The position numbers and the translations under genes were made by a program. The notes under the pieces are model-generated. The model searched no databases. It saw nothing but the letters and a program-made list of their open reading frames with translations, and was not told the DNA's origin. Positions 1 through 64,000 of a stretch of 64,000 bases of DNA are shown here, in pieces. Source of the stretch: Convolutriloba macropyga (taxonomy: Eukaryota); contig NC_134475.1 of NCBI RefSeq assembly GCF_964194025.1, positions 50,096,001 to 50,160,000 of the forward strand, read 5' to 3'. Every line of letters begins with the position of its first letter. Position 1 is the stretch's first letter.

Positions 1-235
1 TTTCGCCACATAGCGTGCTTTGTATTGGTCCACTTGACCACTGGGTCCCAATTTCACTTTGTAGACCCAATTGCCCGGTATGACGTCCCTGTCTGTGGGT
101 GGTCTCACTAGGCTCCAAGTCTCGTTGTCTTGGAGTGCCTTGACCTCGTCCTTCATTGCCCTGTGCCACTGGTCCCAATCGTCATCTTGCTTGGCTTCGT
201 AGACTGTTTTGGTTTCCACATAGTCACCCTCAGTC
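1..235 (-). pseudogene. copia reverse transcriptase N-terminus (truncated by window edge)
   Basis: Translates as YVEPKTVYEAKQDDDWDQWHRAMKDEVKALQDNETWSLV...GNWVYKVKLGPSGQVDQYKARYVAK, the typical start of RVT_2. Confidence 0.9.
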
Positions 236-363
236 ACACCAAGATGGGTCCTGACTTCTCCAAAGAATTGCGGAACAATCCTTGCTCGTGTCCCTCGTCT
301 GGGCTCTGCCCTGTCCGCTTGCTCCAGTGCCTCTTCAAAGAAGCCAACTGTCTGTGAGAAGTC

Positions 364-1470
364 CTATGTTTCACTGTGTTCCAGTGACTCCGAGTCTCGG
401 AGACTCCCTCTTGTTGCAGTAGATTCTTCATCCAGTGCTGCTTCTTCAACATCTGAGGCATCTCGTCTCAGTGTCGTTTCTTGAGTGTTCACGCTCTCTG
501 CGTAATGCCACTCCTCCTTTATTGCAGTAGATGTGCCATGCTCCTCTTTGTTGCCATCGTCTTGATGAACATCATCTGGGTGCCAGATCCCCAGTTGTTG
601 TGACCCCTCATTTAGTAGGTCGGGCGTCTCTGTGTTGTCAGGGATTAAGCCCACGTCGGACTCCTTGATTATCACATCTCGAATTGCCACCAGCTTGCGT
701 GTGTTGGGTACGTACACCAGGTATCCGTTGTCTCCTTCAGTGTAACCCACAAACTTTCCTTCCAGTGCCTTGGGTTCAAGTTTGCTGACATCTCTGTCCC
801 GCTTCCTCATGAAGACTGTGCAACCAATAATAGATAGTTTACTAATTGAAAGCTTATTTTTTATACCTCGCATCAGCTCTGCTGGGCATTTTTCTTCTCC
901 TCGTCTCACAACCAAGTTCCTGATCCTTGTTGCATGGAGAATTGCTGCTCCCCACATCTTCTTGGGAAGACCCGAGTCAATGAGCAAGCATTTTGCCATC
1001 TCCAGCAGTGTCCTGCTGCACCTCTCAGCTAAACCGTTCTGTTGTGGCGTCTCTGGTATGGTCTTCTCCTGTAGAATGCCTGCATCTAAACAGTTCATCT
1101 TGAACTGCTCTGAAACAAACTCCTTCACATTGTCTTGTCTCGGCTTCTTGGGCGTCTCCACACTGAGAACAATCTTCTTCAGGTTTGCCAGTGCTTCACT
1201 CTTTGCCTTAAGCAAGTCAACAAGCACAAAATTCGTGTACTGGTCTGCAAACACAATGCAGAGCCAGAACTCTGACACTGACTCTGCTCTGAAAGGTCCC
1301 ATCACGTCTGTGAACACGCTCACCAGCTTCTGTTCTGCTTGGGTCTCTGCCACTCTTGCTACTGGAGTCTTTGTGATCTTGGCCAGTGCGCACACATTGC
1401 ATACATCATCGAGTTCCCCCACTGTCTCTGGTGCATTCCTGACCACATCCGCTTGATTCAAATGACCCAA
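364..1470 (-). pseudogene. pol: copia integrase region
   Basis: GHLN...CNVCALAK zinc-binding motif; FTDVMGP, DN..EF and TPQQNGLAER (DDE core); SKLEPKALEGKFVGY SH3-like motif. Confidence 0.92.
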
Positions 1471-1479
1471 TCGTCTGTG

Positions 1480-1884
1480 TCACTTCCTTGCACAGTCCAG
1501 TTTCACGCTGTTGGAACTCTTCTTGAATTCTAGAACGCTGCAGGGTAAGTAAAACAAATTATTTTCTTGTGTTAGTTTTACCCGAGTTCCCTTCTGGAGT
1601 TTCATGCAGCTATTTCCTTTCTTGAAAGTGAAGCTATGTCCCCACTCCGTGCATCTTGAGACTGATAAGAGGTTTGAAGAGTAGTCCGGCACACACAAAA
1701 CATTTTTGAGATCGCATTGGAATTCCCCTTTGTTTGAGGGTATGCTGATCCTCGCACAGCATCTGCCCACCACTCTGGAAGCCTCTCCGTTGGGACTTCT
1801 AACCACTGAGTGAATGGGCACAAAGTCCAGGAACGCATCGATGTTCGTCACTATGTGATCTGTACAACCACTGCCCACTAGCAT
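1480..1884 (-). pseudogene. copia aspartic protease / beta-barrel region
   Basis: LVGSGCTDHI (catalytic D of DSG changed to G); LKNVLCVPDYSSNLLSVS motif. Confidence 0.85.
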
Positions 1885-1914
1885 GCCTGCTGTCTTCCAC
1901 TGAGTAAGAGATGC

Positions 1915-2824
1915 TCAGTATTCCTCGTTTGGTGAAGCCAATGTTGGACCCATTGCCACCGAGTCATATTTGCCTCCATCTCTTTGTCTCTTGCATGCCC
2001 TGTCTAGGTGACCTTTCTCACCACACTTGCTGCATTGTGTTGTCTCCTTCCTCCTGCAGTCTTTGGCAAAGTGTCCAGGGATCCCACACACAAAGCAGTT
2101 TCCTTTCCTGGGTCCCGTCTTAAAGTCACGCTTCACTGCCAGTGCCACTGAACCACTTTGTCCCTTATGCCACTGTGCTGTGCTCTCATGGAAGTTCTGC
2201 AGCCTATTCCTCAACTCTGTGAAGTTCGTTGCCGGGTTAAAGCTTTCCTGTATAACAAAACTTTCATACCTCATTGGCACACCATTGAGGACCAAGGCGT
2301 TGAAGAGGGTCTCTGAGACTGCTTCCCTGCTTCTTGTAGCCGTGTGAGCCACTCCTGTCCTCTGATGAAGAAGCTATCCAAATCCTCAGCATCGTCGAGC
2401 TGCAGTCGAGCAGGCTGTGCCACCAAGGTCACCACTGTCGGCGTCTCCACACTCTGAAATCTCTCCTGCAAAAGCTTCCAATTGCTCCATCTCCGATGAC
2501 GTCATCTCACACACAGTCGTGTCTCATCAGCATGAGGGTTGTTGCATCTAGAGTCAGTGCCAGATGGCACCACACATTGTTCCGTTTCTAGTTGATGTCT
2601 GCAACTTATTTCTCATATACATCCTTCAGCACCTTGTGGTTCTTCTTTTCATCATTGCTCGCCCCATTGGCTAGTGGTGCAGGCTCATTGGGTTGCTCCT
2701 CTGTCCCAAGTAGTGATTTGTAGAGTCCCTTCGTCTGCATCATTGCCACAAATCTTGTGCTCCAGATTGGAAAGTCCTGTGCCTTTCCTGTGTAGGTCAG
2801 CAGCTTCACTGTTTGTTGATCCAT
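1915..2824 (-). pseudogene. gag: copia gag, fragmented across frames
   Basis: ATG at 2824 (MDQQTVK...FPIWSTRF); knuckles CFVCGIPGHFAKDC and CSKCGEKGHLDRAC; pieces 2606..2899, 2271..2471, 1915..2352. Confidence 0.88.
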
Positions 2825-2942
2825 CGTAGTTTGAGCAGGCAAAACAGTTGTGAAAAGAAAAGGTAATAAGCAGAAAAGGATTATGACTGTCAGCAACAAA
2901 TTAATTTTGTTTCAGAGATTAGTTCTACGACTTAGAAAATCG

Positions 2943-2956
2943 CTGGGCCCATAACC
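2943..2956 (-). promoter_or_regulatory. primer-binding site complementary to internal (half-molecule) tRNA-iMet
   Basis: GGTTATGGGCCCAG immediately after the LTR end ...AACA, the same PBS as Drosophila copia. Confidence 0.9.
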
Positions 2957-3239
2957 TGTTGGGTTATGGGTTTTCGCAAGCGGAATAAAAAGCGTTTTTA
3001 ACTAAGTAGAAAAATTAATTTCTCAAAATGAGAGAATAATAAGAATGGTATTTTACAGTAGAATATAGAGATTTACAGGAGATATCTGATTATTAGATCA
3101 AGATGGTGATTTGAGTTTGAGGATGAAAAAAGACTAAAAAATCAGCTGTATACATACCCATTATCAGTGCGAGAAAGTCAAGATACAAAACTAATCTTAG
3201 CACCATGATTTACAGTGAGGTCGCAAGAGTTACCCAATA
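2957..3239 (-). repeat. copia 5' LTR (~283 bp)
   Basis: Bounded on + by TGTTGGGTTA...TTACCCAATA (imperfect terminal inverted repeat) and abuts the PBS. The partner LTR is not in the window. Confidence 0.75.
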
Positions 3240-3899
3240 TGGTTTGCTACTGCAAATTTCCCAGAAATCAGGCGCAGGGGGTACCATAGACGGTATGCAT
3301 TTACACTTTTCTATGAATTCGTTCACATTTCCGCTGGTATCATAATCATTCAATACATGCTGGGAAGATTTTACATCAAATAATCTCACTCTAAAATTAG
3401 TTATCTAGATTCACCAATTTGATTTGAATATTGATTCTAAGCACCATTTCTTGACGATTCATTTATATAAATTCTCTGATTAAAATCAATTTGCTTTTGT
3501 CTTTCTAATTTGGTAGGTTAATTTTTCTTTCTTATTCTCACTAAGTTTTAGACTATAGTTTGATCGATATTCTAACACTTTTTTGCTGGATTTTTCTGCT
3601 GGATTTTTCCAACATGATTTTTTTCTGTTATTGGTTGCGCAAAATAAAACAAAATTACAATAAAGAAAGTTTCATTACATTAGAACAGCATTTATATAGT
3701 TTTAATATGTTGTTCTGTTCTTTATATTCTTACAATTATCTGTTTCTTTATATTCTTAGCTTTCGTTTGCTTTTGTTGCGTCTTGTTTTTTATTTTATTT
3801 CTATTTTAAAACTTCCTGGGGAAAAATACTCATTTCAACAAGACATTAATTTATTCGATGTCAAAGGAATAAATGATAGATAGATATATCGGACGATAG

Positions 3900-5300
3900 T
3901 TGCCATGATACAAAGCTTCAGAAGTTTGCTGGTAAATCTTCTGATGACTTCGAATTGTGAAAATGTTCTAATTGAAATTCAAAAGTGTTTCCTTCATTTT
4001 CCTCCATCATATGTGAAACTTCTAAAACTTCTAAAAGTTGCTTTTTTTCTCGATAACTTTTTCACGATGTGAAAATTCCATGAAATAAATTCTACGCAGC
4101 GTTTTCATAAAAGCATTTATCAGACAATCATAACTGTTGCGGACAAATTATTATCAGAAACTGACATATGTGAGATGAATTGTGCCTCCTTTAGTAAAAA
4201 AATGCTTTAAAAAGTGCTGGAAGAAACAATTTTTTCTTCTTAACATTTAACGGTCAGCCGCATATCGGGGCAACGTATACAGCTGAATCAGCGCTTGATT
4301 TAACAATTGGACATAGTTCATTTCAACTCTAAATTTTTCAGAAAGTGGTACAAAATTGAACCCAAATAATTTTTAAAACACATTTTTAAAGCGATGGGAA
4401 TTAATTTTTTGGCATAATCCGAAAAACTGTAAGACAGTTTTTTAAAAGTTGGAATAGCGCATAGACCTTGAAGTTATTGTTATTTATACAATTGATTTTA
4501 AGTGTTATGTGAATTTGATATAATTTGTGCAACTTTTGGGTTTAAGTATTACACATATATCACAACTACCTCTTTGGAGAAGAGAGTTTTATTATAGGTG
4601 AAACTATCTGTTGTAGATTTTTTTTATACGTGAACTGCTAGCTAAACTTCGTTTCAGCTCACACAATTAATTTATTTTTTATTGGAAGATTATCTCAAAC
4701 GATTAGCAGTAATTGACTTTGAACCAATAATTAAGAGATTTTGAGCAAACTTAGAGGTCAAATTCATGTTACTCTCGAAACCGTCCAACTGTTATTTGAG
4801 CCAAAGATACAATTAGCAGTGCTCCGGTTATTAATTGTTTAGTTTTTGTTTTTATTAAAAGTCGTGGAAATTTTAACACTGTTGGGCTTTGAACTATACA
4901 GCGAAGCAGCTGTGGCCGGTTCCAGTTCTTGCTTGCCATTAAAAACAACCGGCTTAAAATAGAGAAAAACTTTTGCTGTCAGATACAACTGAATTGAAAT
5001 TGTCATAAATTGAAAAATAGATTGTTTGGGTCCGTTGGGCCAAAGTGAAGACCCGATTGTGTGAGTCCAAATGCAGCTATGCTGCAATCTCAATTAATGA
5101 ATCGTTTTGTGAGTATGAGATGTAGTACTGATTTAGATATCAACAGTAACCATGAGTTTTAAAAACATGTAATTTGCTATTCTAAAATCTTGAATTATTT
5201 TCAAAAAAATTCATTAGCAAATGTTCGGGCCATCTTGTCATCTCTTGTTCTATGCAAACTTTCTTTCTGATTGCTTCATTTACTAAGAGACTAATACAGT
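3900..5300 (-). mobile_element. possible highly decayed hAT (Buster-like) transposase relic
   Basis: Scattered minus-strand peptides THTIGSSL and VSLAQITVGRF resemble Buster motifs HTIGE.L and LSNNTVSRR. No termini found; boundaries approximate. Confidence 0.3.
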
Positions 5301-5640
5301 GTTGGGACCGGTATAAAACTAAACCAAAAAAAATAATTCAATTTGCATTGAAAAATCCACACTTTCAAAAATCTACACTTAATAAATTTGAATTTTGAAC
5401 TGTTTTGAATCTGTTTCATTTGAATCTTTTGCTTTCCTTGTGAATTTAGGAATTTGACTAAAAAAGTTTCTCAAAAATTGAAACCCCAGGAATCGTTTTC
5501 ACGCACAAAAAATTACAGGACAAAGTTCGAAGGTAAAAGTTTGATCGAAAATCAAATGGACAACTTTCGATTAAATAGGGCAAGGCGGAAGATGAATTTT
5601 ACTGATTAAGATGAACATACTGATTTCATTATGCCGAGGG

Positions 5641-8327
5641 TTTTATTGTTCCGACCCTCTTGAGGGGGGAGGAACTATATACTCAACTGGGTTTGTTTTT
5701 TTTTGTTCCGTGAATTTTCGCCGCTCGATATATTCATCGTAGAGAGTTGAGACTGGTATCATTAGAAAGCTCGTCCAGCGTAGAATATGGAATTAAAAAG
5801 ATTTTTTTAATTCTCGTTTTCTACAGGGAGTTATCGAGGCTTAAACTTCTGAGAAAAGAAGAGTGAATTCACTTTGTTTTTATTCACATTTTCCGGAATT
5901 TTTGCCTAAATTTTCGTCAATTTTGCTAAAATTTGTTATAATTTTTAAGAATAGTATCGTTGATTTTATTTTTGAAGACGAACAAGCATTTTTGATTGTT
6001 TTGATTTAACTTTTTGATCAAAAAATCTGGATAAACATTTCAAAATTTAGCCTTTTTCATCAACAACAGCACGAAATAAGCTACTTTAGTCCACTTTGAT
6101 TAAATTGGCCTACAGTACACCCCCAAACAACACTCATACAATCTTTGTAGACTCAGAGGGGGGCTATTTCTACTTCAGAGTCCGCAGAGAGTGCCTTGTA
6201 GTTAAAACTTTGCCGTTTTTTGCTAACTTTACTCGTTGATTTTCAAAAATGCAAAATTTATTTTGAGTTTCAACTCAGAAATTATCTATATCTACAACAT
6301 TCGAAAAATCAATTGTTCTTAAAGGACAATAAGTATTAACAGGGGTAGTTTTGGGCCATTCTTGGACTGTTACAATCCAAAAAAAAATCGGGTTGTAATC
6401 AGTCGGTCTTTTTTTTAAAAAAAGAAGACTTTTTTTTTTAATAATAAAGAACAGAACATATCAAATCAAAGCTCAGGAGTGATAGGTCCAACCAATTCGC
6501 TTGCTAAACAGCTCCAGGCTAATGCATTTAGTTTTTTAATTGAAAGTTTATGGTCGTTTCTTTTTTAAAAATAATTGACTTTTCAATAAATAATGGCTTA
6601 ATTAACTTTTCCTCTATTTTTTTCTTAATTTGTTCAACTTCCAGCTTAGTGTCAGCAAAAAAAGACTGCTTCTTCTTTCTACTGAGTTAACATTTATTCT
6701 CGGTTGCAGTTTTCAGCCTGAAATTATTGTTTTCTGGCTTTGATACTACAAGATTTTAGATTTTTGTTTGTTTTGATATTTGCCAGTTTTTCACGTTTTC
6801 TAATTTTGTCACATTATCACATTATTGACAGTTCTCATGTCACCTTATTAGCATTCAAATTAAAGCACAATTGAACATATTAAAATCCTGAAAGATATAA
6901 ATCATCGTTTTAATGGCCTCGACGCCTCTTTCTTGAAGAAATCAATTGAATTTTTTAATTTTGTCTTAACTGTCATTTATACTTTGTCGTTTCGGTCGTA
7001 TGAAATTTCCTGTATAGTGATAGCTGTCATTGGCTTTTCAAGGAAGAATAGAAAAACCGATATTCTGATATTAGCAGATAGCTGATGGCTTTTATGACTT
7101 TCAAACCCATCGTTTTCCAAAATTAAAAAAAAAACTTTTTTAACTTCGCAATTTTGTTCTTTTTATGTTTCTTTTTGTTACCTAATCACGTTAGTTGATT
7201 ACAGGTCAAATATGACATTATGGGTGTCAAGGGAATAAAAGGGATTGGTGTCCCAAAATCTTTTTTTTAAAGATTTTATTATGACCTTACTGGCTTCGAC
7301 ACCGCTTTTTCACAAAAAAAAAATTAAATTAATTTGATTTTTGTCATATTTGACGTTCTTTTTGTAGATACAAGAAATATTCTGGATAATTACAGGTCTC
7401 GAGGGTTTCCTTTTCATGAAAAAACGACGATATTTAAATAGCTCTTTTTGTAATTAATGCCTTTCATGACATTGAATGTAATTTTGTTTCGAAAAAAAAA
7501 TTAAAAGTATTACATACTTTAGCACTTCGCTTTTTTGTCTACTTATTACCTAGTCTTACTAATGAATGGCCACGTACTACATTATAGCTGTTTGAAGAAG
7601 GCGCAATCAAATATATTTTGAGTGCCAAAATTTGGCTTGACGGTTTTGACAGCGTTTTCTGGCAAGTTTCAATTGAAATTTTGTTTGTTCTTTGTTGTTC
7701 TTTTTAGCCGCTCTAATAAATGAATAAGGTCAGGTCCTAATGACCTTCTATAGAAGCAGTGGTGATCGCAAATTTGTGGTAATATTAATTCATTCCTAAT
7801 GGTATTTATTACTTTGAAGTTAATTGTTTCAAAAAAATAAGTTAATTTTTTTTACTTTTCTGTTTTTGTTCTTTTTTGTATAATTGTTACCAAACCTTTT
7901 TATGGACTGGTCGCATATGTTTTCTGGTGATTTATAAGTTATTTTTGTTTAGTGTCAGGTTTATCTGACGGTATGTTGACTTTGTTATTAAATTTAGTTT
8001 TTAAGAGGGACATAAATTTTTTGATGTAATTAATGTTTGTTGTTGTTGTTGTTTGATTTTGCTGTTCGTTTTGACTCGCTTTCTTAATATTGACATAATA
8101 CAGCAATCTAATGCATTAATTTTCACTCCACTGAGTTATTTGTTTTGGAGGTTATCTTATCGTTCATACAGAATTTTTTGAAAAAGACTTGGGCTTTTTT
8201 GGGATTCGCAAAAAATAATTTTTGGGTTTTTCTATCTGTTCCTCATTTGGTAGACAATTATGCCAAAATTGTGGATGGGCGGGTTCGGAACCTTATGTGC
8301 CATTGCACATTACCGAGCCGCCTTGTT
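5641..8327 (+). mobile_element. Helentron-associated non-autonomous element (DINE-1/HINE-like), family B, ~2.7 kb
   Basis: 5' TTTTATTGTTCCGACCC with nearby partial inverted repeat; 3' subterminal GGGTTCGGAAC (8281..8291), hairpin ATGTGC-CATT-GCACAT (8295..8310), end CTTGTT. Homologous in inverted orientation to 62067..64000. Confidence 0.75.
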
Positions 8328-10126
8328 AGATTCACATTTCGTATCTGCTATTCGGCTGTAATCTTACCCACCATTACATAGTCAAATGAAAATTTCAATG
8401 TTCTTAACGTGTAACCAGAACTTTACGCTAAAATTTTCGAAAAATTATCACAAAAATTGTGGCCTAATACGGGGAAATATCGTTCTATAAATACTATTGG
8501 GAAATCGAAGTCAAACGCTCGCCGATTTATGCGAATAAAATATTTAGCAAATTCTGGATGTAACGGCTGCTCTCCTATCAAAGTCAAGGAAATTTTTACA
8601 CCGCCTAGTTCGTTTCAGCGGTTTCAAATCAGTCCGGATATTGTGTTTTTGCAGTTAACTTTTGTGAACTGTATTATCCGTTATACTGTAGATTACCGTT
8701 GCATTACTTGTTGCTCAACTACTCCTGATAACTAATTGCTCAGCTTTGCTATTTAACTAACTTGTTTCTATCAGAATAACAAAATAATTCAAATTGAAAC
8801 AATCAAATTTTTGTCGAGTTTTTTGTTAATAACTCAAGTTATAATTCGAAATCGCAAAATCTCAAATGTACAGCTCTAGATAACTGTCCTAGGAAGTGAC
8901 TGTGACAATTTGTTTCTATAATCAATGTCTCAATGTTTTCGGAGACCTCTGCGCGATAATCAAAGTTAACAAGTTTAACCAAATTTGCACTTTGTGCTTC
9001 TCAGCACACTCAATTGCTCAATAACGCAATTAATGAACTATGCTAGGCTTCGTTAAAGCCAGTAAGAGAAACTGACTTTATGCTTTGCACAAAGTTTCTC
9101 TTACTTAGGAACTTCGTTCCTCAGAAAGAAAGTTTTTAGAATATCAAAGTTAATTCTCTTTTCACAAGTCAAAGTAAAGTTAAAACTGTACAATCACTAA
9201 TATGATCTACAGAAACAAGACACAGTCATAAGTAATTTACCGCTCAAGAAAACGTGCTTCAATGCGCACTGTATGTCAGTTTAATACGACAAAATTAACA
9301 AGTTTCAACTGATTTTTGGTAGTTTTTCAAGCTCCTTTTATGCTGCTAGTCACGTGGATTTACATGTCAAATTCAACTGTTAATTGGTTGTAGATAATAA
9401 TTTCGACAGAATGTGAACACTGTTCCATAACGTCACCATTTCAGTCTAAATTTGATGTCATGGGAAATTTGTTAACCATGCATGTAGAAGATTTGTCGAA
9501 TATTCTGTATCAATAACAGGTTGATTCGCAATCCAATCGCAAAGAATCTGATGCAATATTGTTAAGTCGTAGTATTGTTTTGCTGGTGGTTGAGGTAGTT
9601 CGAGTTTGAATTTTACTTCATGTATGACAATTGTGTACTAATAATAGTTGCTAAAGATAAATGTTGAACGAAGAGAACAAATCCGTATGACTTCGATAGA
9701 AGTAGCACTAAATTTCGCGTGTCACGCTATTCTAGCTTTAATGCTTGAAATGACCTTGCAGCGCTACTCAATTTGGTGATTGAGTTAAAAAGCTCAGCCG
9801 CCACACTGGATGAAATTATTGGAAGTGATTAGTTTGGAGTGGAATTATAAAAGAGCTTGGCTCTTTTCCAGTTGCCTTGTCATTTTTATAAAAAGAATGT
9901 GTGGATCATCTTTTCAATTAGCCCCCGTCCTCCTCCAAGCACGTTATGACGTTATGCAGACCTCAGTTACAGCCAACTTGGCATTGCATTGCAAATCATT
10001 GTGTGAAAATATGGCAATTGTATAAATTTAAATAAAAATAAATCTTGGAGGTTGCTCATAAAATGCTCACACTAAGCTGTTGGGCGTAAACTGAAATAAG
10101 TTTCATTGACTGTTGATGTGTTGCAG

Positions 10127-10355
10127 AAGTGAACAAATCGAATAAGGTGATGCGTGCGATAGACGAGCAGCAGAGAGTGAGGACAGCCCAGTTCTGGAAA
10201 CAACATGGAGAGTTGAAGAGTGAGATATCTAAGGAGAGAGAAGAGATGCAACAGATCAGAATAGCCAATGCTAACACTACAGCCATGTTGCAACAGGGCA
10301 CAACAGATCCCATTGAAATGGGCAGGAAACGCAGGAGGGCGGCCACCGCCAAAAG
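10127..10355 (+). CDS. internal exon of an uncharacterised host gene (coiled-coil-like, basic RKRRR)
   Basis: ttgcag|AA GTG... open frame ...GCC AAA AG|gtttct. GC-richer than flanks; phase-2 end matches the next exon. Confidence 0.65.
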
Positions 10356-11364
10356 GTTTCTTTTACTCTCTCAGTTCTACATTTAGTGTTGTTTTCGTTA
10401 ATTTCTCAATTGTGGTAGATTTAAATCGTCTAAATTCATTGTACAAGGGGCGTGCACCATTATAAGCATTACGTATGTTCAATATTGACGTAAATAATGA
10501 ATTATTAAAAGAAAATATTTGCTGCTAAACAAAGGTTATAAAAGAGTTTTTATTACTTGTTTTTTGTTAACAACAAAATTATAAAATTTGTTCATGTTCC
10601 AGACTTCAAAATATCAATTGAGACCGCAAAAAACATCCATGTGGCAATTTTATTAATGAATTTCGCAATTTCCGCAGTACATTAGTATCAGTTCTGGATA
10701 GCCAAAACCTTTTCTTCAGTTATCTGACTGATCCAAAAATATAATGGAAAAGTACAATTCATTGTGCTCAATGCCTGCTGTGGTAGAAAATCGTTCCATG
10801 TCGAACAAATTTGTTAGTCTTATTTTGACGGTAAGAGAAAGATGTTTTCAGCTGACTTTGAAGTCTGTTGAAGCTTTATACACGTTTGTGTTTGCTGTAC
10901 AACTGTTAGCGTTTTATTTAAGTTAGCTGTACCAATGAACTTTAAAAATGCGCCCTTTCATTCTCGGAACATCGACTAAACAAATTCCAGAGCTGAATCA
11001 TAACATTTCAGGACTGCAATTTTCTCTGAGCAGTACTACGTTCATGTCATTTTTTCAGCTGATCATATCAAAATTCAAGAACGAAAAAGCTTCTCTGAAT
11101 TTAATCTCAACTTAATCTGATTTTAATCTGAATTTAATCTGCACAGATGAGTTTTATATTCTGCTCCATATATGCGCAGCCGTAACCTATTTTCAACTTA
11201 TTATGCCATTTACATCGTAGGAAGGAGTCTATGCACGAGTAACTACAGCTGAAAAATATTTCAGGTACGATTGTCTATGGCTAAGCAATAGTCCAAGTGC
11301 CAGTAGCAGCTGCGGCTAAAAAATAGTTATGCACGAGTAAAATGTGGTTTTGAAACACTCTAAG

Positions 11365-11544
11365 TACCTACCTACCTGCGGGTGAGGTGCAGTCCATGTA
11401 AAAAAAACTGCGGATGAAGGATGTCCAGGGAGGCTGACAATCGGCTGAAGGGCATTCCAGAGGATCACACCTGCGGTTGATGGACCGTCCGATGGTCAAA
11501 GCCTTCGGACCACTCCAATGGACCACTCCAATGGACTGCACCTC
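11365..11544 (-). mobile_element. candidate tRNA-derived SINE-like element with (GGTA)n tail
   Basis: Minus strand has A-box-like TGGAGTGGTCCGAAGGC, degenerate B-box GGTGTGATCC and tail GGTAGGTAGGTA. GC-rich island in an AT-rich intron; 14-bp inverted repeat 11384..11397 / 11531..11544. Confidence 0.4.
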
Positions 11545-12577
11545 TGTCTGTGTTTACACGAAGTAGGGAATTGAATTGAAATGAAGCGAAGCAAAAAGAT
11601 AAATGAAACGGATTAGAATTTTGTTTTGTTACAGCTATTTAGTTTGTAAATGGTGGTGATGAAGTAAAAGGTATGTGCCCTTTAAGATGGAAGGGTAAAT
11701 GAAAAGTATGTGAAAAAAAGCACCATTGAACGGTTCTATACTGGCTATCGTCGGTCCAGTACTGTAAATGTTTCCATTGAGACTATCGTTTTCGTTCAAA
11801 CTAAGACAATCATACAAATTTCTACTAAAATCAAATAAAAAGCATACAATTCAAAAAAGGGGCACTAATTTGTCAGATTCTAGTCTTTCGACTTGAATTT
11901 GCTGGTTGCGGCGTGTATTTACTTGTTTTGGTAGGCATTTTTTGTTACTTTCAATGTTTTAAGTCATCGTCATTCTGAGAAAAGGCATTGTTTAAAGAAA
12001 TCAATTTTTCGAAATTTTGTTTTTCCTATAAACATTATGCGAATCAAAACCACAGATGCTCTGTCTATTTACAGAAAAAGTATCTATAAAACGTATACTG
12101 TACATAATGAGGTAGCAAAATGCTCTTAGGGTATACTGATACAGTACTGGGCCGATGATATACACTTGGATTACAATGTTTCAGGACTGATATGCCATGA
12201 GACTTGGGTACAGGTTATTTTTCGATAGCGACAAATCAACTTGATTGAAAAAATGTTTCAGCGTTTTTTTATTGCTTAAAATATTAATTCACCTCAAAAA
12301 TTATAAATGGTATGCATTCTCGTTATTAGTGTACATAAAGGATACATTCTTATTCTTAACAGAAAGGGTGGAGGTCATTTCCAACATTGCGCAAATTACC
12401 GATTGTAGCCTCCAATTACGAAATTACGATTTAATATAGGTAATACTGTCTTGCATTGTTTGAACGAAAATTTTGTCACGAAGGATACATAATACATTAC
12501 TGAAAATGCACGAAACATTTAGGGACACTCAAGTGTTTGATATTTCATGCAGTGTATTGAATATTTCATTGTTTAAG

Positions 12578-12752
12578 TCGACCTAAGTCGGTGTCTCTGG
12601 TGACCTCTAATGCGGCTGCTCGTCCTACCTCTTCAACTTCCATCTCCTTCTCCCGTCCCAATCAAATGGAAGATCTGGATTATGATCTGTTGCCACGCAA
12701 CCAGAGAATCCTCAGAATGCAAAGAGAAGCCAACAAGGAAGTCAGTGAATGG
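12578..12752 (+). CDS. internal exon of the same uncharacterised gene
   Basis: tttaag|T CGA CCT... (phase 2) to ...GAA TGG|gtgagt (phase 0); encodes RPKSVSLVTSNAAARP...MQREANKEVSEW. Confidence 0.7.
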
Positions 12753-13154
12753 GTGAGTGCCATAAAAATTTCCAATTTAAAACATCTCATTTTTTGTTAG
12801 TTCATAGAGCTTCGGAATATGAATCTTTTGCTTAGAAACGAAACCTTTCACCGCTACCTTCAGCTGAAACTGTTTGACTGCTCCTTTATTTTTTTCATTT
12901 TTCGTAAAAATTGAGTAAATTGCGCTTTCTTAAATATGTTTCTATGAGGATGTGCAATCATATATAAGTTTGTCTCGACGTTGTTTATCAAGGTTCATAA
13001 AACTCTAGCATTGAGAATTTCAATATTCCGGTTGTTTCAACCTATAAGAGCGAAGAAACAGTAATGCTGTTTTATTTTAAAAACAAAATTTTTCATTAGA
13101 AAACAAAACTTTCATTGGAAATAGTCACTAATTTACAAATTGCCATTTAAATCT

Positions 13155-14098
13155 TGTAAGATTGCCTATCGCGTGCTCAAACACGTTCTCGGGAGCAAGT
13201 ACTTCCGCTGAGCCTCGCGCTCTTCTGGTATTCTCCCGGGTTCCTGTGCTTCTCCTCTGCAAGGGGGCAACCTTACTTCTGTTGTTGGCTACTGGACCAG
13301 GAAGAAAAGAGTTGCAGCTAGAAGACTGAATTGAAGTCTTCTGGAGAGGGTAGCTGGAGAGAAGGCCAAGTCCGTTGTTGAAGCTCCAAAAAGTCCGAAA
13401 CACTGATTTTGAATTTTTCAGAGTCCTCCTTTTATCCTACTTTTCCATATGCCTTAAGTTTAGCCAATCAAAAGCATTGACGTCAGAACTCTGCTTCTTT
13501 TGTTTTGGTAATACATACCGCATGGAGCATGAACTTGGAATTACCAACCCTCTCCTCAGCATCCTTTCCTATTTTGTTCATGCATACAGATTTAATCAGA
13601 ATCACATACCCATATTTCAAGTAAATTACTTTTTAATAAATTGCACATATGTGTTTCTACTAAATGAGGGGTATGAAATTGGTAATTCATTAAAAAGGGT
13701 AATATTATTTGTTTTACGGTGTAATCAACCACCTGAGCCTCGCTTCTTTGCTGACTTTTGCTACTAAGTTCAAACTACATTTCCTATTCAATATTTGCTT
13801 ATAAATTTTGTTTGGTTTATCAACTTTGACGATTTGGTGGATCTTGGATCAACTACGAATGGAGACAATCAACGTAGCAAGAAATCAGCAAGATCATTGG
13901 GTCAGTAGTAAAATAAAAACAAAACTTGAAAGACAATTGTAGACTGTATATAAGTATACTTTGTTCATATATGTTGGTGAATTAATCTTATTCCCTTAGT
14001 CAAGCGAATAGCGCTTGGCTCAGGCATATTTCTTATAGTATTTGAGGCTATGCAACAATTATTTTAGTCCTAAATTGCGTCTATTTTTCAATCCTACA
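13155..14098 (-). repeat. gypsy 3' LTR (944 bp)
   Basis: TGTAAG...CCTACA; direct repeat of 22253..23198 with about 13 substitutions and 2 small indels by manual comparison. Confidence 0.97.
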
Positions 14099-14216
14099 TA
14101 CCCGTCATCTAGTCTGGCTATTCTCCTGAATAGCAGTAATCAAGCAAATATAAATTGAGCAACTGTAAAAAATTAGATCTTTGGGTAGAAGTCTAGCTTC
14201 CCTGCAGGAAGTTTAA

Positions 14217-16288
14217 CTACAGGTTCTTCCTTCTCATCTTCTCATTACTTTTGCTGAATGTGACTCTTTCTACTGCCGGTGACTCTTGTTTAAGTTTATT
14301 CGCAAGAAACCGCCGAAGTCTTGCCAACAGCTTCCAGTGACCACAAGCAACACCCAAACCAACTGCCAACAGGATAGCGAGGAATATACAACTGTTGAAG
14401 GGAACTATCCCGTGTTGCATAAGCTTCTCGCTGTAGTCCTGACGTTGCATTTTTTGATGCTGTATGAAGGGTTCTGCCAATTGATGTAGTTTTTCGGCAT
14501 AAATATTTTCGTCCGGTAGATGGTTAAATGTTAATTTGACGGCTTTGAAGATCTCCGATTTCATATGATCCTTTTCGGGGGCTGGTGCCAATGTGAACTG
14601 TTTTTCCACGTGATCAAACATTTCCTGTAGGATCCCAGGTAGTTGAATGTTTGTTATCTTTCCTGTGTCAACACTGCACACCTCGGTTCCGGATGAAGGA
14701 TTAGACCACCACTAGGGAGTTCTAGATGACCATTGCAGGGTGGTTGCACCAAACAAACTCTACAGCCAGATATTTGGCCTGCTCGGGTGTCCATTGTTAC
14801 GTTAAGAAGATGATAATTGTTGTGTTCCGACTGCAGAAGAAACATAGATTGCTTCAGGTATTGGGCTGACGGGTTGGCCGGCAGCGGGATTATTTTCTGT
14901 GGACACAATTTCATCGCGTCAGTCTTTTGGTCAAAAAAGAGGCTGCTAAGACACGAGCTCTTCGCTGATCTTGTTAGGGCAAACGGATTTTTGCAGAACC
15001 GAAGACGGTCAGTACCATGGCATTTGACTAATTCAGACCTATCCAATTCCCCAAAGAATTCTTGCCGTGGGGAGACGACAAAGTACTCTTTCTGAAAATT
15101 GTAAATTGTTGCCGTCTTTCCGCTGTTCAGTGGTTGTGGAATCGCCACAGTCCGATAGACTTGGTATTTTGCGTAGGTGTAATGAAATGGAATTTCGAGT
15201 TCAATATAGAGTCCTTTGGATGTTATTTCGGCGACTTTTACAAGTTCGAATTCGTAATATGCAGACATCTCGCTCTTGCTGATTGCGGGGAACCATCCCG
15301 TTTGTTCCACCTTCGACACAATGTCCCTAATTTGCGGTGGCGGTAACAAGCTGGCCGGTAATAGTCCTTTGGTTAGAGAAACTAGGGCATCGCTTAGCAC
15401 ATATCCCAGGTTAGTCACAATGGCACGTGCAAAGAGAACTTGCCCCTGTAGTTCGGATATAATTCTTAGTAGATTCTCGATCTGCAAGTTGACTTTCAGC
15501 CCATCTCGATACGCTTGGGTTATCTTGCATCCCCAACCACTCATGCGTTCCCACTCTTTCCCTATTTCATTGATTTGGGTGACAAGCAACTCTAAGTTTC
15601 TGTCGGTATTGTTCCTGATGGTCTCGACACGAGTGCGCGTAGCGAGCTCCTCAGCACTCAGAATTTTGACTGCACTTCCCGTTTGAATGTTTAGCCAGTC
15701 CACGTTCCACTTGTTTCTCTGGTTTTCTTCATGCGGTTTCTCTATGTGCTTTGCTTCTTTTGATTTGCATAAACCGATTATAGAGAAGAGTTTACAGCCT
15801 GCTGCCTCCAGCTTCGGACACAGGATGAGTGCAGCTCCTGCCGCCAATAGCACGTTGACTTGTCTCCTTTGCCTCGATTCCTCATGTACCACATTGGAAT
15901 GGTTGCTAAACAATGACATCCGGTCCTTGAATAGCTGATAATCCTGTAGGAGTCGTTGATATTCGTTTTCTAATTCAATAACAGCACTAGCAGTCAAGTT
16001 TCCGTAACTCTCCGTGACAACCGTGGAAGAGCAAATGCGTCCTTTGTAGTTTCCGTCCCATTGTTGGGTCACATCCTGCGCGAGGTCGTGTCTTGCGAGT
16101 TGAAGTTGGGTAACGTCGATGCGTGGGAGTTCTGGAAAAGGTACAAACAATCTCATCGTCTTGAAAGAAGAGGCCACAAACACCGTCGTATCTGGGATGA
16201 ACACCACTCCTGCTTCTAGCCAATCGTCTTGAAGGAAATCACCAGGTTTGAAGAGAATCAGCCAGTATATGAGAAGATTTCGCAGCAT
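14217..16288 (-). pseudogene. env: env: class I fusion glycoprotein of the baculovirus-F/errantivirus type, one frameshift near 14670-14690
   Basis: Signal peptide MLRNLLIYWLILF; furin site RQRR (15863..15874) followed by hydrophobic QVNVLLAAGAALILC; heptad-like helices; GLLPASLLPP and YIELEIP motifs; Cys-rich region; TM CIFLAILLAVGLGVAC and basic tail in 14217..14681. Confidence 0.88.
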
Positions 16289-16375
16289 TTTAGCACTCAC
16301 AAAGTTTTATCAAGCAGGATAAGAGGTAAAGCCAAGACAAAGTAACCCAGAAATATGATTTTGAAAGGCAAAGGC

Positions 16376-16420
16376 CCGCTATTTATACTATTCAAGTTGA
16401 AAACTAACCAATAGGATTGG
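16376..16420 (-). promoter_or_regulatory. putative internal env promoter (CCAAT + TATA)
   Basis: Minus strand CCAATCCTATTGG then AGTATAAATAGC, ~90 bp upstream of the env ATG, in the non-coding pol-env spacer. Confidence 0.45.
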
Positions 16421-16610
16421 TACTGTTTGTGATTAGTTGGTTACTTTGACCTAGCACATTGTATAATACTACTTCATGCCTTCAAAATACTACTTCATTT
16501 TTTTTAAATGTAGATTGATTACACTATATAAAATTAGTATCATATTCGCATTCGTTATTTCTGCATTGATATTGTAATCATAATAATTTATCATGCAACA
16601 AATAAAAGTT

Positions 16611-18388
16611 TTACAGTCCCATTCTGTCGACTGGTCGTCGTGTTCTTCTCGGATATCGGCGCTGTTCATCATTGTCAATGTAGTTCGGTTCGTCTTCAAC
16701 AATCACCGGTTGCTCTCCAGTTTCATCAATTGTTGCCTCCTGTTCGGGCTCGACTTCGTTAGTTGCTGGCTCTTTATCGTCATTGTTTTCTGGAATCGGA
16801 GCCATAATTTGGGGTGGTTCATCGAAAATATCTTGTATGTCCCCAACAATGTTATCGTCGTCCCGCATGTCGTATACAGGCTCCCTAACTCTCCTGTGGA
16901 TCCTCCGATTACGCTGCAGCAATGCATCATCTTCATCGTCGCTACTTGGCAAATGGTCCGCATCGTAACGTTCAGTCTTTCTGCAATTCGCATGGATCGA
17001 CGAAGATGCTGATCCTCATTTTCTGATCGGGCTTTGAAGGTCTACAGTCTGTTATAGTGCACAAGCTGATTTTTCTTTTTGTTCTTCTGGGAACAAATTT
17101 TGTAATTGACTTCATTAATTGTTTGTACAACGGTATATGGGCCAGTCCATGGTAGGTAGAACTTCTTTGACTTTGCCAGTTGAGGGGAAAAGAGCCACAC
17201 CTTGTCGTCTTTCTGATACGGTTTTCCGTACGTTCTCTTGAAAAACTTATCCTTCTGTCTTTGTTGTACTGCGCCTAGGGTCTCACGAGCACACATGTGG
17301 GCTTCCCGAAACTTCTCGTCCAAAAGTTGAGTGTACTCGGGTACTGTAAGTTCTGTGTCTGGTGGCCTGGGGAACATAAAGTCAATGGGGTAGACGGCTT
17401 CGTCTCCAAACACTAGCGAGAAAGGGGTTTCTCCTGTCGACTTGTGGACAGTTGTGTTGTACACGAACTCCCATTCCTTTGGATTTTCTGAGCAGTATTT
17501 GCTGATCACATCTGCCAGAACTCTATTGTGGCGCTCTACTTGCCCATTTCCTTGTGGGTGGTATGGAGACGTCCGGGATCTTTCTATGTTTAGGAGGGTG
17601 CACACTTCAGTCATGAGTTCACTGCAGAAATTGGTTCCTTGATCTGTATGCAACGAATCGGGGGCTCCAAACCGCACAACCCACTTCTCAACGAAAGCCT
17701 TTGCCACATCTGCCGCTGTTATTGTTGAGAGAGGGACAGTGATTACGTATTTCGTAAATTAGTCAGTTAAGACCAAGATGTATTTGTTTCCCGTGTCTCG
17801 GTTACGCGTTACTGGTCCCAGGATGTCGGCAGCCACTTTCGCGAACCGTACACCCACTGTGATTGGTTGCAACTCGGCTTTCAAATTTCTGCCAGCTGTC
17901 GATCGCGCTGCACATGGTTTGCAACTTTTGATCCAATTATCAATGTCTCTTCTCTTCATGGGCCACCAGAACCGTTGTCGAGTTCTATCGAGTGTCTTGT
18001 GTAAGGAAAAGTGCCCTCCTGTTACCTTGGAGTCGTGCAGTTGTTCTAGTACGCTGCGCTTTGCAACTTGTGGTACAACGATAAGTTCTCGATAGCCGTC
18101 TTTGCCAGGGGTATACCACTTTCGTATGAGTATACCATCCTTCATCATGAATTGCTCCCAATTATTCCACAACCCGAGGACTTCAGGTCCCAGCTTCTGA
18201 GCTTGTTCCCTCGTCATTGGGTTCACTCCAAAAGTACTGCAGTTGTGCTGTCTGTCATTCAGTGGTACCGTAGCTTTTTGCAGAATCGTGGCAATAGCTA
18301 ATCTTCCCTGTTTTGCCCTGACTTCATCACTGCTAGCTTTGAGTTCCACTGAGGTCAAGTTTTCTTCCGAATGGTGCGTTATCGACAA
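16611..18388 (-). pseudogene. pol: gypsy integrase and acidic C-terminal tail
   Basis: HDSKVTGGH...CKPC zinc finger; DILGP, TDQGTNF and YHPQGNGQVER (DDE); WTGPY (GPY/F); tail ending RRYPRRTRRPVDR. Internal stops at ~17759 and ~17042. Confidence 0.93.
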
Positions 18389-18406
18389 AAGAAAAACCTC
18401 TGGTTC

Positions 18407-19782
18407 TCACAATTTAGCTATTGCCGTCTCCAAGTTCGTGGGTTCCGGACAAGATCCAGTTAATGCCTCTTCCTCGCCCTCCTGCCACTCAGGTTCCCTT
18501 GTTGTTTGCCGAGAAAGAACGTCTGCATTGCCATGTTTCTCACCAGGCCGGAGAATTACTTGGAACTCAAAATCTCGCAACACCTCGATCATTCTGTATG
18601 TCATTCCGTCAGCATTCTGACGAAAGAGCCATTGTAAACTAGCGTGGTCTGGCCGAAGTATAAAGGGGATACACAGCAAATAGGAGCGGAACCACTTTAC
18701 TGCTTGAACAACCGCCAACGCTTCTCTTTTCGTTGTACTGTAGTTTACTTCTGTTCGAGTCAGCACGCGACTAGCGAAAGCAAGTGGATTCTCCGTATTG
18801 CTGTCTAGATTCGACAGAACAGCTGCATTGCTGTGGTTGCTAGCGTCAGTGTCCAAAACAAAAGGTCGGTCGTAATTTGGATGGCTCAAAATTGGTGCTC
18901 CGATGAGTCTATTCTTCAGAACTTCAAAGGAACGCTGACAATTCTCGTTCCAATAGAATCGCTGGTGCTTTTTAGTAAGCTCATGAAGGGGCTTCGCTAT
19001 ACCCGCAAAGTCTTTAACAAATCGTCTGTAGTAGCTACAAAAGCCAACAAATGACCGTACTTCCGTTGTATTAGTGGGTTCAGGCCACTTCGATAGGGCG
19101 TTCAGTTTCCCCTCATCTGGCCATATTCCATCCGCTCTAATGTGATATCCAAGGTAGGACACTGCTGTTTGAATCAGCTTGCATTTCGAGGGCTTCAGTT
19201 TCAATCCGGCTGACGCTAGTCTCTCCAAAACAATTTTGAGGTGTCTGAGGTGCTCTTCCAGGTTCTGGCTGTAGATGAGGACATCATCGAGAAAGATGGT
19301 CACAAAATCATATAACTCTTCTTTGAACAATTGATTCATGAGGCGCTGGAAAGTTGCAGGCGCATTGCACAGTCCGAAGGGTAGCCGCTTGTACTCATAG
19401 TGGCCCCATCTGGCGTTGAGAAGGCTGTTTTCGGTCTAGCACTCTCAGTGAGTGGTACTTGCCAGTAGCCCGCTGCTAGGTCCAAGGAGCTGTCAAATTG
19501 GGCTCCTTCCAAGCAATCCAAGATCTGATCAATTAATGGCAATGGAAATGCGTCCTTTTTGGTGATCGCGTTGAGTTTGCGGAAATCTACACAGAAACGT
19601 GAAGTGCCATCCTTCTTTGCCACTAAGACCACTGGAGCACTCCAATCGCTTTTTGACGGTTGGATGATGTCAAAATCGAGCATCTGTTGCACTTGTTTCT
19701 TAATCTCTGCCAGCTTAGCCGGGGTGGTCTTGTAAGCCGGTAGCTTGATTGGCGCGGTCGCTGGTTTCAATGTTGTGCTCAA
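18407..19782 (-). pseudogene. pol: gypsy reverse transcriptase and RNase H, frameshifted
   Basis: SDWSAPVVLVAKKDGTSRFCVDFRKLN, LDLAAGYWQV, FLDD, LDTDAS, YSTTKREALAVV, DHASL, HGNADVLSR. Confidence 0.95.
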
Positions 19783-21283
19783 CTAGGTTGGTAAGGACCA
19801 ATTCATTGTCATCCTTTGCAAAATTGGCTCTAAAATTGTAGACAATCTGCTCCGCTACGTCTTTCTGTTGGTTGTTGGCACCGTTTGTGTTCTCAAGGAG
19901 TGCCTCCGTGATTTCGTCTACGTCAGCGTTGAATTGAGCATCTTCGCTGATTGTGGAGAGCACTCTAGGGGCTCCCTTTATTGAATCTTCCTTCAAAATT
20001 TCTTCAGATGATTGGTCAGGGATGATCAAAAATCTAACCTCAGAAACGCCAAATATTCTGATGATGAAATCGTGTACGATCTCCATGTTCAATCCAAGGA
20101 GCTTCAGGTCCTTTTCATCAATTCTGAGCTCCAATGTGTGGTATCGTTCGGCTTTGGTTCGAAGGTTCGAAAACAAGCGCCAAAGATCTGTGTACAGTAC
20201 CTTTTCTCCCTGTTGAAACCAGGGGTTAATGTAATAACGTGTATTGGACCCCTTGTCGCAATGAAAAACTGCCCCTGATCGTTTTCCGAATAATTTGAAA
20301 CGGAGTCCAAGTGCGTTGTCATTTTCTACTAAATTGTTCTCTGTTTCGGGCGAATTGGGCATCAGTTGCACCATTGGCATTCTGCGGCGTTGTTCAGAAA
20401 CATAATCACGGTTTTCGAACGCAAACCGATTGGGGGTGGTACTCTCGATTTCGTAAAATTGCTCGAAGAGCCAGTTAGTGTCTTCTAGCTCCTCTCGGTT
20501 CTTCGGCCATGCGGTTTTTCTAACTTTGGCGATTAGGGCACCCGCTTCGATCTTCACTCTTGTTTCTGCATGGTTTTCTATGACTATTTTGCCATGGCCA
20601 CCGCCATCACACGAGTAAATTTCAGGAATAGCCAGTAATGACTTCTTGGGCCAATTCGTTTCCGAGACCAGAAAGTTTCCTTGAGACAAGTTTACCCCGC
20701 TCTCCGAGATCTCAATCTCCACAGATAGTCTCCCGTAGGGTGCTATTTCTATCGCGTTTAGGCATCTGGCGGTCAAGAATCCCCCTTCGAAGCCACTCAT
20801 CTCACTTGGCCCGTGGTCGATATTGTTGGCAATCTCTTCGGTCTTGAATACACAATCGAATGCCACAGCACTCGATTCAGTAGTACCGGTGAATAATCGA
20901 CCCGTGTGGAAGTCGATCGAACATTGATTGGGCTTAAGGAAAGCTGTGCCAAGAATGATGTTCACTGGCAGCATCGGGGCTACCAGAAAGCCTGCATCGC
21001 ACACAAACTTGCCGCCCATGCAAAATGGCAAGGTCTTTTTACCCAGGAGTCGGATCTGCTTTCCCTCCGCATGGTACACTGTCCCGTCATACTTCTGTAG
21101 TGGTACGGGGTACTGTTCTGCTATCTCCTTGGACATGAGGTTTACCCCACTGCCGGTGTCCACTACAGCTCTTCTTTCAGCTCCACTAATATCGGCTTTC
21201 ACTAGTATCGATGGGCCGCAACTTTCTCCTACTGACGTTGCTTTCGAGGATCCGGGTCGTTTTAGGACAAAAACGGGTGACAC
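19715..21283 (-). CDS. pol: gypsy pol N-terminal part: aspartic protease, dUTPase-like relic, degenerate macrodomain
   Basis: VVDTGSGVNLM and IILGTAFL (retropepsin); 20515..20776 beta-rich dUTPase-like segment; 20015..20431 aligns with the TARG1/OARD1 macrodomain. Open for 522 codons. Confidence 0.85.
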   Translation of the reverse strand: MSPVFVLKRPGSSKATSVGESCGPSILVKADISGAERRAVVDTGSGVNLMSKEIAEQYPVPLQKYDGTVYHAEGKQIRLLGKKTLPFCMGGKFVCDAGFLVAPMLPVNIILGTAFLKPNQCSIDFHTGRLFTGTTESSAVAFDCVFKTEEIANNIDHGPSEMSGFEGGFLTARCLNAIEIAPYGRLSVEIEISESGVNLSQGNFLVSETNWPKKSLLAIPEIYSCDGGGHGKIVIENHAETRVKIEAGALIAKVRKTAWPKNREELEDTNWLFEQFYEIESTTPNRFAFENRDYVSEQRRRMPMVQLMPNSPETENNLVENDNALGLRFKLFGKRSGAVFHCDKGSNTRYYINPWFQQGEKVLYTDLWRLFSNLRTKAERYHTLELRIDEKDLKLLGLNMEIVHDFIIRIFGVSEVRFLIIPDQSSEEILKEDSIKGAPRVLSTISEDAQFNADVDEITEALLENTNGANNQQKDVAEQIVYNFRANFAKDDNELVLTNLVEHNIETSDRANQATGLQDHPG

Positions 21284-22197
21284 AATGCTGGCCGGAGCAG
21301 TCCTGTGTGGATTATGTTCTCGCCCCGGCCGATCCTCGTTTAAATGCTCCTTCTTATTTGGGCAGTTTCGAGAATAGTGCCCTCATGGCACGCATAGCAC
21401 TCAATGTCTTGTTTTGCCCTTTCGCTCCTTTCTGGTCCCTGAGGTTTCATTGCCTGGAAACCATTCTTCATGACCTGCATCATTTCCTCCTGCATCTTAA
21501 GGGACTGCACAAGCGATGATTGAATTGAATCTAGAGCAGTACTGTTTCCCAAGTCTGTGCCCTCAACGTCCACATATCGTACACCAACACCACGGCGGCG
21601 GTAACTCTGAGCTTCAACCTTGGTCACTGCTTCAAGATTTAGTGCTCTCTGGTATGCTGCATTCAGCGTTGCGGGTTCTTCCCGCAGTAGGTTCCCCCTC
21701 ACGTCTGGTTCCACCAATCCTTCTATGAAGGTCTCTTTCGCAGCCAAGTCCCTTGCATCTGCCGCTAGAGCTGCATTGGCCGATGTCCACTTTCCTCACT
21801 GTCCACAATCTTCTCAGATTCCCTTTGTTGCAGACTCTTGAATTCTGCCCTGGCCGTCCTAAGGTTTGGGTAGTCTCCGATCCTGTTCCTTAACTCGTTG
21901 AGTTGAATCTGGAGTGTTGGTGCTGGGTGTCCTGCTTCCTGTTGCAGGAACTGCGCCGGGAGTATGTAGTACTCGTCAATTGCATGACCAGTCAAGCATG
22001 TTGGCGGAATTTCTTCTTGACTGAGCGTCATTCCACCCGTTCGCTTGACAGACAGCATGGAAGTGTCTCGCCCAACGGTCGAAAGAGTTGAAGAACTTCG
22101 ACGGGAACTCGCTGGGTACTTGGGCTTGGGGGCCTCCTGCCGCTGGAGCCACTGCAGCACCGCCACCTCCTCCCGCTCCAGCTCCTGGTTGTGCCAT
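21283..22197 (-). pseudogene. gag: gypsy gag, frameshifted
   Basis: ATG 22197; FDRWARHFHAVCQANGW; ARAEFKSLQQRESEKI (major-homology-like); ETFIEGL; CYACHE..H...C knuckle split by a frameshift. Confidence 0.88.
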
Positions 22198-22232
22198 CTG
22201 AAGCTGGAAATTGTCTCCTTCTTCCTCACAGT

Positions 22233-22251
22233 AGCCTCTCTGGGACCACCA
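22233..22251 (-). promoter_or_regulatory. gypsy primer-binding site
   Basis: TGGTGGTCCCAGAGAGGCT begins 1 nt after the 5' LTR and is complementary to a tRNA 3' end (...CTCTCTGGGACCACCA). Isoacceptor not determined. Confidence 0.85.
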
Positions 22252-22252
22252 C

Positions 22253-23198
22253 TGTAAGATTGCCTATCGCGTGCTCAAACACGTTCTCGGGAGCAAGTAC
22301 TTCCGCTGAGCCTCGCGCTCTTCTGGTATTCTCCCGGGTTCCTGTGCTTTTCCTCTGCAAGGGGTCAACCTCACTTCTGTTGTTGGCTACTGGACCAGGC
22401 AGAAGAAAAGAGTTGCAGCTAGAAGATTGAATTGAAGTCTTCTAGAGAGGGAAGCTGGAGAGAGGGCCAAGTCCGTTGTTGAAGCTCCAAAAAGTCCGAA
22501 ACACTGATTTTGAATTTTTCAGAGTCCTCCTTTTATCCTACTTTTCCATATGCCTTAAGTTTAGCCAATCAAAAGCATTGACGTCAGAACTCTGCTTCTT
22601 TTGTTTTGGTAATACATACCGCATGGAGCATGAACTTGGAATTACCAACCCTCTCCTCAGCATCCTTTCCTTTTTTGTTCATGCATACAGATTTAATCAG
22701 AATCACATACCCATATTTCAAGTAAATTATTTTTAATAAATTGCACATATGTGTTTCTACTAAATGAGGGGTATGAAATTGGTAATTCATTAAAAAGGGT
22801 AATATAATTTGTTTTACGGTGTAATCAACCACCTGAGCCTCGCTTCGTTGCTGACTGTTGCTACTAAGTTCAAACTACATTTCCTATTCAATATTTGCTT
22901 ATAAATTTTGTTTGGTATATCAACTTTGACGATTTGGTGGATCTTGGATCAACTACGAATGGAGACAATCAACGTAGCAAGAAATCAGCAAGATCATTGG
23001 GTCAGTAGTAAAATAAAAACAAAACTTGAAAGACAATTGTAGACTGTATATAAGTATACTTTGTTCATATATGTTGGTGAATTAATCTTATTCCCTTAGT
23101 CAAGCGAATAGCGCTTGGCTCAGGCATATTTATTATAGTATTTGAGGCTATGCAACAATTATTTTAGTCCTAAATTGCGTCTATTTTTCAATCCTACA
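22253..23198 (-). repeat. gypsy 5' LTR (946 bp)
   Basis: TGTAAG...CCTACA, adjacent to the PBS; direct repeat of 13155..14098. Confidence 0.97.
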
Positions 23199-24534
23199 AA
23201 ACTTATAGAAAACTTATTCTTGTTCGCTTTATCAAGCTACGTCTGTGAGGTTCAGTTATTTTCTGTTAACCTCTTTCTCTCTTAATTTTTGGGTTTTACG
23301 CACAGTTCCCTCTCACTTTTTTCTCTTCGCCCGCAGTCTTTTTGCCCTAGTCTAACTAGTCTGACTCATGTCTGTCAACATCAACTTCCACAACGTACCT
23401 TACAGTACCAAAACTTGGGTACAGCAAGATTTCTTGTCTTTATCCATGATTTATGCTCAGTAGGCATAAATTGTGCTGTGCTAAAGTGCAAAAAGATGTA
23501 CAAAATATTGATTTAAGATTTACTTTAAATATTCATATCTTCATATTTCTATTTCTCCTCTGGATAAGGAAAGGTGAATCAACCAACCTCTTTGCTCTTT
23601 TACCATTTGCCCAGTGGAAACGCTACGGCATGTCGAATTTTCATGTACAATAACACCAACTGGAAAACGTAATCCAGTTCACAGAATGCTGACAAAGGTT
23701 ACTAAAAACAAGCTCAACAGTCAGAAGTACAGTGAGAAAACTTGTTTTTGCAGACAGAAAGTGTTTTGTCGTTTATCAAAATCGCTAATCAATATGCTCA
23801 AAAACCCTTCCGTTTTAACAGAATATTGTTCATAAGACTAGAAAGCGCACTTCCAGTCACAAAAAAGTTTTCGAGATTTTAGATGATTATTTGAAGAAAC
23901 AATCAAATTTTGTGCTGTAAAGGCGATTTGTAATATTTGGCGGTGTAATGGAGAGTAACTGCTTGTTACCTGCCCCCAATAAGCTAAATCAATTAGCTTA
24001 TTGGGAATTTTTCATCTTTGAAGGCAATAATCATTTATGGGACTTTATTATCCAGAAAATGATGACCCTGCGCATCAATCACAGATTGTTGGCTAATTCT
24101 TCCAAAAAAGAAGCGCAGGGTCCTAGTCTGCCCAGCATACAGTCCAGATTTCAAATTACATTAAAATTTATGAGCCATTTTGAGGCAGCGATTACAAAAG
24201 CAATCAATTTTTTGATATATTGTAGAGAAAATTCCAGAGATTTGAATTAAAATTGACGGAAATGACAGTAGAAACCTGGATAAATACTATACAAGCCTTC
24301 AAGTAGACTATAAATATGCTATAGACGTAATCAGGCGTAATAAAAAAGTCACTGATAACTTAAATTTTGAAGTCCACTGAGTTGAAAACATTAACTGCAA
24401 TTTGGAAATGATCAACCAGAAATAATCAAATTCAGAGCCCATCTTGGTAGAGACTTATTTTGTAGAGACTTGGCTCAATTTAGATGAGGGATTGTTATTC
24501 AGTTGCTATAATGCTTTGTCTATTGACTTAACAG

Positions 24535-24612
24535 GTGAAGAAATTCAAGATGTTACGACACCCTGGAGTAACAGAGGAGGACGAGGGGGGTGATGAGGAC
24601 GATTACTTCTGA
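24535..24612 (+). CDS. terminal coding exon of the same uncharacterised gene
   Basis: ttaacag|GTG AAG AAA TTC... phase 0, encodes VKKFKMLRHPGVTEEDEGGDEDDYF-stop; in phase with the 12752 donor. Confidence 0.65.
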   Translation: MKKFKMLRHPGVTEEDEGGDEDDYF

Positions 24613-25444
24613 CATCCTCTGAAGCTCAAACGCTTTCATTGATGGTTAAACTTCTTAAAGCTATGTGAAAATCAAATGTGTCAATTGTGCAAAGATAAAT
24701 TAATTTGGAGATTGAATAAAAATAATACTTGTGTCTAGAATGATTACTTTTGTTTTCTCTAATTTTTGAAGATTGGTAATTTAAATATCTAAATGCTCTG
24801 CTTTTACGACAGAACACTGCTCTCGATATTAGTTTAATAAGATTTTAGCTTGACATTTAAGTATTTAGATCATTTCCGCTTTTTAATCAAATTCTCCGTC
24901 TTATTTCCTCTTAGAGTTGAAGCATTTTGAAGCATTGATGTTTTTTGAAGCATTTGGGCTATAGGCGTTTGCTGATTAGGTTGGTTTCCAACCAGTCAAT
25001 CTTTACCCAACTGTCCTAAATATAGCTGACAGTTGCTTGAAACCACTTCAGTTCGTTTTGGTTTCATTGTTGAAGCAAGCTGTTGAAAAACTTTTGATAA
25101 AGTTAAAAAATGGCAACACAAATCTAGAACCACATATTATTGACTTCCTGAGGTTTTTGTCAGCATTAAATTAGCTTGACCTAAATAGAATCACTTGATA
25201 AGCATGGCTATGTTAAGGTACTCTGATGAGGTCACTTAGAAAAACTGGTGTTCGTCGGGAAACGCGTAGCTGTTTGAGATGAAAGTCAGAATTTCAAAAT
25301 GTATATAGCACTTGAGCAGAGTAACGCTATTTAGCTTTAGACACGGAATTTGGAGATTTAAAAGCTGTCACTGAGTGTCAGAAAATCTGGCGTTGTGTGT
25401 GAAATAGACAGATTTCGAATAGTTTTGAAAAAAAGCAGTAAATA

Positions 25445-26221
25445 CACTATAGTACCAAAAAGCTACGTACAACACAATTTGTGCGCTTTAAGCGTTACTT
25501 TTGCTCAAAGCGTTTGATTGTCGGAAAAGCGTGAAGAAAGGCGTGAAAATTTTAAGTTTTAAACGCGATTTCATTCTAATTTTTTCCGCTTACACAGAAA
25601 AGAAGGTTACGCTGCTTTGTTAATTCACTGTTTGCCATGCTGTTGCGATTGGAAACGCCCAATGTTGATAGTCAGAAAACAAGTGACTCAGCCTAAAATC
25701 AAGATAGCAGTTTCAAGACAGTATACAGTATGCATACAAGCTACAACAAAGGTGTACCAGGCTTAGGGCGTCTCTAGCGAAGGAATTGTTCGAGTTGTTT
25801 GGAGAAATTACACGAGATTTTTTGGCAACTTTTTGATTTTTCACAAGCAATCACTCATCTCGTGGGGTAAAAACATCAGATGAGCGGACACTGTTTGTTA
25901 GGTGATCAAACAAGCTTAAGGGCCCAGTTCGCATGGAATCGTTGAAAAATTACGAAAAAGAACTTCATTTTCGAAAACTTATTTTTCATCAAGATGATGC
26001 TTCTGTGCATAAAGCAAAGGTTGTCAACAAATTCTTCAAAGAAGAGGAGAGGGAGGTACTGAAATGGTGGTTCATAAACTGTCTACCATATGTTAGAAAA
26101 ACTAGGAGCCTAACTTCCCGTTATTAGAGAACTAATTTGAACTCAAAATGTTGTATTATTTGATGTTTGTGCAGCTTTTAAATTTTTTTTTTGGTGTACG
26201 TAGCTTTTTGGTACTATAGTG
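25445..26221 (+). mobile_element. Tc1/mariner internal-deletion derivative (777 bp)
   Basis: Perfect 27-bp TIRs CACTATAGTACCAAAAAGCTACGTACA, TA on both flanks; transposase remnant FHQDDASVHKAK...VLKW (second catalytic D region) at 25933..26127. Confidence 0.92.
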
Positions 26222-27465
26222 TATATTGACAACATGAATGACAGGCAGCGCATCATTTGCAGTTTATCAGTTGATGTTAAAGCGTAAACTAGCCCTCAAT
26301 AAAACAAAGAACAATTTGATAATAAATCTAAATTAGGTCAACCTAGTTATAAGTTCGTTAGCTAACGAATCGAACGTTAGATAACAACCAAATGTTGCGC
26401 ACAATTTTAATCTAAGAAAGTGTAAGGACTGCTGCTTTCGAGGGCAAATTGGTTATTCTGCATTCTTATGCATTTTTTTTGTTCAACAGCAGTCAACCAC
26501 AAAATAGCCAAAATAACTTGCTGAGTGAAAATTATGTTAAATGCCAGTGAACACGACTAGTTTGAAAACGAGTACTTTTAGACAACCACTAATAAATTTT
26601 AGTCTTTCTGTAATTGAAAGAATGTCGCAGTTGTTCTCAAGAGTTGTGGTTCGTGGTTCTACTGTAAAGTTGTTTTTCGTGCGCCATGAAAATCTCGGCT
26701 GCTTTTTGGGGAAACGCCGAGCTCACCCAAGGAAAAGAGAATTCTGCTAAGGCTTCAGATTGAAAGCACCAGTGCTTATCTTTGACTTCTTACCTGATGA
26801 AGTGGGAAAACTTTGGTTGTTGACGCAATTCAGAAAAACCACTCAAGGTGTTAATTCCTCCAAGATTTTTTTTGTTATCTGACCAAAATGGAAGAACCAA
26901 AATAATTGACAAGAAAGGACTACTGCACATGAGGAGAATGAAATGGACTGCTATTGTGCTGATGATCAGAGTTATGATAACCAAGTTGATTGCCCTTTGC
27001 CACACTTAGATATTGGTTTGATCGGCTTCTTGGTTTGATCGTGAGGTACTGAAAAACCTAACAAGTGAAAAAATGTCTCTAGTTTCTTACTTAGCCTTCG
27101 AAAGCTGAAAATCCGAGCGGCTATGAGTATTGTTATTCAATCGACGATTTGCCCATTTTTATACAAATAGAACAAATTTTTGCGTTGTTTGGAATAGATG
27201 ATTTACCCTCTTGAATATTTTTATTAATTTGTCTAAGTAACAGAAAAATGAAGCAAACACATAAAAAGCACTATGATAGCAATAAACTCCCCGTCGTTGT
27301 TATTAGTATTCATATGGTTTTCTCAGAAAACTCCCAAAAATTCAATTTTTAGACTAAAGGATTGTGAAGTTCCGTTTGTTTGCTTTCTGAACATCGTTTT
27401 TGTTTTTTGCCCAAAAGCAATATGCGCGGATTCATCATCTTTTCGAATAATTTTAAAAAGCAAGG

Positions 27466-29155
27466 AAAACATTCACGGAAGATTACCCAGAAATAGCCAC
27501 CGTTGATTTCCATAACCAACATTAGGACTGAAAAAAGAAAAAAACTAATGAAAAAATGATTTTTGTACACAATTTAAAAGTGCAAACTAATTTGCTGTCA
27601 TTTTGGAGCTGAACAAACTCCTGTTTTGTGAGAAAACACAGACTAGTATATACCAATAAGTAACAACGATGGTAACTAAGAACAAAGTTCGAATAACACG
27701 CATCTAAAATTGGGCTTGATGAATTAATCCCGATTCTTTTTCTTATTCCGTATTTTGATTCTTTCTCTAATCATTTTTAACTGCTGCCTAAAACACTTTT
27801 AGCTGAACGAGAGAGGAGTGAAACTAGCCTAGAGAAGTCAAAAAGATTTCAAGCGAAATGTTGAACAAGCTGTAAACTAAGTAAGTTACAGCAAAAAAAA
27901 TTTTTGATCGACGGAGTAAAAAAACATAGCACGACAAAAACTGACGTACAATCCAAAGAATTTTCATTGACTAGACAAAAACTAGAACGGACTATAAGAG
28001 GATTGGGAAAACCGTTTAAAAAAGCTGATCAAAAAAATTGAAAAAACAGTAAAAGCCAAAGTGACATTGACGCATGTGAACAAAAAACCACTAGCGGACG
28101 CATGTGAACAAAAAACCACTAGCGGGAAAGCGAATTTTTGTTCAAACTCCGTTTTCTCACTCTACTTTAACTTCTTTGAATTGTATTTAAAAACATAGCC
28201 CGAAGAATTCCGGAAACGACTCGAAGAGGGAAATCCACTCAAACGCCATCCAACTACTCATCAGACAAAACGTCCCTCCATTAATTTATGATTATCTTGA
28301 CAAAAAAACCATAAAACAAAAAAAGTAAAACAAGAAAATCAAATCTGTTACATTATGATAAAAAATCTGATCAAACTTTGTCATAAATTTAGATCCCGAA
28401 ATAACTATCTCTGCCAAAATTACTCCATCAAAACAACTAGTACCTACTAAAACCACTTATGAGATTTTTTTAAAAAATACTTGAAGCCAAATAATGAAAG
28501 AATAAGCTCTTACACACAACTTTTTATATTACAAAAGCACTTAAATCCAAAGAAAAATTCCTTTGCCATTTTTTGTCATATTGTTCAATAAAAAATGCTT
28601 TATATCCACAAAACTGCAACCACTTGTTATCTAAAAATTGCTCAAGTCATAGGGGGTCTTTTCAATACCCATTTAAGGCAGTAAAACAAAACAATCGTCG
28701 AAAAATCGCAAATTTAGCCTAAAATCAGCAAAATACATGAAAAACCCCGAATTTGCATAAAGCTCATATGAATTTCCAAGACTTCAAACCACTAACAAAT
28801 CCAGCTTCAAATTAAAACGAGATCATAAAACCTCAACCAAAAAAATTTTAAAAAAACTGCTTCGACATGCCGCACGTGAACAAAAAATTTTGCTAGCTTA
28901 CAGAATTTTGTTTTCACATCAATTTCTCGCTCTCTAGAAAACAGCGATATGAACAAAAAACCGCTCTCTTATCGCTCCACTCTTCATTTTGTTCAGCAAC
29001 AAAATCACTCAAAATTTTTTCACGTGTTTCATTTCCTGCTTCAAAATTCACTCCAATAAAATTGATTAAAAAAGGACTCCTCCAATACTCCTCTTCGAGT
29101 CGTAAAAAGATAGGAGCGCTATAATAGCCGGCTGAGAAGCTGAGGCGGCTATTAA
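27466..29155 (-). mobile_element. HINE/DINE-1-like element family A, copy 1 (both ends)
   Basis: On +, degenerate hairpin plus AATAGCCACC at left, and ATAATAGCCGGCTGAGAAGCTGAGGCGGCTATTAA at right; body shared with the other copies. Confidence 0.78.
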
Positions 29156-31469
29156 TCAAAAAACATTTAGTGCTTTCCTAGTGTTCGAGTTTGATAACTT
29201 CGCTCGACCCCAGGTTCTCGCTAACATTAAAACATTTGGTTAAGTATGTTTTCGTTCTTTCCTAACGCATAATTCCAAGTTGACTCAAATTAGAATACTT
29301 ATATCAAAGGTGTCTGAATTGAGTCGCAACTCCAAAGAGTTTCCGTCAACTAATAACAAAAAATGTAATTAGAAAGGTAGCACTCAATAGTCAGTAGGGG
29401 TAGATCGGCTATGATCAAAAACATTTAGTTCATATCCCCACAACCGTACGCTGATAATTGAATAACGTCATAATGGTTCAGTGTCGCATTCATTAAACAT
29501 TCATTAAACACTCTCGAATGATTGGTGAAGGTGTTGGCTTTTTCAGTCACTAGCTTAAGGTTAGCGAGCCTTTTATTTCTGAGTGCCAGAAAGGGGGCGA
29601 GGGGCAAAAACGAATACACACAAGCTCACAAGGTGGCGGAAAGGTATCTCCCAGCCAACTCTTGCCTCTTTCAGGTTTCTTTCCACTGTTCGGAGGAGCG
29701 CGTGGAGTGCGTGGGTGGTGATAGGCAGGGTAGGGAGGGGGTGATCCAAGAATCACAGGGTTGTGCTGAATGGCATACTCAAGACTGGTAGGGCTCTAAG
29801 AGCACTGCTCAGTGAATCAAAACCCTCGAGCTCTACGTTTCTCAAGAGTGAAAATCCTAAAAATTTCTCGGACCAAAACCCTTCAAACAGATAATTTGTC
29901 GTATGAAGATTTGCATAAACAGACGAACACTACTAAAATTAACTGCAACAACCTTGGTTTGCGAGCAACTAATAATAAATTTCCGTGTCATTCTCACGCG
30001 CAAATGAGATTAGTGCAAAAAACGGAAAATCAAACATCTTCCCACTGGATTTTTTTTCCGGAAATAATCGATTTTAGAAAATAATCCATCCGTCAAAATG
30101 CCAATGACTATTAAGTGTCAATTTCTACTAAATAAAAACAACCAGATATAGAAAATCAAAAAGTAACCCCACCCCACTTTCTTTTTCACCACGTATCCGA
30201 AAAAGTAACAAAAAGTGAACAGCTTAAAAATTTTAAGTAATCATGGACGACTACTCATAGACGAGTTAAACTATTCTCAAACTTCACACATTCAACCATT
30301 TCAACGAACCTGTTCGCAGCTAAAACATCCAATTGGTCATTTTGACACCATTATTTGCGTACTTTGAAGGCGAGCAACATCAATTGCAATTGTGGGAAAA
30401 CTGAAAATTAAAGCAAATACGGTCCCCCCTTTTTTCTTATTCAGCATGATAAAATTTTCTTACGTAATGGGTTAATTGGACTGCTAGTTATTTCACATCA
30501 CCCTTTACAACGGAAAGAAATGTCTCCGGAAAGAAACAATTAGACGCCTCCCTGCTTTGACGCGTGTCTTTGTATTCACATCCTCGGGGAAATAATAACT
30601 TATTATTAACAAATCCATCGAATATTTTTGTATTAACTTTATTCGCAACAAAATCCTATCAAAACTAATAAGTCATCGCTCGCTTTAATTGGACCGTGGC
30701 AACAGTAGAGCGTTTGTAATAATCAATTGTTATTTCATATAATTAGACACAGTTAAATTTATGGAAATAACAACTCGTGATCAAATTTCAGCGAGCAGGA
30801 ATAACATAATAGGTTGAAGAGCAATATAGCATAAACAGTCAAAATCTACTTTTTCAACACACCTATTAATTACAAGTGACTATTGTGAATTATGTACAAG
30901 TGTGTAATTCTTAATTATGCCGCACAGCCGTTGAGCAGCTACTTTGTTACTGTTCCTAATTCAGCTAATTAGCAGTAAACAATTGAGTATTTTCAGGAAA
31001 AGCGCTGATGAAAAGTACAACACTAATAGGATAATTGGCACGCCCATTTAATATATCAGGGATCTTTTTAACAATCACCTCCCCTGTTCCAGGGAGAGGG
31101 AGAGGGGCAATTTTTGAATGGAATATAAGCGAGCAATTTATAGATCACAACTCATATGAACCGAAGGCTTGGGTGCACGATAATTAATTTAGCATTGAGT
31201 GTATTTTTTGGGGGGGGGGGGGGGGGTTGGATCAATTTTTTAGTAAAGAGGAGGCGATTGTTGAAAAGATTCCATTTCAGTTCATGTTTTTTTTTTTGGT
31301 TTTTTATACTTTCTACAGTTCAAAACCTTCAGTTTTAAAATCTATATAGTTGTTCACTTGTCGTAGGCGCCTAGGATCCAATTCCACATGACAAAACTCC
31401 AAAATTACATCCCAATATATGCATTTTACTATGATTGACAATTTCGTAAATTGTTTTTTTAGCGTTAGC

Positions 31470-32650
31470 TCATTTGCACTTCTTGTACAATTCCGAGACT
31501 TTTCCGCCACTAACAACCACATAGTTAACAATAAGCATTAGATACAACACAGTGTTAGCAACAAGCAATTTATGCAACCTATACAAATAGCAGACAAACG
31601 AAAAGTATATACCGCACAAAAATATAACACTGACTATTTTGCTAATCAGCCTGTTGTGATAAAACCTAAAATTGGCCAGGTGTGCTTTGCATGTATCGGG
31701 GGACACTAACTTTACAGCTAAATGGGTACAATAAACAAATATACAGGCGACTGCATTTGGAAATGTCGGGTCAGAGTAGATGTAGTTTGGCTGTTTGTCT
31801 TTCAACAAGGCGACCATGAACAAAACATTGGGCAATGAGTTTATACAGCAAAATAGGAACCCTAATTTGTGAAGTCTAACTTCGGAATCACTGATGATAT
31901 GAGCACCTAAAACGAGCTTTTCACATTTAGCTTGATTAATTTGGCAACTATCGACTGAAGATCTTTTCAACATCGAGCACAAAGATTCTCTAATTGATTT
32001 GCATCGAAATTCAGAGAGTGAGCAGCGAATAGTTAACAGAAATAGAAGAGCCAAACTTAAAACTGCCGCTAAGCTTGGAAACACATAGCTGAGAAATGTT
32101 AATAGCACCATTTGAAATATACTGGTATTAAACTTGAAAATTGGCCGCAGAATTAAAATCAGTTTTGTAAATGGAATAACAAAGCACAAGAGTTCCACTA
32201 AAAATTCAACTATTAAAACTAATAGAGCGATGACTACCCATCCAGTTATGAACATGATGATCGGAGTCCAATTTTGAAACAATTCCTCATCAACTGCAAA
32301 CTTCAAATCAAAGGATGACAAAGCGGTTTCCTCCTTTTTAAAACCTCGCATCATTATTGATAGAGATGACGTCACGGCTATTGTGAACATTAGCTCAAGG
32401 AAGAAATTGAGTTTGAAACAGGAGCTAGGGAGTATTCCCTCGAAATGATCGGCGATGTTGCAGTGGAGCAGTATCATGATGATGATGAGCAAGTACGTGG
32501 GTAGAGACGTGACTTGGGACCTGATGTAGTGGAACCACCCGAAGATGGAGTTTGATAACTTGAAACTGACTGGACAACCGATGGGTTTCACTGTTTTGAG
32601 GGTAAAGGAGGAGTAGGGCAGCCATGATACCAATAACAGGTGATTATCTC
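31470..32650 (-). CDS. PGAP1: PGAP1 terminal exon (multi-pass TM domain, C-terminal KKCK dilysine signal)
   Basis: atttag|GA GAT phase-1 acceptor; GCPVSFKLSNSIFGWFHYIRSQVTSLPTYLL resembles the PGAP1 pre-TM segment; many hydrophobic helices; ends ELYKKCK-stop. Confidence 0.85.
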
Positions 32651-35226
32651 CTAAATCATTATACCAGTACACACTTTTAGGTGAAAGCCGTTTATATGAA
32701 TCTGAAACTTTAAGCCACGCAAAACAAATACCAATCCCACCGAAACCAAATTTTTTTTGGAATAATTTCATACCAAAATCCAGCATATGCTCTCAACATC
32801 AAATAGGTTTACAAATGAAAGACGGATACTTTGTATCAAACAATCAATTTAAAACTAAACGGCGTTTTATCCTTCTATAAGTTGCCCATTAGTTCGATAG
32901 ATATAGTTAAGTTCCAGAACAAGAAACATACCCGGCAGACGGCCGGAAAATAGCCGCCGTTGATTCCCATAACTCTATTGGGATTGAAAGAAAAGAAAAT
33001 ATCAACAAAACTTGATTTTTGTATAAAAACATTTTTAAGTGCGATTTATTTTGATGTCATATCGTAAATGAACATACTCATGTCTCTCAGTGAGAGGCTA
33101 CAGGGTCTAGTATCAATACCAACAAGCATTATAGATAGTATCTAAAACTCATGCGAACAAAGTTCAAGTACCGGGCATCTAAAAATGGGCTTTATGGGTT
33201 TATCCCGTTTCTATTTCTGACTTTGATTTTTTTATACTGACTCTCTTTATTTTGAATTGCTCTGCTGAGCAGCTGCTGTTTAAAAGGACTTTGAGCGGAA
33301 TGACAGAAGAGTGAAACTAGCCTAGAGAAGTCAAAACGATTCCATGCAAAATGTCGAAAAAGCGGCAAAATGGGAAAGCGAAAAAAAAGTTCGACGAAGT
33401 AAAAAAAATAGTAGGACAAGTTCTGAAATACAATTCAAAGAATTGAATAAAAAACTTAAAAGTACTCTACCTGACCAGCAGATCAATTCAACAAAACCAG
33501 CCAAAACACAAACAAACTCATCTCAAAAAATTGAGAATCTAAAACAATCGAACAAACTAAAGAAAAACATACTCATTACTAGAACTCTTGAAGCTTTTAC
33601 TGCTTAGGCAGAATTTCATCCCATAAAATATACTTGTTTCAAAAATATGTTCAAGGCAAGTTTTATTTTTGAAATTGGTCCAGTATTATATCTGCATGAC
33701 CTGAACAAAATCATTGTCCCTTGAAGATCGATTAACTCAAAAATGACCGAAAAATTTAAAAGAAATCAATAGCAAACTGTAATGAAGTTTTGCTGAAAAT
33801 CAGGATATTACAATCTTCAGAATCATTTCTGTGTCTCTAGAGGCTATCCATTAATCAAATTCCAAGCACTAAAAAATTCATTGGGTCAAAGATCGATAGG
33901 CAAAAGTTTTCAAAAAATCTTAAATTTCAAAAATAGAAATTCGTTCTATTAAAATGTTGAAACCCATTCAATTGCACACTAGCAATTATCTAATAACAGA
34001 CTATCAAACCCTGGATGAGGTTAGCTGGCTACCGCGGCAAGAAAAACTGAATAAAAGTAAAATGTTTTGAAAATTGCAATTTTAATCAAAAAATTTCTAA
34101 TATTCTAAAGGCTAAATTGTTGAAAACAAATCCATTGAAACTAACAACCATGCCGTAAATTTTTATCAGACCGTGGAATAGGTTTTCTGGCACTTGAGAA
34201 TGGAGAAATATCAAAAATTGACAAAAACTTTAGGCCAACTTGAAAAAATTGCAGATTTTATTTTAAAAAAATGCCGAATTTCGAGAAATGTTGGAAATCA
34301 ATCCATTATTGCTAAAAGACAATCAGTGCTCTATTATAAAACAACAAAGGACGTTTCCTGGCCGCTGAAGCTCGAAAAACTCAAACATACTCGGCAGATT
34401 GCCGGAAAATAGCCGCCGTTGATTCCAATAAGCATGATTGGGATTGAACGAATAGAATATATTGAAAAAAAAAAGATTTTTGTACAAAAATATTTTTTAA
34501 GTCCGATTTATTTTGATGGCATTTCGTAGTTGAACATACTTCTGTTTCTTAGAGAGAGGCTACAGGGGCTACTATCAACTCCAATAAGCAATAGAGGTGG
34601 TAACTAAGACTTATAGGAACGACGTTCAAATAGCGGGCATCTAAAATTGGGCTTTATGGGTTTATCCCGTTTCTATTTCTGACTTCAATTTTTTATACCG
34701 ACTCTGTTCATTTTGAATTGCTTTGCTTAGCAACTGATGTTCAAATTCACTTTTAGCAGAATGAGAGAAGAGAGAAACTAGCCTAGAGAAGTCAAAAAGA
34801 TTTCACGCAAAATTTCGAAAAAGCGGCAAAATGGTAAAGCGAAAAAAAGTTTGACGAAGTAAAAAAAAAATACGAGCGCAATAATAGCCGGCTGAGAAGA
34901 TGAGGGCGGCTATTAATAAATGACAAAAATTTTCAAAAAATTTGTAGTATTTGTAGTACCAAAATATCTAGCACATAAAATGGTCATAACAGGTCATTTT
35001 TGTCTCACAATAGGCCTTCATCAATTTTCAAAAACTTCAACTTAAGACTAATCAAACAAATAGAAAACAATCACAAAAAACATGAAAAATTGCAACATTT
35101 TGAGCCCAAAAACTAAAAATGACCTTTACCTGTTTATCCCGTTTTGAAAGATCAAAGTCATTGAAAAATGTGTGAACACATCATAAAAAACACAGCGACC
35201 CAATACAATTCAAATTCTTTGAATTG

Positions 35227-35274
<48 letters not shown>

Positions 35275-38200
35275 CAAAGACTAATTAGAACACGGGGCAT
35301 CTAAACCTGGGCGTCATGAGTTTATCCCGTTTAATTTTTTCATTTTTGATTCTTCTGCTGAGCAACTACTGTTTAAAACTACTTTCAGCAGAATGAGAGG
35401 CGAGAGCAACTGGCATAGTCATGACGATTTTACGCAAAATGTCAAAAAAACCGGCAAAAGAATTTTCCAGTAAAATCAAAGTATGACAGTTAACACAGGA
35501 CATTGATTTGTATGAAAAAACAAAAAAGAATAAAACAATTTAGTTTTTAAAAAGCAACACTATATAAAGACTGCCATTACGCGTCCCTAGATTGAGTACA
35601 CAGCACTACCAGCTTGTGGAATCAATAATAGACAATGCAAAAATGGGCAAAAATAGAAACTTAGCGAAAATCAGCATGTTTTTGAAATCCAGCGGTGTAC
35701 CAGCAAAAAGGACAAAAATACATAACAAATCCCTTATGGACAGCTTTATTTACGACTTTAGAAGTAAAAATAAAGCCATCGGCAGTTCCGTTGGCTCAAA
35801 AAGGGACAAAAAAAACAACAGATGAAGGCAAAGGTAAAAACTTCATAAAACCTTTAAAAAACATACCCGGCAGATTACCGGAAAATAGCCGCCGTTGACT
35901 CCAATAAGCATGATTGGGATTGAAATAACAGAAGATATTGAAAAAAAAAAAGATTTTTGTGCAAAAACATTTTTTTAAGTCCTATTTATTTTGATGGCAT
36001 TTCGTGGTTGAACATACTTCTGTTTTAGAGAGAGGCTACAGGGGCTACTATCAATACCAAAAAGCATTAGAGATGGTAACTAAGACTTATAGGAACGACG
36101 TTCAATTAGCGGGCATCTAAAATTGGGCTTTATGGGTTTATCCCGTTTCTATTTATGGGTTTATCCCGTTTCATTGCTTTACAAAGTAACTGCCGTTTAA
36201 ACGCATTTTTAGCAGACCGAGAGAAGAGATAAACTAGCCTAGAAAGATCGAGCCTAAAAGCTGTAAAATAAGGCGATACGGATTAAAAGACAAACAATGA
36301 CAAGTCGTAAATCAAAATCTACGAAGCATAATCAGATAATTACCTGCCAGACAGATATGTTTGCACTAACAACAGCTTTCGGTTGTCAAAAGAGATTAAA
36401 TCTTCCTCCAGGAAAACTAGCAGCGACAAAATCAGTGATCTAAGTCAACACGTTAAAAAACAGTGTTCAAACTACGCATCCTTAAAAAATGTACGTCATT
36501 TTACGCACATACTAACAATGCGGAGAAGCAATGGGATGCAGAAATAACAAAATTATTTAATAAAAACAAGTAGAGTCAAATTCAATAAAGGTACCTAAAA
36601 ATTCAAACATGCGATCACATTCAACAAGAAAAGGCAGGAATAAATTTCTAATAATTTTAATAATGCGAGAGCGCTAAAACTAACAAACGAAGGCAAGTTT
36701 TAAACATTCACTAGAACTGTTCGAAAAACATCAATCAGTCAATCAAAACATTAGCTACCAGCTGAAATAGCATTGACAAGATTGATGGATGCCACATTTG
36801 CTGGACGATGAAACCCGTTATCATTTGAGATTACAAGACACGAAAAAAATAATACGGGCAACAGGCAAAAAATCTACGGATAATTAGAAACCTAATTTAA
36901 CTATGTTTCGGATAAAATCAAGAAAATACAGTGATAAATCCATAAAACGCATGAGTTATAAAATCAAAAAATCTAAAATATAGTGAAATATTTTCATCAC
37001 AAAGCCAATGAGACCTGTCATTAATGCAACTGAATAACAACACAACAAAAAGATAAACAAATAAAGGCAAAAATTCTGAAAATACAAAATTTGTGAAACA
37101 ATACGCTATCAACAGAAAATTAATAAATATGCTAATTCCACATTAAAAACATTGAAACGGCACCTGAAACGACGATAATCTTTAAAAACACAAGGAAAAC
37201 TCACTTCATTTTTTTTATAACAGAGCAACAGAAAAACGATAGACTACATAATGAGGGAAGAGATTAAAAGCAAGAATCAACCATCAGAACACATAGATTA
37301 CCCTGAATTAGAAATTTAAAATCTAAAGAGAATTTAAAATCTTAAAAGAAAATGTTAAAGAGAGACTCCGGAACCAACTCAAAGTGAAACCTGGCTCTAA
37401 CCACGAACTACCCATTTAATCACCTAATCATCATCGTTCAATTGCTAAATTCGAAAAAGAGAAAAAAAAACAAAAATTCTTAAATAAATCTCAACAGGTT
37501 TAATAATTTTCAATTGACTTTATGATACAAAATTTGTTCATTTAATGAGTTACTACAAAGTAGACACCGTGAAAAACGGACTCTAATGACAAAAGGTAAA
37601 AATTCGAAATCCCATCATTCCTTTTCACGAAATTGTCCACAGTGACATCAAGGTCGTAAACATTAAAATGTGGCAGTTCACAAAATACTCTCAAAAAACT
37701 TCTGTTCTCAATCAGTGACTACTTACGCGCTCCAGGACAGCAAAAAAACAAACGCACAGTCAAAAAGCGAAAATGTAACAGCACAAATTTTATCATTTAT
37801 TTCGCTAAATACTGGCCTATGAAACATTCAAAAGACTCTTTTTAGCAACGCATCCCCTATAACAGATCTAAATGAACAATTTCACAAAAGACAATGTTCC
37901 GAAAAACACAAAAAAAGCAGAAACAAAAGAGGGGAAAATAACCAAAAATGGAGAAAAACTAGTGTGGAATTAGACTTAAGTTAATCATTTTTTTTCAATA
38001 AAAACACAACTGATTCCCTTCAATTGAAGAGGCAGTTGGAACTACCTGGAAGACTAACTGTCATAGCGAAAATATCCATAGACTGCTGCAAATTCAGAAC
38101 TAACACAGAAACTAATAGAGAAAAAGACGAAAATAGCTCAAAATCTTAAAATTAAATAATAAATAAATGCTCGAAATGCTCAAAAATGATCCAAAACTTA

Positions 38201-41200
38201 AAATTATTTGGTATCATTGGCGGAAAAAAAACAATTGAAAAAAGGTTGGAGTTAAAACTAGAATAAACTGCTTGGAAATGTCGCACGTGATGAAAAAAAA
38301 GTCCTCGCACTTAGCAAAACATTTTTTTACTTCTCTCTTATGACCAAAAACCACTTTAAAATTTCTCTCTGCTTTTGACTTTAGTAGAGCAAATTGACCT
38401 GAGCACTTGTTTTACGTACAGCATTTGACTTTGCATCCTGTGAAAAAAGTCACCGAATAAAAAGAGCTCCCCAATACAATCCAAAATCCACTGGATTGTA
38501 AAACAGGCGCACAATAAAAGCCGCGTGAGAAGATGGTGGTTTATAATAGTAAATATTTTGTTAGCTCGGTGAAAAGGGATCAATTCCAAACATTCAAAGA
38601 TGTAACCTTCATTTAGCTTGTATGGTACACTGCCATCCTCGCCTTTGTAAATGAAGAACGCATCCCAACAACCAGCTTCGACGTTCACTTCGAACACGTG
38701 AAAACTCTTCTGGACTCCAGTGACCTCTAGGTATCCCAACAGAACATCTGGGTACACCTCAAATACCCTCTCAACTGCAGCCGATAATTCCACATCGCCC
38801 AAATTGTGATCAGCATTGAATGCATAACCCACTTCAAACGGTTCATCGCTCATTTGTTCAATTTCTGGAAGACAGAGTTTTGTATAGTTCTTGCTGCGCA
38901 ACCAGTTCGCGTCTATTTCCGCATACCTATTTAAAGCAACCAATCGCTCGGTGACACCTTTGACATTCTTCGTTTTTTCAAAAGGCGGCAAAGCTGAAAA
39001 CACATTAGGATTTAGAAGTTCCATCCGATTGTGGTTTCCGACTGTTTTTTGTCCACAAATGAAGTTATCAGCAGTGGCATCTGAGAGGAAGTAAAAGGCT
39101 CTAGAATGTTCACCGATCCGTACGCAATGTTCGTCTGCCATCCAAGGAATGTTAGATACGTTTTCACTGTGGATGCTCTTTCCACCTAAAACATATCAAC
39201 CTCATATAATTGCATTGCTTTGACAGTTAATTCATTCGATCTGATCACACATAAGTATAGTTAACAGAGCTGTCAAACTGCCAGAATTTCCGCTATTGAT
39301 CACAGCTTGTCATCATCACACATTGATATCATTTGCTACAAAACTAAGCCCAGTATTGATTTAAAAAAATTAGTACCAGCGCCAGTGAAGGTAATACGAC
39401 AGTAACTTCTTAGCAGCCCAGCTTTATCGGTTAACATATTTTGGCTCTGGACACCTATACTACAGATTGAGCTAATTAGTTTCACAAGTTTAAATACCTC
39501 AAAATTTTAACAGTAAGTGAGGTAAATCGGACACGAACATTGAGAGGCACAAAAATATAGCTAATAGATTGTCAGAGATTAACCACGACTGACCCCATGA
39601 TATCCATTACAATTGAAACAGGCAACACAAGTACATTACAACCAAAAATTCACAATATTCTAGGTGCTCGAGCGTTCTAATTTGTTGCCGAACTTGTTAG
39701 ATTAGATACTTATGTTAAAATTAGCATCTAAACTACAGAAATTAACATAAAACCAAACATAGCCGCATTGCCGGAAAAAAACCACCACTGTCCACATTGA
39801 TGTCCATTGGGATCGAAAATAGAAGACTAAAATATTCTAATTGACAGACATGCTAATTTTCAAGCGTCAAAAGTGGTCTAATGGGGTGTGCAATCTTGGT
39901 TAGATTAGATGATACTGCTGAATGCAACTGTACCCTTAAGACTGTTTTAACACCAATACCAATTAACATTCGCTCTAATTAACTCCCATTAGCTAATGCA
40001 CTCTGAGGTAATCACCGGTCTTCGTTGTTCATCAATCTTTTGTTATTTTAACCTTAGAGATAATAAATACTTTGTGTCGATATTCACTATGGCTGGTTTA
40101 AAAAATTTAACGCGCGATTCGAACAGTCGTCGTCGCCAAAAACTTCCCTTCGCAATAACTAGCTTGTATATGCTAAGATAACCAGTCAAAACCCAAAAAT
40201 ATATATCTTAATTAAATCGTGGAACTATACAGAAATAAGCAAAACTAAAAGTAAGCTGATAAAGCAGAAAATTTTACTTACTTTCCGCATATGCTACAGG
40301 TAGCTATAAAAAAACAAGACTTTCTATCGACCAATTATGCAGTTACTTTCTATCTATCAACATATGCAGTTGTCCAAAAACATATCAAGAAGATATAAGC
40401 CCACAAGCCTCTTCACGGGTGATGAAAATAGGAAATGTGACAACCTGAAAAGGTGAACTTTTTCTAATTTATTTGTCATGACTCAAAAAGTAACTGCCAA
40501 TCGGACAACAACCAAATCAATTGGTATTTGGTAGCTACAATTATCTTCGAGCAAAATGATTTAATTCAATTCAAAATGAAAGAAAATGAAAAAGAAGCCA
40601 ACATCACCAAATCACCTGAAAATCAGCAAAACAGATAAAATAACCGAATTGGAGTAAAAAAATTATTACCTAATAACAGCGGAACGCCGGCAGAACAACC
40701 TTACTGGAATCTATAGTTCATTGAAAAATTTTAATCAACGAAAGAAAATTTTCGCTCCTTCAAAAAAAATCAGCGCATTAATTTTCGCTCTCCCAGACAG
40801 AAGTATAAATGGAATCACTCTTTCTTCGCACAGCAAATCCACGAAATGTGACCAACAGACAAACCACTCAAATTTTCTTCACGCGTTTCACTCCTTGTTT
40901 CAATTTCACTCCAAAACTGTTGATTAAAAAACCTCCCATACTCCTTTTCGAGCTATGAAAGTCGAGCGCCTGAAGATAGCCATTTGAGTAGCTGAGAGTG
41001 GCTCTTTAATGCAAATAGCATTTGCCTTAACAGACTCTGAGTACCTAATCTACTTAATAGCATAGATTTATCCCGTTAGTTTAACTTCGCTTTTTACCTC
41101 GATCGCAAATACTGTTATTTTCCACAGCTATTTTCAAACGGTGAAACGTTTCAACTGAGTTCAAACGGTGAGTGAAGCTAAACGCGGAATGGCACGAATT

Positions 41201-44200
41201 TTAAGAAAAAATTTAAGCGACAAATTAAAATCTTTTGAAGTAGCTGAGGTAGCTAGAACATTTTTAACGAATCACTTTACATATGGGCTATGGGGATGGC
41301 AAGGGTGGGCTGCAAGTTCTCGCTTAGTCACATTGTACATCTGGGATTCTAACCATTATACTTTGCGGTGACGTGCGAAAAATCCGAGCATTAGAAATAG
41401 AAAACAATAACGACATCGATCTAAATTGGAAAGTTTCCATTGTAACTTTCGATATATTTAGCCTTGGATTTCACCTTTAAACTTCCGCCAATTTGAGCTT
41501 CGAATTCTAGGCTTGGCATAAGATCAGACATCACAATTCATTCAAAAGAAAATAACGCAGTTAAAAACTTTAAAATTCAGAAGGATCTGAGGATCATTTT
41601 TGAAGATCGTTTTTTAAAAAGTTGCGAGACAATGAAAATTGAAGCTTTTGCACGGGAGCACGAAATCGCGCGCAATAAACATTTCGTCAAACTCCGATTA
41701 CTAGCTCTTGTAAAACATTATTTAAACAAAAAATACCTGGCATATTACCGGAAAATAACCGCCATTGATTCCCATAAACGCGATTGAGAAAAAACCGCAA
41801 ATGAATAAAAAAGACTATTGTAAAAAAAATTAAGCTCGAACTATTCTGAGTGTATCTCGTAGTTGCACATACTCCTGTATGATATTGAGAGGATACGAGG
41901 ACTAGTATCCACACTTTGTAGGGGCTAGTATAATAATTTGAGATGGTAACTAAGACAAAAAAACAAAGTAGCTGGCATCAAAATTGCGCTTTCTGGGTTT
42001 ATTGCGTTTCTATTTTCTTTTTCGCTAATGACTCTGTTGATTCTGGGTTGTTTTGCTGAGCATCTGCTGTTCAACTGCAGTCTGATCAGAATGAAAGAAG
42101 AGCCAGACTAGCCTAGAAAAGTTTAAAAAAAAATTGCAAGCAAATCGAACAGGTTGTTCACTATGGTAAAACTAAATAAATTTTTGTTCGACTACATAGC
42201 TCCAACTTCTAGCTAAACATACGAAAGTATTTACTTCATTATACAAATGAATTTGAAAAAAAAGCAAACGGAGGAAACATCTGAAGGGAAAAGCAACAGT
42301 GTTATCACTTTCTTGAAAATTTTTCTAAGTTCCGACTCCAAAACCATTTTTATAACAGGCACTCTAATATGTTTAGTTCATGTTCGATAAAAGACTCCAT
42401 ATCGTTAAAATAAAGCGTAACAAACGATAAATATCGAAAAACAAGAAAGACTGAGCAAAATGAAAATTAAAGAATCAAAAAAATCTCAACCTTCTTATGA
42501 CATTCTCTAAAAATTACAAAATGTCAACAATTATTCTTAACAAACCTTAAGAGAGTTTCCGGTTGTTCATCGAGCACAAATAGACAACCAAGCGCACTGG
42601 AAAACACCTAAAACATGAGCTAAAGACGAAAAATACAAAGAAGCTCAGCATTGGTATATTTATTACATGAAAATCAGGCCTATTAAATCTAATTTGTAGC
42701 TTATTAACAATTCCTCTGAGAACACATAACCCAATAACGTCTGAAGAATTTCACTCAAACGAGTAGCGTGAGCTCAAATCTATTGCCTGCTTCAGTTGGT
42801 GGAGGGTAACCAACCTCACTAAGGGGGCTTCAAATGACGTCAAAACAATAAAACAATAAAAGACATAACAATAAAAGACATACCCGGCAGATTGCCGGAA
42901 AATTGTCGCCGTTGATTCCAATAAGCATGATTGGGATTGAAAGAATAGAAGATATTGAAAAAAAATTTTTGTACAAAAACATTTTTTAAGTCCGATTTAT
43001 TTAGGTGGCATATCGTCGTTGAACATACTTCTGTTTCTTAGAGAGAAGCTACAGGGGCTACTATCAATACCAATAAGCAAAAGAGATGGTAACTAAGACT
43101 TATAGGAACAACGTTCAAATAGCGGGCATCTAAAATTGGGCTTTATGGGTTTATCCCGTTTCCATTTCTGACTTCAAATTTTTATACTGACTCTGTTCAT
43201 TTGTTCATTTTGAATTGCTTTGCTGAGCAACTGATGTTGAAAATCACTTTTAGCAGAATGAGAGAAGAGAGAAACTAGCCTACAGAAGTCAAAAAGATTT
43301 CACGCAAAATGTTGAAAAAGCGGCAAAATGAGGTAAAGCGAAACATTTTTTGGTTCGACGAAGTAAAAAAACATAGCAGGACAAGTCCTGACGTACAATT
43401 CAAAGAATTTTTATTGACTTAACAAACAACTAGACCTAGAACTGACAATGGGTGAATGGGGAAAAAATCAGATGAAAAAAAACAAAAAAAAAACAGAAAA
43501 TCAATGACAAAATGCTGCTAAGTAAACAAAAAAACTACTAGTGATATGTAATTTTGATTCTAACAAAAAACTAGGTCCAGAATGAGCTGTGAATGGATTG
43601 GGAAAACTATTTAGAAAAAAATCCAATCCAAAAAATCGAAAAAAAACAGTAAAAATCAGAGTGAAATTGCCGCATGTGAACAAAAATCCACTCCCGGAAA
43701 CCGAATTTTTATTCAAACACCGTTTTCTCACTCTACTTTAAAATTAGAGCAAAAAAAATTCACGCCGCAAAACCACTCGCTTTTTCGCTCCATTTCCTGT
43801 TTCGGCGTGACCAAAATCACCACTCCAATTTGACTACAAAATCATGAAAATGTGTGAACAGATCTTAAAAAAAAGACAGCGCCCCAATACAAATCAAATT
43901 CTTTGAATTGTAAAAATTCTTTGAATTGTAAAAATAGAAGCGCTATAATAGCCGGCTGAGAAGATGAGGGCGGCTATTAACAATAACCAAAGAAAACGCT
44001 AAGTAAAAACTTTACTCGCTAAGCAAACATATTTTCATTTACTTTTCTCACTCTCTCTCGCTCTCTCTCTCTCGCTCGCTCTCGCTCTCGCTCTCTCTCT
44101 CAGTAACATGCGGTAGGATAAAAACCCTATTTTATCTGCTCTTCAATTCAAAGGGCGTCTGTTATTAATCAAGAATCTAATTCCACGATACCGGAGATAG

Positions 44201-47200
44201 AGAGACAACTGAACAACACAATTATAGGTACTGCGAGAAACGGTACTGCGAGCTAATGTATATTAAGTCGGTTACTCATGCAATGACGAGGAGTGAAATG
44301 GATGCAAAGTGCGTGATAGTAATGGGATAACGGTTGTGAAGACCTGGATTGCGTATGAAGTGGTAGTTGAAGACTGCGTCTCTCTTGTCCTCTTCCATCT
44401 CAAAGCGCATTCGGTGCCAGTCTACCCAGTCGAATATCATCCTGGATATCACAATGGAGGCAGAGTTGCAGAAGGAGGAGGCCACGTGGTCAGCTGACTG
44501 GTGTGCCTAATACACACAAGAGCAAATTCTACAGGTTCCATCTATGCCCAAAACACTTCCTGCAAGTATATAATAGTAACTCGCGACAAGAGTCCATTTT
44601 GCATACCTCATTATCTCACACATGCTTGAGAAGTCAGTTTTCATCAATTCTGATTGCCCAAAATGTAGTCAGTTCAGCAAAATTTTCTGACTTCGTAAAC
44701 TCCTTGTACTAACCTTGGGGATTGCTTCGAAGGAGTGATGTCTTGTGAAAGTGGAGTTCATGTTTGGCAGCCGTGTCAAGTGGCCTGGAACTGTGAAATC
44801 TCTTCTCCCAGCGGCGAAAGACACCAGAAATCTAAGCACATCAAACATGGCTAACTATTGTCTCACGCAATACTTTTCAAGGAGAGTGTAATCTGGATTA
44901 ATAACTTTTGCCTCCCCCGAAAATAAGGCGTGTCATTTAATTTAATTTACTCTTGATACAAGGAAAATAGGAAACTGTGTGTCATTATTACCCACTTAAA
45001 AGATTGTCTTGCTGATCATTAAAGTGCAACAGAAATCGTAAACAAGTACCTTTAAATTGTAAACTGTCGCTATTTATATCAAAAGTTTGACTTCAAATTA
45101 TGAACGAAAAAGGATCAACGTGCATATTAACGTCTGAATATCTTAAAAGATATTCAGTGCTCCACAAACATCAGAAACGTAATAGGGCACATTTTAACAG
45201 TCGCGGATGGAGCCAAAGAATTCCATTGGGGTAAATTTTTACAAAAAATAGAGCCTTTTGACAAGGCGTCAAAAACATCGATTCCAGCTCGCTATTCTCG
45301 TGGCATAGGATAACTTCTTGGCTCACAATCGACCAGTTAGCTGAGTACTAATGCCAATAAGAATTTCATCTAACCAGATCATACAATAAACATCATGACA
45401 CAGAGTCATCACAAAGTAAAAACTAGGCGTCTGTGGTTATCACGCTAAGAGGATGTCCTCTGTGCTATTGGAACACCTGATAATCTTGGAACTCACGCAG
45501 TTGCTTGCCATGGAAGAGGAGATGCAACTGCAACACGACAAAATCCGTGACCCTAGGGTCTCTCTTTGATTAACCCCCAATAATTGAAAAAGATGAATCT
45601 TATACCCGTGAGCACTTCATGCGCAAAACATATTTATTGTTCCGTCATGTTAAGCTGGAGAACCAGCCATTTTCAACGTGATTGCCACTTTAAGCTTACG
45701 ATCACACTTAGTTTTAAATGCGGATGTGAAGACTGGCTAAGAGTTTGGCGCAGTTTAGGACAGGAAATCTGGTGTAGAAAGCAATAGTTTTCTAATTTTA
45801 GAGGACAGCCTATTAAGGCAGAGATAGACTATAAATTCCTGACTTTAGAGAGTAGAAGTGTCTCGCATCAGATGGTTTTGTTTTTTACCTCACTGACAAT
45901 CAACCCGACCACTGTCAATTTTCTTGCCTGAGAAGAATTAACTTTACTTCGGATAGGTTATTCAATTCGATAATTTAGAGGTTCTATGTTTATAACTCAA
46001 AAGCGAAATTAATTTGCTTGGGTCTTACTGAGGAGCAAAGTTGTCGGAAATAGCACAGAAACAGCCAAGAAATCAACAAAGCATGCATTGTACTGTTTTC
46101 TCGGTGAACAGACAAAATAGTCCGAAGAAAACAAAACAGTCCCAGAAAAAACAGTCCCCGTCAAAGTGGTCGTTATAGAGATCAAAAAGAAAGTGCAGCT
46201 TTGATCTTGAAAGAAAGCTTTGAAGTCGGAAACTCAAAATCATTGTGCCGTAGTTGTTAGTGCTCTGGGCGCACATTCGAAGGTCGGTGGTTCGAGCCCG
46301 ATTGGAAAATTTTTTCGCAAAAATTGAGGGTAAATCACATCGGAAACTGGGAAAAGTTGGGAGAAGTCTTAATAACCGGAGAACCCGGCCATGGCTTGTC
46401 GTGAGAGAAGGGAAAGTGAAAAACTAGTTCATTATCGATATTTTGCAATAATCAGATCACTCCTAGCGTTATTTTTAAACTCAAAAATTTTTTGTAGAAA
46501 AAGAATGATGTGAATTACAGAAAACAAAGAACCACAATAAAAAAACAACAACTGTTAGAGTTTGACAACAAGTTTCTCCACCGGATAACACGAGTCTGAT
46601 TCCCTGCTATTAATTCTAAGTTTTTTGTAGGTCTTTGAATTTCTCAATCAGTTTGGGTATCGATGGATGTTTTGTATTAACCAATTTCAAAAAGTTACAG
46701 TTCCAGTTGTTTGTTCTGGGATAGCCCTTCTTAATGCGCTTGCAGAAGTTCCAACGTTCAATTGCAAATTGGATTCTCGTCAGCCATGGCTGCTCTGTCT
46801 TTCAACGCCGAGCGGAATTTCCTCTTTTCAATATTTGTTGGATCCGGTAAATGGCTATGAACTGTGATAACTTCAATTTGTTCTTTGCGTAGCCTGAATC
46901 ATCCATTGCAATTTGTAATTCAGCAGCGCCAAGAAGATGCGCCATCTGTAAGTTGTCGGGGCCAAATACAGCCATATCTTACAAAAACAAGCAATTCCGA
47001 TTTTTTGTCTGAAAGAATTCCATATTAACAATTTGCGTCAAAATTATGACGTCAACTAATCAAACGAAACTCATGTACAACCATTAACAGTCAAGTTTAT
47101 TACAATGGCAGTTTCAAGAGTTTGTGAGTTTAAGTTTGCATTTGGGTCATTGGCTCTAAACTGTGCCGTTTTTGGGGTAAGAAGCCATTTTGAACACCGT

Positions 47201-50200
47201 GGAGGGTGTTTACTGGATCGTGGCGACTGTGACGCGTGGGTAGATCGACCTCTCGCTATGATTTTCATTTCGTTGAATGTATTGTGCCGTGTTTTTGGGG
47301 TACGAAGCCATTTTGAACACCGTGGAGGGTATTTACTGGATCGTGACGACTGTGGCGCGTAGGTAGATCGACCTCTCGCTATGATTTTCATTTCGTTGAA
47401 TAATGTATTGTGCCGTGTTTTTGGGGTACGAAGCCATTTTGAACACCGTGGAGGGTGTTTACTGGATCGTGGCGACTGTGACGCGTGGGTAGATCGACCT
47501 CTCGCTATGATTTTCATTTCGTTGAATGTATTGTGCCGTGTTTTTGGGGTACGAAGCCATTTTGAACACCGTGGAGGGTATTTACTGGATCGTGACGACT
47601 GTGGCGCGTGGGTAGATCGACCTCTCGCTATGATTTTGATTTCGTTTAATGATGTATTGCGCAAATATGCAGACGTTTCGGTTGGAATAATGCTCTAAAC
47701 TGTGCCGTGTTTTTGGGGTACGAAGCCATTTTGAACACTGTGGAGGGTGTTTATTGGATAGTGACGACTGGGGCGCGTGGGTAGATCGACCTCTCGCTAT
47801 GATTTTCATTTCATCATATGATGTACTGCGCAAATATGCACACGTTTCGGTTGGAATAACGCTGTTTCGATAGTTTTTGTCCATTTTTCGTGGCTTATGA
47901 ATGTCTAACGTTTTGAATTGAATTTTTTGTACTTACTTGAGAAACTCTAAAATCATTGATTCAGAAATCGTCAGTTTCGCCTTCTTTCGTATTTGATACA
48001 TGTGCTGAGTCTTCACGCCTGAGGACAATAAAATGTCTGTGCGCAACACTCCTGAGAGTCCCCAAAAGAAGTTTTATCACGCATGATTCAGAGATTCTTC
48101 TCGAGAGTTTCAGTGACGGAGCCGAAGATCCCCCGACGATTGTTCGCAAGAAACTCCCTCTATATGAGTGTTTGATACCGGATGCTCTGGTGGAGGCTAA
48201 CAGAGCTTGGAAACGTCAGAAGCGTATTTTATAGCCTAGGAAATGGCGGGCAACCTCTGATTCGAAAAGATCGAAGACTCTTCCTGACCCTAGGTTTGAT
48301 CCTGACTTTGATCAAAAGGATTGGGTCCTAGTTGACCCTAGGTTTGATCCTGACTTTGATCAAAAGGATTGGGTCCTAGTTGGTGGTCACTGATTCTTAA
48401 ATCAGTATAAAGAAAAAAATAGATAGCTTGAACCAGAACGTCCAAGGCTCTTTTGCGATTGTTCTTTGGAAATTGACTATTCTTTTCTAGAAGATGAAAA
48501 ATTGATTCAATTTTGTTCTTTTGAGCTCGCTTGATGTATTTTTGTGCCAATCGGACCTGAAGTTAACTTCTGTTAGAAGGTTGAGAGAGAGAACAACTCA
48601 ATTTAAATTGTGCATAAGATAAGCTTGACATAGCTTGAAAAGAAGCTCTACTTGTTCAACGTAAACTTGGCTAGAGAAAGGAAGCCTTGAGGAAAAAGAA
48701 AGAACATGAGAACGGGTTATAAGAGATGCCCAAGTTCGAGAACTTAAGACCAGTTGGTGTAAATGAGTAGCACACTAGGCTTGCAAGTAAGAGATGCTGT
48801 TTCGAATCCAGTACTGGTCCATTTTCACAGTAGTTGCACCTGCGTAGACCCCCTAACAGGTTATGGGCCCAGACCGTAGTCTCTGAGCTTAACCGCAAAT
48901 GAGAGACAAGATAGTTAGAAACTGTGAAAGAGAGGATGCGCAATTTGAGGGGGAGTGTTAGAAGGTTGAGAGAGAACAACCTAATGTAAATTGTGCATAA
49001 GATAAGCTTGACATAGCTTGACAAGAAGCTCTACTTGTTCAACGTAAACTTGGCTAGAGAAAGGAAGCCTTGAGGAACAAGAAAGAACATGAGAACGGGT
49101 TATAAGAGCTGCCCAAGTTCGAGAGCTTAAGACCAGTTGGTGTAAATAAGTAGCACACTAGGCTTGCAAGTAAGAGATGCTGGTTCGAGATGGTCAGTAC
49201 TGGTCCATTTTCACAGTAGTTGCATCTGCGTAGACCCACTAACATCTTCTGCTGGGCGTGTTAGATACTTCGTGTGTATTTTGCATGTTATACCATCGAG
49301 GTGTCCTTAAAAACATTCTCAGTGCTCTGGTTTATGTTTCTTCCGTGTTAGAGATGATTGTATGCGATTGGTTGAGCCAGCAAGCGTTTGCATATAGAAA
49401 TAACGGCCGGAACTTGTACAGCACATTTAAACTTTCTTGTTCAACATTCAGGTTGCTTAAACGCCACGGCTGGAAGATTCTCTAGTTTTCTATGATTATT
49501 ATGACTTGACAATGTTCATCCCAGTTGAGGTGTAGCATCATTATCATTCCTAAGTACTTGATAGTTTTGGTTTCTTCAATTTGTTTTCCGCTGACAAAGG
49601 TTTAGGCTTGTTTGTCTTTTCGAACGGTTTCTGAACAGCACGTACTTGGTTTTGGCAGGGTTTAGAATGATTTTAAGACAATCGCACCCATTTATGAGTT
49701 TATCAGGTGATGTCTCGAGTTTGCTCTGTAATACCTGACTCGACCTTGACCTGTAATATAGAACGAAGTCATCTGCAGACTGATAAATTCAGCTGAAGTA
49801 TCTGGAATGCTTAACGCAAAGTGAAAACAATATGGGCACCACGACGCTACCCTGGTGGACACCAGCTTCTAGTGAGGTTTTCCTGCTTCTTGTGTTCTTG
49901 ATTTTATTGTAAACGCTTCTTTGTGAGAGTAAGGAATTTTCCCATTTAATGATACTCATCTGTATTCCGATTTTTAATTAAGTTTGTCAATCATTCGTAC
50001 TCTCCAGACCACATCAAAAGCTTTCTCTATATCGAGGCAAACAATCCCCACCATTTCTAACCATTGGTAAGCTTCACTTACATGCTGAGTCAATACAAGA
50101 TTATCAGTTGTGCATCTGTTGGTTCTGTATGCACTTTGTTGTGCTCCAAAGATTTTGGTTGCTTCACAGTGGCCTAGGATGAGATCTTTAACAAGAGTTT

Positions 50201-53200
50201 CGCATAATTTTGCAATGCAATTGGCAAGACTAATTGGCCTGTATTTTCGGCTTTCTTCATCTCGTTTTGCAGTTTTGGAAGCAAAGTTAATTTTGATTCT
50301 ATTCAAAGACATGAAACGTAGAGTTGTTGATTGAGCATGATATAATTACGCATATGAAAGCTTTAATGCTTATTTTGGTAGCTCCGTCAGTAGTTGATAG
50401 CTTACTTTGCTTGACCCGGGACATGATTTACTCGTGAGCTTCAAGATTCTACTTAACTCTTCAACCTTTAAAAAACAGTCCTTAGTTTTTTCATTTGGAT
50501 CGGCTTCTATTAGAAGTTAAATTTTTTGTTCTGTCTCATGAAAGAACTTCTTCAGCTCCTCATTTTCAAATTGGTGTTCCTTCAAAGTCTCACTAAGTAG
50601 GCATTTAAACGTTTCACAATTTCATGGTCAGTTACAACTACTTTGTTTTAAACGTTATTTGTATATCCGATCCCCTTGTCTGTTGGTTTATTGCTGCTGA
50701 AGATTTTAATTGCTCTCCGAAACAAACCCCTTAATGCCTGCTCGTTTCCTTGCGTCAATTAGCTTTCTGTTTTGTCTCTCATAAGAACGTTTCAAAGCGC
50801 TTCTAATTTCTTTTTGGAAGTTGGTTCACCTTCTCAAACGACAGAGACTGCCAACCTTTGCATTTTTTAGTTGCCTCCTTATCCTTTTCTTTTGCTTAAT
50901 CAGGTTGATTATCTCAGGATTAATTTGATGAGTCGGTTTATTTACATAGAATTGTTCGGTTGATTTGTGAAGTATTTCAATGAGGTTAAGGTTAACTTCA
51001 GTTCAGATTCTCGTTCAGATTCTCTTTGTTTGGATACTTTGGTGGGTTCAAGAAGGAACTTTTGTAATTGACTGTTGCATGCTTCTTAAACTTCTTGAAA
51101 TTGACTTTTGCTTTCAAATCGAACTGTATTAGAAGTTTCAGCCTCAATGTTGCTGAATGGTCACTGCCGAAATCTTGTGTGACTTGAAAATTGTCAACGT
51201 ATTTAAAGACTGAAAGGCCGCAGAAATGTAAATCAAGCATGCTCTGGCTCCTAAGATGATTTGATTGATAGATTTAAAAACCGATTTTCAATAGTTAAAA
51301 ACTTCCATCATCAAATATGTCCAGCAGTATTTCACTGTTTTCGGTGTTGTAGGTACAGTTGAGCTCTTGATGAGGAGAAACACAGATGAACAGGTTCTGG
51401 TGGTTGCTGAAAAATGTTTCATTTAAATTTAGGTCTTGATTGGTTGAAAGGTAAACATTGATTATCCAAAAGTTTCCAATGATTGGTGTTTCCCAGTTAA
51501 CACCGATTATCTCTAATGCTTGTCCGTTGTTGTTTTTCCTAGATATAATTGATCTGACCACTTTAACCCTTATCCCCTTCTTCGCCATGATAACAGAACA
51601 AAAAAACTGCTTGCCTTTCTTTGCAAAAAAAATTTTTTGCACGTACGAAACCTTTCTGTCATTTCTTGATTTCATTAAAACAGACAATGGCAATGTTTTC
51701 TTTCGTCAGAAACAAGGACAGTTCATAAATTTTGTTTGCTAAATCACGACATTTCCGTTTTAAAACTTTTAGATTGTCCATATTGAAGGTTGTGTTGGCT
51801 GCTAGACATTCAAATTTGTTGTGTTAACAGTTTGTATCTGGTTTTGTTTTCCTGATGATGCCGTGAATCTCTTGTCCATCTATTCTATCGTTGAATACTC
51901 TGGAGTCAATGTTGCTAACGATGCTGATTATATCACAACAGGGCATTGCATTGAATTGTTTCTAACTTTACTGAGAACTTCAGCAACTGGGGCATTATTT
52001 TTGCAGTGATCATTGAGTGAGCATTTTGAGTATCTTTCTTTGAAATGGAACCTGGGTATTTCGCTTTTTGATTCTGTTTATTTGCTTCGGACCCGGCGTT
52101 TTGATATGCGGGACAGGCCTCTATACACAGTTGCGTGTGAGCCACCACAGTTTGCACATATTACCTGTTCCTTTTTGATTCGTTGCAGCCTTTTACAGTG
52201 CGTTTGCCTGACATCGTAGACATCTCAATTCGCCTTTACAATCGCTTGCTGAATGACTAAACTTTTAGCATTTGATTCACTGTTTAATTAGAGGTGGTTC
52301 TTCACTTGGTTCGCAGCGATTAAGTACCCAGTCTATTTTAACGCCATGTTTTAATGAAGCTGTTAATTGTTTTGAACAATCAGTTATCACGCCAATCAGT
52401 TTCTTTGGTTTTCCTGTGGCCTTGTTTGTTATCCAATGCACCTTGATAACATTCATTGCATTGTTGTCGGGGAAGTTTCTATTTCACTTCGTTTTCTCGT
52501 ATGCTATAATGAACATTTATAATTACAAAACAGGGTTTATTCTCGATTTTTGGCAGAGTGTTTCTAGCGTTAATAGAAGTGTTTGGAAGAACAAATTGTA
52601 AACTTGAAGCGTTAATCAGACATTCTCTTGAATTTCGGTCTTCGGTTTGGATAGAGAAGTCATTGTTAATTGAAAGTTACCTGATGAAATGAATTTTGAG
52701 TTGAGGGAATTTGTTTTTCATCGAACGGGCAAAATAGACTTGTGTTGGTCTTGGATTAGTCGTTATTGTAACTGTTCTGATTGGTACAGAGTTGGTTTTA
52801 GGATAATTTCTAGTTCGCTTGCGTTTGTTTCTAACTTCAATGAAGTCTTGTTCATCTGTGATGTTTCGTCTGCAGTTTTGTGCTTCAGAGAGATGTACGC
52901 TTAACTGGCTCATTTCGGCCAGAGCCGTTTCGAGAACTTAGCAAATGGTGTCAGAAAGGCTGAATGTGAGCTTGGCTTTTGAAGATCGGAATTAAAATCG
53001 GAAAAGTAATCGAGAAAAGGGGATTTTAAACCTGAACCATTTTTCTACGAAAAATCTCTTTATAAAATCCTCACTCCCAAAGACATCGTGAGACAAAATT
53101 AATACGGCAAACATCGTGAGCCAATCTCTTATATGCTTTGGTTCTTATTTGATTCGGTTTAGCTTCATTGTCAGATTAACTTTCGTTAATCAATGCGTTG

Positions 53201-56200
53201 AGTAAAAATCTGAAAATGTTTGGGACTATTTTGTCTGGACTGTTTTGTCCGCTTTTTGAGACTGTTTTGTCTGGGACTAATTTGTCTGGGACTGTTTTGT
53301 CTGCGACTATTTTGCAATTTAGGAGTACTTTGTCTGGGGCTGTTTTGTCTGGGGCTGTTTTGTCTGGGACTGTTTTGTCCGGACACGGTTCTCTCCTACA
53401 AAGGATCAAAAATAGCCCCTCATTGACTTAACTAAGGCAATATTTCTCGTTGAGTCACTTCCACTAACTGACTATATAAAAAGACCAAAAAATGAAGTGC
53501 TGATACGCGCTACCACTGACTTTTTCCCTCAATAATCTTCTTTGAATCCTTGATTGAGGGATTTATATTAATGTTTACTCCAAATAACTTTGACCAATTG
53601 GTTATATCGAAAAAATGGCATCAGGAAAACTGTTTTACTTGTTTTCAGACGGGGTTTTCAACATTTCTCTGTAAAATGTCTCAATCAGGCTATCAGTGTA
53701 CACCACAGGCAACAAATGAGGAGTGGCTATTGTCACCAGAGTATCCGACAGGGAGCCATAGGAGTCCAGAGATCTTCCTATGAGGCCTCCAATTGAGTGG
53801 CCAATTAGTAAAATCTTCTTTGGCGTCTTGTACAAGGTTCTAATGCGCAGAATCGACGCCTCAGCGAAGGCCTAAAACAATTAGGCAAACTAACTGAGCT
53901 CAGTATTGTCTGTCCGAAACGCGAAGTTCCATTGAATGCGGTTCAATGGGGAACAAACATTAGATTTGAAATGGTCCACATGTTTCAGTACAATCTTTGA
54001 TTAATCTTTGAGCTTTCCTATGTTAACACACAAGTTTTTCTATGTCAAATACATCGATCAGCCAAAATTGATAGAACAAAAAACAAGTTTAGGATATAGT
54101 TTCTCCCAAAATTGCACTACGATGCTCAAATAGCCATTCCAACAATCAAAGTCAATTAACACAATCAAATAATCAGTTTTTTCCAGAACTAACTCGCGCT
54201 CTGAAGAGGTAGTGTCCGGAGAGTGCGAGAGACTCCTCGTTGAAATCTATGGTGAAGTAGTCGAAGTGGATGCCAGTGTGAACCAGTCCTCTGCTCTCTA
54301 TCATGTGAGTCAGAATGGAACTGATGGTCCTCCCCTGCTCGTGGAAGCCACAGTTGCCAGGAATGAAAAGGATTGGAACGCCTTTAAAGGACAGCGACAA
54401 TGTTTAAAGTAAACAAACAACTTACGTGGGACGAATTTCTCTGGAACCACTGAGGACATTGTAGTAGCTAGATTACGCTTAGAGAATCCTGTCTACGATT
54501 TCGAGCATCACTAAATACTCGAGGAAAGTTCAAGGCATCTTTCTTTTCAAGTTGCGTGTCGAGATTTCTGTTGTGAATGGCTCTATTGAACGCAACGCGT
54601 GAAAGCAATCAATTCTTTAATGGGTATTAATAATAATAATAATAAATTGTTCGTAGTGCCGTTGTCATAAAATATTAGCAAGAAAATACATACATTGTAC
54701 AAACACAATCGGTTACAATTGGTGACACTACAAGGTCGCCATTAAACCTATCTGGTTTGTTTTCAGGCGCCTAACGGAAGAGTTGTGCAATTTTAGTTGA
54801 AAGAATAATAAAAAAAGTGTTTAAAAATGAAAAGTTGTCCTAATCAGTAGAGATTAACTAAAGAAACTGTGTTTGTAGCTATCAAAAATTTTGCTCTAAT
54901 GAGCATGAAAGAGAGAATTATTGAGAAATTATATGAAATTGAGAATATAAGCATTGGGTAAAAATTCATTTAACCAGCTGCAGAATAATAGCAAAGCTCA
55001 CCGTTTAATGACTCTTTGCTGTTGTGAAATGAGAAGTTTTTGTGCATGTAGATCTTCTCAGTGAATAACTCTCCAGCCACGTACAGTTTGTAATCAGGGA
55101 ATTGTTCCTCAATCTCGTCAGACATCTCTATCTTGTAGTACGATTCCCAAACTGAAATTACAACCATCTACACTCAAAAAATCTGCACCTAAATTACTTG
55201 TTTGATACCCTCAAAAAAGAGGAAAATCGGAAAAAATCCTCATATAGAATTAAAAAAATTGAAAAGAGATGAATATCTCGAGCTCTGAGATCATTATGAT
55301 TATTATCAATTTCTGTCGTCTGTCTAGGTGAGCATAAAAGGATGTTACTAAGAAAAACGGTGGATATGATATTTTGAACAATGTAAGATTTTTGGCTGTT
55401 TTTTGGCAAAAAGGGACCAAAATTTCCAACTTCTCGATTCTTTTACTGGCTTTTAAATATATCAATAGTAAAAACATTCAAGTCACGTATTGAATTACAT
55501 ATTGTGCCACTGCCGATTGAATTTTTTTAAATCTTGTTGAATCTCTGGCAAAACAGGAGAGTGGATCCCTGTGAACATTGTCTACATTCACAATCATCAA
55601 GATTTACATTCACAGGCAATACAGAACACCACGTAAAGGTGTTTATTGATTTTTTGTAGAACGTATTACGATTAATTGTTTTGCTTTTAAAAGAAGCAGA
55701 GCAAACAAAAATGTGACCAGTTTTCATATTTTATAAATCTCAGCGAAAAGTTAACAAGACCATTACAGATTGCTTATCGTTTAGCAGTTCACTTATCGTT
55801 GAAATAAATCCAAAAACTCTTTTTACCACGCGTTAAAAAGTTTTGGATAAAACACGTGCTGACGCATTGAACTCAGAAAGACTAAAATTGTTGACTGTAT
55901 ACCTTGAACAGAAGACCTGAATTCGAAGAGGCAATAAACTTTTTAAAGTAAGCTTGCAGTTTTGCACAGTCGTGTAGGTACCAAGGATTTATCTCAGGAA
56001 AAGGCAGCGGTCAACCAATTATTAAAAAAAACAATCTGGTTATCTAGTCAAAATTGAGATCGACTCATTTTTAGAAAAAAGGAAACCCATTGAAATTTGA
56101 ATTGAAAGCTAATTATTGAGAGCAACCATATTTGATTCGTCTGATCTAATTTTCTCAAGATCATTGAAAACTATCCAACTCTTTAAGGATGTAAATTTTC

Positions 56201-59200
56201 CTGACGAATCAGCAATCTCAGAACAAGTGACTTCGCTGAAAGAATTGAGATACGTTGGATATTGATGTACCAAACAGGCTCATCGCAACTCTCTTGTTGA
56301 TTCCCTAAAAAGACCTTACCAGCCGCTTTGTTCATTCCTGTTATATACCAAAAATTGCTCTGGAATAACATCGCAGATTCAACTCTATTGAGCCATTTTA
56401 ACATTGAAGGGGCGCGGAATGCAATAAATTCACTAAGTGTCTGTACATAACGTTATTAGAGGTTATTATATACCACTTCAAAAGATCTAAAGTGAAACCA
56501 ACTCTCAAACATTGTTCATTTGACTTCTAGTAGTCAGCTTCCGCAAGTTGAGTTTAGCTGCTCGAAATTGACAAGCAGAGAATAATTTTGTTTTGACAAT
56601 AAACTCGAAAACTATTCAAGAAAGAGTTTAAAAAGTACGATCAAGCAACAATTTGGCAAAAAGACAAACGACAACACTACATAACGACGCAGAGGTATAC
56701 CGCCAAAAATTCTGTCTTAGTAAAAATTGCGCGCAAAATAGATACATAAAATGAACGAAATGATGAGACAAGCTTTCTATCGAATTTTTTGCAAAAAGGG
56801 TAACGCAATTTGAGATACTTTAAAAATGTATAATAGGTGACACGTCTTGTAGCACGTTTCTGCTCATATTAGGTATCTATTTTTTGTAAAAAAATTTGTC
56901 TCTAATTCGCAATATTTAAGAGCCTAAATAAAAGCGCGCTTCTGAGCATGCAAAAGTGAAATAAAGCTTTATCAATTGAGTACGCAAAAGTGATTCCAAG
57001 CGTTTACAGTGATATAAAGATAGAAATAACGACGCGAAAAAAATAAATCTATTTAGAACTTTGGTTTTTAGTGTTTTTTTAGTGGAAGTCATTTCTTATG
57101 TGATATACACCATTTTCATTTCCAGTACCATTCCAGCAGATTCACTACCAGGACGGAATCTTTAAGACGTCCCAATGAGATTGACAACTCATGGGCAAAC
57201 ATGAAATATTTAATCTTTTTATTTAAACATTAAAACCTGAGTATCAAATAAAACTGCCATTGTGATGTTTGTGTTGAACTGTTAATGTTTATAACATGCC
57301 ATTGAAAAATTGCATTAGTAAACCTCTGCTTCTGATTTTTTTTGAGATTTATTTAGAGACAGAGACAGAGAGAGAGAGAGAGAGAGAGAGGGGGGAGAGA
57401 GAGAGCAGAATGAAGATATTTTTCAGAAAAAAATCATTAGACAGCTTTGAATTTGTAAAAAGAACCAAAAATTAGTAGACACCTACAAACCTGTAATCAG
57501 GCGCAATAAAATGTTGATTCAAAAAAATACCCCTGTAAACCTGTAAAAAGACGAAAGAGACGTCGCGCAATGGAGAAATTTTTCAGAAAAAAAATAGGCA
57601 TCCAAAACAGACCCAGAATTGAGGGATTTTTAAGAAAAAAAGCTAGACAACTGTAAACCTGTAAATAGACGAAAAACTAATGATCAAACTCAAATTAACA
57701 GTTTATTTCCTCAATTCAAATGCAATTCACTTATTAAATCAAATTTAGCAAGAAAAAAAACATTAACCAATTCACATGGGATTTTATCACCGAAATTTCC
57801 CTCTGTACAATCTTATCTTGTTATGGATAATTAGGAGGAGTTATTAAGTTGCTGCAGGACAAACTTTCGTTTTATCGATAGAAAGTTACCTAATTTTTCT
57901 GATGAAATAGCCAATTCAACCATACAGCACAAAAGAGCAAAGAAAAATTTTAAAATGAGGGATTTATGAGAAACTAATTTATTTGCCAAATTTTTAAAAA
58001 AATTATTTCAAAACAATGATGCTTGAATACAAATAAAATCCTGAAAAAGCATGAAGGAATATTGAGGCGACAATCAAGATTATCAGCCAATTAATTTTGT
58101 CAATTAATTTTCTCAAAAATCCGTAAAAAGCTTTGGGTGATCCCAATTCCAATTCCCAACCTACAACTCACATCAAATAAAAATATTGTGATAAATTTGG
58201 GTCCCATATGGTATATTATTAACATGGAAACCACTTTTAAACACTTAATTGCTATCAATAAATAAACACGCATTAAATTAGGCTTAAATGCGGATTATAG
58301 ATACATTCAGTGCTAAAAATAGATACATTCAGTGCGAAATAGATTTACCGTGCGTGCGAAATCGAGATACATAAATCGAGCAGGTTTGTGATACGTAGCG
58401 CGCGAAAATAGGATACATAGCTTGTATCTCAAATTCGCGGCTAAAATTTGGAGACTTTTGCGAACACGGGTTGCGCAATTCCCTTCAACTTTGCCTGTTT
58501 TGCTTAAGTATATTTTTCGCAATATGTTGCTTTTTCAATGTATTAACATGGGAAAAACAAACAAGAGATACGTAGATCGGACAAATTTGCCCGTTACGAT
58601 TAGGGTATACCTCTGCGGCGTAATGTGAGTGCTTCAAAATTTGTTCATTTTTGCAAACATCAATTGACCCTTTCATTGAGTTTCATTCAACAGAACTGGC
58701 TTGTTTCTATCAATTGATAACAAAATTTTATATCTCTAGGAATTGATATCCCCTATTTGTAATAGTTACAACGCTGTCTTAATAGGTACTTCAGAACACC
58801 AATAATTCTAAAATCAGTCGCTTTTTACTAGGAACTTACAACAAACATTTGTTGACAAAATCTCTTAGTTTCAGAGCAATTGCTGTGAAACCAGTAGCTG
58901 CTAAAAGAGCACAATATGTAACCGCCAATTTTTAGCACTGAAGGTGGCTCACAATAAGTACAAGTTTTGAATAGCCAATTGTATTTGATTAAAATTGATG
59001 TTTAGACCCTATGTTCAGTATTCGGAAATTGCTGGATACATAGCTTGTATGTAGCTTGTAAGATAGAAAATACTTGACATAGCTTGTAAGATAAAAAATA
59101 CTTCGCTACTACTTAATTGCTTTTTTATTAGTTTTGTTGCATATTCACTTACCAGAAGTGGATGTGGCGCATTTATTCACATTTGATGTGAACTCTTTCC

Positions 59201-59432
59201 AATACAATATGGCCGATATCGCCACAGTCATTCCATAAATCACACAAACAGCAATCCCCAAGTGCCTCGCGATTGACCGCAGGTTCGATTGAACTATGTC
59301 CACCCTCGGTTTAAATTTCGGATACAAAGATGATAACCAAATCTCAAAAAAGAAGGATTTCATCATAATTGTCTGATATAGAGGTGAAGATGAATGAACA
59401 AGCGTGCGCTTTGTATCCGAACGACTAAACAT
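31470..59432 (-). CDS. PGAP1: GPI inositol-deacylase (PGAP1/Bst1 family), spliced gene span
   Basis: Exons 59153..59432, 55002..55151, 54194..54381, 53639..53871, 44714..44831, ~44290..44506, 38607..39185, 31470..32650. GT-AG phases are consistent except the 44.3k donor. Motifs: TM-NKC, GVPILFIPGNCG, FDYFTIDFNEE, GHSIGG, ATPH, GRRD, SADH, multi-TM C-terminus. Confidence 0.92.
32924..33450 (-). mobile_element. HINE family A copy 2 (one end; right boundary approximate)
   Basis: AAACATACCCGGCAGACGGCCGGAAAATAGCCGCCGTTGATTCC plus shared ~500-bp body. Confidence 0.75.
34383..34916 (-). mobile_element. HINE family A copy 3 (complete, ~534 bp)
   Basis: Hairpin CGGCAGATTGCCG plus subTIR AATAGCCGCC at left; AATAGCCG...GGCGGCTATTAA at right. 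Confidence 0.82.
35228..35272. repeat. (AT)n microsatellite
   Basis: Direct observation. Confidence 0.95.
35858..36270 (-). mobile_element. HINE family A copy 4 (one end); further fragments at 35170..35460
   Basis: Same left terminus and body; internal 24-bp duplication around TTTATGGGTTTATCCCGTTTC. Confidence 0.75.
38607..39185 (-). CDS. PGAP1: PGAP1 exon, luminal middle domain
   Basis: ttttag|GTG phase 0; GYLEVTGVQKSFHVFEVNVEAGC resembles the PGAP1 middle domain; GAA G|gttaca phase-1 donor fits the terminal exon. Confidence 0.75.
39754..41009 (-). mobile_element. older, diverged HINE family A relative(s)
   Basis: Left AAACATAGCCGCATTGCCGGAAAAAACCACC; right GATAGCCATTTGAGTAGCTGAGAGTGGCTCTTTAA. 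May be two fragments. Confidence 0.5.
41730..42190 (-). mobile_element. HINE family A copy 6 (one end, diverged)
   Basis: AAATACCTGGCATATTACCGGAAAATAACCGCCATTGATTCCC plus shared body. Confidence 0.7.
42876..43980 (-). mobile_element. HINE family A copy 7 (both ends, ~1.1 kb)
   Basis: CCGGCAGATTGCCGG hairpin at left; ATAATAGCCGGCTGAGAAGATGAGGGCGGCTATTAA at right. Confidence 0.82.
44045..44101. repeat. (CT)n/(CTCG)n compound microsatellite
   Basis: Direct observation. Confidence 0.9.
44290..44506 (-). CDS. PGAP1: PGAP1 exon carrying the catalytic His (3' boundary uncertain)
   Basis: tattag|GCA; AHQSADHVASSFCNSASIVISRMIFDWVD...VFNYHFIRNPG matches the family pattern STDH...C...FD...YHHFIRHP. 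Confidence 0.85.
44714..44831 (-). CDS. PGAP1: PGAP1 exon carrying the catalytic Asp (missed by the ORF track)
   Basis: gcttag|A TTT (phase 2) FLVSFAAGRRDFTVPGHLTRLP...EAIPK|gttagt (phase 0). Confidence 0.9.
45200..45560 (+). mobile_element. relic of an RLE-type (CRE-like) non-LTR retrotransposon
   Basis: CPLC ... DNLGTHAVACHGRGDA / HDKIRD (frameshifted) is the CCHC plus RH(D/N) motif that precedes a restriction-like endonuclease. Confidence 0.55.
46243..46415 (+). mobile_element. candidate tRNA-derived SINE / tRNA-like relic
   Basis: A-box-like TGCCGTAGTTGTTAG, B-box GGTTCGAGCCC (46289..46299) at tRNA spacing; no intact acceptor stem. Confidence 0.45.
47162..47860. repeat. tandem minisatellite, 5 units (121, 126, 123, 169, ~160 bp)
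   Basis: Units start at 47162, 47283, 47409, 47532 and 47701; near-identical with alternating variants. Confidence 0.95.
48286..53030 (-). mobile_element. near full-length decayed APE-type LINE (Jockey/I-group-like)
   Basis: ORF1 knuckle CANCGGSH...Y (~52100..52160); APE end GSDH (~51160); RT YRPISLANCIAKLCE, CLDIEKAFDVVW, GVHQGS, SADD; ORF2 C-terminus continues at 48338..48550 across the TRIM. Possible short TSD CCTGA. Confidence 0.88.
48571..49244 (+). mobile_element. TRIM (terminal-repeat retrotransposon in miniature), 674 bp
   Basis: LTRs 48571..48858 and 48956..49244 (TGTTAG...CTAACA); PBS GGTTATGGGCCCAG 48859..48872; PPT GAGGGGGAG ending 48955; 97-bp non-coding interior; 5-bp flanks ACTTC/TCTTC. 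Confidence 0.93.
53220..53387. repeat. 15-bp subterminal tandem array (GGGACTGTTTTGTCT) of the MULE
   Basis: Direct observation; degenerate inverted counterpart at 46103..46160. Confidence 0.85.
53639..53871 (-). CDS. PGAP1: PGAP1 exon carrying the nucleophile Ser
   Basis: ttttag|GCC; KKILLIGHSIGGLIGR...TIATPHLLPVV; AAC AA|gtaaaa. Confidence 0.93.
54194..54381 (-). CDS. PGAP1: PGAP1 exon 3
   Basis: GVPILFIPGNCGFHEQGRTISS...HFDYFTIDFNEESLALSG; phase-1 acceptor, phase-0 donor gttagt. Confidence 0.93.
55002..55151 (-). CDS. PGAP1: PGAP1 exon 2
   Basis: tttcag|TT TGG ... AAC G|gtgagc, 150 bp; YYKIEMSDEIEEQFPDYKLYVAGE matches the family pattern Y.KI......YP.Y.LY.YGE. Confidence 0.88.
55520..56000 (-). 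mobile_element. possible hAT transposase C-terminal relic
   Basis: VLPVN...CECRQCS loosely resembles the hAT dimerisation motif LPVTS..CERSFS; nothing else firm. Confidence 0.25.
56675..58631. mobile_element. candidate non-autonomous CACTA/CMC element
   Basis: CACTACATAACGACGCAGAGGTATACC at left and GGTATACCTCTGCGGCGTAATGTGAGTG at right (imperfect ~27-bp TIR); repeated subterminal AATAGATACAT motifs. No matching TSD. Confidence 0.55.
57355..57405. repeat. (GA)n microsatellite
   Basis: Direct observation. Confidence 0.9.
59153..59432 (-). CDS. PGAP1: PGAP1 first coding exon (signal-anchor TM)
   Basis: TM LGIAVCVIYGMTVAISAILYW then NKC; TCT G|gtaagt phase-1 donor fits exon 2. Which Met is the start is uncertain. 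Confidence 0.8.
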
Positions 59433-62066
59433 ACCGCGAGCATCTGCTGCGTACTACTTTACATAGTTTTGAGTTAATCAATGTTTTCACGTTGCCCGAG
59501 TTTCCCCCTTTCTCATGTGACGAATCATGATTATTCGGAACGGCACAGCCAGTCATGAAAACCTGAAACGCGACAGACCAACTCCAGCGTTTCTAGAAAA
59601 CTATTTTTTGTAAAACTTCTAGATTATCTCAATTGGCGATCATTTCCGTTATCATAGTCATGGTCTGTAATTGAAACGGAATCAGTTTAATGAATAGTCA
59701 ACACACAATTCATCTCAGGGGTATACCACACATGTTATTTCCCCACACAACCAACCTGATTTTTTTGCTAAAAGGAGAACTGTAAACAGTCCAAATTTGT
59801 AATTGTGAACAGCCCAACTGTTCGCCAAAATGTCGAAACCTGAGTAGTTGCCGACAGGGGACAATCTTTTTCTTGCTTCTATTTATACATTATCAAGCTT
59901 CGCTTTCAGCCAAACATTGCTAAATTGTGACAACTCGGTTATCGGTTGACACCACATCATTGGCAAGATTCATTTCCGTATTAAATGTACATGGGAGTAA
60001 TTTTTCTTATCCCTGCTTGAACAAAATTAAGAAATTGCTCCAAGGATCATGGAAAAGTCGATCAAATATCGATGTCCTTTTGCATTTCGTAATCTAATTT
60101 TTCTGCTTTATAAATATATTGATTTGGCTGTCGGTAAATATCTTAATTTCTTTTGTGCTGCCAAAAAACCAACAGTTCGATAAATTCAAGTCTTTTAAAA
60201 AGAAAAGATTGAATGGTGAAAACAAGGTCAGGGTTCTGAAGAACAAAATTACCACGTTGCGCCAAAAATTTGCCCGCGTGTAGTCGCGAAGAGACAACCA
60301 GGAATAAGTTAAGGAAATGTAATTATTCGCGGATGTCGATTTTTTTGGTTTTCAAAAAGACTTCAAAAGCAACGCAGCGACAAAGTCCTATTCAAAAAAC
60401 ATCAGAGAAAAACCATTTAATAACGCAGTGAAAGAGTATAACATTTTCTTCAATATCTCCACGATGACGGTATAATGGCTATATTTCGATAATGCTTAAA
60501 AGAGGAAGTACCAATGATTCATGATAAAATCTTGAAAGCGTTATTCTTGCTAACGAGTCAATTCTTTCACTTTAACTAAACATCTCAGCATGATTGTTCA
60601 AGTAAAAGAAGCTATTAAAACTGCCTGTCATTCACTCTACTCAGCATGGGATAACTGATATATGACGACCCACAGTGAAACATTTCTTGAGATATGAGTA
60701 ATTAACGTTCAATTTTCGTGCATTTGGCAATGCTGATGGTTACGGCCTTAAAGCCATATTAGTTATTCATATTCAGAACAAAGTTAACATCCCAAAGAGC
60801 TCAGTCAAATTAGACAGATTTACCTTCCCAGTCTTAAGTCAAACTTGAAAATTATCCAAGATTCACGCGGTTTGAGCTCAACTGTAATGGATGGACGAGT
60901 AATCTCCAAATAAAAACAAAAAACCTCGTTTCGATCAGCTTGAACATGACCTCACGCACGCAATTGAGCCAACAAATTGCATGAATGATTGATCAAAAGC
61001 TGATTTGAAGTGAGCCTGACATCGTAAGGTTGTATTGAAAATGTTACGAAGTGAAAAAACCAGTAGAAAACAATCGCAGCTACTAAAACGAAATAAGACC
61101 TAAGACAATTTTCACATTAAAATGCATTAACCTTCAATTAGAGTGAGATGCCGCAATTTCAGCTTAAATCATCATTTTTAAAGCCATGAAAAGTCTTTAG
61201 AGAGTGATGCAAATCTTCAGATTAAAAAAACTAATCGAGTTAGTAGGCTAAAAACTGAGCGTAGGAAATGACGTCACGCAAATAAAAGCAACACTTCTGC
61301 ACGCACGCGCAATCAAAACTGATCTTTTGAACGTTGGTGCGCAAAAATGCAAAACAACAAATGAGCATCAGAAGCCGAAGCACAACTTACAGCTTCGCAG
61401 CTATGAACAAAATCAGAAAACGGATAAAATTCAGCAAAACATTGAAAACAAAGTTTTAGCAAACGTAAATCTATGATCACTTTTATATTTCTGAGAATCA
61501 GCAAACCAATGAAAACGCAAAACAAGCCAAAAAACAAAATTACTAGCAGGAAAAACTTGGAGAATTGTTAAGAATCACCAAAAATTAGAACCTCTCAACC
61601 ATCCCGCAAAAAAATTTTCAGCCTGCTACTCATTTATGTTTTGGCAACTAACTTTTTCATTAATAAATTTCAAGTGAACGATTCATTCAAAATCATTTAT
61701 TGGAAAGATCTCTCAAAAAAATAGCAGCCGACTAAAAATTTGAATTGATTTTAGTATCAGATACACAGCAAAGCTGCATTAAAAATACTTGAAGCAAAAT
61801 CTAGGAAATTACCCAGCGGTATCGTGATAAAAGAAAAACAGCATCTATGCATCCAATCATGTCGAAAACAACATTATTCGACCTTATTCTATTTCATAAA
61901 AAGTGATTAGAACAAGATTAAATTTTAATGCCTTCAACTAATTAGGTGCAAATGAAAAAAAAAGTAAAAATACGCATTACCAGGTTTTCGTCACTTCGTA
62001 CAAAATACATTGGCTAGGAAATGGCCAAAAATACAGTTTACGGCAAAAAAGTATAAGTATCGTCAT

Positions 62067-64000
62067 AAAAATATGGATGGTAATGTGCGTTCGCACATAA
62101 AATTCCGACCCCGCTCATCCACTTTTTTGGCATTATTCCTGAAAATTCAAGTATTTCCAGAAATTGCTGTATGAACAAAAAAATCATCTCCAACGCAAAT
62201 ACTTCAGTGGATTAACAAAAGCCGCATTAGATTGATGAGACCTGCCATTACTAAGAAAGCGAGGCAAGACCAAAAACAAAATCAAACAACAACAACAATA
62301 ATCACATCCAAAACTTAATGTCCATCTTTTTAAAAAAATTTTAATAACAAAGTCAAGAGAGCGTTAGATAAAACAGAAATTGAACAAAATAACTTGTACT
62401 TTACTGGAAGAGACATGCGACCAGTCCATAATAAGGCCCGGTTACAATTAGACAAAGAACAAAAACAGCAACGTTAATAAATTCGCTTATATTTTCGAAA
62501 ACAATAAATTTCAAGGTAATGAAAACCAAAACATATCAACTGAAGTTATCCAAAATGTTTTATTATCAGCGATGCCTACATAGGAGGGCATTAAGAACTG
62601 TCTTGAGGAGGTCACTAAGAACTGTCTTTATTCAATTTTTTCGCGGTTACAAAAAGAAGAACAAAGAGAAAACATCCGAACATTCAATTGAAACTAGTGA
62701 GAAAACGCTGTCGCAGCCTTAAAGCCATATTCTCCCCCTCAAACTATGTTTGGTTGCGCCTTCTCCAAGTAACAAAAAATGGTATGTCACCTCTCATTAA
62801 TCAGACAAAGTAAAAACTGACAAAAGAGAAGGGGAAATAATAATAAAAACTTTTGTGCCTTTCGAAAACAGTTTTCAAAGTCATAAAAGCCAATAGATAC
62901 AGAAGAAAATGATTAAATAGGTTCGATTAGTGGTCCCATGGAAGCGCTTGAGACCTGTAATTATTCAGAAAATGTCTTACGTTTACAAAAAAACATCAAA
63001 TAGACAAAAAAAAATCTTTTTTTTTTGCGGAAAACCCGTGTCGAAGCAAGCTAAGTCATAACGAATTCTTTAAAAACTTTAGATTATGTACACATGCTCC
63101 TTCTTCCGACGCCAATAATGTCATATGTGATCTGTAATAAGCGAGACTAGCTAACAAATACACACGAAACGAGAAAAATGCTAAATTACGAACTGTTTTT
63201 TTTGAAAAAAAAAATTGTTTTCAAAGTCATGAAAGCCATCAGCCACCAACTCAAATCAAATAAGCTCATCTCACCCTCCATAAAAATCCAATGAAGCCTG
63301 TCAATCTCCAGGAAAATCTATCCGACTAAAAGACAAAGTGAAGTCAACAGTTGAAGAAAAAATTAAAAAAATCAATTAAACTCTTCGAGAAAGTGGTGCC
63401 GAAGCCGCTAAAACCATAATCTATGCCTTTAAAGATTTTCATATGCTCAAATGTCCCTTATTGAGAACACCAGTAAGGTCTTGTGTAAACTGTGAATAAT
63501 GTGACAATGTGAAAAAACGACAAAGACGTGAAAACTGCCCTAAAAGTAAAAAAAAATGAGAAATTTGGTAGAATCAAATCCAGAATACCATAACAAACAC
63601 ATGAAACAGCAATAAAGATAAAATTTTGATTCAGTAGTAAGAAAAAATTATTCTCTCATTGCTGACACTGAGCTACAAGTTGACCAAAGTAAAAAAAAAT
63701 AGTGGCAAAAGCCAAAAAGCCATTGTTTATTTAAAAGTCAAACAAACTTTAAAGTCAAAACGACTACAAGCTTTCGAGTGGAAAAACTAGTTACATTAAT
63801 TTGGAACTGCATAGAAAGCCAATTGTACCTAACACCCGTGAGCTTTGATTTGAATTGTTCTGTTCTTAAATTTACAAAAAAAAAGATCGATTTTTTTTTA
63901 AAAAAAGATCGACTGATTACAATCCGAATTAGTTTTGGATTGCAAGTCCAAGATTGGAGCGAAACTAACGTTGCTATTGTTTTTCGTCCGTTAGGAACAC
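62067..64000 (-). mobile_element. HINE family B second copy, inverted and diverged, runs off the window
   Basis: Hairpin ATGTGCG-TT-CGCACAT (62083..62098) plus TTCCGACCCC; colinear reverse-complement similarity to ~6350..8310 (e.g. 63890..63952 vs 6361..6430). Confidence 0.78.

What the first reader, a model, noticed from the sequence alone, without database searches (positions are those of the whole stretch)
20015..20431. Degenerate TARG1/OARD1-class macrodomain embedded between protease and RT of an env-bearing gypsy element
Seen: about 140 aa in the open pol frame. KRSGAVFHCDKGSNTRYYINPWFQQGEKVLYTDLWRLFSNLRTKAERYHTLELRIDEKDLKLLGLNMEIVHDFIIRIFGVSEVRFLII aligns without gaps, by eye, to my recollection of human TARG1 [88 protein letters not shown]. 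Upstream, RFAFENRDYV matches RITYVKGDLF. The glycine-rich ligand loops (GAGIA, IGCG) and the catalytic Lys/Asp are replaced. Known: TARG1/DarG-type macrodomains remove ADP-ribose from protein and DNA, and viral macrodomains counter PARP defence. Inference: this lineage captured an ADP-ribose eraser that is now a pseudo-enzyme, either a decoy/adaptor or a structural spacer packaged with Pol. It may record a PARP-versus-retroelement conflict in an invertebrate. Macrodomains are reported in some retroelements, so novelty lies in the position, the degeneracy and the combination with env.
Basis: partly seen in the sequence, partly recalled or inferred. Interest (0 to 1): 0.85.

Follow-up and report, generated by a model that had tools for sequence, protein, structure and literature searches.

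The report
Eroded TARG1-like domain inside retrotransposon polyprotein
A virus-like jumping gene carries, inside its main enzyme chain, what is probably a worn-down copy of a host enzyme that removes ADP-ribose tags, and its relatives carry clearer copies at two other places, hinting at a repeatedly used but unexplained accessory part.

Summary
The segment is real but lies on the minus strand, in a decayed env-bearing gypsy element (LTRs 98.6% identical). Pol is open across it but broken downstream. The macrodomain call is probable (about 0.85), not proven. For it: a blind language-model search returned Macro clusters; a profile of prokaryotic Poa1p/TARG1-type domains ranked the C-terminal 90 residues above all 2530 decoy windows and 500 shuffles; and 15 of 30 closest gypsy relatives carry a clear TARG1-class domain (profile versus human TARG1, E=1e-33), placed between RNase H and integrase or before the protease. 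Against it: HMMER and pairwise tests were not significant, two AlphaFold models were low-confidence with no decisive fold hit, a second Atlas query gave nothing, and the N-terminal 50 residues are unsupported. Catalytic Lys/Asp and both glycine loops are absent here; the first loop is lost in all 12 complete sister domains. Shared substitutions among copies are conservative (p=0.0006), so the segment was probably under selection. Best reading: a TARG1-derived pseudo-enzyme kept in Pol as a non-catalytic module. The PARP-conflict story is untested. Macrodomains are reported in fish retroviruses; I found no report for gypsy.

The parts
22253..23198 (-). 5' LTR (946 bp, TG...CA ends)
22234..22251 (-). 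primer-binding-site-like stretch starting TGG one base inside the 5' LTR; tRNA not assigned
   Evidence: sequence seen directly
21343..22274 (-). gag in several frame pieces; zinc knuckle split by a frame change near 21380
   Evidence: family copies P0006/P0008 run through this junction
20933..21202 (-). aspartyl protease (DTG)
   Evidence: Pfam PF13975 E=8.3e-7
20519..20785 (-). ~90-residue beta-rich segment of unknown family between protease and the domain (dUTPase-like by recollection only; untested)
   Evidence: no Pfam, PHROG or PDB match; profile finds only own family among 296 proteins
20285..20431 (-). N-terminal ~50 residues of the candidate macrodomain; homology unsupported, no glycine-rich loop 1
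   Evidence: N55 rank 177 of 4018; pLDDT below 50 in both models
20015..20284 (-). C-terminal ~90 residues of the candidate TARG1-class macrodomain (strand-strand-helix-strand-helix-helix-strand); Lys84 position is Trp or Gln by register (20210-20236), loop 2 / Asp125 region reads IDEKDLKLLG (20093-20122)
18410..19782 (-). reverse transcriptase and RNase H, in two frame pieces
   Evidence: Pfam RVT_1, RT_RNaseH
17045..18406 (-). integrase (zinc-binding, core, C-terminal), interrupted by in-frame stops
14217..16306 (-). env-like gene in two frame pieces: signal-like start, RQRR followed by a hydrophobic stretch, C-terminal hydrophobic segment
   Evidence: Baculo_F E=1.7e-4, under the cut-off
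13155..14098 (-). 3' LTR (944 bp); flanking 5-mers agree at 4 of 5 bases (probable target-site duplication)

Best explanation
The segment is a TARG1/OARD1-derived macrodomain that has lost its enzyme and ADP-ribose pocket and is kept in Pol for a non-catalytic job. Shown: it is a fixed, in-frame part of this family's Pol, between a beta-rich segment and the pre-RT helix; close gypsy relatives hold clear TARG1-class domains at two other Pol sites. Probable (about 0.85): it is homologous to them. Inferred from general gypsy biology: it is made with Gag-Pol, packaged into the particle, and either released by the protease or left on the front of RT. Inferred, least certain: it serves as a folded binding or scaffolding surface (for nucleic acid or a partner protein), as the SARS SUD macrodomains do without binding ADP-ribose. 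Because the domain sits at three different Pol boundaries in the clade, its job probably needs only co-packaging, not a fixed place.
For: Atlas features: top hit 0.91, 175 shared features, cluster with PF01661 on 31% of members; all ten best named hits in one clan; recognition 2631. Glocal PSSM from 15 prokaryotic Poa1p/TARG1-type proteins (that profile finds human TARG1 at 1e-21): C-terminal 90 columns score 19.3 bits on the window copy against a decoy maximum of 8.8 (2530 windows in 224 retroelement proteins), 0 of 500 shuffles, reversed -9.1; all 7 family copies tested rank first; rank 1 also with 105 and 120 columns, rank 3 with 60 and 75. Same register in hhalign and MAFFT. Sisters: 12 of 296 stored proteins hit at E<0.01, 3 more partially; their profile matches TARG1 over full length, E=1e-33, next class 3e-7; all fall with the window in one RT-RH clade, support 1.0. 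Residues: no Lys at the Lys84 site in 12 of 12 copies covering it, no Gly/Asp in loop 2; loop 1 glycines missing in 12 of 12 sisters. Selection: 17 shared versus 185 private substitutions, shared more conservative (Mann-Whitney p=0.0006, Fisher p=0.044); 34 family proteins carry part of the segment, 6 nearly all.
Against: HMMER local search with either macro profile does not find the window domain (158 and 62 of 2000 shuffles score as well; absent from six-frame hits). Pairwise z-scores: 0 of 27 above 2, no better than control regions. Profile built from the 12 sister domains alone ranks it only 39 of 2549 (5 of 500 shuffles). Second Atlas query (copy P0004, named clusters) gave no usable hit. 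Both AlphaFold models poor (pLDDT 46 and 52); with a macro-seeded alignment TARG1 scores Z 6.0, rmsd 3.4, 88 aligned, tied with GNAT folds at Z 5.5-6.1. No evidence at all on what the domain binds; it is not notably basic (21 K+R, 19 D+E).
Confidence: 0.55

Rival explanations
1. It is a macrodomain that still acts on ADP-ribose, as a reader/decoy or a non-canonical hydrolase that counters host PARP marking of element proteins or cDNA.
For: SCO6735 is an ALC1-class hydrolase lacking both dyad residues (PMC7050489, passage); binding without catalysis matters for CHIKV in mosquitoes (PMC12632316, abstract); 9 of 12 sister domains keep both Lys and Asp equivalents.
Against: In the window family both glycine-rich loops, the GD motif and the dyad are all replaced; even sisters lost loop 1 (12 of 12) and the second loop-2 glycine (11 of 12). 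No host PARP data.
Confidence: 0.15
2. It is a functionless relic of a captured TARG1 gene, tolerated as a spacer as long as the frame stays open.
For: Far more eroded than sisters (long branch); 15 of 30 clade members show no such domain and 11 of 11 measurable relatives have a short PR-RT interval (248-315 versus about 520 residues), so it is dispensable in the clade; mean identity among copies (0.76-0.83) is no higher than neighbouring linkers (0.78-0.80) by much.
Against: Shared substitutions are significantly conservative; the length and the hydrophobic pattern of the C-terminal 90 residues are kept almost without gaps, which drift would not preserve.
Confidence: 0.15
3. It is not a macrodomain: an unrelated alpha/beta domain (GNAT-like or new) that resembles one by pattern.
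For: Non-significant HMMER and pairwise tests; no Atlas replicate; GNAT-type folds lead both structure searches of the second model; N-terminal half unsupported.
Against: A family named in advance came top in a blind search and in an independent prokaryote-only profile test; the same clade demonstrably carries TARG1-class domains; the structure hits are all below Z 8 on a poor model.
Confidence: 0.15

Closest known systems
Human TARG1/OARD1/C6orf130 (ALC1-like macrodomain class; PDB 4J5Q/4J5R/2L8R)
   Same: Same length (~140), gapless 88-residue C-terminal alignment with 16 identities; sister domains match it at E=1e-33.
   Different: No Lys84 or Asp125 equivalent, no glycine loops; embedded in a retroelement polyprotein.
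Macro-domain ORFs of fish epsilon-like endogenous retroviruses (Basta et al. 2009, seen only as cited in PMC4977317)
   Same: A macrodomain captured by an env-bearing LTR retroelement.
   Different: Described there as additional open reading frames in Retroviridae; here fused inside Pol of a Ty3/gypsy element and degenerate. Macro class in the fish elements unknown to me (paper not held).
SARS-CoV SUD-N/SUD-M macrodomains (PMC2674928, abstract)
   Same: Viral polyprotein macrodomains that do not bind ADP-ribose.
   Different: Different macro class; G-quadruplex binding shown there, nothing shown here.
Captured accessory enzymes of gypsy elements: AlkB in orchid elements (PMC9289625), GDSL/DEDDy/dUTPase in rotifer elements (PMC5408684)
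   Same: Host-derived modification-related domains fixed in gypsy lineages; GDSL also occurs in this clade (P0195, P0196).
   Different: Those are mostly separate ORFs with intact catalytic residues; this is in-frame in Pol with the active site lost.

Membership tests
Ty3/gypsy (Metaviridae) LTR element | LTR pair; domain order PR-RT-RH-IN | tested here: met
env-bearing LTR element | third ORF with fusion-glycoprotein features | tested here: inconclusive
   Baculo_F 20.8 bits under cut-off 24.1; cleavage-site-like and hydrophobic segments seen; broken in two pieces
Macrodomain superfamily | significant sequence/profile similarity | tested here: inconclusive
   met by glocal profile and Atlas; not met by HMMER, Pfam, pairwise; Pfam also misses the clear sister domains
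Macrodomain superfamily | macro alpha/beta/alpha fold | tested here: inconclusive
   pLDDT 46 and 52; TARG1 Z 6.0, rmsd 3.4, 88 aligned, tied with GNATs
TARG1/ALC1-like hydrolase | catalytic Lys84 | tested here: not met
   Trp or Gln by register; no Lys in 12 of 12 copies at the Trp column
TARG1/ALC1-like hydrolase | catalytic Asp125 and IGCG diphosphate loop | tested here: not met
   aligned region reads IDEKDLKLLG in the window and is conserved so in about 20 copies
TARG1/ALC1-like hydrolase | glycine-rich loop 1 and N-terminal GD motif | tested here: not met
   no GxG motif anywhere in the N-terminal half; exact register there uncertain
TARG1/ALC1-like hydrolase | ADP-ribose binding and hydrolysis | not testable with these tools
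   needs biochemistry
TARG1 class (sister-element domains, e.g. P0194, P0208) | full-length profile match to TARG1 above other macro classes | tested here: met
   E=1e-33 versus 3e-7 for DarG (8 of the 12 domains used)

The most novel reading that the evidence does not exclude
A gypsy clade has captured or moved a TARG1-class macrodomain into Pol at three different boundaries and, in every case, closed the ADP-ribose pocket, converting a host eraser into a new particle-packaged module with a shared non-enzymatic function (for example shielding the RT or integrase complex or its nucleic acid from host ADP-ribosylation machinery); the window family is the end point of that series.
Probability: 0.3. 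Interest if true: 0.75.

Novelty: new variant of a known kind. Interest (0 to 1): 0.55.

Why it matters
If right, it extends macrodomain capture from RNA viruses and fish retroviruses to the inside of gypsy Pol, and gives a natural graded series (dyad kept, loop 1 lost; to everything lost) at three polyprotein positions. That series makes it directly testable whether retrotransposons use macrodomains against ADP-ribosylation or for something else. These domains are invisible to Pfam, so they are probably under-annotated.

Tried and rejected
No match for the window domain in Pfam, PHROGs, PDB sequences or phage genomes (three tail-protein hits at E=0.8). The 1.84-billion-protein profile search was partly wasted: the profile included RT columns, so the 150 rows were own-family fragments and RT hits; it shows only that no distant domain relative scores above about 46 bits. 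0 of 21 of those long gypsy proteins had a Pfam Macro hit. First AlphaFold model: no macro fold among listed rows. Second model used an alignment seeded with 8 sister macro domains, so it is partly circular, and still was not decisive. hhalign shuffle control finished for only 2 of 6 settings (5 and 31 of 100 shuffles reached the real score). Macro-domain tree is too poorly aligned and supported to tell one capture from several; no cellular animal TARG1 was in it. GTDB locus search could not run on the diverse alignment. Source organisms of the family copies stayed unchecked. Ten paper searches found no description of a macrodomain in gypsy Pol; the library lacks most subscription journals and Repbase reports, and I read no supplements, where such domains could be listed.

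Full report
Observation. It lies in a 555-codon open frame, 19715-21382, after an aspartyl protease. The element spans 13155-23198 between LTRs with 930 matches and 13 mismatches, with RT, RNase H and integrase in gypsy order and an env-like gene (weak Baculo_F match). The copy is young but dead: frame changes in gag, before and inside RT and in env, and stops in the integrase region. From protease motif to RT motif is about 520 codons here (arithmetic), against 248-315 in the 11 relatives where both motifs lie in one protein. The extra length is a ~90-residue beta-rich segment of unknown family plus the candidate domain. The host was not identified.

Family. Two searches with the domain returned 10 of 241 and 19 of 28 candidates, all unnamed ENA-derived proteins, mostly 70-92% identical. 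34 stored proteins align over at least 40 domain residues and 6 over at least 120, so the segment is a fixed part of this family, not a one-off insertion. No distant relative of the domain itself was found (a search crowded by RT hits).

Is it a macrodomain? Standard libraries say nothing, but Pfam also misses the clear sister domains described below (best: ThsA_Macro E=0.057 in 1 of the 6 macro-bearing proteins scanned). The ESM Atlas feature search, blind to the hypothesis, returned Macro clusters first (0.91, 175 shared features, PF01661 on 31% of members); the tool warns that such scores occur in 4-10% of shuffles, but not for a family named beforehand. A second query on copy P0004, limited to named clusters, gave no usable hit. 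I built an independent profile from 15 phage and plasmid relatives of T4 Tk.4, which finds human TARG1 at 1e-21. HMMER local search with it, or with a profile of sister domains, does not detect the window domain (62 and 158 of 2000 shuffles as good), and pairwise scores are no better than control regions (0 of 27 with z>2). A glocal PSSM test is clearer: with the prokaryote-only profile's last 90 columns the window copy scores 19.3 bits, above all 2530 decoy windows from 224 retroelement proteins (max 8.8) and all 500 shuffles; all 7 copies tested rank first; the full-length profile gives rank 42 of 1523 and 5 of 500 shuffles; the sister-only profile gives rank 39 of 2549. Other boundaries give rank 3, 3, 1, 1; the N-terminal 55 columns give rank 177 of 4018, but true sister domains also fail there. 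AlphaFold was uninformative: pLDDT 46 with family-only rows, no macro fold listed; pLDDT 52 with sister rows added, TARG1 at Z 6.0, rmsd 3.4, 88 aligned, tied with GNAT folds. I put homology at about 0.85.

The wider finding. Searching with the RT-RNase H piece (best 120 of 5874 hits listed) gave a set of unnamed relatives 49-79% identical. In a FastTree tree of 55 sequences (30 such relatives and 24 other gypsy proteins that I chose from the lists), the window and the 30 form one clade with support 1.0; inner branches are weak. The prokaryotic profile hits 12 of 296 stored proteins other than Tk.4 at E<0.01, all in this clade; 3 more carry partial domains. Eleven complete ones lie between RNase H and integrase (ten from one sublineage, plus P0194), one before the protease (P0196, which also has a GDSL domain after integrase). 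A profile of 8 of the 12 matches TARG1 over full length at E=1e-33, DarG at 3e-7. The other 15 show none, but several are truncated, including the nearest relative P0179, whose protein starts just after the domain's position. So TARG1-class domains occur at three Pol boundaries in one clade, counting the window. One capture with relocation versus several captures cannot be told.

Active site. TARG1 uses Lys84 and Asp125 (PMC8120803 passage; PMC7050489 passage writes Glu125; K84A is inactive, PMC8501950 passages). Numbered through, the window has Trp (or Gln in the DarG-like register) at Lys84 and IDEKDLKLLG across loop 2, conserved in the family. Sisters: Lys in 9 of 12, both Lys and Asp in 9 of 12, loop-1 glycines in 0 of 12, second loop-2 glycine in 1 of 12. 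The pocket is therefore eroded clade-wide, most in the window family. Caution: SCO6735 lacks both dyad residues and is still a hydrolase.

Selection. Among 37 family proteins, substitutions in the domain seen in three or more copies (17) are more conservative than rarer ones (185): Mann-Whitney p=0.0006, Fisher p=0.044. This is a protein-level proxy; rare changes include decay and sequencing errors, recurrent mutation can mimic sharing, and mean identity in the domain (0.76 and 0.83) is near that of flanking linkers (0.78-0.80).

Mechanism. Most likely (0.55) a TARG1-derived pseudo-enzyme made with Gag-Pol, packaged, and used as a folded binding or scaffold module; precedent is the SARS SUD pair, which fails to bind ADP-ribose (PMC2674928 abstract). 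Rivals: residual ADP-ribose reader or atypical hydrolase (0.15; PMC12632316 abstract), neutral spacer (0.15), not a macrodomain (0.15). Nothing here bears on a PARP conflict or on a link with env.

Novelty. Macro-domain ORFs are reported in fish endogenous retroviruses (PMC4977317 passage citing Basta 2009; original not held). Gypsy elements capture AlkB (PMC9289625 abstract passage) and GDSL/DEDDy/dUTPase (PMC5408684 passages; no 'macro'). Keyword passages of PMC7729036, PMC4695847, PMC4245714, PMC8120803, PMC7050489 and PMC4402516 show no retrotransposon-borne macrodomain. Ten searches found none for gypsy Pol. I recall, without a call, that OARD1-like labels are common on transposon-derived predicted proteins in animal genome annotations, so specialists may know the association informally. 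Verdict: new variant of a known kind, interest 0.55.

Noticed in passing
P0195, P0196: Two elements of the same gypsy clade carry a GDSL esterase in frame after integrase; P0196 also has the macrodomain before its protease.
   Followed up: partly
window 20519-20785 (-): Conserved ~90-residue beta-rich segment between protease and the candidate macrodomain, with no library match and absent from relatives' PR-RT intervals.
   Followed up: partly
window 1-2400 (-): Fragment of a second LTR element (two zinc knuckles, GAG-pre-integrase, integrase, SH3-like), copia-like order.
   Followed up: no
window 25442-26224: 36-bp inverted repeats (94%) around 711 bp with decayed Tc1/mariner-like transposase traces by eye.
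   Followed up: no
window 31470-32792 (-): 440-codon stop-free, very hydrophobic frame with no Pfam match; possibly a multi-pass membrane gene exon.
   Followed up: no
window 38356-39195 (-): 279-codon frame with no Pfam match.
   Followed up: no
window 27460-44000: Dispersed repeat family recurring at ~1.46 kb and ~7 kb spacing (D1-D13).
   Followed up: no
window 6370-8184 and 62154-63945: Two inverted copies of a ~1.8 kb repeat, 70-80% alike.
   Followed up: no
window 47070-47930: 123/126-bp tandem array that keeps an open frame on the minus strand.
   Followed up: no
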